DNA of 64,000 nt, from NCBI GenBank assembly GCA_963674965.2, contig CAXXFL010000001.1:352001-416000 (forward strand). Reading direction: 5' to 3'. Shown here piece by piece: positions 1 through 64,000 of the stretch (position 1 is the first letter of the stretch; every line of letters begins with the position of its first letter). A model generated the notes under the pieces. The model worked only from the letters and a program-made list of their open reading frames with translations, was not told where the DNA came from and searched no databases. The DNA is from a bacterium (GTDB lineage Bacteria > RBG-13-61-14 > DATKZS01). The position numbers were made by a program, and so were the translations under genes.

Positions 1-253
1 CGAGGGAGGCTATATCGAAGAGGTCCTCCCTCATGAGCGGCTCGCCTCCCGTGAGGATGACGATGGGCGAGGCAAAGGAGGCCACGTTCTCGAAGAGGGT
101 CTTATACTCGGCCATGGTCATCTCGCCCTCGGGGGCGGAGGCGCCGGCGGTTGCCCGGCAGTGCACGCAGCCCAGGTTGCAGCGCCTGGTCAGCTCGACG
201 GCCATCACGCGGGGAACAAAGCCCGCCTCGCCATGTTCCTTTCCCGGATGCAT
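1..253 (-). CDS. ahbD: Radical SAM protein, probable AhbD (heme b synthase); N-terminal part only, runs off the window
   Basis: Manual translation from ATG 253: MHPGKEHGEAGFVPRVMAVELTRRCNLGCVHCRA...ILTGGEPLMREDLF, with CxxxCxxC and GGEP motifs. Start overlaps the hemB stop (TGATG). Lies in an ahbC-hemB cluster. Confidence 0.75.
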   Translation of the reverse strand, partial: MHPGKEHGEAGFVPRVMAVELTRRCNLGCVHCRATAGASAPEGEMTMAEYKTLFENVASFASPIVILTGGEPLMREDLFDIASL

Positions 254-1239
254 CAGTCTTTCAGGTATCCTTTTTCCACCGCCTCGGCGGCGTAGTAGGT
301 AATGATGAGGTCGGCGCCCGCTCGTTTTATCGAGGTCAGGGTCTCGCGTACCATGGCCGCCTCGTCCACCAGGGCGGCCATGGCCGCGTTCTTGATCAGG
401 CTGTACTCGCCGGAAACGGAATACGCCGCCAGGGGCAGATGAAAATTTTCTCGGACGGCCCGGATGATATCGAGGTAGGAAAGGGCGGGCTTGACCATAA
501 GGATATCGGCGCCCTCGAGCACGTCCAACTCGACCTCCCTCATGGCCTCCCGGGCGTTGGGCGGGTCCATCTGGTAGGTCTTGCGCGTGCCCTTGAAGTG
601 GCTCGAGCCGGCCGCGTCCCGGAAGGGCCCGTAAAAGGATGACGCGTACTTGGCGGCGTAGCTCATGATGGCCACGTCCCGGTAGCCCTCATGGTCCAGG
701 GCCTTTCTTATGGCGCCCACCCTGCCGTCCATCATGTCGGAGGGGGCCACCATGTCCGCCCCCGCCTCGGCGTAGGTAACGGCTATGGCCGAGAGCAGCT
801 CGAGGGTGGGGTCGTTGTCCACGTCGTCGCCGGACTTGGTGAGTATCCCGCAGTGGCCCGAGTCGGTGTACTCGCAGCAGCAAAGGTCGCAGATGACGCA
901 AAGCTCGGGGACTTCCCTTTTAATGGCCTTGACCGCCCTCTGGATAAGGCCGTCGCAATCACAAGCCTCCGAGCACATGGGGTCCTTGTTGCCGGTCACT
1001 CCGAAAAGCAGGACCGCGGGTATCCCGAGGTCCCGAACGTTCCGGCATTCCTGGACCAGCAAATCGATGGACAGCCGGTCCTGGCCGGGCATGGACTGGA
1101 TCGGCTCGCGGACCCCCGCGCCCTCCACCGCGAAGAAGGGCATGATCAGGTCCTGGGGCAGGACCCGGGTTTCCCGGACCATCCTTCTTATGGTCTCGGT
1201 CCTTCTCAGTCTTCTCATCCTGACGTCGGGAAATCCCAT
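253..1239 (-). CDS. hemB: Porphobilinogen synthase (delta-aminolevulinate dehydratase)
   Basis: RMRRLR N-terminus, Zn site CCCEYTDSGHCG, APSDMMDGR, SYAAKYASSFYGPFRDA, MVKPAL. Start moved to ATG 1239, after GGGAGAG. Confidence 0.97.
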   Translation of the reverse strand: MGFPDVRMRRLRRTETIRRMVRETRVLPQDLIMPFFAVEGAGVREPIQSMPGQDRLSIDLLVQECRNVRDLGIPAVLLFGVTGNKDPMCSEACDCDGLIQRAVKAIKREVPELCVICDLCCCEYTDSGHCGILTKSGDDVDNDPTLELLSAIAVTYAEAGADMVAPSDMMDGRVGAIRKALDHEGYRDVAIMSYAAKYASSFYGPFRDAAGSSHFKGTRKTYQMDPPNAREAMREVELDVLEGADILMVKPALSYLDIIRAVRENFHLPLAAYSVSGEYSLIKNAAMAALVDEAAMVRETLTSIKRAGADLIITYYAAEAVEKGYLKD

Positions 1240-1259
1240 CTTGCTCTCCCTTTTTCGGA

Positions 1260-2438
1260 CTAGTAGGCCTGGCCCGATATCTCCTCCTCCGTGAGGTAGC
1301 AGGCGGGGTCCTCGGCCCAAAGGTCGCCGTACTTGGCCTCGGCCCGGGCCCGGAAGCCTCCGCGGCAGACCTCGAGGAACCGGCACCGGCCGCACTTGCC
1401 CGTCACCAGTTCCTCACGCCGGCGGAGGTCCGCCAAAAAGGAGTTGTCCGGGTCGGTCCATATCTCCTCGAAAGAATTTTTCCGAACGTTCCCGAGGACC
1501 TTGTCGCGCCAGAACTGGTCGGGCGACACGTCGCCGTTCCAGGACACGCAGGAGATGCCCTGGCCCGTGCTCTTGGCCTTGTTGGCCATGATCATCTCCC
1601 GGACCCTGTCGGCCAGCTCGGGCCTGTTCTTCACGCACCACATCCATAAATAAGGCCCGTCGGCGTGGTTGTCCACCGTCAGGACCTCCTTGTCCAGGCC
1701 GGCCTCATGGATGGACAAGGTCCGCTCGATAATAACGTCCATGGTCTCGCGCGTCTGCTCGTGGGTCAGGTCCGCCTCCATGATCTCCGAGCCCCGGCCG
1801 GTATAGACCAGGTGATAGAAGCACACGCGGGGGACTTCCAGTTCGACCAGCAGATCGAGCAGGGCGGGGACTTCCTTATAGTTGTGCTTGGTCAGGGTGA
1901 CGCGAAGACCCGTCCTTATTCCCTCGGCCTGGCAGTGCCCGATGCCCTCGAGAGCCTTTTTCCAGCAGCCCTTGACGCGGCGGAACTTGTCGTGTGTGTC
2001 CTCCATGCCGTCCAGGCTGACCCCCACGTAGCCCATGTTGCAGGTCTTGAGTTCCCGGGCCACCTCCCGCGTGATGAGCGCCCCGTTGGTGGAAAGGGTG
2101 GTCCGCATGCCCCGCTCCTTGGCGCGCCGCATAAGGTCGAACACGTCCTCCCTCATGAGGGGCTCGCCCCCCGAGAAGAGCATCACCGGACAGCCGAAGT
2201 CGGCGCACGAGTCGATCATGGCCATGGCCTCCCCGGTGGAGAGGACGTCGGGGTCCTCCTCCGAGGTGGCGTGGGCGTAGCAGTGGACGCACTTGAGATT
2301 GCAGCGCCGGACGCAGTTATAGACCACGATGGGCCGGTTGAAGGAGGATGGCGTGCGGCGGCCATGTCCCCTCGATCCGTACCTCAGCTCGTCGGAGGGC
2401 TCCTCCTTGTCCACCAAAAGCTTGCTGATCCCAATCAT
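1260..2438 (-). CDS. ahbC: Radical SAM/SPASM protein, 12,18-didecarboxysiroheme deacetylase
   Basis: MIGISKL N-terminus typical of AhbC, CNLKCVHC, EVLTVDNHADG, C-terminal CGRCRFLEVCRGGFRARA...DPAC; heme cluster context. Confidence 0.88.
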   Translation of the reverse strand: MIGISKLLVDKEEPSDELRYGSRGHGRRTPSSFNRPIVVYNCVRRCNLKCVHCYAHATSEEDPDVLSTGEAMAMIDSCADFGCPVMLFSGGEPLMREDVFDLMRRAKERGMRTTLSTNGALITREVARELKTCNMGYVGVSLDGMEDTHDKFRRVKGCWKKALEGIGHCQAEGIRTGLRVTLTKHNYKEVPALLDLLVELEVPRVCFYHLVYTGRGSEIMEADLTHEQTRETMDVIIERTLSIHEAGLDKEVLTVDNHADGPYLWMWCVKNRPELADRVREMIMANKAKSTGQGISCVSWNGDVSPDQFWRDKVLGNVRKNSFEEIWTDPDNSFLADLRRREELVTGKCGRCRFLEVCRGGFRARAEAKYGDLWAEDPACYLTEEEISGQAY

Positions 2439-3922
2439 GGGCCCTTCCTCGTTTTGCCGACGTAATCGACTATGGCCTTCACCAGGCCGGGTATGGTGTG
2501 CTCCTCAGCCTCGACGGCCGCCTCGAGCCCGTGCTCGCGGAGGGTGGCCGACGTGATCGGGCCGATGCACCCGACCTTGCAGCCCTCGGGCAGACGCGCC
2601 CGCTTCAGGAAATGGTCCACCGTCGAGCTCGAGGTGAAAAGGGCCAGGTCCACGTCGGCCGGAACGTCGATCGCGTCCTCGGCCCCGACCGTCCGGTAGG
2701 CGGGGGCCACGGTCACCTCGGCGCCCCGGGCGGTCAGGCCCTCGGGAAGTATCTCCCGGGCCTCGAGGGCGCGGGGCATAAGCACCCGCTTTCCCGCCAT
2801 GTCCCCGGGAAACATCTCGAGCAGGGACTCGGCCACGAAGCGGGGAGGGATGAGGTCGCTGTTTATCCGGTAGGCCAGAAGCTCCTTGGCCGTCCTCGGC
2901 CCGATGCAGGCGGTGGTCAACCCCGCCAGCGCCCTGGCGTCCAGCCCCAGTTCGGAAAGGCGCCTGAAGAAGGCGGTCACGCCGTTGACGCTGGTGAAGA
3001 CGAGGTAGTCGTAATCCGCCAACGAGCGGATGGCCGCGTCAAGCTCCGAGTATTCGGCCAGCCCCTGAATCTCGATGGCGGGTAAACTGACCACGGCGGC
3101 CCCCAAATCCTCGAGCGCCTCGCGCAGCTCGGCCGACTGGGCGCGGGGCCGGGTGATGAGTATCTTCACGCCGAAAAGGGGGCGGGTCTCGTACCACCTC
3201 AGCTTGTCCGCGTACTTTACAACCTCGCCCACGATGATGATCGCCGGGGGCTTGAGGTCCGCTTCCTTTGCGGCCTGGGCGATGGTCTCGATGGTGCCCG
3301 TCACCACCCGCTGCTCGGGCAGGGTCCCTTTATGCACCAGGGCGACCGGCGTGTCGGGCGGGCGTCCCGACTCGAGAAGGGCCTTGACCACGTTGGGAAG
3401 GTTCTTGATGCCCATGTAGTAAACGAGGGTGTCCGCCTCGAAAGCCGGAATCTCGAGGCCATCCTTGTCGCCCCGCCTGTGCCCGGTGATCAGCGCCAGG
3501 CTGGCCGAGGCGTCCCGATGGGTCACGGGTATGCCCGCGTAAGCCGCCGCCGCCACCCCGGCGGTCACGCCGGGCACGACCTGGAAGGGGACCCCCGCCT
3601 CGGCGCAGGCCTCCGCCTCCTCGCCCCCCCGCCCGAAAACGTAAGGGTCGCCGCCCTTGAGACGAAGCACGTCAACGCCCGTCTTGGCCTTTTCCACGAT
3701 GAGGCGGATGGTCTCGTCCTGGGTCACGTAATGGGTCCCGCCCTCTTTGCCCACGAAGATTTTCTCCGCCTCGGCGGGAAATGTCTCCCTGATCCTGGGG
3801 TCCACCAGTTGGTCGAAAAGGATAAGCCGGGCCCTCCCGATCAGGTCGCGCGCCCGGACCGTAAGCAGCCCCGGGTCGCCGGGACCCGAGCCCACCAGGT
3901 ACACCGTGCCAAAGCCGTTCAT
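2435..3922 (-). CDS. cobA: Fused uroporphyrinogen-III C-methyltransferase / uroporphyrinogen-III synthase (CobA-HemD)
   Basis: VYLVGSGPGDPGLLT, RLKGGDPYVFGRGGEE, then a HemD domain (ITRPRAQ, FTSVNGV, FTSSSTV, CIGPIT). Start at ATG 3922 overlaps the hemC stop. Confidence 0.95.
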   Translation of the reverse strand: MNGFGTVYLVGSGPGDPGLLTVRARDLIGRARLILFDQLVDPRIRETFPAEAEKIFVGKEGGTHYVTQDETIRLIVEKAKTGVDVLRLKGGDPYVFGRGGEEAEACAEAGVPFQVVPGVTAGVAAAAYAGIPVTHRDASASLALITGHRRGDKDGLEIPAFEADTLVYYMGIKNLPNVVKALLESGRPPDTPVALVHKGTLPEQRVVTGTIETIAQAAKEADLKPPAIIIVGEVVKYADKLRWYETRPLFGVKILITRPRAQSAELREALEDLGAAVVSLPAIEIQGLAEYSELDAAIRSLADYDYLVFTSVNGVTAFFRRLSELGLDARALAGLTTACIGPRTAKELLAYRINSDLIPPRFVAESLLEMFPGDMAGKRVLMPRALEAREILPEGLTARGAEVTVAPAYRTVGAEDAIDVPADVDLALFTSSSTVDHFLKRARLPEGCKVGCIGPITSATLREHGLEAAVEAEEHTIPGLVKAIVDYVGKTRKGP

Positions 3923-4890
3923 TCGCGGGCCTCCTCGAGGACGTCCCTCGCCCCCTGGGAAAGAAGCATGTCCGCCAGTTCCCTGCCCAGTTCCATCGCC
4001 TTTTCCGCCGGGCCTTTGACCTCGGCCCGGACCACCCTGGCGCCGCTCGGCAGACCCACGGCCCCGGAAAGTATCAGGTCGTCTCCCGAGACCCGGCCCA
4101 TGAAACCGGCCGGCACGCGGCACCCGGCGCCAAGGGCCGACATGGCTTTCCGCTCGGCCGTTGTCTCGGCGCGCGACCCGGCGTGGTCGAGAACCGAGGC
4201 CATGTCCCTGGCCTCGCCCTCGCTTCGGCTCTCGACGGCCAGGGCGCCCTGTCCGGCCGCGGGTGGGAACCTGTCCGGCGGCAGGAGGAAGAGAGCGTGA
4301 TCGCCCAGGTCCACCTCGAGCCGTTTGAGCCCGGCCTCGGCCACCACGATGGCGTCGTAGTCGCCCTCCCCCAGCTTGCGGACCCGCGTGTCCAGGTTGC
4401 CCCGAAGCGGCTGGAACTCGAGCCTGGGAAAGGCGTTCTTGAGAAGGGCCATGCGGCGAAGGCTCGAGGTGCCCACCACCAGCCCCTCCTCGAGTTGGGA
4501 AAGAAAATCCAGGCCGCCGCCGCTTACGCCCAGTCTTTTGGCCGCGTCATCTCTCAGGATGAAGGCGTCCGAGATGGAGGCCCGCTCGGTCACGGCCGCC
4601 AGGGCCAATCCCTCGGGCAAAGAGGTGGGAAGGTCCTTCAAGCTGTGGACCGCCAGGTCGATGCGGCCCTCGAGGAGCGCCCGGTCAAGCTCGGCCGTGA
4701 ATATGCCCTCCCTACCGAAGGCCCCCGGGGAAAGGTCGTGACGGGCGTCGCCCTCCGTCTTGATGATTTCCACCTCGAAGGCCGCCTCGGGCCACCGGGC
4801 CGATAAATCGTCCCTCACCCGGCGCGCCTGCCAAAGCGCCAGCTTGCTCCCTCTCGTTCCTATAACGACTTTTTTCAATCCCTTTTCCAC
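3919..4890 (-). CDS. hemC: Hydroxymethylbilane synthase (porphobilinogen deaminase)
   Basis: IGTRGSKLALWQA, AVHSLKDLP, GTSSLRR, LRGNLDTR, GQGALA, cofactor Cys in LGAGCRVP. Confidence 0.96.
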   Translation of the reverse strand: MEKGLKKVVIGTRGSKLALWQARRVRDDLSARWPEAAFEVEIIKTEGDARHDLSPGAFGREGIFTAELDRALLEGRIDLAVHSLKDLPTSLPEGLALAAVTERASISDAFILRDDAAKRLGVSGGGLDFLSQLEEGLVVGTSSLRRMALLKNAFPRLEFQPLRGNLDTRVRKLGEGDYDAIVVAEAGLKRLEVDLGDHALFLLPPDRFPPAAGQGALAVESRSEGEARDMASVLDHAGSRAETTAERKAMSALGAGCRVPAGFMGRVSGDDLILSGAVGLPSGARVVRAEVKGPAEKAMELGRELADMLLSQGARDVLEEARE

Positions 4891-5134
4891 CGCCGATTAA
4901 TAATCGAGAAAGTCCTCTCGCGGGCTCGAGATATAATTATAACATCCTTGTCCCGATTAGATTAAATCCGAGCGGGGCGATGGCGTTATACATCGAGGAA
5001 GGCGGGACGGACGGTTTTGGGAAAACCGCCCGGGGCCGGCAAGGCCTGATAGGTGGATGGGCAAGACGGCCCGAGGCCGGTGGAAAGATGGGTTACGCCT
5101 GAGGTCTCACGCCTGAGCGCAATGTGGTTTACCT

Positions 5135-6337
5135 CCTAAATCCACCGCCCAAAAAACACAAAACCTCGTTGGTTCCGTAAACACGGGTTATAATGGTGGT
5201 TGTCCAATCCCAAACCATCGCCAACGAGATGAAACGCTTATGGCACAAGGCATCCTTCCTTTCCGCTACGCACAAGACAAGGCAAAAGAACATGGCATGA
5301 CGGCGCTCGCCGGCCTCGGCGTTTTTCTTGACCTCGTCCGCCGCTCGGACTTTTTCAAACACATCGTCCGCCATCTTGACGAGCGGCCCGGAGGCCTGGG
5401 ATTCACGGACCGACAGATGCTCGACGCCTTGGTTCTGCTCAACCTCGCGGGCGGCGATTGCGTTGATGACGTCGCGTTGCTGGAGAAGGACGGCGGGCTT
5501 TGCCGGTTGTATAGAAAGGCCGAGGCGGATGGTTTTTTCGGGCCGAGAGCGGCGGGGCCTTGCCGGCGAGGCCAAGCGGCGGGCGGACAAAACGTGAATG
5601 GGCCGAGGTCCGCTTCATTCCCCACGGGATCAGCCACGAGAAGCATGGCCGCGAATACCGCTACCTGGCTATTCGCGAGCCGCTCCGGCAACCGGCGCTT
5701 CCGGGAATGGAGAACCAGTTGAAACTCCCTTTGCCCACCATGGACTTTGAAGGAGAAACCTATAAGGTCAGAGCGCTGGTGACCAACATATATTGGGAAG
5801 GCGACGCGCTGATTTAATGGAACAACCCGCGCCGCGGCAAGAGCGAGCACGCCCATTGCCATCATCAAGAACGATCAGGCCGGGGGACGGATGCCCTCCG
5901 GTGAGTTCGGTGAGAACGCCGCCTGGTGAATGATCGCGGTCATGGCCTACAACTTTTTCATCATGATCAAACGCCTGGCCTTGGGCGAAGGCTGGATCAG
6001 ACGCGGAATGAAGTCGGTCAGGTCCCATTTTATAAACCTGCCGGCCCGCGTCACGAGCGGGGCGCGGCGGCCCAGGTCCGGCTCTGCCAGGGCCATCCCT
6101 CGCCCGAGGCCTTGATCCGGGCGCGCGCCATGATCGCCGCCTTAGCTTCGGCCTGAAAAGGGCGCGTTAGGAAAACATCCGGGTTTTCAGCGCCGCCTCC
6201 GCGTCTATAATGCAAAAATCATCAGTCTCCTGGGTCCCCGTAAGAAAAAAGCGCCCCTGAAAAGAAACCATATCATTTAAAATTACTACCGGAAGATGGA
6301 AGTCTACGCTTGTCAATAAGTTGGCGGTGGATTTAGG
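5135..6337 (+). mobile_element. Decayed IS1380-family-like insertion sequence
   Basis: Perfect 15-bp terminal inverted repeats CCTAAATCCACCGCC (5135-5149) and GGCGGTGGATTTAGG (6323-6337) enclose transposase fragments. Confidence 0.85.
5240..6156 (+). pseudogene. IS1380-family transposase pseudogene (internal deletion, frameshifts, stops)
   Basis: N-terminal MAQGILPF...MTALAGL...LLNLAGGDCVDDV; jump to EWAEV...YRYLAIRE...LVTN; then RGKSEHAH, KNDQAGGRMPSGEFGENAAW*, IAVMAYN, FINLPARV spread over different frames. Confidence 0.82.
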
Positions 6338-6414
6338 CTTTTCATTTGCATTTGCCCCCCTGGCCGATAAAATAAACCCTTGCTCCCGATCATGTCAGAG
6401 TAAAGGTAATTAAT

Positions 6415-7800
6415 ATGAAGTACTTTTTCGATCCCGAAACGGTGGCCCTGATCGGGGCCTCCGGCACGCCCCTTCGGCCCGGCAACTCGCTTTTCCAGAA
6501 CCTGGATTTCTGCTTTGGCGACAAGTTTTTTCCCGTCAACCCCAAGACGGAAAAGATCGGGGAGAGGACGTGTTATCCCTCCATCCTGGACGCGCCGGGA
6601 AAGGTGGACGTGGCCATCATCTTCATCCCCGCCAAGTTTGCTCCCCTGGCCCTCGAGCAATGCGCCCAAAAAGGGATCAAGCGCGTTATCATCGAGTCCG
6701 GCGGCTTCGCCGAGGTGGGCCAAGAGGGCGCGGCCCTGACCGAGCGCTGCCGGTCCATGGCCCGGGAGGCGGGCATAAGGCTGTGGGGACCCAACTGCAT
6801 GGGCTCGATCAACGTGCCGGCCAACAAGGTCTTGTCCTTCCTCATGCCCATGGCTTGGCGGGGAAGGTTCAAGCCGGGCAAGGTTTCCCTCGTGGTCCAA
6901 AGCGGCATGCTCAGCGCCGGCTTCCTCCTCCAGATACTCTCGAGGACCCCCTTCGGCCTGGCCAAGATAGCCTCCATCGGCAACAAGATCGACGTGGACG
7001 AGACCGACCTCCTCGAGTACCTGCTGGACGACCCCGACACCGGGGTCATCGCCATGTACGTGGAGAGCCTCGAGAGGGGACGCCGTTTCTTCGAGTTGGC
7101 CCGGGCCGCGAAAAAGCCCATCGTGGCGCTGAAGGGAGGCCGGACCTCCTTCGGCGCCAAGGCGGCCTCGTCCCATACCGCCGCCATGGCGCAGGACGAC
7201 GCCGTGCTCGACGCGGCCTTCCGGCAAGCGGGGGTGGTCCGGGCCAAGGGCATGAACGAGTTAATGGACGTGGCCAGGTGCCTGGGCGTCAACGAGACGT
7301 CTCCCCGCCCTCGCGCCCGGGTGGCGGTGATCACCTTCTCGGGAGGAGCGGGAGTGGTGGCCTCGGACGACGTTTCCGACTGGGGCCTCGAGCTGGCCCG
7401 GTTCTCGGAGGATACCCTCTCGAGGATCAAGCGCGTGTATCCGGACTGGATGGACCCGGACAATCCCGCGGACCTTTATCCGGCCATCGAGAAGAACGGA
7501 CCCAAGCGGGCCTTCGGCGCGACCCTCGCGGCGGTCATGGAGGACCCCGGAGTGGACGCCGTCTACGCCCACCTCTTCGCGCCCATGGCCGACCTTCCCC
7601 TTTACGACTACGACAAGATGGCCGAGTTGGTGAAAAGGCATAAAAAGCCCCTGGTGGTCTGGATTCTCGGGTTCGCCTCCAGTGGCGACAAGATGCGCGC
7701 CGAACTCGAAAAACGCGGCATTGCCGTGGTGGACGACATAGCCGACGGCGTCAGGATACTGGCGGCTATTTCCACGCGGTCACCCGCCCGGCGCGCGTAG
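6415..7800 (+). CDS. CoA-binding protein, ADP-forming acyl-CoA synthetase alpha-type subunit (no ATP-grasp domain)
   Basis: FFDPETVALIGAS, PVNPK, SGGFAEVG, GPNCMG, QSG, GNKID, phospho-His region SSHTAA, SGGAGV, NPADL. Confidence 0.88.
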   Translation: MKYFFDPETVALIGASGTPLRPGNSLFQNLDFCFGDKFFPVNPKTEKIGERTCYPSILDAPGKVDVAIIFIPAKFAPLALEQCAQKGIKRVIIESGGFAEVGQEGAALTERCRSMAREAGIRLWGPNCMGSINVPANKVLSFLMPMAWRGRFKPGKVSLVVQSGMLSAGFLLQILSRTPFGLAKIASIGNKIDVDETDLLEYLLDDPDTGVIAMYVESLERGRRFFELARAAKKPIVALKGGRTSFGAKAASSHTAAMAQDDAVLDAAFRQAGVVRAKGMNELMDVARCLGVNETSPRPRARVAVITFSGGAGVVASDDVSDWGLELARFSEDTLSRIKRVYPDWMDPDNPADLYPAIEKNGPKRAFGATLAAVMEDPGVDAVYAHLFAPMADLPLYDYDKMAELVKRHKKPLVVWILGFASSGDKMRAELEKRGIAVVDDIADGVRILAAISTRSPARRA

Positions 7801-8000
7801 CGCCGGTCCGGCGGTGGGCACGGACGGGGCGCGGCATCGCCGCCCACGCCTTTTGGGTGGGAAACCCTGGTTTACGACCAGGATGGAGGCGTGGACGCCC
7901 GGCATTCTTCATGAGTGTAAATCCCTCGGCCAATATATGATGAGTTGGCCATTCCGGCGAATCGATTTTCCCCGGGAGCGCGATGTGGTATTTTTTAAGT

Positions 8001-8741
8001 ATGCTCACTTTCGTAATTCCTCATAAGGACCGTCACGCTCACCTTGACGTCTGCCTTGGCTCGCTGGCGGCTCAGAGGGTGAGGCCGGCTCGAGTCGCGC
8101 TTTGCGATTACAGCGTCGATCGGGGGGCCACCGAGGCCTTGTTAAAGAAATGGGGCGGGAAAATCGAGCTACGGGTCCTTTACGGCGAGGCTCCCCGATA
8201 TCAGCTCAACCCGGCCCGCAACATGGGCCGCCGGGTCGTCAAGACGCCCTTGATGGGGGTGCTCGACGCGGACATATCGCTTGGACCCGAACTGGTGGCG
8301 AGGATTGTCGAAACCTTCCGGGGCGAGAGCGGCGAGCCGAGGCGGCTGATTTTGGGCGCGACCAGGATGGACCTGGATGAGTCAGGCCAGGCGCGGATGA
8401 ACGCCTGGACTCGCGAGTTGGTTTTAGGCAGCCTCCAGGTTTTTCGCGTCGAGGACTTCGACGCGGTGGGCGGCTACAACCCCTTCATGGAGGGATGGGG
8501 CGCCGACGACACGGACTTCGTGGTTCGCCTCGAGGCCGCCGGCTGCGAGAAGCTGATCCTTGACGATGAGTACGTCCATCAGTGGCACCCCCGCCGAGAC
8601 GACCCGGTCCGGGAGCGCCGGAACATCGAGATAGCGCGAGACTCATTTTTCGACGCCGGGTCCGGCCGGTGGCTGCGGCGCTCCGCCGGGCGGGGCTTCA
8701 TCGCCCGAGCCTTGAGAAAGGCGAGAGGGAAATCGCGTTGA
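8001..8741 (+). CDS. Glycosyltransferase family 2 (with GT7 C-terminal-like motif)
   Basis: TFVIP, ARNMG, DAD (DxD), VGGYNPFMEGWGADD, HQWH. Confidence 0.85.
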   Translation: MLTFVIPHKDRHAHLDVCLGSLAAQRVRPARVALCDYSVDRGATEALLKKWGGKIELRVLYGEAPRYQLNPARNMGRRVVKTPLMGVLDADISLGPELVARIVETFRGESGEPRRLILGATRMDLDESGQARMNAWTRELVLGSLQVFRVEDFDAVGGYNPFMEGWGADDTDFVVRLEAAGCEKLILDDEYVHQWHPRRDDPVRERRNIEIARDSFFDAGSGRWLRRSAGRGFIARALRKARGKSR

Positions 8742-9913
8742 CTCCTCCCAACGTCCTCCTCATTACCCTCGACGCGGTCAGGCCCGACCGCCTGCGCCTG
8801 CACGGCGGCCCGGTCGAGACGCCCAACTTGGAGCGCCTGGCAAAAAGCGGCGTCGCCTTTTCCGACGCCTGGGCCCAGGGTCCGGTGACCTGGATTTCCC
8901 ACGCCTCCGTCTTCACCGGACTTTGGCCCCTCCACCACGGGTTGACCGACGTCAACGCCATGCTCGATCCCGGCCTCCCGACCCTGGCCGAGCTTCTGGC
9001 CCGCGCCGGATACGAGACGGCGGGCTGGCCGGCCACGGCCACGGCGGGATCGGGTCTGGGCTTTGGCCGGGGTTTCGACTTGTTCGAGGAGAACTACATC
9101 GAGAGCTTCGGCGATTGGGCGGGGCATTTTTTCCAGCGTCCTCCGGATGAGCCCTTCGCCTTCGTCGACTTCGAGGACAATATCCGGAGATGGTCGAGTT
9201 GGAAGAAGAATTGTAAAGGTCCCTGGTTCGCCTGGCTTCACTACTTCGACTGCCACCACATGACGGGCCCGGTCTGGCGGGACCGCCATCCCCCGGCCGA
9301 GCTGATGGACAGGTATTATCCGCGCGGCTTCAAAAGGAGTTGGCGCAAGGCCTGGGAGAAGCACGGGACGGGAGTGGGCTCGAAGAAAACGGGGCCCCGG
9401 CTTCAGTTTTACGACGCCAAGATAGCCTGGTTCGATCACTGGCTGGGCCGGATGATTGATGAGCTTGACCTTTCCCGTGACCTGGCGGTCGTATTCAGCG
9501 ACCACGGGGAGGACCTCTCGGGTCCCTTCCCCGACCATGACGACTGCACGGAGGGAGAGCTCAGGGTGGTGATGGTCATGGGGGGCGGCCCGCCCTCGGG
9601 ACGCCCAAGCTGGAAGGAGGCCCTGACGCCACGAGGAATCTCGGACGCTGGAACGGTCGGCTCACCCGCCCGGCTTATCGACCTGGCGCCCACCGTTTAC
9701 CAGGCCGCCACGGGTGAAGTCTATCCGGTCCGGCTGGACGGGATCAGTCTTTTCGAGCCCGACCCATACCCGAGGATGGTCCTGGCCATGAACGGCTATT
9801 GCCGCAAGAACAAAGGCAAGGCGGCCTATTTCTCGAGGGGCCGTCACTGCCCCCGGAAGGACCCGGAGGGAGACAAGGTACGGGCGGCCCTCGAGGGTCT
9901 CGGTTATCTTTAG
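8738..9913 (+). CDS. Sulfatase-like / alkaline phosphatase superfamily hydrolase
   Basis: PNVLLITLDAVRPDRL, TPNLERLA, TWISHASVFTGLWP, WLHYFDCH, SDHGE, C-terminal LEGLGYL. TTG start overlaps the GT2 stop. Confidence 0.85.
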   Translation: MTPPNVLLITLDAVRPDRLRLHGGPVETPNLERLAKSGVAFSDAWAQGPVTWISHASVFTGLWPLHHGLTDVNAMLDPGLPTLAELLARAGYETAGWPATATAGSGLGFGRGFDLFEENYIESFGDWAGHFFQRPPDEPFAFVDFEDNIRRWSSWKKNCKGPWFAWLHYFDCHHMTGPVWRDRHPPAELMDRYYPRGFKRSWRKAWEKHGTGVGSKKTGPRLQFYDAKIAWFDHWLGRMIDELDLSRDLAVVFSDHGEDLSGPFPDHDDCTEGELRVVMVMGGGPPSGRPSWKEALTPRGISDAGTVGSPARLIDLAPTVYQAATGEVYPVRLDGISLFEPDPYPRMVLAMNGYCRKNKGKAAYFSRGRHCPRKDPEGDKVRAALEGLGYL

Positions 9914-9921
9914 GAGACGGC

Positions 9922-10740
9922 ATGGATGGAGGCCAAAATAAGTATTCCGCCCGGGAGCTTGCCTTGGCCGTCGAGACGGGCGCGACCGAGGGGATCAAGC
10001 TCTGGCGCGCCTGGGACCGGGTCGAGGTGATCGAGGAGGACGGCTACGTGATGACCCTCTCCGACGTGGCCTTTCCCATGTTCAACTGCGTTTTCAAGTG
10101 CGATCTTGGCCGCGAGCCGGCTGAGGCCGACGGGAAGATCGAGCGAATAAAGTCGATGGCGTCGGCTCGAGGCGTTCCCATGGCCTGGTGGATGGGCCCG
10201 TCCGCGTCTCCCGAGGACCTGTCCGAGCGGCTTATCGCTCGGGGCTTCACGGTCGCGCCGGGCCCGGCCGGGATGGCCATGGACCTTTGCCTTATCGAGG
10301 AGCGCGGCGCGCCGCCGCCGGGCGTTCTGATCCGTGAGGTCGAAAGCCCGTCCGACCTCCGGACCTGGTGCGATATCATGCTGCCCGTTTTCGCTTTCCC
10401 TTCTCCCACCTGGCGCGCCTGGCGGGAGCTGATGGCGGCGCAGGGCCACGGACCTGGAAGCAGAGTGAGGCATTACCTGGCGGAGCTGAACGGGCGTCCC
10501 GCGGCCACCTCGTCGGTCATTCTAAGCGGGGAGTTGGCCATGCTGGCGAACGTGGCCACCCTGCCGAAGGCGAGAAAAAGGGGCATCGCCGGGGCCATGA
10601 CCGCCAAGGCGCTTCATGACGCGAGACGCGAGGGGTCCCGCGTGGGCGCTCTCTTCGCCACCAACGCGGGCTACCCGCTTTACTCGAGGATGGGTTTCGA
10701 GGAATTCTTTAAAGTCCGGATACACGTTTGGTGGGAATAG
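9922..10740 (+). CDS. GNAT family N-acetyltransferase
   Basis: Motif A NVATLPKARKRGIA and GYPLYSRMGF; AGGAG RBS before ATG 9922. Confidence 0.88.
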   Translation: MDGGQNKYSARELALAVETGATEGIKLWRAWDRVEVIEEDGYVMTLSDVAFPMFNCVFKCDLGREPAEADGKIERIKSMASARGVPMAWWMGPSASPEDLSERLIARGFTVAPGPAGMAMDLCLIEERGAPPPGVLIREVESPSDLRTWCDIMLPVFAFPSPTWRAWRELMAAQGHGPGSRVRHYLAELNGRPAATSSVILSGELAMLANVATLPKARKRGIAGAMTAKALHDARREGSRVGALFATNAGYPLYSRMGFEEFFKVRIHVWWE

Positions 10741-10764
10741 GCATACAGCGGGCCGTCGTGCCAA

Positions 10765-11649
10765 TCACGTAAGCTGGCAGAGTTTCAGCACGTCCTTTTT
10801 CCAATGCGCCTTGCCCCGCCTTTCCAGGCAAGCCTCGATGAACATCCTCTCTTCCTCCTCGGTAAAGGACCGGTTCTTGAGATAATGCCGGATGCAATGG
10901 GCGGTGCGCTTGGGACCGGGCACGCGCCAGGGAAAGCTTTGGTCGAAGTCGAGGAAATAGAACTCGTAGCTCCCGCCGTTCTCGGCCACCATGGTGTTCT
11001 TGTCGGTGTCCTCGGTGTAGACCCCGAGGTCGTGAAGGCGCACCAGGTTATCCAGGAGATCGAGAAGGAATTTTTCGCGCTCCCAGGCGGGAGCGTTCTT
11101 GAAGCGCTCCTGATACTCGTGGAAGTCGACGACGCTCGCGGGAAGCTTCTCGATGAACAGGACCGCGGTCCGGGGAAACCCCAATACCGATTCCTTGAGC
11201 AGGGCCACGGGACGCGTGACCTTGATTCCGTTCTCCTCCAAATAGGCCAGGGTGGCGAAGTTGCGCTCGGCCTCGGTGAAGAAGAACCATCCCTCGATGG
11301 CCCTGAGCGCGTGGGAATACCTGTAAAACTTGGCCAGCACCTGCCGGCCCGAGCCGTCTTGGATGGGATAATCGGCCAATAATTTCCTGCGGTCGACGCC
11401 GGACAGGACGCTCTTGACTTCCTCGGTTTCCTTTAACGCGTCCCAGGCTTTGACGATCTCGATGGTCCTTTCCACCAGGTCGTCGGAGGGAGGAGCCATG
11501 ACCTCTCTTTTGGTAAGGCCGCCGAGCCTGGAGTAGAGGACAACGGGATTTCGGCGATAATAGCCGAACTTGTCCGCGAATACTCTCCACCTCGAGGCGA
11601 TGGACCTGGTATTTTCGCCCTTTTCATTCATGACTACGGATATCCCCAC
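10765..11649 (-). CDS. Lipopolysaccharide kinase (Kdo/WaaP/InaA)-like protein
   Basis: VLAKFY, AERNFATLAYLEENGIKVTRPVA, LHDLGVYTEDTDKN, FYFLDFD. Start uncertain (may be 11631). Confidence 0.72.
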   Translation of the reverse strand: MGISVVMNEKGENTRSIASRWRVFADKFGYYRRNPVVLYSRLGGLTKREVMAPPSDDLVERTIEIVKAWDALKETEEVKSVLSGVDRRKLLADYPIQDGSGRQVLAKFYRYSHALRAIEGWFFFTEAERNFATLAYLEENGIKVTRPVALLKESVLGFPRTAVLFIEKLPASVVDFHEYQERFKNAPAWEREKFLLDLLDNLVRLHDLGVYTEDTDKNTMVAENGGSYEFYFLDFDQSFPWRVPGPKRTAHCIRHYLKNRSFTEEEERMFIEACLERRGKAHWKKDVLKLCQLT

Positions 11650-11743
11650 TTTATCCGAATTTATTTACGAACGTACCCTGTACGTATATTATATAATAAT
11701 TGGCGTTTATTTAAAACTTCCGGGCTTTTCGCTCGCGGATAAA

Positions 11744-12751
11744 TTATCGGGAAGGCCGGGGAGGGGCGGGTTTTCGGCAGGCGGCGCTCATGCGTTTTTG
11801 CCACTTGGGCTTTCCCCTGAAAACCAGGTAGGCCTTGATATAGAGGGCGACGTCGCTCTGATTGAAGTCGGGGCCGTTGAGCATGACCTTGACGTTCTGG
11901 GCCGACCTCCTGAAATTGGGGGTCCGCCAGGGGAAGGCGAAGTCGAAATCGAGGAAATAAAACTTCCAGCCGTCCTTTAAATTCTCGATCATGGCGTTCT
12001 TCTCGAGGTCGTGCGTGTAGAAGCCATGGCGGTGAAGGGCCGCCGCGGCGTGGGCCAGGGCGATGATAAAGGTCCTCCTTTCCTCCTCGCCGAGTTGGCC
12101 GAGCCAGTTAACGTAGGCCTGGTAATCCAGGACCGCTCCTCCCAGCTCCTCCATGAAAAGGACCGCCCGGACCGGCGCGCCAAGCCGCGACTCCACGAGC
12201 AGGGCGACCGGCACGGTCACGTTAAAGCCCTTGTCCTTGAGGTAGAGAAGGTTGATGAAGTTTCTTTCCGGCTCGAGGCGGAGCAGATATTTCTCGACGC
12301 CCCGATATATCTCCTTGCCGGAAAAGTCGTAGTACTTGGCCAGGCATTTGCCGCGGCCGGTCTCGAGACGGGCGGCGGAGATGATTTTCCTTTTATACGT
12401 CGCCTCGATCTCTTCCCTTACCTCCCCGCGCCCCCGCTCCTTGTCCCAGACGGAGACCAACTCGAGGACTTGATCCAGCCCGTACTCGGGGTTGATAAGG
12501 ATTCTCCTTTTATATTTCGAGCCGGGAGGGGAAGGAGCCTTGACATGGGCGTGGGACCGGAAGTGTCTCGTTTTTTCCAGGAACAGCCCCAGGCCGGTCC
12601 TCGGCTCGCCTCCGCCTTGACGCGGGGGTAAAGAATCGCGAGTCGCCAGGATAATATCGAGATTGCCGCCCATGGACTCGACCCATCGCAGGTCCGGCCG
12701 GCCCATGGTTTTTTCGTCGTGCCTTGCCATGCTCATCGACGCCGGCGCCAC
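11744..12751 (-). CDS. Lipopolysaccharide kinase (Kdo/WaaP/InaA)-like protein, paralog of the neighbouring gene
   Basis: CLAKYY, PERNFINLLYLKDKGFNVTVPVA, LHRHGFYTHDLEKN, FYFLDFDFAFPWR. Start uncertain. Confidence 0.72.
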   Translation of the reverse strand: MAPASMSMARHDEKTMGRPDLRWVESMGGNLDIILATRDSLPPRQGGGEPRTGLGLFLEKTRHFRSHAHVKAPSPPGSKYKRRILINPEYGLDQVLELVSVWDKERGRGEVREEIEATYKRKIISAARLETGRGKCLAKYYDFSGKEIYRGVEKYLLRLEPERNFINLLYLKDKGFNVTVPVALLVESRLGAPVRAVLFMEELGGAVLDYQAYVNWLGQLGEEERRTFIIALAHAAAALHRHGFYTHDLEKNAMIENLKDGWKFYFLDFDFAFPWRTPNFRRSAQNVKVMLNGPDFNQSDVALYIKAYLVFRGKPKWQKRMSAACRKPAPPRPSR

Positions 12752-12760
12752 GCTCGCGGG

Positions 12761-14578
12761 CTAGCGGACTCCCCTGGCCTCGAGCGCCCTTATCTCGGCG
12801 GCCCATTTCTCGCGCTCCTCCTCCCCCACCTCCGGGTCGGGAAGAAGCGAGCGGCGCGTGCAGTTGACGAGCGCCTGCAGGGTCTGGTAGCGGCGGGTCA
12901 AGGCTATGGCCGGCGGCAGGTGGTCGCGGATAATGTCCCCTATTACGTCCACCCCCAGCTTTTCGCCCTTGATGATCGAGTGGGCCTTGAGCTCCGAGCG
13001 AAGGGACGCGAAGTTGGCGGCCGACGTGCCCCCGATCATCTCGTCGAGCCTGGTCAGTTCCTCGTCGGTGGGCGGGTGGTCCATTACCGACTCGACCGTC
13101 CAGCGCAGGAACTCTTTTCTGTCGTCGCCCTCCGCGTCGAGTATGGGAATGATCAGGTCTCCCACCCTGCCCGGCCGCCGGATGTCGGGGGAAAGGAGCT
13201 GAATCCTGGCGGTCATCAAAAGCCAGATCACCCGGCCGCGAAGCTTGGGGTCGCTCATCATGGCCTGGATTTTTCCGGTCAGCCTTCTTTCCGTCGAGTG
13301 CGTCTCCGGTCCCACCCCTCCGAACTGGGTGTCGGCCTCATCCACGAAGATAAGCACCTTGGCCAGGGCGTCGAGCACGCGCCGGAGCCGCTCGAAGATG
13401 ACGTCGGTCTGGCCGAACCACTGGCTCCGGATGTTCTTGAGGACCAGTACCACCATGTCCAACTCGCTGGCCACGGCCTCGAAGACGAAGGTCTTGCCGC
13501 CGCCGATGGGGCCGCACACGGCCGCGCCGGGCAGGGCCTCGGCTCCCGCGGCCTTGAAGCGGGGTATCAACTCGGCGCCCAGGAACTCCTTGAGCCTGGA
13601 GAAGCCCACCACGTCGTCCAGGCAATGGCCGGGCTTTTTGAACTCGACTATGTCCTCGCCGAGCTGGCTTTGAATGTGCTCCTCCACCTTGTCCACCACG
13701 TCGGCCAGGGTCAGGTCGCGGCCCTCGTGGATGGCCCCCTTCAAGAGTTGGTTCAGCGCGTGGATCGTGAGACCCGCCGTGAATCGGGCCAGGTCGTTCT
13801 TGTCCCCCCACAGCCTCAGCTTGCGAGTCGAGGACCGGCGGCCGTCGAACCATTCGATGAACTCGAGCCGCTCCTCCTCGTCCGGCGCCGGAACGCTTAC
13901 CTCGATGACCTGGGGAAGACGGGACACCCGGTGGTTGATGAGGCTGCGCGACTCCGAGAAAAGGACCACCGCGTCGCCCCCGTCCATGAAGCCGGGGTCG
14001 GAGAACCAGTCCCGGCAGACGCTCACGCGGTGGCGGTCGGCGTCGGACAGGCTCACTATCTCTCCCTCCGGTATGACCATGTCAGCCGCCTCGATGAGGA
14101 TGATGAGGTCCTCGCTCAAAAGGGGCCGGTCGCCCAGGCGCGCTCGGGAGCAAAGGCACATCTGGCGGAGTATCTCGAGGGCAACGGTCGGGTTGCCCAC
14201 CGCGGACTTGAGGTTGGCGTCAAAGGCCTGGTTCATGGTCTCGAGCTTGGCCCGGGCCTTGTTCGAGGCCAGCATGATCTCGACGGCCAGGGCGTTGTAG
14301 TCCATGCCGCTGCGCCATTTCAGCCAGGCCTCCCTCACCTTCTCCCGGTCCTTGTCGTCGATGAAGCGGATGGGCCCGTTCAGCTCGTAGACGATGAGTA
14401 TCTTGTTCTTGACCGCCCACTGGCCGGTGAGGAAATCCACCAGGGGCGCGTAGCCGGAGTCCGGGCCCGGCTGCCGGAAAAGGTCGTGTATGTTTCCGGT
14501 CATGACGATGACCCTGGACTGTCCCGAGTTGAGGACCCTGCCGGAGATTTTCAGAAACTCGTAATCGGGCGCGCTCAT
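12761..14578 (-). CDS. AAA+ ATPase, classical clade: degenerate N-terminal AAA-like domain plus intact C-terminal AAA domain
   Basis: Walker A GPIGGGKT, pore loop SQWFGQT, Walker B IFVDEAD, Arg-finger region IRRPGRV. The first domain keeps only a Walker-B-like ILIEAAD. Confidence 0.9.
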   Translation of the reverse strand: MSAPDYEFLKISGRVLNSGQSRVIVMTGNIHDLFRQPGPDSGYAPLVDFLTGQWAVKNKILIVYELNGPIRFIDDKDREKVREAWLKWRSGMDYNALAVEIMLASNKARAKLETMNQAFDANLKSAVGNPTVALEILRQMCLCSRARLGDRPLLSEDLIILIEAADMVIPEGEIVSLSDADRHRVSVCRDWFSDPGFMDGGDAVVLFSESRSLINHRVSRLPQVIEVSVPAPDEEERLEFIEWFDGRRSSTRKLRLWGDKNDLARFTAGLTIHALNQLLKGAIHEGRDLTLADVVDKVEEHIQSQLGEDIVEFKKPGHCLDDVVGFSRLKEFLGAELIPRFKAAGAEALPGAAVCGPIGGGKTFVFEAVASELDMVVLVLKNIRSQWFGQTDVIFERLRRVLDALAKVLIFVDEADTQFGGVGPETHSTERRLTGKIQAMMSDPKLRGRVIWLLMTARIQLLSPDIRRPGRVGDLIIPILDAEGDDRKEFLRWTVESVMDHPPTDEELTRLDEMIGGTSAANFASLRSELKAHSIIKGEKLGVDVIGDIIRDHLPPAIALTRRYQTLQALVNCTRRSLLPDPEVGEEEREKWAAEIRALEARGVR

Positions 14579-15525
14579 GCCAGCACTCCTTGTCCTTTTC
14601 CTTCCTCGAGCTGTTTCCAGAAGACGGCCGACCCCTCGGGCGGCTGGAGGTTGCGGGCGTCGAAGGTCGACTCCCTAATTTCCTCGCGCTGCTTGACGAA
14701 GGTATCGAAGTTCCTCGGCTCGTCGGGACGGTAAACGGGGGCGCACCGGTCGTAGACCACCGTGGCCCCGGGCGGCTCCTCGAGCCCGGCTCCTTTCCAG
14801 TCCCAGTACTGGCTAAGGCCTACCACCCTGTCTCCCACGAAAATGGCCTCGTTAAGCTCGTGGGTGACGATGAGGACCGTGTAGGGGGGCGGCTCGTTTC
14901 TCGACCTGGCCTCGAGGTTCTCCGCGTAGAGGTTGAGGAGCAGGCGCTGGAGTTCCTCGCGGGTCGCCTCGTCCAGGGCCCCGAAGGGCTCGTCCAGAAG
15001 AAGTATCTCGGGCTTCATGATCAGCGCCTGGGCCACCGCCACCCTTTGACGCATGCCGCCCGACATCTGGGCCGGATAAAGGTCCACCGCGTCGGCCAGC
15101 TTCAGCTTCTCCAGAAAACTCGTGGCCGCGGCCAGGTGCTCCCTTCTAAGCCCGCGCCATTTCGAGAAGCCCAAAAGACGCCCCGCGACGCTGGTCTGAT
15201 CCAGCTTCAGCCCGAAGGCCACGTTTTGCCTGGCCGTGAGAAAGGGAAAAAGGGAGTACTGCTGGTACACGATGCCCCGGTCGCGTCCTGGCCCCCTGAC
15301 CGCCAGGGCCCTTTCGCTCCCCGCCTCTTTGACCTTGACGCTACCCTCACAAGGCGGGTGGGTGCCCACGATGGCGCGAAGGAGGGTCGATTTGCCGCAG
15401 CCGCTGGGACCGACCAAGGACACGATCTCGCCCCTGATTATCTGAAGGTTCACGTCGTAAAGGACCCGCTTGGGCCCGAACCAGTGGGAAACGCCGCGGC
15501 ACTCGAGGACCAGGTCGCGGTCCAT
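14575..15525 (-). CDS. ABC transporter ATP-binding protein, NitT/TauT family
   Basis: GPSGCGKST, YQQYSLFP, MSGGMRQR, LLLDEPFGALD, VTHEL. Confidence 0.93.
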   Translation of the reverse strand: MDRDLVLECRGVSHWFGPKRVLYDVNLQIIRGEIVSLVGPSGCGKSTLLRAIVGTHPPCEGSVKVKEAGSERALAVRGPGRDRGIVYQQYSLFPFLTARQNVAFGLKLDQTSVAGRLLGFSKWRGLRREHLAAATSFLEKLKLADAVDLYPAQMSGGMRQRVAVAQALIMKPEILLLDEPFGALDEATREELQRLLLNLYAENLEARSRNEPPPYTVLIVTHELNEAIFVGDRVVGLSQYWDWKGAGLEEPPGATVVYDRCAPVYRPDEPRNFDTFVKQREEIRESTFDARNLQPPEGSAVFWKQLEEGKGQGVLA

Positions 15526-15528
15526 GGC

Positions 15529-16335
15529 TCACCTTCCCTCCGGCGAGAACCAGGGGCAAAGCGCCCTTTGCGTCCTTCTCGTCAGGTAGTCCATGGAGAA
15601 GCCGAAGGCCGCCAGCAGGGCGAGGTAGGGGTAGACCACCTCCATGTTCAAAAGCTTGGACTGGAGCCGGATGCGGTAGCCGAAGCCCACGTCGCCCACC
15701 ACCATCTCGGCCGCGATAAGATAGACCATGGCCGGCCCTATTTGCAGGCGGGCCGCGTCGATGATCTTGGGCAGGATGGCGGGAAAGATGACGTTCCAGA
15801 TCAGCTCGGGCTGGGACGCGCCCAGGGTATGGGCCTTGTATAAAAGCTCGTCGGGCACCTCCTTGACGGCCAGGTAGACCGACTGGGACAGGGTGGGCAG
15901 GACCCCGAACACGATCATGGCCACGTACATTTCCGTGTCGGTTCCCACCATGACGAAGAACACGGCCAGGGCCGCCGTGGGAGGGACCTTGGCCAGGAGC
16001 GACATGGGAGGCACCAGGAAGGACTCGAAGGTCGCGTAGCACCCCATCAGGAGTCCCAGGACCACGGCCAGGACCACGCCGATGGAAAGGCCCAGGAAGA
16101 GCCGGATGGCCGTGGCCTTCGAGTCCTCGATCACCCAGCGCTCGCCGCTCCTGGAGTTGGCTAGGACCGCCTTTTTCACGCCCCCGCCCATCTGCTTCCA
16201 AGTGGGTATGGTGGTGTCGTCCGGGTTTTTCACGTGCTGTCTGTAAGATAGCATGGTGTAGAGACCAAGGAGCGCGACCACGGAAAGGGCGCTGAGCAAA
16301 AGGGCGGCGTTCCTGGAGATGGGTTGTCGGATCAT
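15529..16335 (-). CDS. ABC transporter permease, NitT/TauT (SsuC/TauC-like)
   Basis: Multiple TM helices, KVPPTA, EAA-like loop KAHTLGAS, LIAAEM...GFG. Confidence 0.92.
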   Translation of the reverse strand: MIRQPISRNAALLLSALSVVALLGLYTMLSYRQHVKNPDDTTIPTWKQMGGGVKKAVLANSRSGERWVIEDSKATAIRLFLGLSIGVVLAVVLGLLMGCYATFESFLVPPMSLLAKVPPTAALAVFFVMVGTDTEMYVAMIVFGVLPTLSQSVYLAVKEVPDELLYKAHTLGASQPELIWNVIFPAILPKIIDAARLQIGPAMVYLIAAEMVVGDVGFGYRIRLQSKLLNMEVVYPYLALLAAFGFSMDYLTRRTQRALCPWFSPEGR

Positions 16336-16415
16336 ATGATTTTCCCATGGATACGGGGCGGACGCGACGACCGCCGCGCCTCGCCCCTTATTAGTACGTT
16401 AACGATCGGCCGGGC

Positions 16416-17501
16416 TTACTTGCTCGCGGCCTGGTAGGCCTTGACGTAAGCCGGGTCGAGCCTGAAGTTGGCGTCGGCGGCCGCGGCCTTGTCGCCGTAG
16501 CCGACCTTGGGGGCCTTGTCCACGATCTCGTGGTCCACGCAGAACTTGACGACCTTTTCCATGATCCCCTTGGTGGCGTCGTCGGTGAGGACCTTGGTCC
16601 CCTCCTCGGGGGTCGAGTAGAAGCGGGTCTGCTCGACCACCTTCTTCATGGCCTCGAGGTCTAGGTGGGAGAACTTCTCGCCCAGGGCCACGAGGGTCTC
16701 GTCCCGCGTCTTCTCGTCCTTCATCCTCTGGTTGACCTGGTAGAAGGCGTCGATCACGGCGTGGGCGAACTTGTCGCCGCCGGGCTTATCAAGCGACTCC
16801 TGGGACATGACCACCATGTCGATGATCTCGCCGGGTATCTTGGTCGAGTCGAAAAGGACCTTGGCGTCCTTTCTTTTATTCAGGGTCTCGAGCACGAACG
16901 GGTTCCACACCACGATGGCCTCGTAGCCCTCGTGTCCCTGCTGCATGGCCAGGGCGGCCGCGCCCGGGTCCATGTTGGTGAACTTGTAGTCGGCCTCCTT
17001 CTCGCCCAGAAGCTCGAGGTTCCGAACGAAGCAGTACTCGGAGACCGTCTTGGCCAGGCCGTAGACGGGCTTGCCTTTTAGCTGCTTCACGTCGGTCACG
17101 CCGCCGGCCACGATGAGGGCGTCGGCCCCGAAGCTGGTCGAGGTGGGCAGGATGCCGACCGACTTGATGGTCAGGCTGGGGTTTAAAGCGTCCATGTTGG
17201 TGATGCACACGGCGTCCACGTTGCCCGAGCCGTACATCTGGAGGCACGGGTCGTACTCGGCCTCCTTAAGCTCGACGTCCACGCCCCACTTCTTTTCCAC
17301 CGGGCCGAGCTTTCCCTTCTTGCCGTCGATGATCCCGTACTCGTGGGCCACGCCAAAGGCGCTCCATGACGGGTACTCGCTCCAGGCCAAAGAGAAAGTG
17401 GGAACGTCCTCAGCCTCGGCCGTGCCCGCTATCCATACCATCGGGCTGATCGCCAAAACAACCAGGGCGATCCCCAACGCATTCTTCCTTAAGTTTTTCA
17501 T
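16416..17501 (-). CDS. ABC transporter substrate-binding protein (NMT1/SsuA fold; resembles the urea-carboxylase-region SBP group)
   Basis: Signal peptide, LAWSEYPSW, TNMDAL, SFGADA, VVWNP, FDSTKIPGEIIDM. Confidence 0.85.
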   Translation of the reverse strand: MKNLRKNALGIALVVLAISPMVWIAGTAEAEDVPTFSLAWSEYPSWSAFGVAHEYGIIDGKKGKLGPVEKKWGVDVELKEAEYDPCLQMYGSGNVDAVCITNMDALNPSLTIKSVGILPTSTSFGADALIVAGGVTDVKQLKGKPVYGLAKTVSEYCFVRNLELLGEKEADYKFTNMDPGAAALAMQQGHEGYEAIVVWNPFVLETLNKRKDAKVLFDSTKIPGEIIDMVVMSQESLDKPGGDKFAHAVIDAFYQVNQRMKDEKTRDETLVALGEKFSHLDLEAMKKVVEQTRFYSTPEEGTKVLTDDATKGIMEKVVKFCVDHEIVDKAPKVGYGDKAAAADANFRLDPAYVKAYQAASK

Positions 17502-17544
17502 CTCTTCCCTCCTCTCGGTTGAATATAAGTCTACTTCTTGTCCC

Positions 17545-18372
17545 TTACTCGGGCAGGGATTCCTTCTTGTCCGAGGCGGGCGCGGCCTTGGCCGCCGCGT
17601 CGGTCTCTCCCGCCAGTCCCACCAGGGCGTCGAACTCGGAGGTCGAGGCCGAGGTCCTGGCGTACTCGAGGAACTCCGCCTCCTGGACCTTGGCGTCCGT
17701 GCCCGCCAGCTCCTTGGATATCCTGGCCTCGGCCTTGACCTCCTGCCGAAGCTCGCGCATCCTTTGAAGCTCCTTTTCCGCGCCGTCCTCCGCGATGCCC
17801 GCGAAGGCGTCGGCGATCTCCTTCTCCTGCTTGGCCGTGATCATGTCCGCCACCGCGTCGTGGGCCTCGGCCTTGATATTGTCTATGTCGCGAGCCAGGC
17901 TCTGGAGCTGGACCTTGTGCTCGCCTATCCTTTTTCCGTACTCGGCCACGTCCCGCTCGAGCTCGTCGATCCGGGCCTGCTTCTCGGCCAGGGTCGAGCT
18001 GAAGTCGTTATAGGCGGCCAGGCACTTCATGTAATCCTCGTTGGTCTGGATTTCCTCCTTGGATTTTCCCTCGCCCTGAAGGCGGGCCACCTCCTGCTTG
18101 GCCTTGGCCAGGGCCCCGGCCCGAAGGCGCTCGAGCTTCTCGACCTCCTCGGTCAGCCCCTTGACCTTGGCGATCTTGTTCTCCTGCTGGGCAATAAGAC
18201 CCGCCACCGCCTGCTTGTACTGCTGGATGCGGGCGGTCTTGTCGCGTATGACCTCGTCGTACTTGGCCCGCATCACGTGGGGGTTGGTATCCAGGGTGCG
18301 CCTGGCCGCGTCTATCTGGCCGGTCATCAGATACCCCAGCGCCTTAAACCATCTTCCCAAGGCTCCAAACAT
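17545..18372 (-). CDS. PspA/IM30/Vipp1 family (ESCRT-III superfamily) coiled-coil protein
   Basis: Amphipathic N-terminal helix MFGALGRWFKALGYL, then DTNPHVM (compare PspA EDPxxM), long helical hairpin, C-terminal EAEFLEYA...SEFDAL helix. AAAGGAGG RBS. Confidence 0.8.
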   Translation of the reverse strand: MFGALGRWFKALGYLMTGQIDAARRTLDTNPHVMRAKYDEVIRDKTARIQQYKQAVAGLIAQQENKIAKVKGLTEEVEKLERLRAGALAKAKQEVARLQGEGKSKEEIQTNEDYMKCLAAYNDFSSTLAEKQARIDELERDVAEYGKRIGEHKVQLQSLARDIDNIKAEAHDAVADMITAKQEKEIADAFAGIAEDGAEKELQRMRELRQEVKAEARISKELAGTDAKVQEAEFLEYARTSASTSEFDALVGLAGETDAAAKAAPASDKKESLPE

Positions 18373-18452
18373 GGCCCATAGTCCTCCTTTATCTTTATCG
18401 CTTACGTCTTAAAAAATAACTCCCCCCGCCTCGAGGGCCTCGCGGCGGGCTT

Positions 18453-19247
18453 CTATAGCTCCCTGGTTCCCAGTTCCTCGTCCAGGCGCTTCATCCTTTC
18501 CGCCACCGACCTGGCCACCTCGAGGCCCCGGTCGAGCTCCTCGCGGACGCGGGCCAGCTCCGACGCCTGGGAGTCGCTTCCCGCGGTCACGCTCTGGATG
18601 CCCGCCAGGATTTTCCCGAGCTGCTTGATGCTCTCTCCCACGTCGGCGATGATCCGCTCCCTCTGCTGGAGAATCGGTTGTTGCGCGTCCCTGGTGGCCA
18701 TGGTCCTGGCCGTGTTCCAGAGCTGGAGCGTCTTCTCGAGGGACTTGACGCAGCTTCCGAAAAGCTCCTCCACCCGGGAGTTAATGCCCATGGCGGTGAA
18801 GGAATCGACCCCCGCGGACCAGTCCCGGCTCGAGTCGAAGGCCTTGGTCAGGGCCCGAAGATCACGCAGGCTCCACTCGGTGCGGGGGTCCCCGTCGGCC
18901 GCCAGCCGCCGGTCCAGGTCGTCGAGGGCCCGCTCGCGCTCGGCCTGAGCCTCGGCCTCGAGCTCGTGGACCACCTTCTTGCCCAGGTCCTCCTTGCTCA
19001 CGAAAAAGCGCGTGGCCGTTACGCCAACGGCCGCCAGTATGGCCGCGACGCCGGCGAACATGGCCGGTCCCGAGTTCAGGTCGAAGGTCCAAAGGGCCAG
19101 GAGGTCCGTGATTCCCGCCAGGGCCGGGACCAGCGTCCAGGGACTGGCGAAGAGCCTCATGAGCATCTTGCGCCGGAAGGTCGTCCGGTCCAGCGCCTTC
19201 TTCGACACGGCCCCCGCCGCGAGTATGTCCTTGTCTTTGCCCATCAC
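18453..19247 (-). CDS. Hypothetical protein: two N-terminal TM helices plus a cytoplasmic coiled-coil/helical domain
   Basis: Hydrophobic segments at about residues 33-55 and 62-81, then heptad-rich helices; inside the operon, immediately upstream of the PspA-like gene. Confidence 0.8.
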   Translation of the reverse strand: MMGKDKDILAAGAVSKKALDRTTFRRKMLMRLFASPWTLVPALAGITDLLALWTFDLNSGPAMFAGVAAILAAVGVTATRFFVSKEDLGKKVVHELEAEAQAERERALDDLDRRLAADGDPRTEWSLRDLRALTKAFDSSRDWSAGVDSFTAMGINSRVEELFGSCVKSLEKTLQLWNTARTMATRDAQQPILQQRERIIADVGESIKQLGKILAGIQSVTAGSDSQASELARVREELDRGLEVARSVAERMKRLDEELGTREL

Positions 19248-19351
19248 TGAATTATAGCCGACAATTCTCCATCCGGCAGTCGGCTTCGAAAAAGACCGAT
19301 CGTCTTACAATACTCCGACGGCCTCTTTTTGTCTGGCCATCGCGTCATTTT

Positions 19352-19547
19352 TCCCCCGCCAGGGGGATGACATGAATAGCCGTAGGCTTCCAGCCTACGG
19401 GAAAGCGTCCGAATTATCCGCGGCCCTGAAGGGGCCGGACCAAAAAACTTCTCGACAAGTTCGCCCCTTCCAGGGGCGCGTAACTTTGGGGCAAGCCTTC
19501 CGTAGGCCAACGGCCTACGGCTATTCATGTCAACCCCCTCCGGGGGA
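19352..19547. repeat. REPIN/BIME-like nested palindromic element
   Basis: Perfect 20-bp IR TGACATGAATAGCCGTAGGC (19368-19387) / GCCTACGGCTATTCATGTCA (19513-19532), plus three mirrored pairs of small hairpins. Confidence 0.8.
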
Positions 19548-19632
19548 CGGCGGCGGCGACAATGATATAAATCTTGCCATCTCCTCGGCGCGACGTAAAT
19601 GCCAACGCGCCTCAAATCAGCCGACCCTAGCC

Positions 19633-21204
19633 CTAGTACGCGGGCTGCTTGAGCTCGAAGGACACCGACTGGTGGGCGCCGTTGCCGCCCCTGGGCTTGG
19701 CCGCCTCGGCCCTTACCCGGTTGGGGTCCACTCCCGCCGACAAAAGGTAATTGAGGGCCTCCTGGGCCCTCTCCCGGGCCAGCGCCAGGTTGGCGTCGGC
19801 GTCTCCCTCGCTCCGGGCGTGGCCCACCACCAGCAGGTAGTATTGCGGCCACGACTCGAGCTTCCGAGCCAGGTTGTCCATGTCCCGCCGGCTCTGGACG
19901 TTAATGCGGGCCGTTCCCCTGGCGAAGCTGATGGGCTCGATCCGAAGGCTGCCCACCGGCGACAGCTTGTTCCATTCGGCCTCGGAAAGGGGCCTCACCG
20001 CCGCCGAGGTACGGACCTCGTCCAGGTCGTCCGAGTTAAGGCCCAGCCCGTCGATCACGTCTACCTTCTTGGCGGGATGGAAGTTGGCCGCCTGAAGGCT
20101 TCTCAATACGCCGTCGTAAAAAATCGTGTTCGCCTTGCCGCCCAGCGGGTCCTGGCTCATGGCCCCGGTCTTGATAAGGACGTCGGTGATGTTGGCGATG
20201 ATATCCTCGATATGCTGGGCCTGGCCGGCCTGGTGCAGGCCGAAGTAGGCGTAGTTCTCGAGGGTGTTCTTCCACTCGATCCCCTCGACCAGCTTCCTCG
20301 CCTGCTCGTCGGTAAGGGACTCGGACCCGGTGGCCTTGGCGTCGCTTTTGACCAGGGCCTCCATGCCCCCGGTCTTGTGCTCGCTCGAGTAGGCCGAGCG
20401 GAAGTAGGCCTCGACAACGGCCCGGACCAGGTCGGGGTTGTCGCGCAGAAATGTCCTTTCCGCCACCAGCACGTCAACGATGTAGCCCTTCAGCTTGCCC
20501 GAGTCCAGAAGCAAATGGGCCCCGTCGTACTCGAGGGCCCTCGAGACGTAGGGCTCCCACATCACGTAGGCCCTTTTCGAGTTCACGTCCGAGGAGGTCA
20601 TCTTCTTGAAAACGTCGCCCGCCCCGTCGGCCTCCTCCCACCACTTGTCCGGCAGACTGGGAAGGTTGAAGTGGGCTATCACCGTCCGGGCCAAAAACTC
20701 GCTGGGCGAGTTGGGCGTGAGCACGATCCTGGCCTCGGGGTCGTCCAGGTCCTGGACGCTGGCCACGGCGTCCTTAAAGGCCACGATGGCGTCGGCGCCC
20801 TTGGTCTCGTCTATGACCATGACGATGGTGGCGGGAAACTTGCCGATCTTTTCGCCCGAGGTCAAGAAGGAGTCGATGGTAAAGACGGCCATCTGGATTT
20901 TCCTGGAGGCCAGTGCCTTCATGCGGGACTCGTAGTCAGCCGCGTCGTCCTCCACCACCAGCTTGACGCCCTGGGCCTTGAGGTCGTTCCTCATGGCGTC
21001 GCTTCGCAGCACGCAGTAGCCCGAGAAGGAGTCGGCCGCCAGGACGATCTCGTTCTTGTACTGGCTCGAGGAACTGGTCTCGTCGGTCAACTCTCCCCTC
21101 AGCCTCGGCAGGATAAGAAACTTGGTGGCCACGGCCAGGGCGGCCAGGATCACGATCCAAACCGCCGCCGCCGCCAGTATGCCCTTGACGCTTTTTCCGG
21201 CCAT
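19633..21204 (-). CDS. Membrane-anchored NMT1-type substrate-binding protein fused to a C-terminal OmpA-like domain
   Basis: N-terminal TM helix; ADSFSGY, DETKGADAIV, WEPYVS, IVDVLV (PBP2 fold); C-terminal VVGHA...ANLALARERAQ...YLLSAGVDPNRV (OmpA-like). Confidence 0.87.
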   Translation of the reverse strand: MAGKSVKGILAAAAVWIVILAALAVATKFLILPRLRGELTDETSSSSQYKNEIVLAADSFSGYCVLRSDAMRNDLKAQGVKLVVEDDAADYESRMKALASRKIQMAVFTIDSFLTSGEKIGKFPATIVMVIDETKGADAIVAFKDAVASVQDLDDPEARIVLTPNSPSEFLARTVIAHFNLPSLPDKWWEEADGAGDVFKKMTSSDVNSKRAYVMWEPYVSRALEYDGAHLLLDSGKLKGYIVDVLVAERTFLRDNPDLVRAVVEAYFRSAYSSEHKTGGMEALVKSDAKATGSESLTDEQARKLVEGIEWKNTLENYAYFGLHQAGQAQHIEDIIANITDVLIKTGAMSQDPLGGKANTIFYDGVLRSLQAANFHPAKKVDVIDGLGLNSDDLDEVRTSAAVRPLSEAEWNKLSPVGSLRIEPISFARGTARINVQSRRDMDNLARKLESWPQYYLLVVGHARSEGDADANLALARERAQEALNYLLSAGVDPNRVRAEAAKPRGGNGAHQSVSFELKQPAY

Positions 21205-21207
21205 GCC

Positions 21208-22206
21208 TCAGCTCCTCTCTTTTGGGCCGGCCTTGCTCTTTTTCCTTCTCGAGCCTACGGTCCTGGCCGCCGCGTAGACCCCGGCGAAGGCGAACAGTTG
21301 GGCATAGGAGAACATGCCGCCCAGGCATCCCTGGCCCGACCTTTTCGATCCGGAGTTTTGGGGCGGAGTCTTCCGGGCCGTATCGGCGGGGGGCGTCTCC
21401 TTTGAAGGCGGAGTTTCCGGCGGAGGCTCGGTCACGGGCTGGGGCTTGGGCGGCTTCTCGCCGATGGGATGGTTGCCGCTTTCGGTCAGGGCCTCGACCA
21501 TGGCCATGGCCATCTCGTCTGGTATTCCCTCGAGGGCGGAGAAGGCGTCCTCACTCGCCGCGTCGCTTCCAGTGCCGGCCACCTCGGCGAAGACCTCGGC
21601 CACCGCCTTTTTGAGGGAGGCCGGGTCGTCGGCGCGCCTGTAGGAGTTGACCTTGGTGGCCAGGGTATGGTTGCCGGCCATGGCCACGCCGATCACGTCC
21701 ACCGTGACGCCCCGGGCCATGACCTCGGGCGTGTATTCCTCGACCAGCCTGGTGTCCTCGGCCTCCCCGTCCGTCACGATGAGGAGGCGGTAGGAACCGT
21801 AGCCGTACTGCTTGTTCCTTTGCTCGAGCAGCTTGTCGGCGCCCTTCTTGATATACGCTCCAAGAGGGGTGCCGCCGCCGGGCAGGGGCTCGTTGATGGC
21901 GCGCTCGAGCTCCGCGTCGTGGCGGGGCCCCAGCTCGTAGGCCCAGTCGTTCTCGAGGTTCCTGGCGCTGAACACCAGAAGTCCCACGTTGACGTCGGGG
22001 GGAACGGTTTTCAGCACCTCGCGCAGGGCCGTCTTGGCCGCGTCCATTTTCTTGATCTTGGTCCCCCGCATGGTCCCGTCCATGGAACCCGAGGAATCCA
22101 GCACGATGACGACGTTGTCGGCGGCCAGGTCGTCGCCCGCTCCCGCTCCGCCGGCGGAAAGAGCCAGGGCCATAATGGCCGCCAGTATCAATCCGTTTCT
22201 TTTCAT
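21208..22206 (-). CDS. Exported vWA-domain protein with Pro-rich linker and C-terminal membrane anchor
   Basis: Signal peptide; MIDAS motif VLDSSGSM, GGTP, VTDGE; PPKPQP linker; GC-hydrophobic-RRKK tail. Confidence 0.9.
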   Translation of the reverse strand: MKRNGLILAAIMALALSAGGAGAGDDLAADNVVIVLDSSGSMDGTMRGTKIKKMDAAKTALREVLKTVPPDVNVGLLVFSARNLENDWAYELGPRHDAELERAINEPLPGGGTPLGAYIKKGADKLLEQRNKQYGYGSYRLLIVTDGEAEDTRLVEEYTPEVMARGVTVDVIGVAMAGNHTLATKVNSYRRADDPASLKKAVAEVFAEVAGTGSDAASEDAFSALEGIPDEMAMAMVEALTESGNHPIGEKPPKPQPVTEPPPETPPSKETPPADTARKTPPQNSGSKRSGQGCLGGMFSYAQLFAFAGVYAAARTVGSRRKKSKAGPKERS

Positions 22207-22225
22207 GGCCCCATCCCCCCTTGAA

Positions 22226-24067
22226 TTAAAAGTCGAAGTCGCTCGAGGAGGCGGCCTCGGCCGTCACCCGGAGAAGGCGGAACTCGACGCGCATGTTCTG
22301 CTTGGCCTCCTCCATGCTTCTGGGCTTGGCGATGAAGGGCTCCCGAATGCCCGCGCCCACGGCCTGTATCTGGCTCTTGTCCAGCCGTACGCCCTTTTTG
22401 CCCGCGTATTGGATGACCGAGTCCCTGACCGCCTCGGCCCTCTCGCGGGAGAGGTTGAGGGCGGCCTGCATGGTCTGGCGCGGGTTGACGCCCGCGGCGC
22501 CGTCGAACTCGCCCGCCTGTATCAACTCGACTATCTTGCCCGTGTCCTTGAGGTCGAGCGGCCTTCCCTTGAAGGAATACGAGTAGTTGCCCGAGCTTCC
22601 CGAGCGCTTGAGGACGCCCTTTTCCATGCCGGCGTTGACCAGGTCCAGGAGGGTCTTGGTGGGGTCCGAGTGTCCGCGGATGACGATGACGGCGTTTCCG
22701 TAGCGGTTGGCGGTCTCGACCACCCTCTGGTACTCGACTCCGTACTGGACGTCGCTGAACTCGTTCTGGTTGGGCTCGAAGTTGATGGTGAAGCTGACGA
22801 TGGTCCGGTCGTCCAGTCCCCCTCCGCTCTCGAGGGCCTCGATCTCCTTAAGGACCGCCTCGGCCCGGAAACGGTCTCCCTGCTCGACCTTGGTCTTGGT
22901 CAGGTAGCCGGTGAAGGCGGTCGAGTTATAGTCGAAATCGGGCTTGAAGAAGCCGCTTCTCACCGAGGCGTAGCCCCTGCCCGCGGCGAGGTCGAGGGCC
23001 GATTTCTGAAAGGCGTCGAATCCGGAGAGGTTGTTCTTCTGGGTGAAGAAGGCCACGTTGCCGGGGTAGCCCACCAGGGTGCAGTCCGCCAGAAGCCCGT
23101 GGGCGTCCTCCTCGAGGGTCGGTATGGTCTCCTGCCCGTAAATGTCCTGGGTCATCTTGAGGAGGGCCATGTACTCCTTGCTTCCCTTGGCCTCGTAGGC
23201 CTTCTTCAGATCGACAACCTCCTCGCTGGCCTTGAAGTAGCCGGCCACGAACTTCGAGACCAGGTCGCGGTTGGCGTCGAAAAAGTCCTTGCGGCAGGCG
23301 TACACGTCCGCTATCGAGCGCGACATCTCGGCCGTCGAGACCAGTACCCTGGCCCCCTTGACCGTGCCCTCCGCGCCGGTGCCCGCGTTCTGGAGACCGC
23401 CGGTCAGGCCGATCATGTCGGGGCTGATCACGAAGCAGGCGTCCAGGTCGTCGTTCTTCCTGAACATCTCGGCCGGCGACTTGGCGGTGCCGGTCAGGTC
23501 CTCGGCCCAGACCACGGTCACGTCGTCCCAACTCAGGCGCGCGGTCTTAAGTACGTCGTCGAACATGCCCACGTGGGGCCCGCCCTGCTGGAGGACCACT
23601 TTTTTGCCCTTCAGGTCGGCGATGGTCTTCACGCTTTTGCGGGCCACCATGTGGTCGCCGGCGGACCAGGTCATCTGCATGATAATCACGGGCTTGGTGC
23701 GGGCGTCGCTTCCGATAACCTCGCTGGCCATGCCCATCATGCGGAAGGTCCCCCTTAAAAAGGGCGTCTCGCCGGACATGTAATTCTTCACCTGTCCCAC
23801 GAAGTCGTCGCCCGCCACCAGCTTTAAGTTGAGGCCGAGATTCTGGTAGATGCTTCCCGGCTTGGTGGCAAGGCCCCCGTTGGCGTAAAAGGTCACCATG
23901 TCGCCGCCCCAGGTGATATAGGGCACGGTCAAGGGCGAGGTTTTAGTGACGTTTCCGACCTTGACCGGTCCGACCAGGTCCTTGAAGCTTTGCTCTCCCG
24001 CGGCCCGGGCGGTAAAGACCGCCGCGAAAGCCAGGATCGAGGCGGCCAACCTTATTTTCAATCTCAT
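22226..24067 (-). CDS. Exported NMT1-type substrate-binding protein fused to an OmpA-like domain carrying an insertion
   Basis: Signal peptide from ATG 24067 (GGAGG RBS); ITWGGD, TWSAGDH, IADVY; C-terminal INFEPNQ, IRGHSDP...NLSRERAEAVR...AVGAG...NMRVEF. Confidence 0.85.
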   Translation of the reverse strand: MRLKIRLAASILAFAAVFTARAAGEQSFKDLVGPVKVGNVTKTSPLTVPYITWGGDMVTFYANGGLATKPGSIYQNLGLNLKLVAGDDFVGQVKNYMSGETPFLRGTFRMMGMASEVIGSDARTKPVIIMQMTWSAGDHMVARKSVKTIADLKGKKVVLQQGGPHVGMFDDVLKTARLSWDDVTVVWAEDLTGTAKSPAEMFRKNDDLDACFVISPDMIGLTGGLQNAGTGAEGTVKGARVLVSTAEMSRSIADVYACRKDFFDANRDLVSKFVAGYFKASEEVVDLKKAYEAKGSKEYMALLKMTQDIYGQETIPTLEEDAHGLLADCTLVGYPGNVAFFTQKNNLSGFDAFQKSALDLAAGRGYASVRSGFFKPDFDYNSTAFTGYLTKTKVEQGDRFRAEAVLKEIEALESGGGLDDRTIVSFTINFEPNQNEFSDVQYGVEYQRVVETANRYGNAVIVIRGHSDPTKTLLDLVNAGMEKGVLKRSGSSGNYSYSFKGRPLDLKDTGKIVELIQAGEFDGAAGVNPRQTMQAALNLSRERAEAVRDSVIQYAGKKGVRLDKSQIQAVGAGIREPFIAKPRSMEEAKQNMRVEFRLLRVTAEAASSSDFDF

Positions 24068-24149
24068 TATAATCCTCCCTCCGCTGTATGATCGATTCGA
24101 TACTTCCCCGTGAGGCATAACTATCCCATTATGGCTTTAATTTAAGGAT

Positions 24150-24178
24150 TTTATACAACGGCGCGGCCTTGGCGTCAA
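24150..24178 (-). promoter_or_regulatory. Sigma70-type promoter for the SBP/PspA/AAA operon
   Basis: TTGACG-17 bp-TATAAA on the minus strand, about 80 bp upstream of ATG 24067. Confidence 0.55.
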
Positions 24179-24287
24179 GGTTTCGCCTTTATTCATAAAT
24201 GATGGCGGACCCGATAATTGCCGCTCCTCTTTTTATTTTTGCTTTCCCCGGGTCTTTGAATGAAAATGGTTTCGCGTCGGCGTTGAA

Positions 24288-25682
24288 ATGGATTTACTTC
24301 TTTATACCTCCGTGGACCCGTTCAGTTATCAGATCATACCGGACCTGGGTCTCATGTACGTGGCGGCGGCGGCTCGCGGCTCGGGCTTCGGCGTCGCGAT
24401 CAAGGACTGCCGCAAGGAGGGCTGGGACGCGAGACGGGCGGGTGACCACGCGGGCCGGGAGAAGCCTCTGGTGGTGGGCGTCAAGAGCTACTCGAACGAG
24501 GCCTCGCGTACCTCGGAGATGGCGGCCGAGATCAGGCGGTCCCTGCCCGGGGCGGTCATCATCATGGGCGGTCCTTATCCGTCCATGGACCCGGCGGACG
24601 TTCTGGCCCGTTCTCCGGAGGTTGATTACGCCTTTATGGGGGAGGCGGAAAAGAGCCTTCCCCTTTTTATGGAGTGGGTCAAGGCGGGCCGGGCGGGCGA
24701 GCCCCCCTCCAGCGTGGCCGGCGTGGCCTACAGAAAAGACGGGCGGACGGTCGTCCGTCCACCCGAGTTCCACCGGGACCTCGAGGACCTTCCCCTCCCG
24801 GCCTGGGACCTGATGCCTCCCGAGAAGTACCCGGACGAGGCGGCGGGCATATTCACGCCCGGCTTTCCGGCCGCCCCCATGATGCTCTCGAGGGGATGCC
24901 CCTTCCAGTGCGCCTATTGCGGCGGTCGCTACGTCATGGGTCCCCGCATCAGGTACCGGCCGGCGGCAAGCGTCATCCGGGAGATCGACCTTTTACAAAA
25001 AGAGCACGGCGTCAAGTCGGTCACCTTCGTGGACGACGGCTTCACCACCTCGAGGGAGAGGGCGATCGAGCTGTTCCAGGCCCTGGCCGGGCGCGAGCGA
25101 AAGATCGGCTTCACCTTTCCCAACGGGGTGCGGGCCGACAGCCTGGACCCGGAGATGGTGAGGCTGATGGAAAAGGCCGGCTGCTATTCCCTGGCCCTGG
25201 GGATCGAAAGCGGCTCGGACGAGACCTTGAAGCGGATGAGGAAGCGGCAGACCGTGGAGGGGGTCAGAAAGACGGTCGAGATGATAAGACGCGAGTCGTC
25301 CATACGGGTGACGGGGTTCTTCATTCTCGGCTACCCCGGCGAGAGCCTGGCCGACGTGCGGGAAACCATCAGGTTCGCCGCCGGACTGCCCATCCATCAC
25401 GCCCACTTCTGTCTTTTCATTCCCGTGCCGGGGACCCCCGTCCACGAGGAGTTGCTCGAGAAAGGCTGGATATCGGACCGCTACTGCGACCCCGAGGACC
25501 TGACCATCGACCGGGCCGGGACCGAGCTTCCCGGCCTTCCCACCCGGAAGCTCCTGCGTCTCCACCAATACGCCTACCTGCGTTTCTACTCGTCCCCCTG
25601 GCGGGCGCTGAACCTGGTCCTCCAGCTTCACGGCGGCGGCCATTTCAAGGTCATCCTTCGAAGGTTCTTAAAGCTGTTCTGA
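24288..25682 (+). CDS. Cobalamin-binding-domain radical SAM protein
   Basis: N-terminal B12-binding-like domain (PDLGLMYVAA, MGGPYPS, GEAE); SRGCPFQCAYC; GIESGS; GFFILGYPGE. Confidence 0.92.
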   Translation: MDLLLYTSVDPFSYQIIPDLGLMYVAAAARGSGFGVAIKDCRKEGWDARRAGDHAGREKPLVVGVKSYSNEASRTSEMAAEIRRSLPGAVIIMGGPYPSMDPADVLARSPEVDYAFMGEAEKSLPLFMEWVKAGRAGEPPSSVAGVAYRKDGRTVVRPPEFHRDLEDLPLPAWDLMPPEKYPDEAAGIFTPGFPAAPMMLSRGCPFQCAYCGGRYVMGPRIRYRPAASVIREIDLLQKEHGVKSVTFVDDGFTTSRERAIELFQALAGRERKIGFTFPNGVRADSLDPEMVRLMEKAGCYSLALGIESGSDETLKRMRKRQTVEGVRKTVEMIRRESSIRVTGFFILGYPGESLADVRETIRFAAGLPIHHAHFCLFIPVPGTPVHEELLEKGWISDRYCDPEDLTIDRAGTELPGLPTRKLLRLHQYAYLRFYSSPWRALNLVLQLHGGGHFKVILRRFLKLF

Positions 25683-25709
25683 AAAGAGAGCGCCAAGGCC
25701 CCCGCCCGA

Positions 25710-26696
25710 TTATTCCCGATCTTTTTCGCCCACGACTTTGGAGACGACCGGCTCGGCCAGCATCCCGGCCAGTATCCGGTTGGCCCTTTCATTCGGATGG
25801 AAATCGGACTGGCTCACCACCAGGTCCGAGGCGCCGGTCTGCTGGAACTCGGCAAGCGGATCGACCCAGGTGACGCCCATTTTATCCAGCGCCTGGTGGA
25901 GGCGGCCCCTTTCCTCGGCGAAAAGGTCCTCATCGTCGAGAAAAGGATAGGATACGGCCACGAGGGGAGTCCCGGCCTCGCGGCAGGTGGAGACGACTTT
26001 ATCGAGGTCGCCGATAAACGTCGGCCAGTACTCGCCGTCCGGGTCGTACATCTCGGACACGTGGAGGAAGAAGAGGCGGTTGATCTCCCTGGCCAGCGGC
26101 CCCGCCATGAGCGGCTTTAAAAAGGAGACCTTCGCCCACCGGGAGTTCTTCCAGGCCTCGATCTTTTCCGAGCGAGGAACGAAAGGCTCGCGCTCGGGGT
26201 CGTTTATCTCGGTTATAACCAGGACGACGAGGTCGGGACGAAGGGAAAGAACGCGCGGCTTGAGGACGATGAGGTAGTCCTTCATATTGTAGCCGCGGAC
26301 CCCGGCGTTGATGACCTCCCATTTTTCGTCCGGATGTTTTTGGGCGAGGACACGGCCCAAAATAACGGGTATGGTCGAGTCCTCCTCCACCCCCTGGCCG
26401 AAAACCACCGAGTCGCCCAGGACGACCACGCGGCGGGCGCCCGCCTTCTCGCGTGAAATCTCGGCCCCCCTGTAACCGAGGGAGTCGATCCGTACAGAGA
26501 CGCCGTTCAACGCGCCCTCCATGCCCGGCGCGTGCTCATGGGCCAGCCCGGGCATGGACCCGGGCCGGTAGAACCCGGGAGTATCGGGAACGCCCGCCGT
26601 TGGCCCGCTTATCGACGCGAGGTAAATAATAAAGGCCGCGGCGAGGGCGGCGGTGAAAACAAGGGCGGCAAACGTGATTTTACGGCTTCTTTTCAT
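25710..26696 (-). CDS. SGNH/GDSL hydrolase family protein, membrane-anchored
   Basis: N-terminal TM, LGDSVVFG, INAGVRGY, ND, DFHPN. Confidence 0.9.
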   Translation of the reverse strand: MKRSRKITFAALVFTAALAAAFIIYLASISGPTAGVPDTPGFYRPGSMPGLAHEHAPGMEGALNGVSVRIDSLGYRGAEISREKAGARRVVVLGDSVVFGQGVEEDSTIPVILGRVLAQKHPDEKWEVINAGVRGYNMKDYLIVLKPRVLSLRPDLVVLVITEINDPEREPFVPRSEKIEAWKNSRWAKVSFLKPLMAGPLAREINRLFFLHVSEMYDPDGEYWPTFIGDLDKVVSTCREAGTPLVAVSYPFLDDEDLFAEERGRLHQALDKMGVTWVDPLAEFQQTGASDLVVSQSDFHPNERANRILAGMLAEPVVSKVVGEKDRE

Positions 26697-26871
26697 CTTC
26701 GGTTGGTTGTATACCAGCCGCCAAAGGCCAGGTCAAGAATTGGTACTTTTTTTTAAAAACATTCGCCCGCCGACGGAACGAGTCTCCAGACGCCTCCGTT
26801 CCTGGAGCGGCGCCGCGCGTTGGAGGTGGAGGGGGGCTTGGTGTTATCATCATCGCTGAAAGGAGTGACGC

Positions 26872-28461
26872 GTGTTTTCGAGGAATTCCAGCGACGAGGA
26901 GATAGCGGCCCGGATTCCGGCCACCATGGGGACTCAGCATCCGGACAACTCGAAGGTGGTCCCCTTTGGCGACGACCTGATACCGGCGGGAACCAGCAGG
27001 AAGGTCCCCTTTAACCTCGAGCCGCTCGAGGTCCACTACAACTTTTCCGAGTTGGGGATCGACGAGGTAATGATCGACTTCGAGGGCAAGGTCGGCCATC
27101 CCGCTCCCCTGGCCTCGATCGTCGAGTTCGACCCGGACTTTTACGAGCGCAACCCGATCGGCTCGGACGTTTTCGTCACGCCCCGCGTTCCCAACCCGGC
27201 CAAGTCGGGAGCGGACCCCATCTTCGAGCAGAGCCTGGGGCCCTTCCTCAACTCCCTGGTGGTGAACCTCCACCGCCGGGGTTGGAAGGGGCAGCCGATT
27301 CGGGAGTTCGTTCTTCCCCAGGTCTCGGGCGGCGAGATGGTGGCCCGCATCGAGAGGCGTCTGCTCGATCATTACGAGCGCTACAAGTCCGAGTACCATG
27401 AGGACTTCCCCGATAAAGATTTTCCCTTCTCGGGAGATTTTTTCGTCTGGGGCGTTCCTCTCATCGAGGAGGTCGAGATACTTTCGGACCCGCGCCGGGT
27501 CTGGGACGAGCTGGTTCAAAAGCGCAAGGAGTACACGGGCAAGGACACCTATTTTATCCGGACCTTCGACGCCAGGAGCGATCCCGCCCTGCAGGCGGGC
27601 ATGGTAAGCGCGATCCTTTCCATTTCCCTTTGCGTCTCGCGGGGCATGCAGTACGAGAAGGAAAAAGGGATAAGGGTCCTTCACATCCTGGGGGCGGGGT
27701 CGGCTCCTTTCCGGGGCGGGGCCATGCCCTTCGACGCGGACAAATTCCTCGAGACCTACCCGGGCATAAGCACTTTGACCCTGCAATCGGCCTTCCGCTA
27801 CGACTGGCCCCAGTCGGTGGTCCGGGACGAGGCTCGGGACCTGCGCTGCAAGATAAGGGAGCGCTGGCTGAAAAGACGCGAACTGGTAAGGGTGTTCGGC
27901 GAGGAGGAGGCGGAACTCCTGACGAGGGTCATGGCGGCTTTCAAGAACGGGTATGCGCGGTCGGTAAGCGAGTTGGCCCAGCCGGCGCTGGAGGTCGCCT
28001 CCCGCGTCCCCTCTCACCGCGACCGGACCAAGTTCAAAGGGACCGGGGGCTACGGCCGCGACGTGATGGGGACCAGGTTCCCCCGAGCGATAAAGTACAC
28101 CTCGTCCTTTACCAGCCTGGGCGTTCCCCCCGGGCTCCTGGGCCTGGGCGCGCTAAAGGACCTGGACGAGGAATCGATCAAGGCGGCCGAGCGGGCCAAT
28201 TCCATGATCCGGTACTGGGTGGGCAGGTCTCTTCTTCTTCTCAACGAGGACAACCTCGCCCGGCTGCACAAGAAGTACAAGATACCGGGCGTTCTGGAGG
28301 ACGTGGAGGCGGCCAAGAGCTGGGCCGAGGTCCTTGCCCGCGAGACGAGCCACCGCAACCATCACGCCCTGACCTCGGAAATCCTGGACCGGATGCTCTC
28401 CGGCCGCGACTACGTCCGGCCCCTTCTCGAGGCCGCCGAGGAGAGGCGCTACCTGGGCTGA
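26872..28461 (+). CDS. ppcA: Archaeal-type phosphoenolpyruvate carboxylase
   Basis: IPATMGTQHPDN, DFEGK, TPRVPNP, PLIE, ARSDPAL, GAGSAPFRG, TLQSAFRYD, PRAI, GVPP. 529 aa, much shorter than bacterial Ppc. Confidence 0.9.
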   Translation: MFSRNSSDEEIAARIPATMGTQHPDNSKVVPFGDDLIPAGTSRKVPFNLEPLEVHYNFSELGIDEVMIDFEGKVGHPAPLASIVEFDPDFYERNPIGSDVFVTPRVPNPAKSGADPIFEQSLGPFLNSLVVNLHRRGWKGQPIREFVLPQVSGGEMVARIERRLLDHYERYKSEYHEDFPDKDFPFSGDFFVWGVPLIEEVEILSDPRRVWDELVQKRKEYTGKDTYFIRTFDARSDPALQAGMVSAILSISLCVSRGMQYEKEKGIRVLHILGAGSAPFRGGAMPFDADKFLETYPGISTLTLQSAFRYDWPQSVVRDEARDLRCKIRERWLKRRELVRVFGEEEAELLTRVMAAFKNGYARSVSELAQPALEVASRVPSHRDRTKFKGTGGYGRDVMGTRFPRAIKYTSSFTSLGVPPGLLGLGALKDLDEESIKAAERANSMIRYWVGRSLLLLNEDNLARLHKKYKIPGVLEDVEAAKSWAEVLARETSHRNHHALTSEILDRMLSGRDYVRPLLEAAEERRYLG

Positions 28462-28496
28462 GCGTTCCCGATTTTAATCGGCCGCAAGGCGGTCCT

Positions 28497-29867
28497 TCAA
28501 GTGACCTCCGCGATGGAGTCGAGGGTGACGCTCATGATCTTGTCCAGCTCTTCGTCGGAAACGCAAAGGGGGGGCATGATAATGACCACGTCGCCGAGGG
28601 GCCTTATAATAAGGCCTTTTTCGCGGGCGGCCAGGATGACTTTCCTTCCCATCATGAGGGACGCGTCGTAAGGGGCGCGGGTCTTTTTATCCTGGACAAG
28701 CTCGATCCCCATCATGAGGCCTGCCCGCCTGGTCTGGCCCACGCTCTCGAGGGCCGAGATTTTCTCGAGCCATGCTCCCGCCGTCCTGGCCCTTTTTCTC
28801 ACGTTATCGACGATCTTGTTTTTCTCGAAAAGATCGAGTGACGCGAGAGACGCGGCGCAGGCGAGCTGGTTGGCGGTGTAGGAATGTCCGTGGAAAAAGG
28901 TGTTCGTGGAATGGGTCTCGCCCCGGAAGGCGTCGAAGACCTTCTCGGTGGCCATGGTGGCGGCGATGGGCAGGTATCCGCCGGACAGGCCCTTGCCCAC
29001 GGCCATAAGGTCCGGCGTTACGCCTTCCCCGTCGCAGGCGAACATGTGGCCGGTCCTGCCGAAGCCCGCGGCCACCTCGTCGGCCACCATCAGGACGTCG
29101 TGCTTGTCGCATAAATCTCTGACGGCCTTCACGTAGCCGCCGGGCTGGGTCACCATGCCGGCGGCCCCCTGCACCACCGGCTCGATCACCACCGCCGCCA
29201 CTCTTTCTTGCTTCTCGGCGAGTATCTCCTCGAGCGCGCCTGTGCAGCCCGAGCCGTTCCGGCATTCCCCGGCTCGATCGGGCAGCGGGCAGCGGTAGCA
29301 ATAGGGCGCGGGCGCGACGGCGGTCCGAAACAGGAGGTCCCGGTAGGTGGCGTGGAAAAGGTCCATTCCGCCCACGCTCACCGAGCCGATGGTGTCGCCA
29401 TGGTAGGCGTTCGAGAGCTTGACGAAAAAGGCGGCCTCATGGCGGGGCGGGTCCACCTGCCGCCAGTACTGGTAGGCCATCTTTATGGCTATCTCCATGG
29501 CCGTGGACCCGTCGTCCGAGAAGAAGACCCTGGTCAGCCCCCTCGGTGAGATATCCACCAGCCTCTCGGCCAGCTCGATCCCGGGGGGATGGCTCTGGCC
29601 CAGGTAGGTCGAGTGGGAAATCCGATCGAGTTGCGCCTTGACCGCGTCGTCGATCTCCTTCCTGCGATGGCCGTGGACGTTGAGCCACAATGAGCTTACG
29701 CCGTCAATATACTTCTTGCCGTCGGCGTCGAAAAGGTATACGCCCTCCCCCGCGACGATGACGGGGAAATCCTCCTTGTCCCACAGGTTGTGCTGGGTAA
29801 AGGGGTGCCATAAGACGGCCCGGTCCCGTTCCCGCCAGGCGGCGGAGCCTTCATTACTCGCGGCCAT
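28497..29867 (-). CDS. bioA: Adenosylmethionine-8-amino-7-oxononanoate aminotransferase
   Basis: WHPFTQ, DGVSSLW, YHGDT, DEVAAGFGRTG, GKGLSGGYLP, FFHGHSY, IRPLG. Confidence 0.96.
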   Translation of the reverse strand: MAASNEGSAAWRERDRAVLWHPFTQHNLWDKEDFPVIVAGEGVYLFDADGKKYIDGVSSLWLNVHGHRRKEIDDAVKAQLDRISHSTYLGQSHPPGIELAERLVDISPRGLTRVFFSDDGSTAMEIAIKMAYQYWRQVDPPRHEAAFFVKLSNAYHGDTIGSVSVGGMDLFHATYRDLLFRTAVAPAPYCYRCPLPDRAGECRNGSGCTGALEEILAEKQERVAAVVIEPVVQGAAGMVTQPGGYVKAVRDLCDKHDVLMVADEVAAGFGRTGHMFACDGEGVTPDLMAVGKGLSGGYLPIAATMATEKVFDAFRGETHSTNTFFHGHSYTANQLACAASLASLDLFEKNKIVDNVRKRARTAGAWLEKISALESVGQTRRAGLMMGIELVQDKKTRAPYDASLMMGRKVILAAREKGLIIRPLGDVVIIMPPLCVSDEELDKIMSVTLDSIAEVT

Positions 29868-31023
29868 TCAATACCTCGCTCAAAGCCTCGATCAGTTCGT
29901 TCACCTGTTTTTCCGTATGAAGGGCGGAGAAGGTCATCCTCAAGCGGGACGACCCCGCGGGCACGGTGGGCGGTCTTATTCCCTGCACGTAAATGCCCTT
30001 CTCGAGCAAGGACTCGCAGGCCCGCATGGTGAGGACCGGGTCGCCGATTATGGCGGGCACGATGGCCGCTCGGGAACCTCCCGTGGGTATGCCCATGACG
30101 TCCATGGCCGACCTGACCCGCTCGGCGCCGGCCAGGGCCTTCTCCCGCCGCCAGGGTTCCTCGCGGACCAGGCGCAGGGCCTCTAGGGCCGTCGCCGCCA
30201 TGAGGGGCGAGGGACCGGTGGTAAAGATGAAGGTCCGGGACCGGTTCACCAGGTAGTCCGTGAGCCGGGCCGATCCGCAAAGGAAGGCCCCCGACCCGCC
30301 CAGGGCCTTGCCCAGGGTACCCATCAAGACGTCAACCTCGCCGCCGCCGACGCCGAAGTACTCGAGTCCTCCCTTGCCTTCCGCGCCCAAAACGCCCGTG
30401 GCGTGGGCGTCGTCCACCACCAGGGCCGCGCCGTGTTTTCTCGAGACCTCGAGAATCTCGGGCAAGGGAGCCAGGTCTCCCTCCATGCTGAAAAGGCTCT
30501 CGGTGACGACTATCTTTCTCGCGTCCTTGCCCACCTTGGCCAGGCGCTTGTCCAGGTGCTCGGGATCGCAGTGGTTGTAGATTTCCGTCCTCGCCCCGGC
30601 CAGGCGGCAACCGTCGATGACCGAGGCGTGGTTGAGAGCGTCGGAAAAAACCACGTCCCCCTTGCCGGCCAGGGTCGGTATTATGCCGAGGTTGGCGTGA
30701 TAGCCGGAGGTGTAGACCAGGGCCGCCTCGGTCCCCTTGAAACGAGCCAACTCCCGCTCGAGGTCGCAAAGCACGCGGAGGTTGCCGGCGATGAGGCGGG
30801 AAGAGCCCGAGCCCGTTCCCCACCGGAGAGCCGCCGCCCGGGCCGCGTTGGCCAGCCTAGGGTCGGAGGCCAGGCCCAGGTAGTCGTTCGAGCAGAAGTT
30901 GACCACCTTTTGGCCGTCCAACTCGATCACCGCCCCCTGCGGGGTCTCCATCTCCCGCAGCTTACGAAGGAGCCCTTGCTCCTCGATCTTCCTTAACTCC
31001 TCATCCAGCCAGTCCAGGCTCAT
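29854..31023 (-). CDS. bioF: 8-amino-7-oxononanoate synthase
   Basis: FCSNDYLGL, NHASVIDG, ESLFSMEGD, DDAH, GTLGKALG, IRPPTVP. Start at ATG 31023 overlaps the bioB stop. Confidence 0.96.
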   Translation of the reverse strand: MSLDWLDEELRKIEEQGLLRKLREMETPQGAVIELDGQKVVNFCSNDYLGLASDPRLANAARAAALRWGTGSGSSRLIAGNLRVLCDLERELARFKGTEAALVYTSGYHANLGIIPTLAGKGDVVFSDALNHASVIDGCRLAGARTEIYNHCDPEHLDKRLAKVGKDARKIVVTESLFSMEGDLAPLPEILEVSRKHGAALVVDDAHATGVLGAEGKGGLEYFGVGGGEVDVLMGTLGKALGGSGAFLCGSARLTDYLVNRSRTFIFTTGPSPLMAATALEALRLVREEPWRREKALAGAERVRSAMDVMGIPTGGSRAAIVPAIIGDPVLTMRACESLLEKGIYVQGIRPPTVPAGSSRLRMTFSALHTEKQVNELIEALSEVLNGRE

Positions 31024-32027
31024 AACGCGCCGGGCTCCATTCCCAGGTCTTCTATCATTTGCAGGTCCTCCTTGGGGTCTCGACCGGAGGTCGTAAGGTA
31101 ATTGCCTATCATCAGGCCGTTGGCCCCGGCCTCGAAGACCAGGGCCTGAAGGTCGCGAAGGTTCACTTCCCTGCCCCCGCAAATGATGATCCTGGCCCTG
31201 GGCGAGACCAGGCGGAGCATGGCTATGGTAAGGAGGGCCTCGAGGGGTACAATACCCGGGGCCTTCTTCGCCATGGGCGTGCCGGGGATGGGGTTAAGGA
31301 AGTTCACCGGTATCGAGGCGACCTCGAGGTCCCTCAGTAAAAGGGCCAGCTCGACGCGCTCCTCGAAGCTCTCTCCAAGGCCGAATATGCCGCCCGAGCA
31401 GGTTTTGATTCCCTTTTCCCCGGCCGCCCGGACCGCCTGAACGTCCTCCTCGTAATCGTGGGTCGTACAGATTTGGGGGAAAAACGACCGGGAGGTCTCG
31501 AGGTTGTGATGATATCGGGAGAGACCAGCGTCGATCCATTTATCGAGCGTCTCGGGGGAGACCATTCCGGGGGAGACGCACGGGTTGATCCCTATTTTCC
31601 TTATGCCCTCGATGGCCCTGGCCACCTGGTCGATCTCGTGGGCGGCGGTAATACCTTTTCCGGAGGTCACGATCGAGAACTCGCTCGCGCCGTTTTCCCG
31701 CGCGCTTTTGGCGGCCTCGATCAATTCCTCGGCCGGGAGGAGTGGATGCGTCTTTACCCCGGTTTTATGGGCGGACGACTGGGCGCAAAAAGCGCAGTCC
31801 TCCGAGCAAAGGCCAGACTTGGCGTTCACGATCGAGCAAAGCATGACCTTGTTGCCGGAAAGGTTTCGCCGCATAAGGGAGGTCAGGGGAAGCAGGGAGA
31901 AGGCGTCGCGGCCCTTAATTTTTCCGAGCGCAAGGGCTACCTCCCGCGCTATTCCGTCCGATCCGGGCACAAGATTGGCGGCCAAGTCGTGAAAGCGGGA
32001 AATAAAGGGGGGTAAAGGAATCACCAT
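31020..32027 (-). CDS. bioB: Biotin synthase
   Basis: NAKSGLCSEDCAFCAQS, YHHNLETS, CSGGIFGLGE, GNYLTT. Confidence 0.96.
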   Translation of the reverse strand: MVIPLPPFISRFHDLAANLVPGSDGIAREVALALGKIKGRDAFSLLPLTSLMRRNLSGNKVMLCSIVNAKSGLCSEDCAFCAQSSAHKTGVKTHPLLPAEELIEAAKSARENGASEFSIVTSGKGITAAHEIDQVARAIEGIRKIGINPCVSPGMVSPETLDKWIDAGLSRYHHNLETSRSFFPQICTTHDYEEDVQAVRAAGEKGIKTCSGGIFGLGESFEERVELALLLRDLEVASIPVNFLNPIPGTPMAKKAPGIVPLEALLTIAMLRLVSPRARIIICGGREVNLRDLQALVFEAGANGLMIGNYLTTSGRDPKEDLQMIEDLGMEPGAL

Positions 32028-32034
32028 CCAGGGT

Positions 32035-32063
32035 ATGTTATTACCCCCAAGCCGATTGGTCAA
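32035..32063 (-). promoter_or_regulatory. Sigma70 promoter of bioB, consistent with a leaderless transcript
   Basis: TTGACC-17 bp-TAACAT, ending 7 nt before ATG 32027. Confidence 0.6.
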
Positions 32064-32159
32064 GGGTAAAGATCGGCATAATGATCAAGTTTGGCCGCCC
32101 GGAGCTGGAATTTTTTTATCGATTGGGAAAATAATTTATCTGGATGAAATTCATAAACG

Positions 32160-32363
32160 ATGAAAGAGAAGAAAATGAGGTCATCCCGGCGATTTTAGGG
32201 GAGAGGGACGAGAGAAGGGAAAAGGGGACGCCAAAGTGGCGTGAAACCGTTCAGGATGACCTCATAGCTAGTGAAAAACTAGAGTTTTTCACTATTTCAA
32301 AGAGCACGGCTTTAAAAGCCGCAAGGTGCATTAAAGCCTGGGACTGGCCTTTCCACAACCTCG
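32160..32363 (-). ncRNA. Candidate sigma54-dependent structured small RNA
   Basis: Downstream of a -24/-12 motif. Perfect IRs at 32269-32294 and 32175-32186/32254-32265, the latter followed by a U-rich tract. No credible ORF. Confidence 0.45.
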
Positions 32364-32374
32364 AAAAATATACT

Positions 32375-32390
32375 AGCAAACCTTGTGCCG
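32375..32390 (-). promoter_or_regulatory. Sigma54 (-24/-12) promoter
   Basis: Minus strand CGGCACAAGGTTTGCT (GG-N10-GC). Two copies of TTTACA-N4-TTGTCA upstream (32476-32491, and inverted at 32546-32561). Confidence 0.6.
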
Positions 32391-32584
32391 GATTGCAAGT
32401 CTCCTGAACTGACTGAATTATAAAAGGTTTCATTTTGGCCCGTCTCTCAATCATTACTTTTTTTCCATAGGAGCATTTACAAAATTTGTCACCTCGACGC
32501 GAGACGGGATAAATCAAAGAATGAAGGAATGGCCTCTTTACGGGATGACAAAAGATGTAAAAAACGTTCAGGCCTTGATCGATA

Positions 32585-33376
32585 TTATCCGCAGCCGTTT
32601 GAAGAGTCCGGTTGCCCATCCACCATCAGCGGCAGGGTAGACCTCATTATCAGGAGTTGAGCCGCGAAATAGGTGACCCATATTACGATAGTGGCGTACT
32701 CCGTGGACGGCCGCAAAAGGTAATAGCCGATGATACCGTCGGAAATCCAGAAAAGGACCCCGCCCAAGGTAACCTTAAAGCCTTTCGCTTTCCAAGATAC
32801 GGACACCCAGGTCGAGACGATCATCATGAGCGTGACCACCAGGGCGTAAAACAGGGAAGTCCATTTAACCGCGGCGGGACCGCCGGCCGGGATGAGGACC
32901 TTCCATAGCCCGGCCGCCAGAAAAGGCCAGAGGACCAGGGAGGCCTTAATGTAAATTACCCGGGACTTGGAAACCCCTTTCGGTCCGGCGCGGAAAAGCC
33001 GGACGTAGACGATTATGTAAAATACGTGGGCCAGGGTGAAGAAAGGCACGGATAATAGCGTCTGCTGAGGCAGTATATAAGTCAGGTCGATAAGCCGGCT
33101 GTTTACGAAGTCGCCCACCCATGAAAAGACCAGGCCGAGAAGGACCAACAGGGCGGGAAGAGACCTGGTGCGGCCTCCGTCCTTCGTGTCCCTTGTCCGA
33201 GCCTCCGAGAGGATCGAAAAAGATATATAAATGGCCAAGGCCATCTGTAAGAGGTGAAAGGCGCGATGGGGAGCATTCCGCCAGGGCCAGTCCGCGAGGA
33301 GGAAAAGAAGCGCCAGGGCCTCACCCGCCGCCAGGGCGATGACGGCGACCATGGTAAGAAGGTTGATTTTTTTCAA
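32585..33376 (-). CDS. YhhN/lysoplasmalogenase-family membrane protein
   Basis: Multi-TM; GLVFSWVGD, FFTLAHVFY, GGVLFWISD, WVTYFAAQ. Confidence 0.8.
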   Translation of the reverse strand: MKKINLLTMVAVIALAAGEALALLFLLADWPWRNAPHRAFHLLQMALAIYISFSILSEARTRDTKDGGRTRSLPALLVLLGLVFSWVGDFVNSRLIDLTYILPQQTLLSVPFFTLAHVFYIIVYVRLFRAGPKGVSKSRVIYIKASLVLWPFLAAGLWKVLIPAGGPAAVKWTSLFYALVVTLMMIVSTWVSVSWKAKGFKVTLGGVLFWISDGIIGYYLLRPSTEYATIVIWVTYFAAQLLIMRSTLPLMVDGQPDSSNGCG

Positions 33377-33523
33377 GGGGGATATTCTCCGAGCCTTCCA
33401 TATTTTTGCCCGCCTGGCCGAGCGCTTACGCCGATTTTCCGTTTTCCCTCGGCCGGCGGCACGAGAACATTATAATTCAGCCCGGTTTTATGTGAAAACC
33501 GGCCCGTGATATAATTTTTTTTC

Positions 33524-36040
33524 ATGGCTGGAAAGGTCAGCGTAAAAATATACCGGGGCATTGGCATAACGTTTATTTTATTTCTCCTGGTCTTCGTGGT
33601 CCTGCTTTTAACCGCGGTTTATATTTATACTCATAAGTCGCAGCCCCAGGCTCGCGGCGAGATCGTGGTCAAGGGGATCGAGCGCCCGGTGGTGATCGTT
33701 CGAGACGGCCGCGATATCCCTCATCTTTACGCCGCCGGCGGGAGGGACCTCTTTTTCGCCGCCGGTTTCGTCCAGGCCCAGGACCGCCTTTTCCAGATGG
33801 ACCTTTACCGCCGGGCCGCCCAGGGCCGCCTGGCCGAGTGGTTCGGACCGTCCGCTCTTCCCTCCGACCGCCTGGCCAGGACCATCGGCTTTTATCGAAT
33901 CGCCGAGAAAAACCTCCTTAACGCCCCGCCCGAGTCTTTGGAGGCTCTCGAGTCCTTCCAAAAAGGAGTCAACGCCCTGGTGACCCGCCGCGGCCGCAAC
34001 CTGCCCATCGAGTACTCACGTTTAAGATCGAGCTTCGAGCCGTGGAAAGAGGAGGACTCCCTGGCCATAGCCGCGTACTTCGCCTGGAAAGAGTCGGCCG
34101 GTTTCCGGTCCGAGCTGGTCAGGCTGGCGGCGCTGGAAAAGCTCGGCGATGAAAAAGGCATGGAACTTTTAAGGGCCGGCGTCCCGGATGAAGGTGGAAT
34201 TCCGCTCGGCGGCGCGGCTTATAAAAGGCCCCCGGAGAGCGTCCTGGCCATCGGCGACCTCAAGGCGCTGCTCGAGGCGGACGCCGCGCTGCGAAGCGCG
34301 GGCCAGCTCGAGGCCTGGCAGGGAATTTCCTCGAGCGCCCTGGCCATCGGCGGTAGCCGGACGGCGGGCGGCTCTCCCATTTTATACATATCTCTCGATT
34401 CCGAGATGACCCTTCCCAACCCGTGGTACGCCATGCACCTGAGCGGGGGCGGCATGAACGCGCTGGGCGTAACCCATCCGGGACTCCCCTATATTATAAA
34501 CGGCCGCTCGGAAAAGACGGCATGGGCGGCCGTCCCGTCACGGGCCGACAACCAGGACGTTTACCTCGAGAAGATAGACCCGGCCACTGGAAGATACGCC
34601 CGGGGCGATAGCTGGGAGGAGTTCTCGGCCGTCGAGGAAAAGATTTTCGCCTATGACCCGGCGCGCAAAGGATTGGAGGGCCATGATTTCAAGTTCCGGG
34701 TTGGAAGGCACGGTCCGGTCTTGAACGACGCCCTGGAGAAGGCGGACGGCGGCGCGCGCTACTTCTTATGCCTGAAATGGACCGGCCGGGAGGCGACGGA
34801 CCCGGTGGGGGCCTTCATCCAGGCGGCTTCCTCCCCGGACAAGGGGTCCTTCCTCTCGGCCTCCCGACGGGAGGGATGCCCGGCGCGGGAATGGATTTTC
34901 GCCGACTCGGAGGGAAATTATGGATGGCAACTCTCGGGGCTCGTGCCCGTCAGGTCCCGGCACGACGGCGCCCTGCCCGTTCCCGGCTGGACGGGAGATT
35001 TCGAGTGGCAGGGCTACGTGCCCTCGACCGAGCTGCCGGGCGCGTTCAACCCCGAGGAGGGGATGGTGGTCCTCGCCAACGGTCCCGTTCGCTGTCCCGG
35101 ACCTTTCGTGTATTCCATCTCCCGAGATTTCGACGAAAGGGGAAGGGAAGACAGACTAAAAGAGCTGCTGGGCGAAGGTCGGGATGAAAAGGAAAAACGC
35201 CCATTGGATATCAAGTCGCTTTCCAAAGCGCTTCGCGACCCGTTGAGTACCAGGGCCTTGAAGACGCTTCCCCTTTTGATGGGCGCCATGGAGGGCCGGA
35301 CCTCGGAGGACGAGACCCTTGACAGGACCTATTTGCAACTCAAGGACTGGAAGGGTGAAATGGAGGTCGACTCGAGCGCGGCCCTTATTTTTTCCAAGAC
35401 CATGGACGGGATGGGCCGGCGACTGTTAGAGGACGACCTCGGTCCCGAGCTATACGAAGTCTTCAGCCGGGAGAGCTTGTCCATCCCCCTTATCGACGGG
35501 ATATTACTCAATAAAATCGAATATTTCATCGACGACAAAAAAACGGATGACATTGAAAGCCCAGATGATATAATACTTTGGGCGCTGGGATCGGCGGTGG
35601 CCGAAATAACGACCGACCATGGCGCCAGAATGAGCACGTGGAAATGGGGCGACGTTCAAGTCCTCGACTTGCGTCATCCTCTCGCCATGACCGGCGAGAT
35701 AAGAAAGGCCGCTGGGATGTTGAGCGTCAACGTGTCTCCTTTTCCTTTGCCTGGGGGTCAAGGCTCGATTTTCGGCGGTTATAACTCGAGTGGTGGGGAT
35801 TACCGGGTTACGTCGGGAACAAATCTTTTTTTCGCGTCCGACCTGGACGTCTCGGAAACCACGCTGACGTCATATCCTGGCGGACAGTCGGGACAGCCTT
35901 TTTCCCCTTATTACGCGGACATGCTTAAGGCATGGCCGGGCGGGGAAGGCCCCGTTCTAATGGACAGGGCAAAGGTGGAGGATTCCATGAGCGGGAGGCT
36001 TAGTTTGCTTCCCCACGAACCGGCTTCGGGAAAAATTTAA
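33524..36040 (+). CDS. Penicillin acylase family (S45 Ntn-hydrolase) protein with divergent active-site region
   Basis: N-terminal TM; RDGRDIPHLYA, GFVQAQDRLFQMD, GRHGPV, ADSEGN, GQSGQPFSPYYAD. Confidence 0.88.
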   Translation: MAGKVSVKIYRGIGITFILFLLVFVVLLLTAVYIYTHKSQPQARGEIVVKGIERPVVIVRDGRDIPHLYAAGGRDLFFAAGFVQAQDRLFQMDLYRRAAQGRLAEWFGPSALPSDRLARTIGFYRIAEKNLLNAPPESLEALESFQKGVNALVTRRGRNLPIEYSRLRSSFEPWKEEDSLAIAAYFAWKESAGFRSELVRLAALEKLGDEKGMELLRAGVPDEGGIPLGGAAYKRPPESVLAIGDLKALLEADAALRSAGQLEAWQGISSSALAIGGSRTAGGSPILYISLDSEMTLPNPWYAMHLSGGGMNALGVTHPGLPYIINGRSEKTAWAAVPSRADNQDVYLEKIDPATGRYARGDSWEEFSAVEEKIFAYDPARKGLEGHDFKFRVGRHGPVLNDALEKADGGARYFLCLKWTGREATDPVGAFIQAASSPDKGSFLSASRREGCPAREWIFADSEGNYGWQLSGLVPVRSRHDGALPVPGWTGDFEWQGYVPSTELPGAFNPEEGMVVLANGPVRCPGPFVYSISRDFDERGREDRLKELLGEGRDEKEKRPLDIKSLSKALRDPLSTRALKTLPLLMGAMEGRTSEDETLDRTYLQLKDWKGEMEVDSSAALIFSKTMDGMGRRLLEDDLGPELYEVFSRESLSIPLIDGILLNKIEYFIDDKKTDDIESPDDIILWALGSAVAEITTDHGARMSTWKWGDVQVLDLRHPLAMTGEIRKAAGMLSVNVSPFPLPGGQGSIFGGYNSSGGDYRVTSGTNLFFASDLDVSETTLTSYPGGQSGQPFSPYYADMLKAWPGGEGPVLMDRAKVEDSMSGRLSLLPHEPASGKI

Positions 36041-36056
36041 TCCAAAGAGAGAATCA

Positions 36057-36959
36057 TTGCTGCTTGATCGTAAAATATGGTCCATTGCCAGCGGCAAGGG
36101 AGGAACGGGCAAGACCGTTATCTCCGCGGGCATAGCCGTTCATCTGGCGGACCTGGGCTTCAAGGTCGCCCTGGTCGACCTTGACCTGGGTTGCGCCAAC
36201 CTTCACACCTGCTTCGGGGTGGAGAGGCCCAAGGCCACGCTTTCGGACTTTATCGAGCGCCGCGCGGAGCACGTGGAGGAAGTGGCGGTGGACACTAACG
36301 TCACGAACCTCAGGCTGATATGCGGCGCCATCGACCCGATCGACGCGGCCCAGATCAAGTACCAGCAGAAAAGAAGAATCATCCGTCAGCTAAATACCCT
36401 CGAGGCCGACCTCGTGATCCTGGATATAGCCACCGGGAGCGGGCTTACCCAGATCGAGCTCTTTTGCGCCTCCGACCTCGGGGCCCTCGTGGTCCTGCCC
36501 GAGCCACCGTCCATCGAGAACGCCTACCGGCTTTTGCGCATGTTCTACTTCCACCAGATTCGGGAAATTCCGGGATGGAAGAAGTTCGAGAAAAGCCTTG
36601 GCGACGACGCGATGGACGACTTTACCTCGCCCGTGAGCTTCCTGAAAAAGGTCGAGGAAAAAGACCCGCGGTGGAGCGACAGAATAAAAAGCCGACTCGA
36701 GACCTTTACCCCCGGTTTCATCGTCAACATGGCCCGCGCCAAGGAGGACAGGGACCTGGGAGCGGACATTAGCCTCGTGTGCAGAAGATACTTCGGCATC
36801 AACGCGCCCTTCCTGGGGGCCGTCGAGTACGACGACTGCGTCTGGCAGGCGGTGAAGCATAAAAAGCCCGTCATGCTCGATTACCCTCACTCGAGACCCA
36901 GCCGCTCGATAAGGCAGATAACGGAGACCCTTCTTTCCTTGTCCAGGAGGCGGACATGA
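36057..36959 (+). CDS. MinD/FlhG-like P-loop ATPase
   Basis: Deviant Walker A SGKGGTGKT, DLDLGCANLH, PEPPSIENAY, IVNM. Confidence 0.9.
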   Translation: MLLDRKIWSIASGKGGTGKTVISAGIAVHLADLGFKVALVDLDLGCANLHTCFGVERPKATLSDFIERRAEHVEEVAVDTNVTNLRLICGAIDPIDAAQIKYQQKRRIIRQLNTLEADLVILDIATGSGLTQIELFCASDLGALVVLPEPPSIENAYRLLRMFYFHQIREIPGWKKFEKSLGDDAMDDFTSPVSFLKKVEEKDPRWSDRIKSRLETFTPGFIVNMARAKEDRDLGADISLVCRRYFGINAPFLGAVEYDDCVWQAVKHKKPVMLDYPHSRPSRSIRQITETLLSLSRRRT

Positions 36960-38110
36960 TTCCCGGCTTCGAGGGACTGACCTATTACCAGATACTGGAC
37001 ATCAGCCCGGGCGTGGACGCCAAGGAAATCCAGGACGGCTACTACAGGATAAGGGAAGCCTTCGGAAAAAACTCCCTGGCCAGCTATTCCCTGTATTCCC
37101 AGGAGGAAAGGGAGCAGATATCACTTCTTCTGGAAGAGGCCTACCACACGCTGATCGATCCCAACGCCAGGCGCGAATACGACCAGATACTTTCCTGGAA
37201 CAGGCAGAAGGAGGAAAGGGCCGAGAGGCTTATGCAGGAACAGCTTCCCTTTGGCGATGATATCTCTCGGGAGAGACAACCCGCTTTGGACTTCGGGGCC
37301 GGCGAGGAGGAGGAAATCGAATCGAGGATGGCCGAGGGAGACGAGGAGGAAGTCGAGACGGACGACGACCTCAAGGAGGGCCCCGAGCCCGCGCACAAGG
37401 AGGACGAAAGAGGACCCCGGCTTCCCCTACTCGAACTCGAGGACGCGAACCTGGATAAAAGCGACGAGCCGGGACGGGAAAAAGAACGGTCTTCCGAAGA
37501 AGCGGAAAACGAGGAACCGAAGAGCCCGGAAGACACGGCGTCGGATGAGGATTTCGACGAGGAACTCGAGGACGTCCAACCTCCCGAGCCGAGGAGTTCC
37601 CTGGAAAGGATCATCATCAGGGAGGGAGCAAAGCAAAGCCGTCCCATTATCAGGCCCCCCGAATATTCCGAGGAGGCGACCTTTAAATACGACTCCATGG
37701 AAAGCGAGGAGTACCCCGAGAAGAGCGGCGACGGCCCTTCCTGCTCTCCCCGGGACAAGGACGAGACGGGGGCCGGCCGCGAGGTCTTCGAGGAAACCAT
37801 CTACGACGTGCCCATGGTTAAAAATCCCGCCTGTCCCCTTGACTATATCGAGATGGGCATACCGGGAAAATTCCTGAAAGAAGCCAGGGAAAAAAGAGGG
37901 TTGACCATAGAGTCCGTATGGGAGACGACCAGGATCAGGCGGCCCATACTAAAGGCCATCGAGACTGAGGACTACGCCAACCTGCCCGCCGACGTCTTTC
38001 TTAAGGGCATGCTCCTTATATACGCCCGGTTTTTACAGATTGAAGGACCGGAGGAAGTGGTTAAAGGTTATATGGCAAGACTCGTGGCCGCGAGGGATTG
38101 GATGGACTGA
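36956..38110 (+). CDS. J-like domain + acidic linker + RodZ-type HTH protein
   Basis: YYQILDI...EAYHTLIDPNARREYD (J-like, no HPD); long Glu/Asp-rich middle; GKFLKEAREKRGLT...TRI...AIETEDY..LP..VF.KG....YA HTH. Start overlaps the ATPase stop. Confidence 0.85.
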   Translation: MIPGFEGLTYYQILDISPGVDAKEIQDGYYRIREAFGKNSLASYSLYSQEEREQISLLLEEAYHTLIDPNARREYDQILSWNRQKEERAERLMQEQLPFGDDISRERQPALDFGAGEEEEIESRMAEGDEEEVETDDDLKEGPEPAHKEDERGPRLPLLELEDANLDKSDEPGREKERSSEEAENEEPKSPEDTASDEDFDEELEDVQPPEPRSSLERIIIREGAKQSRPIIRPPEYSEEATFKYDSMESEEYPEKSGDGPSCSPRDKDETGAGREVFEETIYDVPMVKNPACPLDYIEMGIPGKFLKEAREKRGLTIESVWETTRIRRPILKAIETEDYANLPADVFLKGMLLIYARFLQIEGPEEVVKGYMARLVAARDWMD

Positions 38111-38151
38111 AAGCCTCACCGCTCGACTGAAAACCGGCCGGGAACGCCCGG

Positions 38152-38466
38152 TCAATTATAACGGGGGCCGAATAATTCGCTCTCCATGAAACGTGAATCG
38201 TCACGGGCGAAAAGATTATTCTTTATCTCCCCTGGTTTAAACAGCTTTTCCATGTCGCTTAACGCCATTACCAGACGAATCAGTCGTTGCCTGTCCCCGG
38301 ACTCGATGTCCGATCCGGCCATGTCGGTCAGCCTTAGCGACCTGGGCTTTAAATTGTAGTTCCAGCATAGCTCGAGATACTCGAGCTTTTTAGAAAAGTA
38401 ATTGGTCTTAAGCCTTTTCCCCGCCGCTCCGCGCCTTTGCTCTTGTTGTCCATCAGGATTTATCAT
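38152..38466 (-). CDS. Hypothetical protein (104 aa)
   Basis: GAGGGGG RBS and a near-perfect sigma54 promoter upstream; no recognised domain. Confidence 0.55.
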   Translation of the reverse strand: MINPDGQQEQRRGAAGKRLKTNYFSKKLEYLELCWNYNLKPRSLRLTDMAGSDIESGDRQRLIRLVMALSDMEKLFKPGEIKNNLFARDDSRFMESELFGPRYN

Positions 38467-38525
38467 TTTATCCCCCCTCGTTGCCCCGCGCGTTATATGT
38501 TAAACCTGTCTTATTATTCGACTTA

Positions 38526-38541
38526 AGCAATTTATGTGCCA
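38526..38541 (-). promoter_or_regulatory. Sigma54 (-24/-12) promoter
   Basis: Minus strand TGGCACATAAATTGCT matches TGGCAC-N5-TTGCW. Confidence 0.75.
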
Positions 38542-38827
38542 GCCAAAGAGGGACTACCCGAGGCCACCTTAACTGGCTGAAATAGCTCCGTTTAGATAAA
38601 TTGATTGGCAGAAAGGACGATTTGTCCAATAGGTAAAAAAGTAAGACTAAGAACTTTTATTCGGCATTTTGCATGCTTATGCTATGCAAAAATTGCACTG
38701 GAAGGTATAAAACCAGGTAATATTGTAACATCCGTAATCATGAACTGGACTCTTGATTTGCGATCGCGTCATGGGATAGAAAAAGATGAAATCATACTAT
38801 TGCCGGACGATCTGGAAATTGCGCTGT

Positions 38828-40219
38828 TCAATCTTCCCAGGTTCCAAGTTCGTCTCTGATGCCTTGTTCGAGATGGGGATGGATAAAAGTGTAGCCCGAA
38901 TCGAGGAGCGCGCGGGGCGTCACTTTGGCTCCCGCCAAAAGAAGCGTCTGGCCCATTTCACCGTAAACGGCCCTTATCGCGGCGGGGGGCACTCTGAGGA
39001 ATAGGGGCTTTTTCATCACCCTTGCCAGGGTCCGGGAAAATTCCTCGTTCGTGACCGGGTTGGGCGAGACGACGTTGACCGGTCCGCTAAGTGACTCGCT
39101 AAATAAGGCGTGGTGAATGGCCCCTATTACGTCATCGAGGGAGACCCAGCTTATGACCTGGCGGCCATGGCCGGCCGCGGCTCCCATCCCCAGCCTGAAG
39201 AGGGGAACCATCTGGGCCAGCGCTCCGCCGGAGGACGACAGGGCGACCCCCAGCCGAAGCTTGATCACCTTGACTCCGGCCTCCTCCGCCGGCCCCGCGG
39301 CGTTCTCCCAGTCCCGGCACACCCGGGCGAGGAAATCGTCCCCCGCCTCCCTGTCCTCGCCGCAGGTCACGTCCGAGGCGCATGGGCCGTAGTAGCCCAC
39401 GGCCGACGCCGTGATAAGCGTACCGGGCGGGTCTTTCAAGGAGGCCATCTTCTCCGCGATGAGGCGCGTCGAGTCCACGCGGCTATTGTATATGGCCTCC
39501 TTTTTCGATTCACTCCAGCGGGAGTTGGTGAGGTTCTCGCCCGAGAGATGAATAACAGTGTCGGCCCCCTCGAGGTCCTCGGCCTCGAGACGGCCCCGGG
39601 CCGGGTCCCATTCTATCTCCCCCGAGCAGGGCTCGGCCGAGCGTCTGACCAGCCTTGTCACCTCGTGTCCGCCGGTCTGAAGAAAAGCCGTCAGTTGGGC
39701 GCCCACCACTCCCGAGGCCCCGCTGACGATCACCCGTTTCGGACCCTGGTCCTTTACCCCCCGGTGGAGGGCAAAGTCGTTCTCCAGTCTTCTGGCCCTG
39801 TGCCTGAACAAGCGCTCGAGGGTCGAGCGAAAATACCATCCCAAAAGGGGCCGGCCGATGGATTCCAGGGGCGGCTTATACTCGACGGAATCCTTTATTA
39901 TGGTCCCGCCCTCTCCATCGGGAAGGAATTGGTGATGATGACGCCACTTGGAAAAGGGGCCCTCGAGCTGCTCGTCCGTAAAGCTTTGCCCGTCCATGAA
40001 CTCCCAGAGGAGTGAGTGCCACATAAACGAGAAAGGCCCCTTTTGCATCCGGATGACCGACATGCGGGCGTCCTTGTCAAAGGGGACGTCCTCGATCACG
40101 CGCGCCCTTTCCCAGGGTGGAGACAGACGAGCGAAGGCGCCCGGCCTGAGGTGCCAGTCGTAGACCTCTTTGGGATCGGCGTCGATCCTCGTTGTCGTTT
40201 CGAAAACGGGCATGTTCAC
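38828..40219 (-). CDS. TIGR01777-family NAD-dependent epimerase/oxidoreductase with N-terminal SRPBCC domain
   Basis: WHLRPGAFARLSPPW, DEQLEGPFSKWRHHH (SRPBCC); SGASGVVG, SAVGYYG, FLARVCRDWE, GPVN. Start may be ATG 40213. Confidence 0.92.
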   Translation of the reverse strand: MNMPVFETTTRIDADPKEVYDWHLRPGAFARLSPPWERARVIEDVPFDKDARMSVIRMQKGPFSFMWHSLLWEFMDGQSFTDEQLEGPFSKWRHHHQFLPDGEGGTIIKDSVEYKPPLESIGRPLLGWYFRSTLERLFRHRARRLENDFALHRGVKDQGPKRVIVSGASGVVGAQLTAFLQTGGHEVTRLVRRSAEPCSGEIEWDPARGRLEAEDLEGADTVIHLSGENLTNSRWSESKKEAIYNSRVDSTRLIAEKMASLKDPPGTLITASAVGYYGPCASDVTCGEDREAGDDFLARVCRDWENAAGPAEEAGVKVIKLRLGVALSSSGGALAQMVPLFRLGMGAAAGHGRQVISWVSLDDVIGAIHHALFSESLSGPVNVVSPNPVTNEEFSRTLARVMKKPLFLRVPPAAIRAVYGEMGQTLLLAGAKVTPRALLDSGYTFIHPHLEQGIRDELGTWED

Positions 40220-40803
40220 CGGAAATTTTCGTCTCTACGTCATGGAAATATTCATGACGGCCATCATGGCAAAGACGACGACCACCCCCTTCGCGGGTTA
40301 GGCGAAGATGAAAAAGCCAAGTTGTTAAACGGCGCGTCCCTCTCCCAGTTACGCGCTTTGCTGGAGGATGGAGGCGAATCTTAATCGCCTTGGATTTAAT
40401 TATACCAGTTTGACGACCGGTTTCAAGCCCGGATATCTATCGTTATCCGCGAGGAAGTCTTCAGCGCATCGAGCGCTTTACCATCCCGTTGATGGGGGAG
40501 ACTACCCGTACTAATTGTCCTGGGCCTACATATGTCTGGCGGTCGCGCAAAGCAAAAAACCACGGCGCCTCGTGAGTCTTTTCCATAAGAGATGTACACG
40601 TCATCGATTTATCTCAAAGGCAATTCGGAAATATGACGCGCATTGACGAGGCAAATTGCAAGAGCGGCCAATCATAATCGTCGCTCCCTTGCCGCCCTCC
40701 CCTTTCCGAAACCACGCTTGATTTCATGACATATTGAACAAGCCCCCAAAGACCCTTGGCTCGATTTCTGTCAAGTTCTCCTTCCCAATGATATAATTGG
40801 TCC

Positions 40804-41586
40804 ATGCTGGCAAAACGAATCATACCCTGCCTGGACGTAAAGGACGGGCGCGTGGTCAAGGGCGTAAATTTCGTGGACCTTCGCGACGCGGGGGACCCGG
40901 TCGAGTGCGCGGTGGCTTACGACGCGCAGGGGGCGGACGAGCTGACCTTCCTGGACATTACCGCCAGCCACGAGAAGCGGGACATCATCCTGGACGTTGT
41001 CGCGAGGACGGCGGAGAGGGTGTTCATGCCCCTTACCGTGGGCGGCGGGCTCCGCGTCCTGGACGACGTGCGGAACCTGCTTAACGCGGGGGCGGACAAG
41101 GTCAGTATCAACACGGCGGCGGTGCGCGAGCCCGAGTTCGTGAAAAAGGCGGCCGAGCGCTTCGGCAGCCAGTGCATCGTGGTGGCGGTCGACGCCAAGC
41201 GCGTTCCCGGCTCGGACCCACTCCGCTGGGAGGTCTACACTCACGGGGGCAGGAAGCCCACCGGCATCGACGCTCTCGAGTGGGGCGTTATGATGGAGGA
41301 GTACGGCGCGGGCGAGATACTTCTTACCAGCATGGACCGGGACGGGACCAGGATCGGCTTCGACCTCGAGCTGACCAGGACCTTCGCCGTTACCTTGTCC
41401 GTGCCCATCATCGCCAGCGGCGGGGTGGGAAACCTCGAGCATATTTACGAGGGCTTGACCGCGGGGAGGGCCTCGGCGGCCCTGGCCGCCTCGATATTCC
41501 ATTACGGCGAATATACCGTGGCCCAGTGCAAGGAATACCTGGAGAAAAAGGGCGTGCCCACGCGGCCGATGGTGGAACGGATTTAG
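40804..41586 (+). CDS. hisF: Imidazole glycerol phosphate synthase cyclase subunit
   Basis: [56 protein letters not shown]. Confidence 0.98.
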
Positions 41587-41905
41587 CCGAGCGTCCACTT
41601 TTTTTATCCCGCCGTGAAAAGGGCCTTGAAGAGAAGCGGCCGAGGCTTTCGGGCCGAGGCCCTCAACTTGACTGGGATGGCCCATAATGGTAGCGTAATC
41701 ATTAGTATTATTGCCGCCATGGCGGTTGGGCGGTTATTCACGCTTGACGCGGTAGTCTCGTGGGGCCATCCTTTTCACGGCAGAGAAAATCCGGCCATGG
41801 AGGTTTATAAGCGCGACGATATCGGTTATCCGGGCCGGCGTCGCGTTAGGGTGAAGGCGCGTTGATTTCGCGCCGACGAAATACTTTTGTCGCGGGGGTT
41901 TGTAA

Positions 41906-42868
41906 ATGACCAAGCAATCGGATATGCCGGACCTCGGTTCGGTGGTCGAACGCATGAGGGAGAAGTATCCAAACACTCCTGACCAGTTGATTCCCTTGTT
42001 GCAGTTCGTGCAAAGCGAGATGGGCTATTTGCCGATGGAGTCCATGAATTACATCGCCGAATACCTGAGGGTCCCTGCCAGCCACGTTTACGGCGTGGCC
42101 ACCTTTTACGCCCAGTTCCGTTTTTCTCCCCTCGGGAAGAACCGCATCACCGTATGCAGGGGGACCGCGTGCCACGTGCGCGGCGGCAAGAAGATCATCG
42201 AGGAAATATCCAAGACCCTCGGCGTCCAGGATGGAGAGACCACCGAGGACTTGTCCTTTTCCCTCGAGACGGTGGCCTGCGTCGGGTCCTGCGCCCTGGC
42301 GCCGGTGGTGGTCGTAAACGACAGGGTCCACGGCAAGGTCACGCCCAAGAAGATGAGGAATATCATCTATGAGCTGCAGGGCAGGAAAATCGAGGACCTC
42401 GAGGAAGCGGTAGAAGAGGCCCCCGAGGAAAAGAAGAAAGAGAAACCGGCGCCCGTCAAGAAGGCGCCTAAAAAGGCCGAACAAAAGCCGGCCGCCAAGG
42501 AGGCCGCGGAAGATGTTAAAAAAGCGGCCCCCAAAAAGGCCGTTAAAAAGGCCGCCAAGAAAGCCGCGAAAAAGGCGGTAAAGAAAGTCGTTAAAAAGAA
42601 AGCGGCGAAGAAGGCGGCCAAGAAAACCGCTAAAAAAGCCGCCGCTAAAAAAGCCGTAAAAAAGGCCTCGGCCAAAAAGGCGGTTAAGAAAGCGGCCAAA
42701 AAGGCGGCCCCTAAAAAAGCCGCCAAGAAAGCGGCAAAGAAGGCCGTTAAAAAAGCCGCGGCTAAAAAGCCCGCCGGGAAGGCCGTAAAGAAAGCCGCCG
42801 CTAAAAAGGCGGTCAAGAAGGCGGCCAAAAAGGCCGTAAAGAAAACGGCAAAAAGGCGGTCCAGGTAA
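41906..42868 (+). CDS. NuoE/HydC-like [2Fe-2S] subunit with long Lys/Ala-rich (histone H1-like) C-terminal tail
   Basis: GVATFYAQF, CRGTACHV, ACVGSCALAP; then about 145 aa of KKAA/KKAV/PKK repeats. Confidence 0.9.
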   Translation: MTKQSDMPDLGSVVERMREKYPNTPDQLIPLLQFVQSEMGYLPMESMNYIAEYLRVPASHVYGVATFYAQFRFSPLGKNRITVCRGTACHVRGGKKIIEEISKTLGVQDGETTEDLSFSLETVACVGSCALAPVVVVNDRVHGKVTPKKMRNIIYELQGRKIEDLEEAVEEAPEEKKKEKPAPVKKAPKKAEQKPAAKEAAEDVKKAAPKKAVKKAAKKAAKKAVKKVVKKKAAKKAAKKTAKKAAAKKAVKKASAKKAVKKAAKKAAPKKAAKKAAKKAVKKAAAKKPAGKAVKKAAAKKAVKKAAKKAVKKTAKRRSR

Positions 42869-42950
42869 GGCGCCGGGGAGCGGCGCCGCCGGGCGGCGGA
42901 AACTTACCGCTCCGTAACCTTTACAGGAAGTATATATCAGGGGAGTAGAC

Positions 42951-44828
42951 ATGGAAAAGATCGCTTCAATAAGTGAATTACAATCCCTTGCGGAAAAGAT
43001 TCGGGCCTCGCGCGACCCCAACCGGCCCATGGTCACCATCTGCGCGGGCACGGGCTGCCGCGCCAACGGCAGCATGGAACTGGCCGAGACCCTGGCCCGC
43101 GAGCTCAAGGCCCGCGACCTGGACGTCAAGGTCGAGATAAAACTGAGCGGCTGCCACGGACTTTGCCAAAAGGGACCGGTGGTGGTGGTCGATCCCCAGG
43201 GGATTTTCTATCAGGAAGTGGGAATCACGGACGTCGAGCGGGACGTAAAGGACATTATCGAGCAGACCATCGTCGGCGGCGAGTTGGTAAAGCGCCTGCT
43301 TTACAAGGACCCCAACACCAAGGAGAGGGTATCCAATTACAACGAGATTCCCTTTTACGCCCGCCAGATGCGAATCGCCCTTAAAAACAACGGCAAAATC
43401 GACCCGCGCAATATAGACGATTACATAGCGGTCGACGGTTACCAGGCCCTGGCCAAGGTACTTGCCATGGACCCCGAGGAAGTGATCGACTGGATGAAAC
43501 GCTCCGGGCTCCGGGGACGCGGAGGCGGGGGCTTTCCCACCGGCATGAAGTGGGGCTTCTGCCGCAACGCGCCCAACAAAACCATGCGGTACATCATCTG
43601 CAACGCCGACGAGGGAGACCCCGGCGCCTTCATGGACAGGTCCATTATGGAGGGTGACCCCCATTCCGTGCTCGAGGGCATGGCCATCGGCGCCTACGCC
43701 ATGTCAAAGGGAATATGCCCCACCGCCGGTTACATCTACATCCGGGCCGAGTACCCCCTGGCCGTCGAGAACGTGTCCGAGGCCATAAGGCAGGCCGAGG
43801 AAAGGGGCGTACTGGGCGACAATATCATGGGGACCGACTACAGCTTCCATATCAAGCTTAAAGAGGGCGCGGGCGCCTTCGTGTGCGGCGAGGAAACGGC
43901 CATGATGGCGTCCATCGAGGGAGACCGGGGCATGCCCCGTCCCCGCCCGCCTTTCCCGGCCAACAAGGGTCTCTTCGGCAAGCCCTCCAATATCAACAAC
44001 GTCGAGACCTGGGCCAACGTCCCGAAAATCATCCTGGGCGGACCCGACTGGTACGCTTCCATCGGCACGGAGAAGAGCAAGGGCACCAAGGTCTTCAGCC
44101 TGGTGGGCAAGGTCCAGAACTGCGGCCTGGTCGAGGTCCCCATGGGCATTTCCCTCAAGGAAATCATCTACGATATCGGCGGCGGCATCCCCGACAGGGG
44201 CGAGTATAAGGCGGCCCAGACCGGCGGCCCCTCCGGCGGCTGCCTTCCTATCGACATGCTCGACCTGCCCATCGACTTCGAGCACCTGGCCGAGGTCGGA
44301 TCGATTATGGGATCGGGCGGCCTGGTCGTCATGGACGACAAGACCTGCATGGTCGATATCGCCCGCTACTTTTTGACCTTCACCCAGGCCGAGAGCTGCG
44401 GAAAATGCACCCCCTGCCGGCTCGGGACCAAGGCCATGCTGGACATCCTCAACCGGATCACCAAGGGACAGGGAAAACCTGAGGATATCGACCTCCTCGA
44501 GGAGTTGGCCCACGCCATTAAAAGCGGGAGCCTTTGCGGACTGGGACAGACCGCGCCCAACCCCGTTTTAACCACGCTCAAGTATTTCCGCGACGAATAC
44601 GAAGCGCACGTGAACGACAAGAAATGTCCCGCCGGGGCCTGCGAGTCCCTGGTTACCTTCGTGATCGATCCTGAAACCTGCCGCGGATGCAGGGCCTGCG
44701 TCATGGCCTGCCCCACCGAGGCCATCTCGGGAGAGAAAAAACAGCCTCACGTGATCGACCAGGAAAAGTGTATCAGGTGCGGTTCCTGCCGCGACAAGTG
44801 CAAGTTCGGAGCAATCCTGGTCGCGTAA
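42951..44828 (+). CDS. NuoF/HydB-like NAD(H)/FMN-binding subunit with extra Fe-S domains
   Basis: CAGTGC and GCHGLCQKGP (thioredoxin-like 2Fe-2S), RGRGGGGFPTG, NADEGDPGAFMD, CGEETA, ESCGKCTPCR, SLCGLG, two CxxCxxCxxxC ferredoxin motifs. Confidence 0.95.
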   Translation: MEKIASISELQSLAEKIRASRDPNRPMVTICAGTGCRANGSMELAETLARELKARDLDVKVEIKLSGCHGLCQKGPVVVVDPQGIFYQEVGITDVERDVKDIIEQTIVGGELVKRLLYKDPNTKERVSNYNEIPFYARQMRIALKNNGKIDPRNIDDYIAVDGYQALAKVLAMDPEEVIDWMKRSGLRGRGGGGFPTGMKWGFCRNAPNKTMRYIICNADEGDPGAFMDRSIMEGDPHSVLEGMAIGAYAMSKGICPTAGYIYIRAEYPLAVENVSEAIRQAEERGVLGDNIMGTDYSFHIKLKEGAGAFVCGEETAMMASIEGDRGMPRPRPPFPANKGLFGKPSNINNVETWANVPKIILGGPDWYASIGTEKSKGTKVFSLVGKVQNCGLVEVPMGISLKEIIYDIGGGIPDRGEYKAAQTGGPSGGCLPIDMLDLPIDFEHLAEVGSIMGSGGLVVMDDKTCMVDIARYFLTFTQAESCGKCTPCRLGTKAMLDILNRITKGQGKPEDIDLLEELAHAIKSGSLCGLGQTAPNPVLTTLKYFRDEYEAHVNDKKCPAGACESLVTFVIDPETCRGCRACVMACPTEAISGEKKQPHVIDQEKCIRCGSCRDKCKFGAILVA

Positions 44829-44853
44829 AAAGTCACCTATGGATATCCATCTC

Positions 44854-44881
44854 GGGGAAGGCCATTGGCCTTCCCCTTTTT
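44854..44881 (+). terminator. Intrinsic terminator after the NuoF-like gene
   Basis: GGGGAAGGCC-ATT-GGCCTTCCCC followed by TTTTT. Confidence 0.85.
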
Positions 44882-45027
44882 GTGGCAATTACGTCACGAA
44901 TCCGGCAAGTCTTCTGGTTACTGATATTTCGTGAATGTCTTTATATTACAATGACTAAAGCGCGTTGGAGCGATTTTTCGCCATTATTGAAGCACAGGAC
45001 AGTATCGGCAAAATTGCCTCTCGTCCA

Positions 45028-45056
45028 TTGACAGGACGGCGGCCTCATGGTAAATT
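45028..45056 (+). promoter_or_regulatory. Sigma70 promoter of nrpR
   Basis: TTGACA-17 bp-TAAATT with TG extension, ending 8 nt before ATG 45065. Confidence 0.65.
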
Positions 45057-45064
45057 TTACATCC

Positions 45065-46072
45065 ATGAACTCGAAAACCGAAAGAAAACAACTGGCAATA
45101 TTACGGATTATGCGCGACGCCAACCGTCCCGTCGGCAGCGGCAAGATAACCGAGCAACTCCGCGCCATGGGCTACGAGGCGAGCGAGCGCACGGTCAGGT
45201 ATTATCTTTTAGGCATGGACCAGGAAGGTCTCACGGACAACCAGGGCAAAAAAGGCCGCATGATAACTGAAAAGGGCTTAAGGGAACTCGATACGGCCCG
45301 GGTGATAGAAAAGGTCGGTTTCCTTGCCGCCAAGATAGACCAGATGACCTACCGGATGAGCTTCGACCTCAGCCGGAAAAGCGGCACGGTGATAGTGAAC
45401 GCGACGGTAATAGACAAGTCCAGGCTCCGCCAGGCGGCGCCTCTTTTTTCGCGCGTATTCGAGGCGGGCTACTCGATGGGCGAGATGATGGCCCTTTTCG
45501 ACTCGGGCCAAAGGGTGGGCGCCATCGAGATTCCGGACGGCTCGGTCGGCCTGGGCACGGTGTGCTCCATAACTTTAAACGGCGTACTCCTCGCCCACGG
45601 TATTCCCACTCACTCGAGGTTTGGAGGGCTGCTCGAGCTTATCGATAGAAAGCCCAGCCGTTTCGTCGAGATCATCACCTACGAGGGGACCAGCCTGGAC
45701 CCGCTCGAGGTTTTCATCCGCAGCGGGATGACGGACTACACGGGCGCGACCATGAACGGCACGGGCAAAATCGGCGTGGGTTTCCGCGAGGTTCCGGCCG
45801 AGAGCAGGGACGACGTTATCGACCTGGCTCAAAAGCTCGTCAATGTGGGCCTGGGCGGGTTCATGACCATCGGCTGGCCGGGCCAGCCCCTTCTCGAGGT
45901 CCCCGTGAACGAGGGCCGGGTGGGGGCCATCGTGATAGGCGGCCTTAATCCCTCGGCCATGCTGGAGGAAACATCCATCCACGTCAAGTCCAGGGCCCTG
46001 GCCGGATTCGTCGAGTATGAGGAGTTGTTCCCTTATTGGGAACTCAATGAAAGGATCGGGCGGCTTAACTGA
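45065..46072 (+). CDS. nrpR: NrpR-family (DUF128) transcriptional regulator: wHTH plus a single NRD domain
   Basis: ILRIM...GS..I...SERTVRYYL...GRMITEKG (wHTH); GTVIVN, TVCSITLNGVLL, YEGTSLDPLEVF, GGLNP. Confidence 0.88.
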   Translation: MNSKTERKQLAILRIMRDANRPVGSGKITEQLRAMGYEASERTVRYYLLGMDQEGLTDNQGKKGRMITEKGLRELDTARVIEKVGFLAAKIDQMTYRMSFDLSRKSGTVIVNATVIDKSRLRQAAPLFSRVFEAGYSMGEMMALFDSGQRVGAIEIPDGSVGLGTVCSITLNGVLLAHGIPTHSRFGGLLELIDRKPSRFVEIITYEGTSLDPLEVFIRSGMTDYTGATMNGTGKIGVGFREVPAESRDDVIDLAQKLVNVGLGGFMTIGWPGQPLLEVPVNEGRVGAIVIGGLNPSAMLEETSIHVKSRALAGFVEYEELFPYWELNERIGRLN

Positions 46073-46077
46073 ACCGG

Positions 46078-46773
46078 TTAGATTTTTTCCGGTTCTATCG
46101 ACGTTATCTTGCCCGTGGTGATCTTTTTAAGGAAGGGAAGGAATATCGTATAAAGGGTCTTCTTGACTATTTCCTTGTATTCCTCGCCGCCGGGGTCCAT
46201 GCCCATGACTTGGGCCGTCGATACCCTCGAGCCCAGGTACACGAACAACACGGTTATAAAGGTGGTGTGATATATCATCACTTCTTCCTGGGGAACCCGT
46301 ATGGTGACTTCCCTTTCAAAGGCCAGCCTCGTGTCGGTAAACAACTGGATAAGCATCTCGATGCCCGGCAGTTTCTCGCCCCTTTCCACCTGGGTGATGT
46401 TGAGCATGATGGTCCTTAAAAGCTCGGGACGATAGAAGTGGAAGTTTAGTACCCGGTCGAGAAAGGTCTCGAGGCCCCGGTTGGTGGAGAGAAGGTTCAA
46501 TCCCACGTAGGCGCTCTCGTTGGCCTCGCGCATCTCCTGGCAGATTTCCCCCACCACGGCCTTGAAAAGGTCCGCCTTGGTGGGAAAATAATAATGCACC
46601 AGGGGAAACTCGAAACCGCCTTCCTTGCCTATCATCCTGATGCTGGCGGACTTATAGGGATGCTCGGAAAAAACCTTCCGCGCCGCGGTGAGTATTTTCC
46701 TCCTTGTCTTGTCGTCTCCCTTTTTCACGCCCTCGCGCTTGGAAGCGGCTTTTTTCTTCTTTTCATTGGCCAT
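46078..46773 (-). CDS. TetR/AcrR-family transcriptional regulator
   Basis: TRRKILTAARKVFSE...SIRMIG...LVHYYFPTKADLF. Confidence 0.9.
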   Translation of the reverse strand: MANEKKKKAASKREGVKKGDDKTRRKILTAARKVFSEHPYKSASIRMIGKEGGFEFPLVHYYFPTKADLFKAVVGEICQEMREANESAYVGLNLLSTNRGLETFLDRVLNFHFYRPELLRTIMLNITQVERGEKLPGIEMLIQLFTDTRLAFEREVTIRVPQEEVMIYHTTFITVLFVYLGSRVSTAQVMGMDPGGEEYKEIVKKTLYTIFLPFLKKITTGKITSIEPEKI

Positions 46774-47000
46774 TATTTCGATCGTCTCCGGTGTTGCGGC
46801 CAGTTTAAATCCAAGACGCGACCGTGTCAAGTAACCGATACTCCAGAGGTTTTTATATTACGGCGATCGGGCCGGTCCGCCGGCGGACCTTTGGCCAGAC
46901 CTCAGCATGGTTGACCGGCGTAGGTTATGGAATATTCATCGGGCTCCATGGCTTGAGTGAAAGTTTTTTATCCAAATTCTTTAGGTGAGTTCCTGAGGCC

Positions 47001-47315
47001 GTCTCCGAAGACTCTCGGACCACCTCCGCCGTCAACGCCATGAGCGCCCCCGACTCCCGCCTGGTCATGAACTATACAGACGCCGAGCGCGCCCATAAAA
47101 AAATCACCCTGCTAAGGACCGCGCGCTGGTTTGGAGAGCCGGTCCGTTTCGGCTGGGACCCGGACCGACTCCCGTTATGGACGCGGGAACATGGCTTCAC
47201 CGTCCTCGCCGACCACTCCGACCTCGAACTCGCCGCCCGCTACTTCCCCCCGCCCCTCTCCACCAACTTCCCCAACCGAGGAGGCCACGTCGCTATCCTG
47301 GCCCCCAACGGGTAA
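47001..47315 (+). pseudogene. C-terminal remnant of an LCM-family SAM-dependent methyltransferase
   Basis: SAPDSRLVMNY...GEPVRFGWDPDRLP.W..EHGF.VL.D resembles the C-terminus of that family; no N-terminal SAM-binding part upstream. 5' boundary approximate. Confidence 0.5.
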
Positions 47316-47378
47316 AATAATATGGACGTGTATGGCGAGAGGGTCGTGCGTTTCGCCCTCCGCTTTTATGGTCCGTTA

Positions 47379-49454
47379 TCACTCCCCACCGCGTTGGCCG
47401 TCCACCGCGTCTCCTTCAATCCTCTCGGTTTTGGGCTGAAGCGAGAGGAGAAAATCATAAACGGTATTATTTTCAGACTCGGCGACGTTTAAGGGGGTCC
47501 TGCCCAGGCTATCCTTTACGTTGAGGTCCGCCCCGGCGGCTATAAGCATCTTTACTATGTCTTTGGCGTCCATATCCGGATTAGCGTCCTGCACCCGGGT
47601 ATCATTAATATCACAGGCCCCTCCTCCTCTTTGTGTGCGGCCCGCCAAGTGAAGGGGAGTTTCATTATTATTATTTCTGGCAGAGGGGTCGGCCCCATTC
47701 TCGAGCAGCAGTTTAATGACTGACTTGAGGCCGTTTTCGGTCGCCAGGTGAAGAGGAGTATTACCGTCATCGTCCTTGGAGTCCACGCCCGCTCCCGCTT
47801 TAAGGAGCATCGCCGCGACGTCGACGAACCTGCTCGGGCTAAAAAGGTATCCGGGACGGTTGGACAAAGCTTTATGCAGGGGAGTTTTACTGACGTCATT
47901 CAACGCGTTCGCGTCAGCGCCGTTGTTGATTAACAGATCGACGACTTCGGCGTGGCCGTTACCCGCGGCGCCGTGGAGAGGCCTGGACCCGCCCATATTA
48001 ATGTAACCCAGTGAAGCCAGGCCATCGTAAATCTTTTCGTCGAAGTCGGGCGAATCGCATTTAGGGCTGAAGTTAACGTCGGCCCCTTGGCTGATGAGGT
48101 ATTCGCAGACGTCCTTATGGCCCCCGACGGCGGCGATGGATAAAGGCGTCTCACCGCAATAACCGCCGACGGCGTTTACGTCGGCTCCGCTTTCCACGAG
48201 ATATTTTACGACCTCCAGTCGGCCGGCGGCCGCGGCGTTATATAGAGGAGCGTATCTGATTCTTCCCTTTACGTTCGGCCCGTACATTTCCGTCAGTAGC
48301 TTTACTACCGCCATATGACCGTTTCCAGCCGCTTCCTGGAACGGCGAGTCTCCACCATCATTGAGGCTCCTCACGTCGGCCCCGCTTTCCAGAAGCAGTT
48401 TGACAATTTCCTTATGACCTTTTGAGGCGGCAAGAAAAAGGGGAGTGTTCATATAACTATCGTGCTCGTCAGAAGGAGCTCCTTTCCGTAACAACAGCCC
48501 CGCTACGGACAAGCTTCCACGTCTCGCGCATCGATGGAGAGGCGTATTACCGTCACCGTCGACGGCGTTTACTTTTCCTCCTTTTGCGATTAGTAACTCT
48601 GTAATTTTTTCATTGCCATGCTCGGCCGCGAGATGGAGGGGAGTGACGTTCTCAGTCCCGGGACAACCCTTGTCTTTTCGTTCCTGGATACTGCACTTGG
48701 CGTTCGGGTCCGCTCCATTTTCAAGCAAGACCTCCACCATTTCTAGGTCCCCTTTCGCTACGGCCACGTGTAGAAGGGTTTTATTTCCCTCAACGGTATC
48801 CGAGACCAAGACGGGTTTAGAGCGAAGGCTTTCATAGACCGCCTCTTTCCTCCCCAGACAGACGTCGGTGAATATGTCCGTTCTGGCTCCCTTGCTGAAA
48901 AGCAGATCAACCAATGCCATATGGCCGCAACAACACGCCCGTTTAATAGGGGTCATGCCTTGGCCATTTTCCGCGTTTAATTCCGCTTCTCTCTCCAGGA
49001 GCAACGAGGCAATATCAACTTGACCGTATCTTGCCGCCGTGTGTAGAGGCGTCCATCCATAGTCGGTTTTGGCGTTTACGTCCGCCCCGAGGTCGAGGAG
49101 AATCTCACATGTCTTTTTGTGGCCTCCGTATACGGCAAGATGCAAAGGAGTAGCGCCCTCGCATGTATCTCTGGCCGTCACGTCCGCTCCCCCCTCGATC
49201 AGCTTAACTAAAACGTCCTCCCTTCCCTCCATCGCGGCCTTGTGAATCGGAAACCTGCCGGGACGCTTGTCGCGTTTTGGAGCGGCGTCTCCGGTCTCAG
49301 GAGCCTTCGGATCGTTTTCTTCCGGCAATGAAGAGGCGGACCCTCTCGACGCGGGAGTTCCTTGAGTTTCCAGCCGACCGCCGTTATCCTCCAGGCAAGA
49401 CGCTTGCATTAATAGCGCCAAAACCAGTGGAGCGTGTACTTTCAGTTTATGCAT
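47379..49454 (-). CDS. Ankyrin-repeat protein, probable lipoprotein
   Basis: Lipobox-like LLMQASC; more than a dozen TPLH/GADVN ankyrin repeats; visibly lower GC than the flanking genes. Confidence 0.93.
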   Translation of the reverse strand: MHKLKVHAPLVLALLMQASCLEDNGGRLETQGTPASRGSASSLPEENDPKAPETGDAAPKRDKRPGRFPIHKAAMEGREDVLVKLIEGGADVTARDTCEGATPLHLAVYGGHKKTCEILLDLGADVNAKTDYGWTPLHTAARYGQVDIASLLLEREAELNAENGQGMTPIKRACCCGHMALVDLLFSKGARTDIFTDVCLGRKEAVYESLRSKPVLVSDTVEGNKTLLHVAVAKGDLEMVEVLLENGADPNAKCSIQERKDKGCPGTENVTPLHLAAEHGNEKITELLIAKGGKVNAVDGDGNTPLHRCARRGSLSVAGLLLRKGAPSDEHDSYMNTPLFLAASKGHKEIVKLLLESGADVRSLNDGGDSPFQEAAGNGHMAVVKLLTEMYGPNVKGRIRYAPLYNAAAAGRLEVVKYLVESGADVNAVGGYCGETPLSIAAVGGHKDVCEYLISQGADVNFSPKCDSPDFDEKIYDGLASLGYINMGGSRPLHGAAGNGHAEVVDLLINNGADANALNDVSKTPLHKALSNRPGYLFSPSRFVDVAAMLLKAGAGVDSKDDDGNTPLHLATENGLKSVIKLLLENGADPSARNNNNETPLHLAGRTQRGGGACDINDTRVQDANPDMDAKDIVKMLIAAGADLNVKDSLGRTPLNVAESENNTVYDFLLSLQPKTERIEGDAVDGQRGGE

Positions 49455-49629
49455 CCTGGCTCTCCTTAAATTGGGGTGTCTTTATGACCACCTTTATTCG
49501 CCATCCGTTCCGCTAGGCCGATGAAAAAGATATTCCTGATTTTTTTAATAAATGCCCTCTTAAAACCTTGGCCTCCCTAATCCGTTTGGACTATTATCTT
49601 GTTTATAAAAATCATCCAAGGGAGGAGAC

Positions 49630-50889
49630 ATGAAACACGCCCCGATAAAAGTAATGGCGCTTCTTTTAGCCCTGGCCTTTTTCCTAGTGCCGCCGGCGCG
49701 GGCCAGGATCAAGCTGGCGTCCCTGCCGGTCCGGGAGAAGGTGGAAATCCAGCTCGATAACGGCTCTTACACTCTGGTGGAGGAGGAAAGGATCGTGCCC
49801 CTTTTGGCCAGCTCGCCCGAGGCGGGCAACAACCAGGTGGACTTTTCCTGGTCCAACGCCTACATCGACAAGGACTCGATTCAGTTCCGGCCGCTGGCGA
49901 TCAGGGAGGGAGACAAGTTCCGTCCCATTAAAAAGGTCAAGGTGGACGGCGGGGAGACGGACGAGGTCGCCGTTATCAGCTCGTCATATCCGCCCGGCGA
50001 GAACGCCCTGTTCTGGGAGGTCTATTCCCACAAGGCCTGCGCCGTGAAGGTCCGCGTGAGCTACATAATCAGTAACCTCTCCCGCTCCTTCAGCTACCGG
50101 GCCATCGCGGACAAGGACGAGACGAAACTGACCCTCAAGAACTACATCAAGATCACGAACTACTCGGGCGAGGAGTACGGCGAGGCCATCGTCTGGGCCG
50201 GCTTCGGTGACGCCTACGACAAGGTGGTGGGCCAGGAGGAGGAAATCCAGATACTCCTCAGAAAGTTCGAGGAGACGCCCATTAAAAAGACCTACACCTA
50301 CGACTGGTACGTGAACGGGCCTTTAAGCGACGACAAGCCCTTCGCCTCCAAGGTACTCATGCATTACGTGCTGACCAACGCCAAGGACAACAAGCTGGGC
50401 GAGTATCCTCTTCCTCCGGGCAAGGTCCGGATTTTCATCGAGGACGGCCGCGGCGGCGAGGCCTTCCTGGGGGAGGACATGGCCAAGCTCACGCCCCTGG
50501 ACTCGGAAATGAAAATCTACCTGGGCGAGGCCAGGGACGTGGTCTGCACCAGGACCATCGAGTCCAATGAGCGCCACAAGGTAAAAGGGAACCTGCACGA
50601 CCAGGAGATAATCGTCAAGTACGAGATCGAGAACTTCAAGGACAAGCCGGCCAGGCTGGGAATTCTCGAGCGCCTTAACGACGTGGCCAGGGAATACTCG
50701 GGAAGCGCGCCCGGCGACGTGGAGTGGGAAAAGGGCAAGAAGACCTCGCGGGAGATAGACTTCGACATGAAGGAGGGGGGCTCGACGCCCACCCTTTTCG
50801 TGGACCTGCCGGCCCGGCCCAAGGGAAAAGACAAGGTCGAGAAGACGGTGGTCAAGTTCCACTTCACCCTGAAGAACCTGTGGAACTGA
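49630..50889 (+). CDS. Exported DUF4139-like protein
   Basis: Signal peptide; LVEEER, VRVSY, ITNYSGE, LGEYPLPPGKVRIF, FLGED, YEIENFK. Confidence 0.75.
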   Translation: MKHAPIKVMALLLALAFFLVPPARARIKLASLPVREKVEIQLDNGSYTLVEEERIVPLLASSPEAGNNQVDFSWSNAYIDKDSIQFRPLAIREGDKFRPIKKVKVDGGETDEVAVISSSYPPGENALFWEVYSHKACAVKVRVSYIISNLSRSFSYRAIADKDETKLTLKNYIKITNYSGEEYGEAIVWAGFGDAYDKVVGQEEEIQILLRKFEETPIKKTYTYDWYVNGPLSDDKPFASKVLMHYVLTNAKDNKLGEYPLPPGKVRIFIEDGRGGEAFLGEDMAKLTPLDSEMKIYLGEARDVVCTRTIESNERHKVKGNLHDQEIIVKYEIENFKDKPARLGILERLNDVAREYSGSAPGDVEWEKGKKTSREIDFDMKEGGSTPTLFVDLPARPKGKDKVEKTVVKFHFTLKNLWN

Positions 50890-50902
50890 AAGGAGCCCTG
50901 AA

Positions 50903-52249
50903 ATGAAACGCGCGCTAATCCTGATATTCGTCCTGCTGGCGGCCCTTCCCGCCGGCGCCAAGAACGTGGACCTGGTCACTTTGCCGGGCCGAAACTCGGT
51001 GCAGCTTACCATCTACAACTCCGAGGACATAACCCTGGTCAAGGAAACGAGATACGTGACCCTGAAGAAGGGACAAAACAAGCTCCAGTTCTCCTGGGCG
51101 GGAACCCTGATCGATCCGACCAGCGTTGACTTTCGGCCCCTCGAGAGGAAGTCCGAGGTCGAGCTTATCGACGCGGTCTTTCCCGGCCAGAAGCCCCAGC
51201 ACCTTATCTGGAACATCCAAAGCGAGTACGAGGGCCAGGTCAAGGTCGAGGTATCCTATTTTACCAGCGGCCTTACCTGGACCATGGACTACGTGGGCGT
51301 GGCGGACCCCGATGAAAAGGACCTGGACTTCAGGGGATACGTCAGGGTCTACAACCGGTCGGGCGAGGAATACGAGGACGCCCAGGTCAGGCTGATCGTG
51401 GGCAAGATCAACCTGGTCGACAAGATCGCGGACCTGGCCAGAAGCCGCGGATACGAGCCCCCGGCCCCCGCGTCCGAGGAGTATGAAATGCTCAAGGAGG
51501 AGGCGGCCCGGGACTCCTTCAGCCGGGCCGAGTCGGAGATGAGAAAAGCCAAGGTCATGGCCATGCCCTCGTCGGCCCCCAAGGGCGTGGTCAAGGAGGG
51601 CGTGTCGGAATACTTCATGTTCAGCGTGGACGGGACCGAGACTATCAAGGACGGCTGGTCCAAGCGCATGAGGGCCCTCAAGGCCGAGGGCGTGAAGATC
51701 GACGTGGTCTACAGGATGCGGGAATACCAGTACGGCTCGAGGCCGGTGAGGTTTTACGTCTGGAAGAACGACGAGGAACACAAGCTGGGCGATTCGCCCC
51801 TGCCGGACGGGACCATCCGGGTGTTCCGGGACAACGGCAAAGAGGGTCTTTCCTTCATGGCCGGCCAGAACGTCGAGTACGTGCCCATCATGGCCGACGT
51901 CGAGATCAACCTGGGCCACGACGACCTGGTGGTCTACGAGCCGAAAAAGATGGGCACCAAAAGGGACAGGTTCAGCTTCGACAAGTACGACAACGTGGAC
52001 GGCTACGACGAGACCCAGAAATGGGTGGACGCCGTCAGGAACTACAGGGATAAGCCCATTTTTATAGAGGTAAGAAAGACGCTTGGCGGCGACGTGGATT
52101 ACGAATCCGACGAGAAAACCGAGCTTTTCGACTACCGGACCACCGAGTGCAAGCTCACGGTCAAGGCCATGAAAACCATGGAATACGAGTATGAGCTGAC
52201 CTATCACAACGGGACCAATAAAAAACAGGACCGGATTAAAATTAAATAA
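50903..52249 (+). CDS. Exported DUF4139-like protein (paralog)
   Basis: Signal peptide; VQLTIYN, LVKETR, IDPTSV, SYFTSGLTW, LGDSPLPDG.IRVF. Confidence 0.8.
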   Translation: MKRALILIFVLLAALPAGAKNVDLVTLPGRNSVQLTIYNSEDITLVKETRYVTLKKGQNKLQFSWAGTLIDPTSVDFRPLERKSEVELIDAVFPGQKPQHLIWNIQSEYEGQVKVEVSYFTSGLTWTMDYVGVADPDEKDLDFRGYVRVYNRSGEEYEDAQVRLIVGKINLVDKIADLARSRGYEPPAPASEEYEMLKEEAARDSFSRAESEMRKAKVMAMPSSAPKGVVKEGVSEYFMFSVDGTETIKDGWSKRMRALKAEGVKIDVVYRMREYQYGSRPVRFYVWKNDEEHKLGDSPLPDGTIRVFRDNGKEGLSFMAGQNVEYVPIMADVEINLGHDDLVVYEPKKMGTKRDRFSFDKYDNVDGYDETQKWVDAVRNYRDKPIFIEVRKTLGGDVDYESDEKTELFDYRTTECKLTVKAMKTMEYEYELTYHNGTNKKQDRIKIK

Positions 52250-52264
52250 GGCCCAAGGGGGCCG

Positions 52265-52302
52265 AAGCGGCGGCCGGTTTGTGCCCGGCCGCCGCTTTTT
52301 TT
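52265..52302 (+). terminator. Intrinsic terminator after the DUF4139 pair
   Basis: AAGCGGCGGCCGG / CCGGCCGCCGCTT stem followed by a T-run. Confidence 0.85.
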
Positions 52303-52372
52303 GTGCCTTTGGTCCCGGGCTAAAGGACATGGAGGGGCTCGGCTCCCGGGGGGCCTCGAGCGCTCCCGGGAC

Positions 52373-52465
52373 TTGCATTTATTTTTTATTTATGGTACCT
52401 TATTTAAGGTAGGGCCATGTGGATTAGCGATTAAGTGGGTTCTCCGGACCCGCTTTTTTCTTTTT
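52373..52465 (+). promoter_or_regulatory. rimP operon promoter and terminator-like leader hairpin
   Basis: TTGCAT-17 bp-TACCTT with TG extension; hairpin AAGTGGGTT...GACCCGCTT (52433-52455) followed by a T-tract. Confidence 0.6.
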
Positions 52466-52550
52466 CCCTCGGGGGGTTACCGAGGCGGACGGGAAAGTCT
52501 TTTACCCATGGTTCGGTGGCGTATTATTTGTCGAAAAAGCCGTTGGGGCC

Positions 52551-53024
52551 ATGATGAACGCCTTGGAGGAAGCGATAGTCGAGCTTGCCGTGCCCGTTCT
52601 TGATGGACGGGGCCTCGAGCTCGTTGATATCGAGACCTCCCGTAAGGGCAAGCGGCTCTGGTTGCGGCTTTTCATTGACAGGAAGGACAGGTCCTCGGGC
52701 GGCGTCACGGTTAACGAGTGCGGCGACGCTAACCTGGCCCTGAGCGACGTTCTGGACGCGGAGGACCTGATCGACTCGAGCTATACCCTCGAGGTATCGA
52801 GCCCGGGCGTCAACCGTCGGCTCAGGTTTCCCGAGCATTTCCGGGAGCGCCTGGGCGAGAAGGTTTTCGTCAAGGCCCGGCGGCCCATGGAGGGAAGGAA
52901 AAACTTTAAGGGAACTCTCGTGGCCGCGGGCGACGCGGCTATCGAGATCGAGATAGACGGGACCCGGTTCGAGATAGGCTATGAGGACATAGCCCGGGCC
53001 CATCTGGAGTATTCTTTCGATTGA
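52551..53024 (+). CDS. rimP: Ribosome maturation factor RimP
   Basis: LRLFID, YTLEVSSPGVNR, GRKNFKG; first gene of the nusA-infB operon. Confidence 0.96.
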   Translation: MMNALEEAIVELAVPVLDGRGLELVDIETSRKGKRLWLRLFIDRKDRSSGGVTVNECGDANLALSDVLDAEDLIDSSYTLEVSSPGVNRRLRFPEHFRERLGEKVFVKARRPMEGRKNFKGTLVAAGDAAIEIEIDGTRFEIGYEDIARAHLEYSFD

Positions 53025-53108
53025 GAAGGCGAGGCTAACACCCTTTATTAGACGCCCGGGTCGGGACCGACGGTCCCATTCCAAGGACCGGGCGGGGACG
53101 GGGCAACA

Positions 53109-54719
53109 ATGGCAGGCAGAAGAAAAAAGGGCGAGGAGAAAGAGACGAGAAGCGGCTTTGGCACCGAGCTTATCCACGTGATCGACTCGGTGGTCAAGGA
53201 CAAGGGCATCTCGAGGGACGTTTTGGTCGAGGCCCTGGAGAGCGCGCTTCTCACGGCGGCTCGCAAGAAGCTTGGTCCGCACCGCGAGCTCGAGGCCCGC
53301 TTCAACGAGGACCTGGGCGAGATCGAGCTTTTCGAGTTCAAGGACGTGGTTGACGACGTGGTTGACGAGTTCACCCAGGTAAGCCTGGAGGAGGGCCGGG
53401 ACCTAGATCCCGAGGCCGAGGTGGGCGACAGCCTGGGCGTCAAGATCGACACGGAGAACTTCGGCCGCATCGCCGCCCAGACGGCCAAGCAGGTGATCAT
53501 CCAGAAGGTCCGGGACGCCGAGCGTCTCATGATCTACAACGAGTACCGCGACCGGGCGGGCGAGATCATCACCGGCATCGCCCGCCGGTTCGAGAAAGGC
53601 AACATGATCATCGACCTGGGCCGCACTGAGGCCATCCTGCCCCGGAGCGAGCAGGTCCCTCGCGAGAACTACCGGGTGGGCGACCGGGTCCGGGCCTATA
53701 TCATGCAGGTCCATCAGGACTCGAAGGGGCCACAGGTGGTCCTGTCCAGAAGGAGCCCCGACTTCGTGAAAAAACTCTTCGAGATGGAGGTGCCCGAGAT
53801 CAACGAGGGCATCGTCAGCATCGAGGCCGTGGCCCGGGACCCGGGCGTGAGGACCAAGCTGGCCGTCAACTCGAGGGAGTCGGACGTGGACCCGGTGGGG
53901 GCCTGCGTGGGCATGAAGGGCTCGAGGGTCCAGGCGGTGGTGGGCGAGCTTCGGGGCGAGAAGATAGACATCATTCCCTGGACCAGGGACATCGCCAAGA
54001 ACGTGTGCAACGCCCTGGCCCCGGCCGAGGTCTCGAGGATGATCATCGACGACGAGCAGCGCATGGTGCTGGTCATAGTGGGCGACGACCAACTGTCCCT
54101 GGCCATCGGCAGGAAGGGACAGAACGTCCGGCTGGCCTCCCAGCTCACCGAATGGGACATCGACATCAAGAGCGAGACCGAAATGGAGAACCTCACCAAG
54201 GAGGCCCAGAACACCCTCGGCAGAGTGCCCGGCATCGGACCGGTGCTGGCCGAGAAGCTCTACCTCGAGGGGTTCACCTCCGCCTTCGACCTCTCCAACG
54301 CCGACCCCGAAATGCTCTCGGCCATTCCCGGCATCGGACCGGTTAAGGCCAAGCGCATCATCCAGGCCGGCGAGGCCTTCTTCGAGAAACAGCTCGAGGC
54401 GGGAGAGGTCACGGAGGACGGAAAACCCGTGGGCGAGGAACCGGAGGAGGATGAAACCGCCGGCGCCGAGACCGAGGCGGAAGATACCGAGGGGGCCGAG
54501 GCCGCCGGGGAAGATGAAGCCGAGGACGATGAAGCCAAGGACGATGGAGCCGGTGAAGAGGTAAAGGAGCCGGAGGAGGCAAAGGCCGAGCCGGAGGAGT
54601 CGGACGAGGAAAGCGAGGAGGATGACCCAGCCGCGGCCGAGGCATCCTCCGAGGAAGACGAGTCCGGCGATGGAGAAGGACCCGGGCAAGAGGAAGGTGA
54701 TTTGGACAAGAGCGAATAA
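53109..54719 (+). CDS. nusA: Transcription termination/antitermination factor NusA with HhH repeats and acidic tail
   Basis: FGRIAAQTAKQVIIQK, EVPEI, ARDPG.RTK, DPVGACVGMKGSRV, LSLAIGRKGQNVRLA. Confidence 0.98.
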   Translation: MAGRRKKGEEKETRSGFGTELIHVIDSVVKDKGISRDVLVEALESALLTAARKKLGPHRELEARFNEDLGEIELFEFKDVVDDVVDEFTQVSLEEGRDLDPEAEVGDSLGVKIDTENFGRIAAQTAKQVIIQKVRDAERLMIYNEYRDRAGEIITGIARRFEKGNMIIDLGRTEAILPRSEQVPRENYRVGDRVRAYIMQVHQDSKGPQVVLSRRSPDFVKKLFEMEVPEINEGIVSIEAVARDPGVRTKLAVNSRESDVDPVGACVGMKGSRVQAVVGELRGEKIDIIPWTRDIAKNVCNALAPAEVSRMIIDDEQRMVLVIVGDDQLSLAIGRKGQNVRLASQLTEWDIDIKSETEMENLTKEAQNTLGRVPGIGPVLAEKLYLEGFTSAFDLSNADPEMLSAIPGIGPVKAKRIIQAGEAFFEKQLEAGEVTEDGKPVGEEPEEDETAGAETEAEDTEGAEAAGEDEAEDDEAKDDGAGEEVKEPEEAKAEPEESDEESEEDDPAAAEASSEEDESGDGEGPGQEEGDLDKSE

Positions 54720-54818
54720 AATGGCGGTCCGGAGTATATTGCGCCGGTTCGGGAATTGATTTGCAATCGGGCGTAATCGGTAAGGTGCATTGGCGAAACG
54801 GAAGGGGTAATCAAGGGC

Positions 54819-57599
54819 ATGGCTAAGATCAGGGTGTATGAGCTTGCCAAGGAACTTGGGCTGGACAACAAGGAGATTCTGGCCAAACTGAGGTCTCTGA
54901 AGATCCCGGTCAAGACCCACATGAGCGTTGTGCCCGACGAGGAACTGGAGCGGATCAAGAAGAGCCTTGCCGACAAGGAAACCGATTCCCCCGCCGAGGG
55001 CGTGGTCGAGAAGAGGGTGGCCAAGGGCGTCATCCGCCGGCGCGCTCGCGCCAAGCCCGCCGAGGAGGAGCCCGAGCAGCCCAAGATGGACCTGGTGGCC
55101 CTCAAGCAGGCGGCGGCCAAAAAGGCCCGCCGCGAGGAGCTCGACTCTCTGGAAAAACCCACCGACGAGGACCTGGAGGGAATTCCCGCCGAATGGACCG
55201 AGGAGGAGACTCGCGCCGAGGAAGAGAAGGCGCGGGGACCCGAGCCCGCTCCCGCCCCCGAGGAGGCGAGCGCGCCCGAGCCCGAGCCGGCCCCGGTTCA
55301 GCCGCCCGAGCCCGAGGCGCCCGCAAAAACCGAGGAAAAACTGGAAGAGACTCCACCTCCCGAAAAGATGGTGACCTCCGGGCAACCGGAGGCCGTCGAG
55401 CCGGGGCCCGCCCCCGATGTGCCCGCCCAACCCGAGCCTGCCAAGGAGGCGGCCCCTCCCAAGCCCCGGCGCATTTACGTCAAGCCCGAGCTGAGAAAGA
55501 CGGCCAAGATACCGGAGGGACAACCCATTCCCATCCCGGGCCAGCGCCCGGAGGCCAAGCCGGAGGAAAAGCCGGCGTCGCCCGAGGACGCCGACGCGGA
55601 AGCCAAGAAGAAAAAGAAAAAGAAAAAACGCGGCAAGGTCGGCGAAGCGGTCATCGAGACCCAGCAGGACATCGAGGCCGCGCCCAAGAAGAAACTCCGG
55701 CGAAAAATCGCCTTTAAGATGCAGCGTGGCATGGAGGGCATGGAGTACGCCGACGTGGAAAAGATGTATCTTCCATCTCGCAAAAAGATGAGCGGCAAGA
55801 AAAAGGTCGCGAAGAAAACCGCCATTACCACGCCCAAGGCGGCGAAAAGGATCGTTAAAATGGGAAAAACGATCAGCGTGTCGGAATTTTCCAAACAGTT
55901 GGGCGTCAAGTCCAGGGAGATAATCAAGACGCTGATGGCCGAGGGCATAATGGCCGACGACAATTACGCTCTCGACGCGGACATAGCGGGCGTGATCGCC
56001 GCCTCCTATAATTACGAGATCAATCAGGTGGTTTTCGACGAGGCCGACTACCTGGCCGAGGAGTCCAGGGAGAAGCCCGAGGACCTCGTTGCCCGTCCGC
56101 CGGTGGTAACGGTCATGGGCCACGTCGACCACGGCAAAACCTCTTTGCTCGACACGATCAGGAAGACCCGGGTCACCGAGGAGGAGGCGGGACAGATCAC
56201 CCAGCACATCGGGGCCTCGGTGGTCGAGACCAGCTCGGGCAAGATCGTGTTCGTGGACACCCCGGGCCACGAGGCTTTCACCTCCATGCGGGCCAGGGGC
56301 GCCGAGGTCACCGATATCGTCATCCTGGTGGTGGCCGCCGACGACGGGATCATGCCTCAAACCGTCGAGGCCGCCAGCCACGCCAAGGCCGCCGGCGTTC
56401 CCATCATCGTGGCCGTCAACAAGATAGACCTGCCCGCGGCCAAGCCCGACGTGGTCAGGCAAAGGCTGTCCGAGATCGACCTGACGCCGGAGGAATGGGG
56501 CGGAGACACTCTGGTGGTCGAGTGCTCGGCCAAGAGCGGCCAGGGCATTCCCGACCTTCTCGACACCATCCTCCTTCAGGCGGAGATGCTCGAGCTCACG
56601 GCCAACCCCAAGAAGCCGGGCAAGGGACTGGTGATCGAGTCCCGCCTGGACAAGGGAAGAGGACCGGTGGCGACCATTATCGTCCAAGAGGGTACCATCA
56701 AGAAGGGCGACGTCCTCCTGGTGGGCAACACCTTCGGAAGGACCAGGGCCCTGCTGGACGACAGGGGAAAACCCGTCAAGAGCGCCGGGCCCAGCATACC
56801 GGTCGAGGTCATGGGGCTCTCGGGCGTGCCCGACGCCGGCGAGATGGCCCAGGTGGTCGAGAACGAAAAGAAGGCCCGCACCGTGGTGGATTACCGGGTC
56901 GAGGAGCAGCGGCGCAAGGACACGCCCCAGGCCCCGGCCAAGGTCAGCCTCGAGGACCTCATGGCCCGACTCGAGGAGGGCGAGGTCCAGGACCTGAACC
57001 TGATCATTAAAGCCGACACCCACGGATCGAGCGAGGCCATCAAGCAGTCGGCCGAGAAGCTGTCCAAAGAAGAGGTCCGGGTCCAGGTACTCCATCTCGG
57101 GGTGGGAAACATCACCGAGAACGACGTGCTTCTCGCCTCGGCCTCCAACGCCGTCATCATCGGCTTCGGCGTCAAGGGCGAGGCCAAGGCCAGGAAGCTG
57201 GCCGAGCGCGAGGGCATCCAGATTCGGACGTACGATATCATCTACAACCTTCTCGACGACGTGAAGGCGTCGCTCCAGGGCATGCTCAAGCCAGTGTTCG
57301 AGGAGGAGGTCTCGGGCCGGGCCGAGGTCCGCAAGGTCTTCCGCATCACCAAGGTCGGGGCCATCGCCGGCTGCTACGTCACGGACGGGGTCGTCAAAAG
57401 GAACCTTCGCGCCCGTCTTCTCCGGGATGGAGAGGCCGTCTATACGGGCAAGTTCAAGTCGCTAAAGAGGGTCCAGGACGACGTCCGGGAAGTGGCCCAG
57501 GGCCTCGAGTGCGGCATCGGCCTGGAGAACTTCAACGACATACAGGAGGGGGACGTCATCGAGGCCTTCGACCTGATCGAGACCACCCCCGGCCTCTGA
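54819..57599 (+). CDS. infB: Translation initiation factor IF-2
   Basis: [45 protein letters not shown]. Confidence 0.99.
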
Positions 57600-57650
57600 C
57601 GATTTTTTTCCTCGTCTCGAGGCCCCTCCGAGCGGAAAAGAGAGGTTTAA

Positions 57651-57938
57651 TTGGTAGTCGGAGTATTGCGCCTCGACCTTCGCTTTCACGATTGCCGGTC
57701 GCTTAAAGCCAAGCGGGGCATGCTTAAAAAAGTCACGGCCAGAGTCAAAAACACCTTCGAGGTGGCGGTGGCCGAGGTCGGCGCCCAGGACCTGTGGCAA
57801 AGGGCCGAAATAGCCATCGCCGCCGTTGGAAACGACAGGCCCGTGATCAACACCAGGCTCGACCACGTGGTGAACTTCGTCGAGAGCTTGGGGACCGCGG
57901 AGATACTCGACCATCGGATCGAGTTGATCAACCTCTAA
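57651..57938 (+). CDS. DUF503 (YlxP) family protein
   Basis: SLKAKR, F.VAVAEVGAQDLWQRA; conserved position between infB and rbfA. Confidence 0.92.
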   Translation: MVVGVLRLDLRFHDCRSLKAKRGMLKKVTARVKNTFEVAVAEVGAQDLWQRAEIAIAAVGNDRPVINTRLDHVVNFVESLGTAEILDHRIELINL

Positions 57939-58022
57939 TCCGGAAAAAGGAAGACAACCAGGGTCCGGCCGATTTGCGTGCTATCATGTTCAAAGGAAAA
58001 GCTCGCGCCAAAGGAAACGAAC

Positions 58023-58397
58023 ATGGGATACAATCGCTCCGAGAGGGTGGGGCCCCTCATCTTCGAGGAAATCTCCCGGGTCCTCGTGAACAAGCTCGAG
58101 GACCCCAGGCTTAAAGGCTTGACCTTTACCAAGGTCAAGATGACCAAGGACCTTAGAGTGGCCAGGATTTACTACAGCCTCATCGGGGACGACGACGCCA
58201 TCGAGGCCGCGGGCGCCGCGCTCGAGGGCGCCAGGGGAAAGTTCAAGCGCGCCATCGGCGACAACCTGAACCTTCGCTACATGCCCGACCTCGAGTTCTT
58301 TTACGACCGCAACGTGGCCCACGCCGACAGGATCGGACGGATACTCGAGGAAATCCACCGCGGCTCGGCGGCCCCCGAATCCGAGGACGAGGATTAA
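58023..58397 (+). CDS. rbfA: Ribosome-binding factor A
   Basis: RSERVG, DPRL, TKDLRVARIY, LRYMPDLEF. Start at ATG 58023. Confidence 0.96.
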   Translation: MGYNRSERVGPLIFEEISRVLVNKLEDPRLKGLTFTKVKMTKDLRVARIYYSLIGDDDAIEAAGAALEGARGKFKRAIGDNLNLRYMPDLEFFYDRNVAHADRIGRILEEIHRGSAAPESEDED

Positions 58398-59360
58398 ATG
58401 ACCGTCGGCCAAGCCAGAGATTTCATCCTTTCCCACGACTCTTTCGTGGTCTGCGCCCATCTCAACCCGGACGGGGACGCCATCGGCTCGACCCTCGCCC
58501 TTTGCCGCGCCCTGCGCGCCCTGGCCAAAAAGGCCCACGCCTTTAACGGCGACCCGGCCCCCGACAACTGCCTGTTCCTTCCCGGCGCCGCCGGCATGGC
58601 GCGGGACGCCTCGTCGCTGCCCGAGGTCGAGGCGGTGATCATGCTGGACTCGGGCGACCCGGACCGGGCCGGGCCCGAGATGGAGGCCCTGATCTCGCGG
58701 CTTCCCTGCCTCAACCTCGACCATCACGGGACCAACTCCATGTACGGCTCGGTTAACTGGGTCGAGGGCCACGCCGGCTCGACCGGAGAGATGGTGGTCT
58801 CACTCCTGCGCGAGTTGGGGGCGCCCGTCGACCCGGAAGCGGCCATCTGCCTTTATACGGCCATCATGACCGACACGGGGTCCTTCCAGTTCGGCAATAC
58901 CAGCCCCGAGACGCTGCGGGCCGCGGCCGACATGATCGAGGCGGGGGCCAGACCCGAGGCGGCGGCGGAGGGATACTACAAGTCAAGACCGGTGTCCCAC
59001 CTGTTTTTGACGGCCCGCTGTCTGTCCACCCTCCACTTCGACGAGTCCCTGCGCAAGGGCGAGGCCATATTGACGACCGAGATGTTCGAGGAGACCGGGA
59101 CCGACGGCTCGGCGGCCGAGGGCATTATCAACATGATCCTCGATACCAGGACCGGCGAGGTGGCCGCGCTTTACCGCCAGACCGGACCGGACTCCTGGAA
59201 GGTCAGCCTCAGAAGCAAGGGCGACCTGGACGTGGCCTCCGTGGCCCGGTCCTTTGGAGGAGGCGGACACAAAAACGCCGCCGGATGCTCGATCAAGGGC
59301 AACCTCGAGGACGTCCGCCGCCGAGTAAACGAGGTCCTCGATACCATCCTCGCGGACTGA
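58398..59360 (+). CDS. nrnA: DHH/DHHA1 family oligoribonuclease / pAp phosphatase
   Basis: HLNPDGDAIGS, DHH, TDTGSF, VSLRS, GGGGHKNAAG. Confidence 0.92.
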   Translation: MTVGQARDFILSHDSFVVCAHLNPDGDAIGSTLALCRALRALAKKAHAFNGDPAPDNCLFLPGAAGMARDASSLPEVEAVIMLDSGDPDRAGPEMEALISRLPCLNLDHHGTNSMYGSVNWVEGHAGSTGEMVVSLLRELGAPVDPEAAICLYTAIMTDTGSFQFGNTSPETLRAAADMIEAGARPEAAAEGYYKSRPVSHLFLTARCLSTLHFDESLRKGEAILTTEMFEETGTDGSAAEGIINMILDTRTGEVAALYRQTGPDSWKVSLRSKGDLDVASVARSFGGGGHKNAAGCSIKGNLEDVRRRVNEVLDTILAD

Positions 59361-59367
59361 TACCGAC

Positions 59368-60267
59368 ATGCAACTCGAGAAAAACCGCGCCCACGGCGTT
59401 CTGGTCATCGACAAGCCCGCGGGAAAGACCTCGCGCTGGGCCACCAGCCTCGCGGCCCGGCTCCTGAATACCAGGAAGGCCGGCCACCTGGGAACTCTCG
59501 ATCCCCTGGCCACCGGGGTCTTGCCCGTGGCCCTGGGCAAGGCCACGCGGATCATCCGCTTCCTGGAAAAGGCCGACAAGGAATACAAGGCCCTGATCGA
59601 GTTGGGCACGGCCACCGACACCCAGGACCGGGCGGGCGAGGTCGTGTTCCGGGGCGACGTTTCCTCGGTTGACCCCTCCCGCGTCGAGGCCGAGCTGGCG
59701 GGGATGGTGGGAGACCTCGAGCAGCTTCCCCCCATGTTCAGCGCCGTTAAAAAGGACGGGACCCCGCTTTATAAGCTGGCTCGAAAGGGCCTCGAGATCG
59801 AAAGAAAACCGAGGACCGTAAAAATCCACTCCATCCGGATTCTAAGCGTGGATATTCCCCTCGTCGAGATATCCGTTACCTGCGGGCCCGGAGCCTACCT
59901 TCGGACCATGGCCCACGACCTGGGCCAGAGGCTGGGGTGCGGCGCCCACTTAAGGTCGCTCCAGCGCCTGAGAAGCGGCGGCTTCACACTCGAGAGCGCC
60001 CTTAACCCCCTCGAGCTATCCCCCGAGACCGCCCTCCAAAAGCTCATCCCCCTCATCGACTGCCTGCCCGGCATGCCTCTTATCGAGATGGAAGAAGAGG
60101 AGGCCGAGATGGTCGCCGACGGCATGACCGTCCACGCGCCCCCCTCCCGCGGCGCGCGGCCCGGCGAACATTACCGGCTCGCTCGGGACGGCCGCCTCCT
60201 GGCCGTGGCCCTCTCCGGAGAAGGTGAATCGGGCGTGGTCCTAAAGCCCCTGCGCGTTCTGGTCTGA
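59368..60267 (+). CDS. truB: tRNA pseudouridine(55) synthase
   Basis: IDKPAG, GHLGTLDPLATGVL, QLPPMFSAVK, LYKLAR, LQRLRSG. Confidence 0.97.
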   Translation: MQLEKNRAHGVLVIDKPAGKTSRWATSLAARLLNTRKAGHLGTLDPLATGVLPVALGKATRIIRFLEKADKEYKALIELGTATDTQDRAGEVVFRGDVSSVDPSRVEAELAGMVGDLEQLPPMFSAVKKDGTPLYKLARKGLEIERKPRTVKIHSIRILSVDIPLVEISVTCGPGAYLRTMAHDLGQRLGCGAHLRSLQRLRSGGFTLESALNPLELSPETALQKLIPLIDCLPGMPLIEMEEEEAEMVADGMTVHAPPSRGARPGEHYRLARDGRLLAVALSGEGESGVVLKPLRVLV

Positions 60268-60359
60268 CGATTACCCGCAAAATTATTGCGCCTCCTTCTC
60301 CCATGATGCTATTATCCTGGCGATTACCAATATCGTTCCGGACCGGCAAGGGAGGCGCC

Positions 60360-61379
60360 ATGGATAATAGCACCGAGAATTCCCCGTCTCGCGTTCCGGC
60401 CTTTTTGAAAAAGGCCCTGCCCGTGCTCGTCAGCGTCGGCATACTCTATTATTACTTCAGGGACGTGGAATGGGCGGACCTGGTGGAGAAGACCGCCCGG
60501 GCCAATCTTCCCCTCGCCATCCTCTCCATCGCCGTGCCCCAGGTTATCTTCTGGTTCTTCGAGGCCCTTATAGCGGAGCGGCACTTCCGGTGGTTCCACG
60601 GCGGGTTCGACTGGAAAAGCTACTTCTGGGCGCGGGGAGCCATATACATCCTCCAGCTTATCAACACGGGCGTGAGCGGCGGAGGCGTGCTGCTTTACCT
60701 GAGACGCAAGACCGGGATCACCTGGTCCCGGCTCATGGGCATCATGCTCTTCAGGTTCGGGCTCACCATGTGGGGGTTCGACTTCCTGCTCATTCCCTCG
60801 ACCCTGGCCGCCCATTATTACGGCCTGGCCGGGGACCTGGTGATAAACATATGGGTCTGGTGGGGCATCCTGATCTTCGGTCTTATATGGTTCATCGAGG
60901 CCTGGATCGTGTGGCATCACGGCAAGATTTACGGCATCGCCAAGTACCTGGTTGGCGACCGTATCGAGAGCGACTTCTGGACCGCCTTCCGCCTGGCCGG
61001 CCGGTCCCAGTGGTTTTACACCTGGGCCATGACCATGCCTCCGATCGTCATCCTCATGGTCGGTTTTTATTACGCCTTCCAGGCCTTCGGGATCGAGGTG
61101 GGCTTCATTCGCTTCATGGTCGTGGCCCCTCTCCTTCTGGCCTTTATGGACCTTCCCATCGCCCTGGCCGGCTTCGGTACCACCACCTTGGGCTTCGAGC
61201 TTTTCTTTCCCGACGTGGCCAACCAGGAGGCCCTTCTTGCCCTTTCCCTTTTCATGCCGGCGGCCCGGAGCGCCTCTCGCGCCGCCATCGGGATCGTGTC
61301 CCTCCCTCCCGCCATGCGGGACATAAGCTCGATCTTCAGGGGTGAAACCGGAGTTGTGGGGGAAGAAGCGGGGGACTAG
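60360..61379 (+). CDS. Lysylphosphatidylglycerol-synthase TM-domain (UPF0104 / flippase-like) membrane protein
   Basis: Multi-TM; VSVGILYYYFRDVEW, LPIALAGFG; GGAGG RBS before ATG 60360. Confidence 0.75.
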   Translation: MDNSTENSPSRVPAFLKKALPVLVSVGILYYYFRDVEWADLVEKTARANLPLAILSIAVPQVIFWFFEALIAERHFRWFHGGFDWKSYFWARGAIYILQLINTGVSGGGVLLYLRRKTGITWSRLMGIMLFRFGLTMWGFDFLLIPSTLAAHYYGLAGDLVINIWVWWGILIFGLIWFIEAWIVWHHGKIYGIAKYLVGDRIESDFWTAFRLAGRSQWFYTWAMTMPPIVILMVGFYYAFQAFGIEVGFIRFMVVAPLLLAFMDLPIALAGFGTTTLGFELFFPDVANQEALLALSLFMPAARSASRAAIGIVSLPPAMRDISSIFRGETGVVGEEAGD

Positions 61380-61420
61380 TCGAACGCCGGTCCCGGCTTT
61401 TTCACTCGCGATCGCGCCCG

Positions 61421-61451
61421 CCATCCAGGCCGGGTTTGGCGGCCTGGATGG
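61421..61451. terminator. Hairpin between convergent genes, possible bidirectional terminator
   Basis: Perfect 12-bp stem CCATCCAGGCCG / CGGCCTGGATGG; other short hairpins with T-runs nearby. Confidence 0.5.
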
Positions 61452-61529
61452 GAGCGGGACGAAATCGAACGTTGGGCGGCCGCGAGGGGGCCGCTTTTTC
61501 CTTCAAAGTCCGCGAGGACTTCCACGCAA

Positions 61530-64000
<2,471 letters not shown>

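Follow-up and report, generated by a model that had tools for sequence, protein, structure and literature searches.

How bacterial PspA/Vipp1 polymers get taken apart is an open question, and it is raised in concrete form by a locus in the window analyzed here, a stretch of 64,000 nucleotides of bacterial DNA. A sequence-only reading of this DNA had proposed that a PspA-like protein and an AAA ATPase, both encoded on the reverse strand between positions 12761 and 18372, form a counterpart of ESCRT-III and Vps4 in which the ATPase disassembles or remodels PspA polymers. Both open reading frames are present as described (275 and 605 aa), and on balance we favor the view that they would form the heart of a self-contained membrane-maintenance system, built around a polymer-forming protein of the PspA/ESCRT-III type and a dedicated ATPase that reshapes its polymers.

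A divergent PspA/IM30 homologue

Judged from its sequence, the product of the gene at 17545-18372 is a divergent yet genuine PspA/IM30 homologue of the PspA/ESCRT-III superfamily. The likeness reported earlier lies below threshold for the single protein, which scores 18.5 bits with PF04012 against a gathering cut-off of 33.9, and is firm at the profile level, where hhalign aligns its family with canonical PspA at a probability of 99.1% (E = 1.2e-18) in an alignment of 220 columns that spans the N-terminal helix and all that follows up to residue 251. Within the family, 19 of 44 members match PF04012 at E ≤ 0.01 (best 4e-6); a precomputed match to the same model is carried by a few database relatives. 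The AF2 model (pLDDT 80) predicts helices at residues 2-29, 31-100 and 112-241, arranged as the N-terminal helix, long alpha1-alpha2/3 hairpin and further helices of the ESCRT-III fold on which the earlier proposal depended, and Vipp1/PspA proteins account for nine of its top ten Foldseek matches. The insertion suspected at the hairpin tip is borne out by a 25-column gap in the hhalign alignment with canonical PspA (residues 100-124) and by the model, in which the turn falls at residues 101-111; in Pirellulaceae-type copies it is three residues shorter. The hydrophobic moment of the N-terminal helix (residues 2-19) is unremarkable and is matched by 10.5% of shuffles.

The C-terminal tail had been described as flexible and charged. 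The first attribute agrees with a pLDDT below 50 in the AF2 model over residues 252-275, whereas the tail is only mildly charged, with five acidic and three basic residues beside 14 small ones. At its extreme C-terminus, preceded by a variable linker, we note here a conserved motif, [LIVM]-P-[EDQ], which falls within the last six residues of all 120 close homologues and all 59 locus copies, and of none of 120 canonical PspA sequences. Among 135 full-length 50%-cluster representatives, it is found in 77 and missing from 58, which are divergent. The motif is a candidate recognition handle.

A tandem AAA ATPase with a degenerate first module

As read from its sequence and predicted structure, the ATPase combines a degenerate first module (D1) with an intact, active-looking threading module of the classical clade (D2). 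D1 begins near residue 20, and its AF2 model (residues 1-330, pLDDT 87.9) yields at least 500 Foldseek matches at E ≤ 1e-3, AAA+ ATPases throughout among the matches listed, with Ycf2-FtsHi, Trip13, Pex1/6, p97 and Rpt subunits in the top rows (E 5e-7 to 7e-6). The D1 sequence profile gave no match against the PDB, residues 1-330 contain no GK[ST], and PF00004 falls on residues 354-473 only (8.5e-14), in line with the degeneracy that had been proposed for this domain. Because a single AAA-like module is predicted to fill residues 1-330, nothing is left over for another domain at the N-terminus, and the ATPase has no substrate-recognition domain of its own such as MIT.

The D2 module carries all the motifs that had been quoted for it (GPIGGGKT, SQWFGQT, DEAD and RRPGR; Table 1), and the Walker A and Walker B motifs, the aromatic pore loop and both arginine fingers are invariant in 43 aligned homologues. 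Its nearest solved relatives are the unfoldases VAT, p97 and Cdc48 (E 2e-23, PDB), and it is extended by about 60 conserved C-terminal residues. No Pfam family beyond PF00004 and a sub-threshold AAA_22 was matched by the ATPase at E ≤ 0.01, with neither Sigma54_activat nor HTH present, which agrees with the earlier assignment to the classical clade rather than to PspF-like activators. The unusual sensor-1 region pointed out in the sequence-only reading, MTAR in place of the usual TN, proved real as well: in the alignment with the solved VAT protein, 'lmTARi' lies over 'gaTNRi', Ala457 occupies the position of the sensor-1 Asn of VAT/p97, and T456, A457 and R458 are invariant in the 43 homologues, while a paralogue in the same genome, 28% identical to the ATPase, has kept TNR. 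The sensor-1 position supports hydrolysis in other AAA proteins, and with an invariant Ala in place of Asn the motor may be slow or work differently.

The nine-gene cassette

The two genes had been presented as a pair. Their link stands in terms of gene order and co-occurrence, as described below, but in the window three ABC-transporter genes (14575-17501) sit between them, and together with this ABC importer they belong to a cassette of nine genes, all on the reverse strand (Table 1), of which five encode transporter or solute-binding parts. A terminator-like hairpin (24740-24765, reverse strand) precedes the first gene, and the stop codon of the ABC ATP-binding gene overlaps the start of the ATPase gene in an ATGA sequence.

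Table 1. Features of the cassette, with profile matches and the number of loci, among 80 found with the ATPase, that carry a homologue
Feature	Position	Strand	Description	Profile matches	Loci of 80
Solute-binding + OmpA-like peptidoglycan-binding fusion	22226..24118	-	630 aa, signal peptide, periplasmic; cassette gene 1	Pfam NMT1 5e-7, weak OmpA match; NCBIfam SsuA_fam + YiaD/OmpA	27 (always upstream, order unchanged)
vWA-domain protein	21208..22206	-	332 aa; signal peptide, DSSGS MIDAS motif, C-terminal hydrophobic anchor	Pfam VWA 9e-13	28
Second solute-binding + OmpA fusion	19633..21204	-	523 aa, N-terminal membrane anchor	Pfam OmpA 1.4e-11, NMT1 6e-4; TIGR03427 8e-12	30
2-TM helical protein	18453..19247	-	264 aa; two predicted TM helices, cytoplasmic helical domain		38
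Divergent PspA/IM30 (ESCRT-III superfamily) protein	17545..18372	-	275 aa
Hairpin-tip insertion, residues 100-124	18001..18075	-	relative to canonical PspA
Disordered C-terminal tail, residues 252-275	17548..17619	-	ends in conserved L-P-E (17548-17556)
ABC importer periplasmic substrate-binding protein	16416..17501	-	361 aa	TIGR03427 2e-48 (below cut-off), SsuA_fam 2e-16	33
ABC permease	15529..16335	-	268 aa	Pfam BPD_transp_1 2.6e-15; TauC 6.6e-23 (below cut-off)	41
ABC ATP-binding subunit	14575..15525	-	316 aa	Pfam ABC_tran 1.7e-31	46
AAA ATPase	12761..14578	-	605 aa, two modules
AAA module D1, residues 1-330	13589..14578	-	predicted AAA fold without Walker A
AAA module D2, residues 331-605	12761..13588	-	active-looking classical AAA + conserved C-terminal extension
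Walker A GPIGGGKT, residues 356-363	13490-13513	-
Pore loop SQWFGQT, residues 385-391	13406-13426	-	aromatic-hydrophobic-Gly W387-F388-G389
Walker B / DEAD, DEAD residues 413-416	13331-13342	-	hhhhDE 409-414
MTAR (sensor-1 region), residues 455-458	13205-13216	-
RRPGR, residues 467-471	13166-13180	-	Arg fingers 468 + 471

Gene order and co-occurrence

Among the 80 loci found with the ATPase, the PspA-like gene lies directly upstream of it in 22 (gap 15-218 bp), is parted from it by ABC genes only in 33 and lies at some other distance in three; in seven no copy lies within at least 4.5 kb of the ATPase gene, and the remainder consists of 12 loci with too short an upstream sequence and three in which the AAA open reading frame was unresolved. 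A second count also found PspA-like copies at L016 and L048, bringing the total to 60 of 80. The full nine-gene order is preserved in 27 loci. In the short form, the PspA-like and ATPase genes are the sole conserved genes, as seen in six directly paired loci that were examined, and the transporter genes are all absent. For ATPase loci without a PspA-like gene, this gene was present elsewhere in the genome in all five cases tested (L067 and L071 were left out), and at five loci (L023, L031, L067, L072 and L076) the ATPase adjoins ABC permease/ATPase genes with no PspA within 10 kb. In one phylum for which 41 genomes were compared, nine have both genes, 31 have neither, none has the PspA-like gene alone and one has the ATPase alone, its gene lying 2.1 kb from a contig end.

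The cassette is common to many bacterial phyla, and its genes are linked by conserved order and by co-occurrence at the genome level. Of 13 genomes from the phylum to which the window belongs, one carries it, homologues about 70% identical are found in other phyla, and in the ATPase tree the window copy is nearest those from Myxococcota, Sumerlaeota, Thermodesulfobacteriota and Acidobacteriota. This tree implies at least six to seven switches between the long and the short form, which marks the transporter block as the dispensable part. Pairwise distances of the ATPase correlate with those of the ABC ATPase (r 0.83) and of PspA (r 0.79), and every gene pair tested falls in the range 0.74-0.83; since they track the ABC ATPase at least as well, co-inheritance of the whole cassette does not point to PspA in particular as the substrate.

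Comparison with known systems

Operons of this type were described from comparative genomics by Ravi et al. [quoted passage not shown] The pairing of PspA with an AAA protein and its reading had already been predicted independently there. According to that section, the operons resemble the window in containing PspA, a two-module AAA protein with an inactive N-terminal copy, an ABC ATPase, a permease, a solute-binding (PBPB) and OmpA fusion, and also a helical TM protein; in the window, PspA, the tandem AAA, the ABC ATPase, the permease and the solute-binding/OmpA fusion stand in one row. The vWA gene, the second solute-binding/OmpA gene, the tail motif and the sensor-1 change find no mention in section 18. 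The TM protein is called a Snf7 homologue there, whereas here an hmmscan of 29 aligned family members gave no Pfam match at E ≤ 1, Snf7 included, and hhalign gave its family a probability of 0.4% with canonical PspA and of 3.5% with the PspA-like proteins. As a lead only, Atlas connects this protein with the Rv2743c family (score 0.88).

The ESCRT-III/Vps4 system (CdvB/CdvC) of archaea and eukaryotes is like the window in having a gene for an ESCRT-III-superfamily polymer beside one for an AAA protein of the classical clade whose pore loop is aromatic, and in that the polymer protein bears a short conserved motif on a flexible C-terminal tail; in ESCRT-III, such tail motifs are the MIM motifs that serve Vps4. 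On the other hand, the window ATPase has no MIT domain, two AAA modules instead of one and Ala for the sensor-1 Asn, it scores 34 bits with the CdvC model NF041006 against a cut-off of 650, and its putative partner comes from the PspA branch and not from the Snf7 branch. The earlier description of the ATPase as Vps4-like is therefore not upheld for its architecture, and with its tandem build and no MIT domain it does not qualify as a Vps4 orthologue. A search of the 41 genomes turned up no CdvC. Vps4-like ATPases appear to be absent from bacteria according to passages in two reviews (PMC7619361, 2025; PMC10936438).

Cdc48, p97 and VAT share the tandem build, provide the best sequence matches in the PDB and, with CDC48, in NCBIfam (TIGR01243, 67 bits, below the cut-off of 802.65), and have in p97 D2 a pore loop that the W-F-G of the window ATPase resembles. 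They differ from it in their N-terminal double-psi-barrel, in the Walker A of their D1 and in lacking its additional C-terminal extension. The E. coli PspA-PspF system likewise ties a PspA-family protein functionally to an AAA+ protein. PspF acts as an enhancer-binding protein for sigma54 and carries a DNA-binding domain, whereas the window ATPase is of the classical pore-loop type, with neither sigma54 nor DNA-binding domains.

Proposed mechanism and alternative explanations

The genomic context suggests a Vps4-like job, the remodeling of PspA polymers, as the best reading of the cassette. The PspA-like protein would coat or remodel the inner membrane on its cytoplasmic side, and the ATPase, probably working as a hexamer, would recognize it, most plausibly through the disordered tail ending in [LIVM]-P-[EDQ], and pull subunits through the W387-F388-G389 pore loop, thereby disassembling, recycling or reshaping the polymers. 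A tandem AAA of the Cdc48 kind, not orthologous to Vps4, would take on the task that Vps4 performs for ESCRT-III. In the long form, which is the one present in the window, the core pair would be co-expressed with the ABC importer, two peptidoglycan-tethered solute-binding proteins, the periplasmic vWA protein and the 2-TM protein, and these envelope genes would couple the activity at the membrane with the envelope. That the tandem AAA reads the hydrophobic-Pro-Glu motif itself and threads PspA subunits, as a bacterial counterpart of the MIM-MIT handshake, is put forward tentatively and may well not be so. Against the remodeling explanation as a whole speak the invariant sensor-1 Ala, the lack of a separate recognition domain, the five ABC-adjoining loci, the correlation with the ABC ATPase, the representatives in which the tail motif is missing and the unremarkable amphipathic moment of the first helix.

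By analogy with the inhibition of the AAA+ protein PspF by PspA in E. coli, the PspA-like protein might sit at the membrane and serve the ATPase as an adaptor or inhibitor instead of being its substrate, which we consider rather unlikely; of similarly low probability is the corollary that, when PspA releases or recruits it, the ATPase would pull out or unfold different clients, for instance damaged membrane proteins or parts of the linked transporter. An ATPase lacking a recognition domain of its own would make an adaptor sensible, and the loci where it adjoins ABC genes away from PspA, together with the co-inheritance of the whole cassette, point the same way. However, in the six short-form loci examined nothing else is conserved around the two genes, so that any other client would have to be encoded elsewhere, the ATPase has PF00004 and none of the sigma54-activator or HTH features, and a conserved motif at the extreme end of a disordered tail more readily suggests a handle that a threading motor could grip. 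The share of transporter and solute-binding genes and the long form's stable order could also indicate that the cassette is mainly a specialized, cell-wall-tethered ABC importer, with the PspA-like protein and the ATPase as accessories that serve the quality control or assembly of the transporter or of a vWA/OmpA envelope complex; this seems improbable given a short form devoid of transporter genes and the repeated interchange of the two forms.

The patchy distribution, the related copies in other phyla and the mixed neighbors in the ATPase tree would suit a horizontally spread mobile stress or anti-phage module that guards the membrane against phage or envelope attack and is not a housekeeping system. 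We regard this as quite improbable: PADLOC returned weak generic matches only (IetA 8e-5, in the P-loop region, and ZorA 6e-4, in a coiled coil), the flanks are housekeeping genes of haem and biotin synthesis, the window has no tRNA gene, and the 13 flanking ORFs scanned matched no family of the integrase type. Moreover, such a role concerns the trigger rather than the mechanism and is compatible with polymer remodeling.

With its compact core pair, reduced to two genes in the short form, the cassette offers a concrete two-protein test system, for which the substitutions E414Q, W387A and A457N and the removal of either the tail or its LPE end provide mutagenesis handles. Should tail reading and threading prove true, bacteria would possess a genuine ATP-driven machine for ESCRT-III recycling, of the kind that the reviews call apparently missing. 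In that event the build of the machine, in which a double AAA of the Cdc48 kind with one dead module accompanies a polymer of the PspA type, would approach the intermediate postulated in the scenario, outlined in PMC10936438, by which Vps4 arose from Cdc48.

Organization of the cassette

The minus strand of the window carries nine genes in an uninterrupted row at 12761-24118, delimited as ORFs, assigned to families with Pfam/NCBIfam-type models and flanked by housekeeping genes. The sequence-only reading had treated the PspA-like protein and the AAA ATPase as a pair; gene order and co-occurrence across genomes do link the two genes, but here they are kept apart by three transporter genes. The start of the AAA gene overlaps the stop of the ABC ATPase gene (ATGA), and a strong terminator-like hairpin is found upstream of the first cassette gene. 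The two tandem Kdo/WaaP-like kinase genes downstream of the AAA gene (335 and 294 aa), the first of which begins 9 bp past the AAA stop, have no counterparts among 80 related loci and are therefore not counted in the cassette; a promoter-like site precedes the second.

Genes of the cassette and neighboring features in the window
Feature	Position	Strand	Assigned by
Terminator-like hairpin	24740-24765		
Solute-binding protein (SBP) + OmpA fusion, first cassette gene	22226-24118	-	family models
vWA protein	21208-22206	-	family models
Second SBP + OmpA fusion	19633-21204	-	family models
2-TM helical protein	18453-19247	-	gene row
2-TM to PspA-like intergenic region	18373-18452	-	
T-run	18423-18437	-	
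PspA-like protein	17545-18372	-	gene row
Periplasmic binding protein	16416-17501	-	family models
ABC permease	15529-16335	-	family models
ABC ATPase	14575-15525	-	family models
605-aa AAA protein	12761-14578	-	family models
Tandem Kdo/WaaP-like kinase genes	10765-12751	-	
Promoter-like site	11688-11715	-	

With its ABC importer and two SBP-OmpA fusions, the system would extend in part into the periplasm and be attached there to peptidoglycan. In the vWA protein, a signal peptide and a C-terminal anchor accompany an intact DSSGS motif. No family was detected for the 2-TM protein, the profile of which returned no PDB matches, and the sole lead comes from Atlas features, which match the Rv2743c family with a score of 0.88. 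Rv2743c is PspM, the mycobacterial membrane partner of PspA. Neither a family scan nor hhalign supports the published "TM + Snf7" label of this protein. The region between the 2-TM and PspA-like genes contains a GC-rich hairpin followed by the T-run, as well as a strong AAGGAGG ribosome-binding site; hairpin and T-run, as a partial terminator or attenuator, could fix the ratio of the two products.

The PspA-like protein is a divergent homolog of PspA

Taken singly, the 275-aa PspA-like protein scores 18.5 bits on PF04012, under the cut-off of 33.9, and has no matches in the PDB; a PF04012 search of its own genome at E<=1 does not include it among the matches, and the family profile retrieves only marginal Vipp1 rows from the PDB (E 0.5-8). 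The family forms a large group of its own: a profile search of 1.84 billion representatives gave 603 clusters (50% identity) at E<=1e-3, and no bridge to canonical PspA appeared among the 150 clusters listed, all belonging to the family itself. Homology to PspA is nevertheless established at the profile level, in keeping with the identity first proposed and despite the sub-threshold PF04012 score: hhalign of 44 diverse members against 28 canonical PspA proteins gives a probability of 99.1% (E 1.2e-18, 220 columns), and 19 of the 44 members match PF04012 at E<=0.01. The match starts at the N-terminal helix and extends as far as residue 251, broken by a single 25-column gap at residues 100-124, which corresponds to the insertion that had been noticed at the hairpin tip. 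The AF2 model (pLDDT 80.3) consists of helices at 2-29, 31-100 and 112-241, and Vipp1/PspA structures take nine of its ten top Foldseek places (best E 6e-4). Comparisons by geometry alone do not tell one long helical hairpin from another. An ESCRT-III-type fold is predicted, as the sequence-only reading had anticipated. A canonical PspA is also encoded on another contig of the same genome (G000:C7:216631-217284 = L081:1456-2193(-); 71.6 bits on PF04012); it and its relatives have a conserved KVEKTI terminus, unlike the LPE of the cassette protein.

The C-terminal tail, described earlier as flexible, is unstructured in the model (252-275). The last 24 residues vary in length and sequence across PspA-like proteins, with L-P-E at the end, and an [LIVM]-P-[EDQ] motif occurs at most six residues from the C-terminus in all 120 close homologs, as it does in the final six residues of all 59 locus copies and of 77 of 135 full-length proteins representing the family more broadly; many of the remaining 58 have a looser hydrophobic-x-Glu ending. 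In contrast, none of 120 canonical PspA proteins has the motif; their C-termini read KVEKTI or similar. A conserved short motif at a free C-terminus, following a disordered linker, makes the tail a candidate handle for partner recognition. Complex prediction with the full ATPase and PspA-like residues 195-275, using custom alignments, yielded ipSAE values of 0.02 and 0.00 (mark, 0.32), which weigh neither for nor against an interaction.

A tandem AAA protein with one inactive module

Residues 331-605 of the ATPase constitute a classical AAA module, the closest solved structures being VAT, p97 and Cdc48 (E 2e-23 to 1e-20). The classical-clade motifs recognized earlier, namely Walker A (356-363), the pore loop S-Q-W-F-G-Q-T (385-391), DEAD (413-416) and R-R-P-G-R (467-471), do not vary among 43 homologs. 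Residues 1-330 (D1) have no PDB matches by sequence profile, and hhalign of D1 against residues 331-605 produced only a boundary-overlap artefact. The D1 model (AF2, pLDDT 87.9), however, has at least 500 Foldseek matches at E<=1e-3; those listed are all AAA+ ATPases, headed by Ycf2-FtsHi, Trip13, Pex1/6 and p97. Given these matches and the absence of GK[ST] from residues 1-330, the protein carries two AAA modules in tandem, the first of them dead, in line with the degenerate domain originally described.

The unusual sensor-1 also bears out the first description, Ala invariantly replacing Asn. The same genome encodes a 589-aa tandem AAA paralog (G000:C1:939229-940173 = L088:7852-9621(-)) with the same two-module layout, 28% identity across residues 18-480, over both modules, and a KWVG pore loop. 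Since this paralog retains the canonical TNR at sensor-1, the Asn-to-Ala change is specific to the PspA-linked subfamily. The paralog lies in an unrelated neighborhood (3-hydroxyacyl-CoA dehydrogenase, TPR proteins), and the remaining four genomes of that family carry similar copies.

The proposed likeness to Vps4 holds in part. The module is of the threading type seen in VAT, p97 and Cdc48, and on paper the ATPase would resemble a threading unfoldase in its mode of action, but the protein is tandem, has neither a MIT domain nor a Cdc48-type N domain, and scores 34 bits on the CdvC model (cut-off 650) and 67 on the CDC48 model (cut-off 803). It thus falls outside the Vps4 family and is at best a functional analog with a different architecture. 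The AAA gene of one related locus (L043, 10001-11821) contains an internal stop codon, which could reflect a pseudogene or an assembly error.

Linkage of the two genes and its interpretation

A scan of species-representative genomes with the ATPase identified 305 relatives, the best 80 loci of which were kept. The PspA-like gene lies directly upstream of the ATPase gene in 22 of the 80 (gap 15-218 bp), is separated from it only by ABC genes, as in the window, in 33, and shows another gap (716-1628 bp) in three. Seven loci have no PspA-like copy in at least 4.5 kb upstream or locus-wide at E<=1e-3, twelve have too little upstream DNA to be sorted and in three the AAA ORF is unresolved; a separate locus search detected further PspA-like copies in L016 and the truncated L048. 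All seven loci devoid of a PspA-like copy except L067 and L071 were followed genome-wide, and each of these five genomes has one PspA-like gene elsewhere. In L023 (1-11812), about 8 kb of other DNA separates the ABC ATPase gene from the AAA gene, with that genome's PspA-like gene just outside the locus. Across 41 genomes of one phylum, both genes are adjacent on one contig in nine and both missing in 31, the ATPase occurs without a PspA-like gene in one, 2.1 kb from a contig end, and no genome has the PspA-like gene without the ATPase.

A maximum-likelihood tree built from 57 ATPases shows at least 6-7 interchanges between the long form (ABC genes between the pair) and the short form (pair directly adjacent), and therefore the transporter block has been gained or lost while the pair was retained; the six short-form loci examined have no other conserved genes around the pair. 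Pairwise distances of the PspA-like protein and the ATPase are correlated (r 0.77, n=57; none of 2000 permutations as high). Nonetheless, ATPase distances track those of the ABC ATPase and the SBP-OmpA protein equally well (r 0.82-0.83, n=24), which attests to co-inheritance of the cassette and not to a special PspA-ATPase bond.

From this genomic context, gene order together with co-occurrence, it seems reasonable to postulate that the ATPase may remodel putative polymers of the PspA-like protein in the manner of Vps4. The remodeling idea for PspA and a tandem AAA protein is already in print: Ravi et al. (2024, mSystems 9:e00847-23, PMC11237479) report more extended operons that also include an ABC ATPase, a permease and a PBPB-OmpA protein, and propose ATP-dependent membrane remodeling, likened to Snf7/Vps4. 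Elsewhere, a 2025 review (PMC7619361) describes a Vps4-like ATPase as apparently absent from bacteria, and Makarova et al. (2024, PMC10936438) restrict ESCRT systems, defined as vps4 together with ESCRT-III, to archaea and eukaryotes and trace Vps4 to a Cdc48 that lost one of its ATPase domains. Our literature searches on bacterial ESCRT-III and PspA disassembly found no experimental study of the pair. Added here are the profile-level PspA homology with its mapped insertion, model-based structural evidence that D1 is a dead AAA module, the contrast between the invariant sensor-1 Ala and the TNR of the paralog, the motif at the end of the PspA-like tail, and counts of how often the two genes occur together.

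Distribution

The cassette is present in one of 13 genomes of the window's phylum, that of the window itself, and homologs of about 70% identity occur in Sumerlaeota, Myxococcota, Thermodesulfobacteriota, Acidobacteriota, Planctomycetota, Verrucomicrobiota, Hydrogenedentota and others, a patchy pattern that fits horizontal spread of a self-contained module. Anti-phage libraries gave only weak generic matches to the cassette. A full bacterial-type cassette is also found in a contig titled Bathyarchaeia archaeon (L007, DATKVG010000055.1), the genome of which has no Cdc48 over the cut-off; CdvC was found in none of the 41 genomes searched in that phylum, this one included, and the taxonomic label or the binning looks wrong. 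The window contains no tRNA genes. Its G+C content, which is about 0.63 elsewhere, falls to 0.53-0.55 at 32001-34000 and 46001-50000, and two stretches, 42-44 kb and 54-56 kb, show strongly positive AT skew.

Follow-up and report, generated by a model that had tools for sequence, protein, structure and literature searches.

A nine-gene envelope cassette that places a divergent PspA-like protein and a tandem AAA+ ATPase beside predicted wall-tethered binding proteins and an ABC importer

The window analyzed here, a 64,000-nt stretch of bacterial DNA, carries a cassette of nine envelope-related genes, g1 to g9, whose order is conserved across phyla. The PspA-like/AAA+ pair (g5 and g9) and the other seven genes are two separable modules. 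The cassette is best explained as a two-module system for maintenance and remodelling of the inner membrane, in which an ESCRT-III/Vps4-like pair is coupled to a wall-anchored binding and import module. We give this reading, which is drawn from sequence, about an even chance. Among the points against it, g5 scores below the Pfam cut-off, the pair occurs without the second module, and g6 to g8 look like an ordinary importer.

Organization of the cassette

All nine ORFs are present on the minus strand, co-oriented, between 12761 and 24067, and they belong to the families named in the preliminary description. The order is SBP-OmpA, vWA, SBP-OmpA, 2TM, PspA-like, SBP, permease, ABC ATPase, AAA+. 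From the coordinates, the spacings from g1 to g9 are 19, 3, 385, 80, 43, 80, and 3 nt, and the last junction is a 4-nt overlap. The earlier observation that several genes are spaced by 20 bp or less or overlap is borne out by the 19-, 3-, and 3-nt spacings and the overlap; the 385-nt gap between g3 and g4 had gone unmentioned. The neighbors outside the cassette are ordinary genes, encoding Kdo-like kinases, a radical SAM enzyme, and a GDSL lipase.

The g3-g4 gap (19248-19632) contains an inserted palindromic repeat element, identified by blastn and RNA folding (19352..19547, no strand assigned). The element has 43 more blastn matches over six contigs of the genome, mostly at 67-88% identity, and its RNA fold has an energy of -190.8 kcal/mol (z -7.0). 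In 44 other loci the median gap is about 95 nt, as against 385 nt in the window. The long gap and the strong hairpin could split the cassette into two transcripts, g1-g3 and g4-g9.

Upstream of g1, direct reading finds the sigma70-like hexamers TTGACG-17-TATAAA (24150..24178, minus strand). A strict consensus promoter scan of 12400-24400 returned 0 sites, against 1.4 expected from shuffles; it missed this pair because the -10 hexamer ends in A. In view of the scan, the g1 promoter is a plausible reading rather than a finding.

The PspA-like protein and the AAA+ ATPase

The g5 product (17545..18372, minus strand) was examined with Pfam, hhalign, and Foldseek. Its match to PspA_IM30 (PF04012) scores 18.5 bits, below the Pfam gathering cut-off of 33.9, and among 36 members of the g5 family 13 match PF04012 at E ≤0.01, the best at 3.6e-5. 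Aligned by hhalign with 11 canonical PspA proteins, all above the Pfam cut-off, the g5 family profile gives a probability of 98.0 and an E value of 1.9e-13 over 211 columns. Residues 1-250 of g5 pair with PspA residues 6-221, and about 30 residues are inserted at the tip of the hairpin. The AF2 model (pLDDT 79) has helixes at residues 3-16, 31-100, 112-193, and 198-240, i.e., an N-terminal helix, a long hairpin, and further helixes. The top Foldseek matches of the model are Vipp1 structures (E 1e-3 to 2e-2, 18-20% identity). In VIA-align, the hairpin matches Vipp1 at Z 11.3-11.4, which is level with generic coiled coils (Z about 11). On profile similarity, g5 is assigned to the PspA (ESCRT-III-type) family, within the ESCRT-III superfamily, as a divergent member. 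It has no TM segment. Across phyla the protein is 57-76% identical in 80 loci, whereas the ten other canonical PspAs of the comparison set are merely 13-26% identical to the first one.

The host genome encodes a separate canonical PspA besides g5. The absence of pspB and pspC, previously noted for the window, extends to the whole 97.6%-complete genome, where neither PspB (PF06667) nor PspC (PF04024) gave a match and the controls were detected.

The g9 product (12761..14578, minus strand) is a tandem AAA+ ATPase; according to alignments and Pfam, its N-terminal AAA is degenerate and its C-terminal AAA belongs to the classical clade. The Pfam AAA match covers residues 354-473, and the closest solved relatives are VAT/p97 (E 2e-23). 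The alignment with VAT displays GPIGGGKT, WFG, IFVDEAD, and RRPGR, all invariant in 32 sequences. We take GPIGGGKT and IFVDEAD to be Walker A and Walker B, WFG the pore loop, and RRPGR the arginine fingers. The N half aligns with the C half at E 8e-5, with 195 columns in register, and lacks GKT. The N half is a P-loop-less AAA relic, and the C-terminal domain is predicted to be active. Among 31 orthologs, identity is 56-71%. No signal or TM segment is present, and Pfam finds no MIT family, the N half being alignable to an AAA domain. Two more specific assignments were rejected. As a Vps4/CdvC ortholog, g9 would need the MIT that it lacks, and its score to the CdvC model NF041006 is 34.3 bits against a cut-off of 650. 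As a Cdc48/VAT equivalog it scores 67.2 bits to TIGR01243 against a cut-off of 802.65, and its first domain lacks GKT.

The envelope genes

Topology was assessed with a hydropathy threshold for TM segments and by signal-peptide-like N-termini. The g1 product (22226..24067, minus strand; Pfam and NCBIfam) has 613 residues, counted from an ATG behind GGAGG. It begins with a signal-peptide-like N-terminus and consists of an exported NMT1/SsuA-type binding domain and a C-terminal OmpA-like domain. The NMT1-type domain scores 30.2 bits, above the Pfam cut-off, and the OmpA match (PF00691, residues 550-598) 19.1 bits, below the cut-off of 27.2; the NCBIfam matches, to SsuA_fam and YiaD OmpA, are both weak. 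In 42 loci, g1 orthologs are 55-73% identical. The g3 product (19633..21204, minus strand; Pfam, NCBIfam, and topology) has a single N-terminal TM segment at residues 8-26 as its membrane anchor, then an NMT1-type binding domain and an OmpA-like peptidoglycan-binding domain. Here it is the OmpA match that lies above the cut-off (PF00691, 45.1 bits), and NMT1 falls slightly short (20.2 bits, cut-off 20.5; TIGR03427, E 8e-12). The OmpA-like domains of g1 and g3 are predicted to tether both proteins to peptidoglycan.

Between them, g2 (21208..22206, minus strand; Pfam and topology) encodes a periplasmic vWA protein composed of a signal peptide, the vWA domain (PF00092, 49.2 bits, above the cut-off of 23.8), a low-complexity linker, a C-terminal TM anchor, and a basic tail. 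This layout is common to 41 of 43 g2 orthologs. The sequence contains DSSGS, presumably the metal-site motif of vWA domains. The preliminary description pointed out that vWA proteins often act as AAA+ adaptors. Such a role is unlikely here, because the g2 vWA domain lies in the periplasm, between the signal peptide and the anchor, and g9 has neither a signal nor a TM segment.

The remaining envelope genes encode an ABC importer and the 2TM protein. The g6 product (16416..17501, minus strand) is a free periplasmic binding protein of the NitT/TauT type, on the evidence of NCBIfam and a search for structural relatives. It has a signal-peptide-like N-terminus, matches TIGR03427 with 165 bits (E 2e-48), under the cut-off of 333.9, and has TauA as its sole solved relative (E 0.0025). 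The permease, g7 (15529..16335, minus strand; Pfam and NCBIfam), is TauC/SsuC-like, scoring 57.1 bits to BPD_transp_1 and 81.5 bits to TauC, the latter under the equivalog cut-off of 342. The Pfam-assigned ABC ATPase, g8 (14575..15525, minus strand), the end of which runs 4 nt into g9, matches ABC_tran with 110 bits and has no TM segment; its best substrate-specific ATPase model gives 168.6 bits against a cut-off of 457.7. That is, g6-g8 belong to the general families in Pfam and reach no substrate-specific equivalog cut-off in NCBIfam.

The idea that three SBPs serve this one permease is doubtful. The binding domains of g1, g3, and g6 are hardly alignable with one another, and each is 45-76% conserved across phyla. 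They appear to be old paralogs with separate roles.

The g4 product (18453..19247, minus strand) is, from its AF2 model (pLDDT 84.8) and synteny, a TM-hairpin protein with a cytoplasmic helical bundle and a candidate membrane partner of g5. One of the two helixes passed the hydropathy threshold; the other comes from the AF2 model. The protein has the conserved motif LDxLDRRL...DPR...LRDLR, and its gene lies immediately upstream of g5 in 53 of the 74 loci that have 900 nt or more of upstream sequence. Pfam and NCBIfam contain no family for it, and fold searches return generic helical bundles only. Comparison by hhalign with g5, canonical PspA, and the counterpart in locus L016 gave probabilities below 2% in each case. 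No similarity to Snf7, PspA, PspM, or XpaC was detected; for PspM, an Atlas hint to Rv2743c scored 0.88, and an Rv2743c HMM gave no g4 match.

Conservation and modularity

Synteny was scored in 80 g5 loci, of which 46 have enough flanking sequence to be evaluable. Of these 46, 27 have the full set of nine genes in conserved order, under at least eight phylum labels. It follows that the expectation of the preliminary description, that the PspA-like and AAA+ genes be conserved beside the ABC and SBP-OmpA genes, holds. The nine proteins of other loci are 33-76% identical to those of the window, and g9 is present in 50 of the 55 loci whose downstream sequence is 6.1 kb or longer. Verrucomicrobiota or Planctomycetota labels account for 43 of the 80 loci; the full cassette is also found under Thermodesulfobacteriota, Acidobacteriota, and other labels. 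These synteny counts contradict a chance juxtaposition of the PspA/AAA+ pair with an ABC operon for nutrients. The placement of the importer, which lies between the two genes of the pair, and the g8-g9 overlap also speak against it. The 385-nt internal gap and the ability of the two modules to exist apart would fit such a coincidence, to which we assign a negligible likelihood.

In 12 of the 46 evaluable loci the pair stands by itself, and in all 12 g5 and g9 are adjacent. Coupling to the envelope genes is therefore facultative. Other arrangements are as follows. Four loci have g1-g6 without g7-g9 within 8-10 kb, one locus lacks g9, and in one genome the pair and the set g1-g2-g3-g4-g6-g7-g8 lie on different contigs. 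Mapped on a g9 tree, the labels "pair only" and "with ABC" change 10 times, at least five of the changes being forced by well-supported branches. No g1 ortholog was found at E ≤1e-10 in four of five pair-only genomes searched, which may be incomplete; one of the four has a weak, 33%-identical match below the E threshold. Thus, the pair does not depend on the envelope module.

Two further architectures are independent repeats of the cassette theme. Loci L015 and L016 have the order PspA/SBP-OmpA/permease/ABC/unknown/AAA+. Loci L040 and L045 combine an SBP-vWA fusion, an XpaC-like 2TM protein, an unknown protein, g5, and g9.

These data bear on a transport-centered alternative, in which the cassette is a solute uptake system and g5 and g9 are a chaperone, an assembly aid, or a membrane protector for the ABC/binding-protein complex. 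A binding protein accompanies the pair in all three architectures, and g6-g8 form a standard type-I importer set. Translational coupling of g8 and g9 points the same way: their distance is zero or less (overlapping or abutting) in 25 of 38 loci, start codons being approximate. For PspA with AAA+ partners, a chaperone-like part in assembly has been suggested by Ravi et al. 2024 (PMC11237479). However, the pair-only loci speak against this view, and from the missing g1 orthologs it follows that the pair's job is not solely to service this transporter. The conservation of g5 is also far above what transporter parts would seem to need. We regard the alternative as unlikely, though worth keeping in mind.

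The distribution of g5 is patchy. A search of 40 relatives at E ≤1e-5 found it in none, and yet the protein is strongly conserved in other phyla. Such a spread might suggest a horizontally moving defense or conflict system that detects attack on the envelope (e.g., phage entry) and mounts a response at the membrane, and g4 has a weak PADLOC tail match to ZorA (16.6 bits). Against this, PADLOC returned no specific model for the nine proteins, only matches of a generic kind (ABC, AAA, and coiled-coil), the flanking genes are ordinary, and a scan of viral contigs yielded one weak match of 53 residues and no other cassette gene. A defense role is very improbable.

A model for the cassette

Returning to the two-module reading, we propose that g5 and g9 form one module and g1-g4 with g6-g8 the other. 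The reading starts from domain identities, topology signals, conserved order, and modularity, and it adds the protein contacts, a polymer and disassembly cycle, and a link between ligand and remodelling. In its favor are the profile match of g5 to PspA, the classical AAA motifs of g9, the colinearity of the nine genes, the two further architectures of L015/L016 and L040/L045, and the overlapping or abutting g8 and g9. The N-terminal amphipathic helix of g5 would bind the cytoplasmic face of the inner membrane, where g5 would polymerize. The g9 ATPase, with D2 as its sole active ring and an intact pore loop, would thread or extract g5 subunits, perhaps using the invariant C-terminal tail of g5 (EFDAL..GL / LPE) as a handle. 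In this way g9 could drive turnover of the g5 polymer, much like Vps4 with ESCRT-III. The membrane receptor of g5 would be g4, with its TM hairpin and cytoplasmic helical bundle.

In the periplasm, g3, free g1, and the anchored vWA protein g2, with its putative metal-binding site, may form a scaffold attached to the membrane as well as to the wall, the binding-protein domains of which would signal the presence of a ligand in the periplasm. The importer g6-g8 would bring in a small NitT/TauT-type solute. The preliminary description had spoken of a trans-envelope machine. Of its overall interpretation, the conserved linkage stands and this idea fits the topology; a vWA adaptor is unlikely, and the service of three SBPs to one permease is doubtful.

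Relation to known systems

The cassette resembles several known systems in part. As in Psp and Lia systems (PspA with PspBC/PspF, LiaH with LiaI, PspA with PspM), a PspA-family gene lies beside a potential small membrane recruiter. Unlike them, the genome has no PspB or PspC, the AAA+ is not an NtrC-type activator, and g4 matches no known partner. With Cdc48/p97/VAT, the active domain of g9 has its best sequence match and the protein a two-domain layout in common, whereas the first domain of g9 lacks a P-loop and no N-terminal substrate domain is detected. From TauABC/SsuABC (NitT/TauT), to which g6, g7, and g8 correspond as binding-protein, permease, and ATPase families, the cassette differs by two extra binding domains that are predicted to be wall-tethered through OmpA-like domains.

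Like ESCRT-III/Vps4 (CdvB/CdvC), the cassette combines an ESCRT-III-superfamily gene with a dedicated classical-clade AAA+ that has a substrate pore loop. Unlike that system, g9 has no MIT and carries an extra degenerate AAA, g5 is PspA-like rather than Snf7-like, and ESCRT-II-type genes are absent. The likeness invites an analogy in which the wall-anchored SBPs would catch cargo, and a g4/g5 polymer, recycled by g9, would deform or cut the inner membrane into vesicles or invaginations. The prevalence of Verrucomicrobiota and Planctomycetota labels would suit it. In addition, according to the text of Makarova et al. 2024, some archaeal Vps4/ESCRT-III loci also contain a binding protein, ProX, for which cargo sorting is suggested. 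However, PspA-type proteins of the g5 family have no known scission activity, Pfam and NCBIfam detect no ESCRT-I, ESCRT-II, MIT, or MIM features among the nine proteins, and the full cassette reaches beyond those two phyla. Vesicle formation is accordingly improbable, if less so than a role in defense.

The two-module reading has a closer precedent. The preliminary description suspected that neighborhood surveys of PspA had listed similar loci, and one has. Ravi et al. 2024 (mSystems, PMC11237479) predicted from genomes an operon of PspA, TM-Snf7, inactive-AAA+AAA, ABC ATPase, permease, and PBPB-OmpA, e.g., OGG56892.1. Their inference, ATP-driven membrane remodelling linked to transport, agrees with the trans-envelope idea and with the topology described here. 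A shorter form was thus already predicted in 2024; the nine-gene form with vWA and three SBPs was not found in the text of that paper, in which "vWA" occurs 0 times in the main text and one supplement file. No experiment on the cassette or on the shorter form was found in a literature search, in keeping with the earlier statement that none was known.

The window shares with the published operon, as described in that text, the PspA-type protein, the tandem AAA+ with a dead first domain, the ABC ATPase, the permease, and the SBP/OmpA fusion. It differs in having nine genes in another order, two SBP-OmpA proteins plus a free SBP, and the periplasmic vWA. The published operon has a membrane-anchored divergent Snf7; g4 of the window is membrane-anchored and gives no Snf7 signal. 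The published six-gene order, PspA, PBPB-OmpA, permease, ABC, TM-Snf7, AAA+, is present in L015 and L016, and the g9 families of the window and of such loci are only 24-30% identical.

Gene Content and Conservation of the Cassette

The cassette comprises nine minus-strand ORFs, g1 to g9, that follow one another in the same direction between 24067 and 12761. g1 (24067..22226) carries an NMT1-type binding domain (30.2 bits) and a sub-threshold OmpA match (19.1 vs 27.2 bits). g2 (22206..21208) has a VWA domain (49.2 bits), and g3 (21204..19633) combines OmpA (45.1 bits) with NMT1 (20.2 bits). g4 (19247..18453) has no family assignment, and g5 (18372..17545) matches PspA_IM30 at only 18.5 vs 33.9 bits. 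Next come g6 (17501..16416), a binding protein nearest to TIGR03427 (E 2e-48, under that model's cut-off); g7 (16335..15529), a BPD_transp_1 permease; g8 (15525..14575), an ABC ATPase; and g9 (14578..12761), a 605-residue protein with a single scored AAA domain at residues 354–473. The families named in the preliminary description are those that Pfam and NCBIfam return. From g1 through g8, the successive gaps measure 19, 3, 385, 80, 43, 80 and 3 nt, and g8 overlaps g9 by 4 nt. Hexamers of the form TTGACG-17-TATAAA lie at 24178..24150; a strict scan of the cassette region returned 0 promoters, and terminator-like sites that were no more frequent than in shuffled sequence.

Hydropathy and the end sequences fit export of g1, g2 and g6 and a cytoplasmic location of g5, g8 and g9. 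They place the g3 anchor at the N-terminus and the g2 anchor at the C-terminus, where it is followed by a basic tail.

A scan using one genome per species found g5 at 57–76% identity in 80 loci carrying at least 14 phylum labels, and in a large protein collection g5 falls into more than 120 clusters at 68–78% identity. All 80 related loci from the genome collection are MAG-labelled. Genes were called in these loci by tblastn with the nine window proteins, counting hits that lie on the same strand and are 30% or more identical. A locus was evaluable if it extended at least 5.7 kb upstream and at least 6.1 kb downstream of g5, as 46 of the 80 do. The proposed nine-gene unit is real and strongly conserved: all nine genes occur in the window's order in 27 of the 46. 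Twelve have only g5 followed by g9, one of them with g9 split, and four have g1–g6 with nothing more within 8–10 kb. Single loci lack g6, lack g9, or have g1–g5 and g9 followed by a different ABC set. Among the remaining 34 loci, too short to judge in full, 23 agree with part of the nine-gene order and 11 resemble the g5–g9 pair alone. g9 itself was found in 50 of the 55 loci with enough downstream flank. That the neighbours are adjacent merely by chance is hardly credible.

g5 is missing, at E 1e-5 or better, from 40 relatives of the window's genome, and the distribution is therefore patchy. The scan of viral contigs yielded a single weak match, 53 residues long, and none of the other cassette genes; we consider it very improbable that the cassette is a mobile defence system.

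The four loci that stop at g6 (L056, L057, L058 and L075) are labelled Verrucomicrobiae, Verrucomicrobiota (two) and Pedosphaera. The permease, ABC ATPase and AAA+ genes are absent within 8–10 kb downstream, where unrelated genes occur instead, e.g., PSCyt/DUF1501 and an MFS transporter. Two further loci with cassette genes, L041 and L054, bear the record labels "Bathyarchaeia archaeon" and "Bifidobacteriaceae". L041 is placed among Nitrospiraceae rows on the g9 tree, and the two labels may be binning errors rather than true hosts.

The PspA-like Protein and the AAA+ ATPase

A g5 profile was built from the window protein and 35 of 79 extracted orthologs, hand-picked for spread. Compared with a profile made from 11 canonical PspA sequences, it gave a probability of 98.0 (E 1.9e-13). 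The match spans g5 residues 1–250; the hairpin tip of g5 is longer by some 30 residues. In the AF2 model (pLDDT 79.4), a helix at the N-terminus is accompanied by a long hairpin and additional helices. Foldseek places Vipp1 at the top (E 1e-3 to 2e-2), and in VIA-align Vipp1 is not separable from generic coiled coils. Against solved structures, the single sequence found no relevant match, and the family profile put Vipp1 first but at E 0.11. In the aligned orthologs, a C-terminal EFDAL..GL segment and a terminal LPE are invariant or nearly so. g5 is read as a divergent PspA/IM30 protein. A canonical PspA is also encoded in the window's genome, G000, far from the cassette (C7:216631-217284, locus L105; 71.6 bits, above the cut-off), and one is present in all four same-family relatives.

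VAT and p97 are the nearest matches of the active domain of g9 (E 2e-23), in which the customary ATPase and pore-loop motifs are present. The N-terminal half of g9 matches the C-terminal half in register over 195 columns (E 8e-5) and has no P-loop, which fits the term "inactive AAA + AAA" used by Ravi et al. NCBIfam scores rule out a Vps4/CdvC or Cdc48 ortholog. Complex prediction with g9 residues 1–340 and g5, on custom alignments, scored 0.00 twice, which speaks neither for nor against contact. ESCRT-like vesiculation as the task of the cassette seems quite unlikely to us.

The wider g9 family also occurs in unrelated contexts, including one paralog in the window's genome. This second tandem AAA+ protein (C1:939229-940173; L011:9852-11621) is 28–35% identical to g9. 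Its neighbours include a 3-hydroxyacyl-CoA dehydrogenase gene and a FecR-like one, and no PspA is encoded in the vicinity. Similar stand-alone copies are found in the relatives G001, G002, G003 and G037.

The Envelope Proteins

The three binding domains are mutually barely alignable, yet each is well conserved across loci. The only solved relatives of the cassette binding proteins are distant, namely TauA (E 0.0025) and SsuA (E 0.0038). The layout of g2, i.e., signal, vWA domain, linker, TM segment and basic tail, is kept in 41 of 43 orthologs. With a binding protein, permease and ABC ATPase in the cassette, one alternative puts transport first and makes the g5–g9 pair an aid to assembly; we judge this rather unlikely.

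The confident model of g4 (pLDDT 84.8) is a TM hairpin with a helical bundle. Of its two TM helices, one is above the hydropathy threshold and the second is taken from the AF2 model. Pfam, a PDB profile search, Foldseek and a wide VIA-align search returned generic helical bundles only. The VIA-align matches, IncA and designed bundles at Z 9–12.5, are within the range expected for helical proteins. g4 shows no detectable relation to Snf7, PspA or XpaC: hhalign probabilities stay under 2% when it is compared with canonical PspA, the g5 family, the L016 counterpart or an XpaC-like neighbour. An ESM Atlas score of 0.88 to the Rv2743c family is a lead only. Nor is a relation to PspM seen: the PF25587 HMM has no match to g4 at E 10 or better.

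Two Separable Modules

The g5–g9 pair and the seven envelope genes (g1–g4 and g6–g8) often travel together. A g9 tree was built of 57 rows, the window plus 56 of 58 extracted orthologs, two being left out for length. Its topology runs mostly along phylum labels. The states "with ABC genes" and "pair only" must change 10 times on this tree, and at least five of the changes are forced by well-supported branches. One of five pair-only genomes has the seven-gene block elsewhere: a separate contig carries g1-g2-g3-g4-g6-g7-g8 in one block that includes neither g5 nor g9. In the four other pair-only genomes, which may be incomplete, no g1 ortholog was found at E 1e-10 or better. The split between contigs in the one genome and the lack of a g1 ortholog in the others indicate that the pair and the envelope block are separable units. 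These are natural experimental units.

Variant architectures occur as well. L015 and L016 encode a PspA (above the cut-off), SBP-OmpA, permease, ABC, an unknown protein and AAA+. L040 and L045 have an SBP-vWA fusion, an XpaC-like 2TM protein (PF10112, also found in L077 and L096), an unknown protein, g5 and g9. In the fusion (L040:6440-8128, L045:6337-8109), located upstream of the XpaC-like protein and the g5–g9 pair, an SBP_bac_11 domain is joined to vWA, which suggests that the binding-protein and vWA modules act together.

A Proposed Mechanism and Its Precedents

We infer the following mechanism and give it, as a whole, an even chance of being right. g5 would coat, or polymerize on, the inner membrane. 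g9 would recycle g5 through its pore loops, being Vps4-like by action and not by family, and g4 would be the membrane receptor of g5. Together, g1, g2 and g3 would build a scaffold in the periplasm that is attached to both membrane and wall and whose binding domains may report a ligand, while g6–g8 would bring in a small solute. The families, topology signals, conserved order and modularity are the observed part of this scheme.

A bolder version is that many phyla possess a self-contained, wall-bolted machine, analogous to ESCRT-III/Vps4 and gated by periplasmic ligand-binding domains, that deforms or cuts the inner membrane at captured cargo. It would consist of a polymer of the PspA-like protein, a receptor in the membrane and an unfoldase of its own. 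This version we hold to be distinctly improbable; if true, bacteria would have their own equivalent of ESCRT sorting, which goes beyond passive membrane repair.

The main text and one supplement file of Ravi et al. 2024 (PMC11237479) describe PspA together with a tandem AAA+ protein that has an inactive first domain, and longer operons with an ABC ATPase, permease, PBPB+OmpA and a TM "Snf7", with OGG56892.1 as an example. ATP-dependent remodelling linked to transport is inferred there. "vWA" is absent from that searched text. A shorter form of the cassette is already in print as a genome-based prediction, and the nine genes make up a further variant of this predicted operon type. Literature searches outside subscription journals found no experimental study of an operon of this kind.

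Judged from sequence, the cassette should be of clear interest to the PspA/ESCRT-III field. Its gene content is a counter-example that is widespread and strongly conserved. It offers a direct route to asking how bacterial ESCRT-III-type polymers get recycled, and permits a test of whether membrane remodelling is tied to periplasmic ligand sensing and the cell wall.

Local Features of the Window

An imperfect palindrome at 19352-19547 is located inside the 385-nt g3–g4 gap (19248-19632). It folds at −190.8 kcal/mol (z −7.0) and gives 43 more hits in blastn, spread over six contigs of the same genome and mostly 67–88% identical. In 44 other loci, the median gap is about 95 nt (start codons being approximate), and the insert is therefore particular to the window's genome. 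It resembles a MITE- or REP-type element within the cassette.

Downstream of g9, 9 nt away and likewise on the minus strand, begin two paralogous genes for Kdo/WaaP-like kinases (PF06293; 11744-12751 and 10765-11649), which are possibly co-transcribed with the cassette. Neither has a counterpart in any of the 80 related loci, which marks them as a local addition. Further along, the segment 32001-50000 has a G+C of 0.53–0.59, vs 0.60–0.67 in the first 32 kb, with large AT-skew swings, and may be foreign or differently composed.
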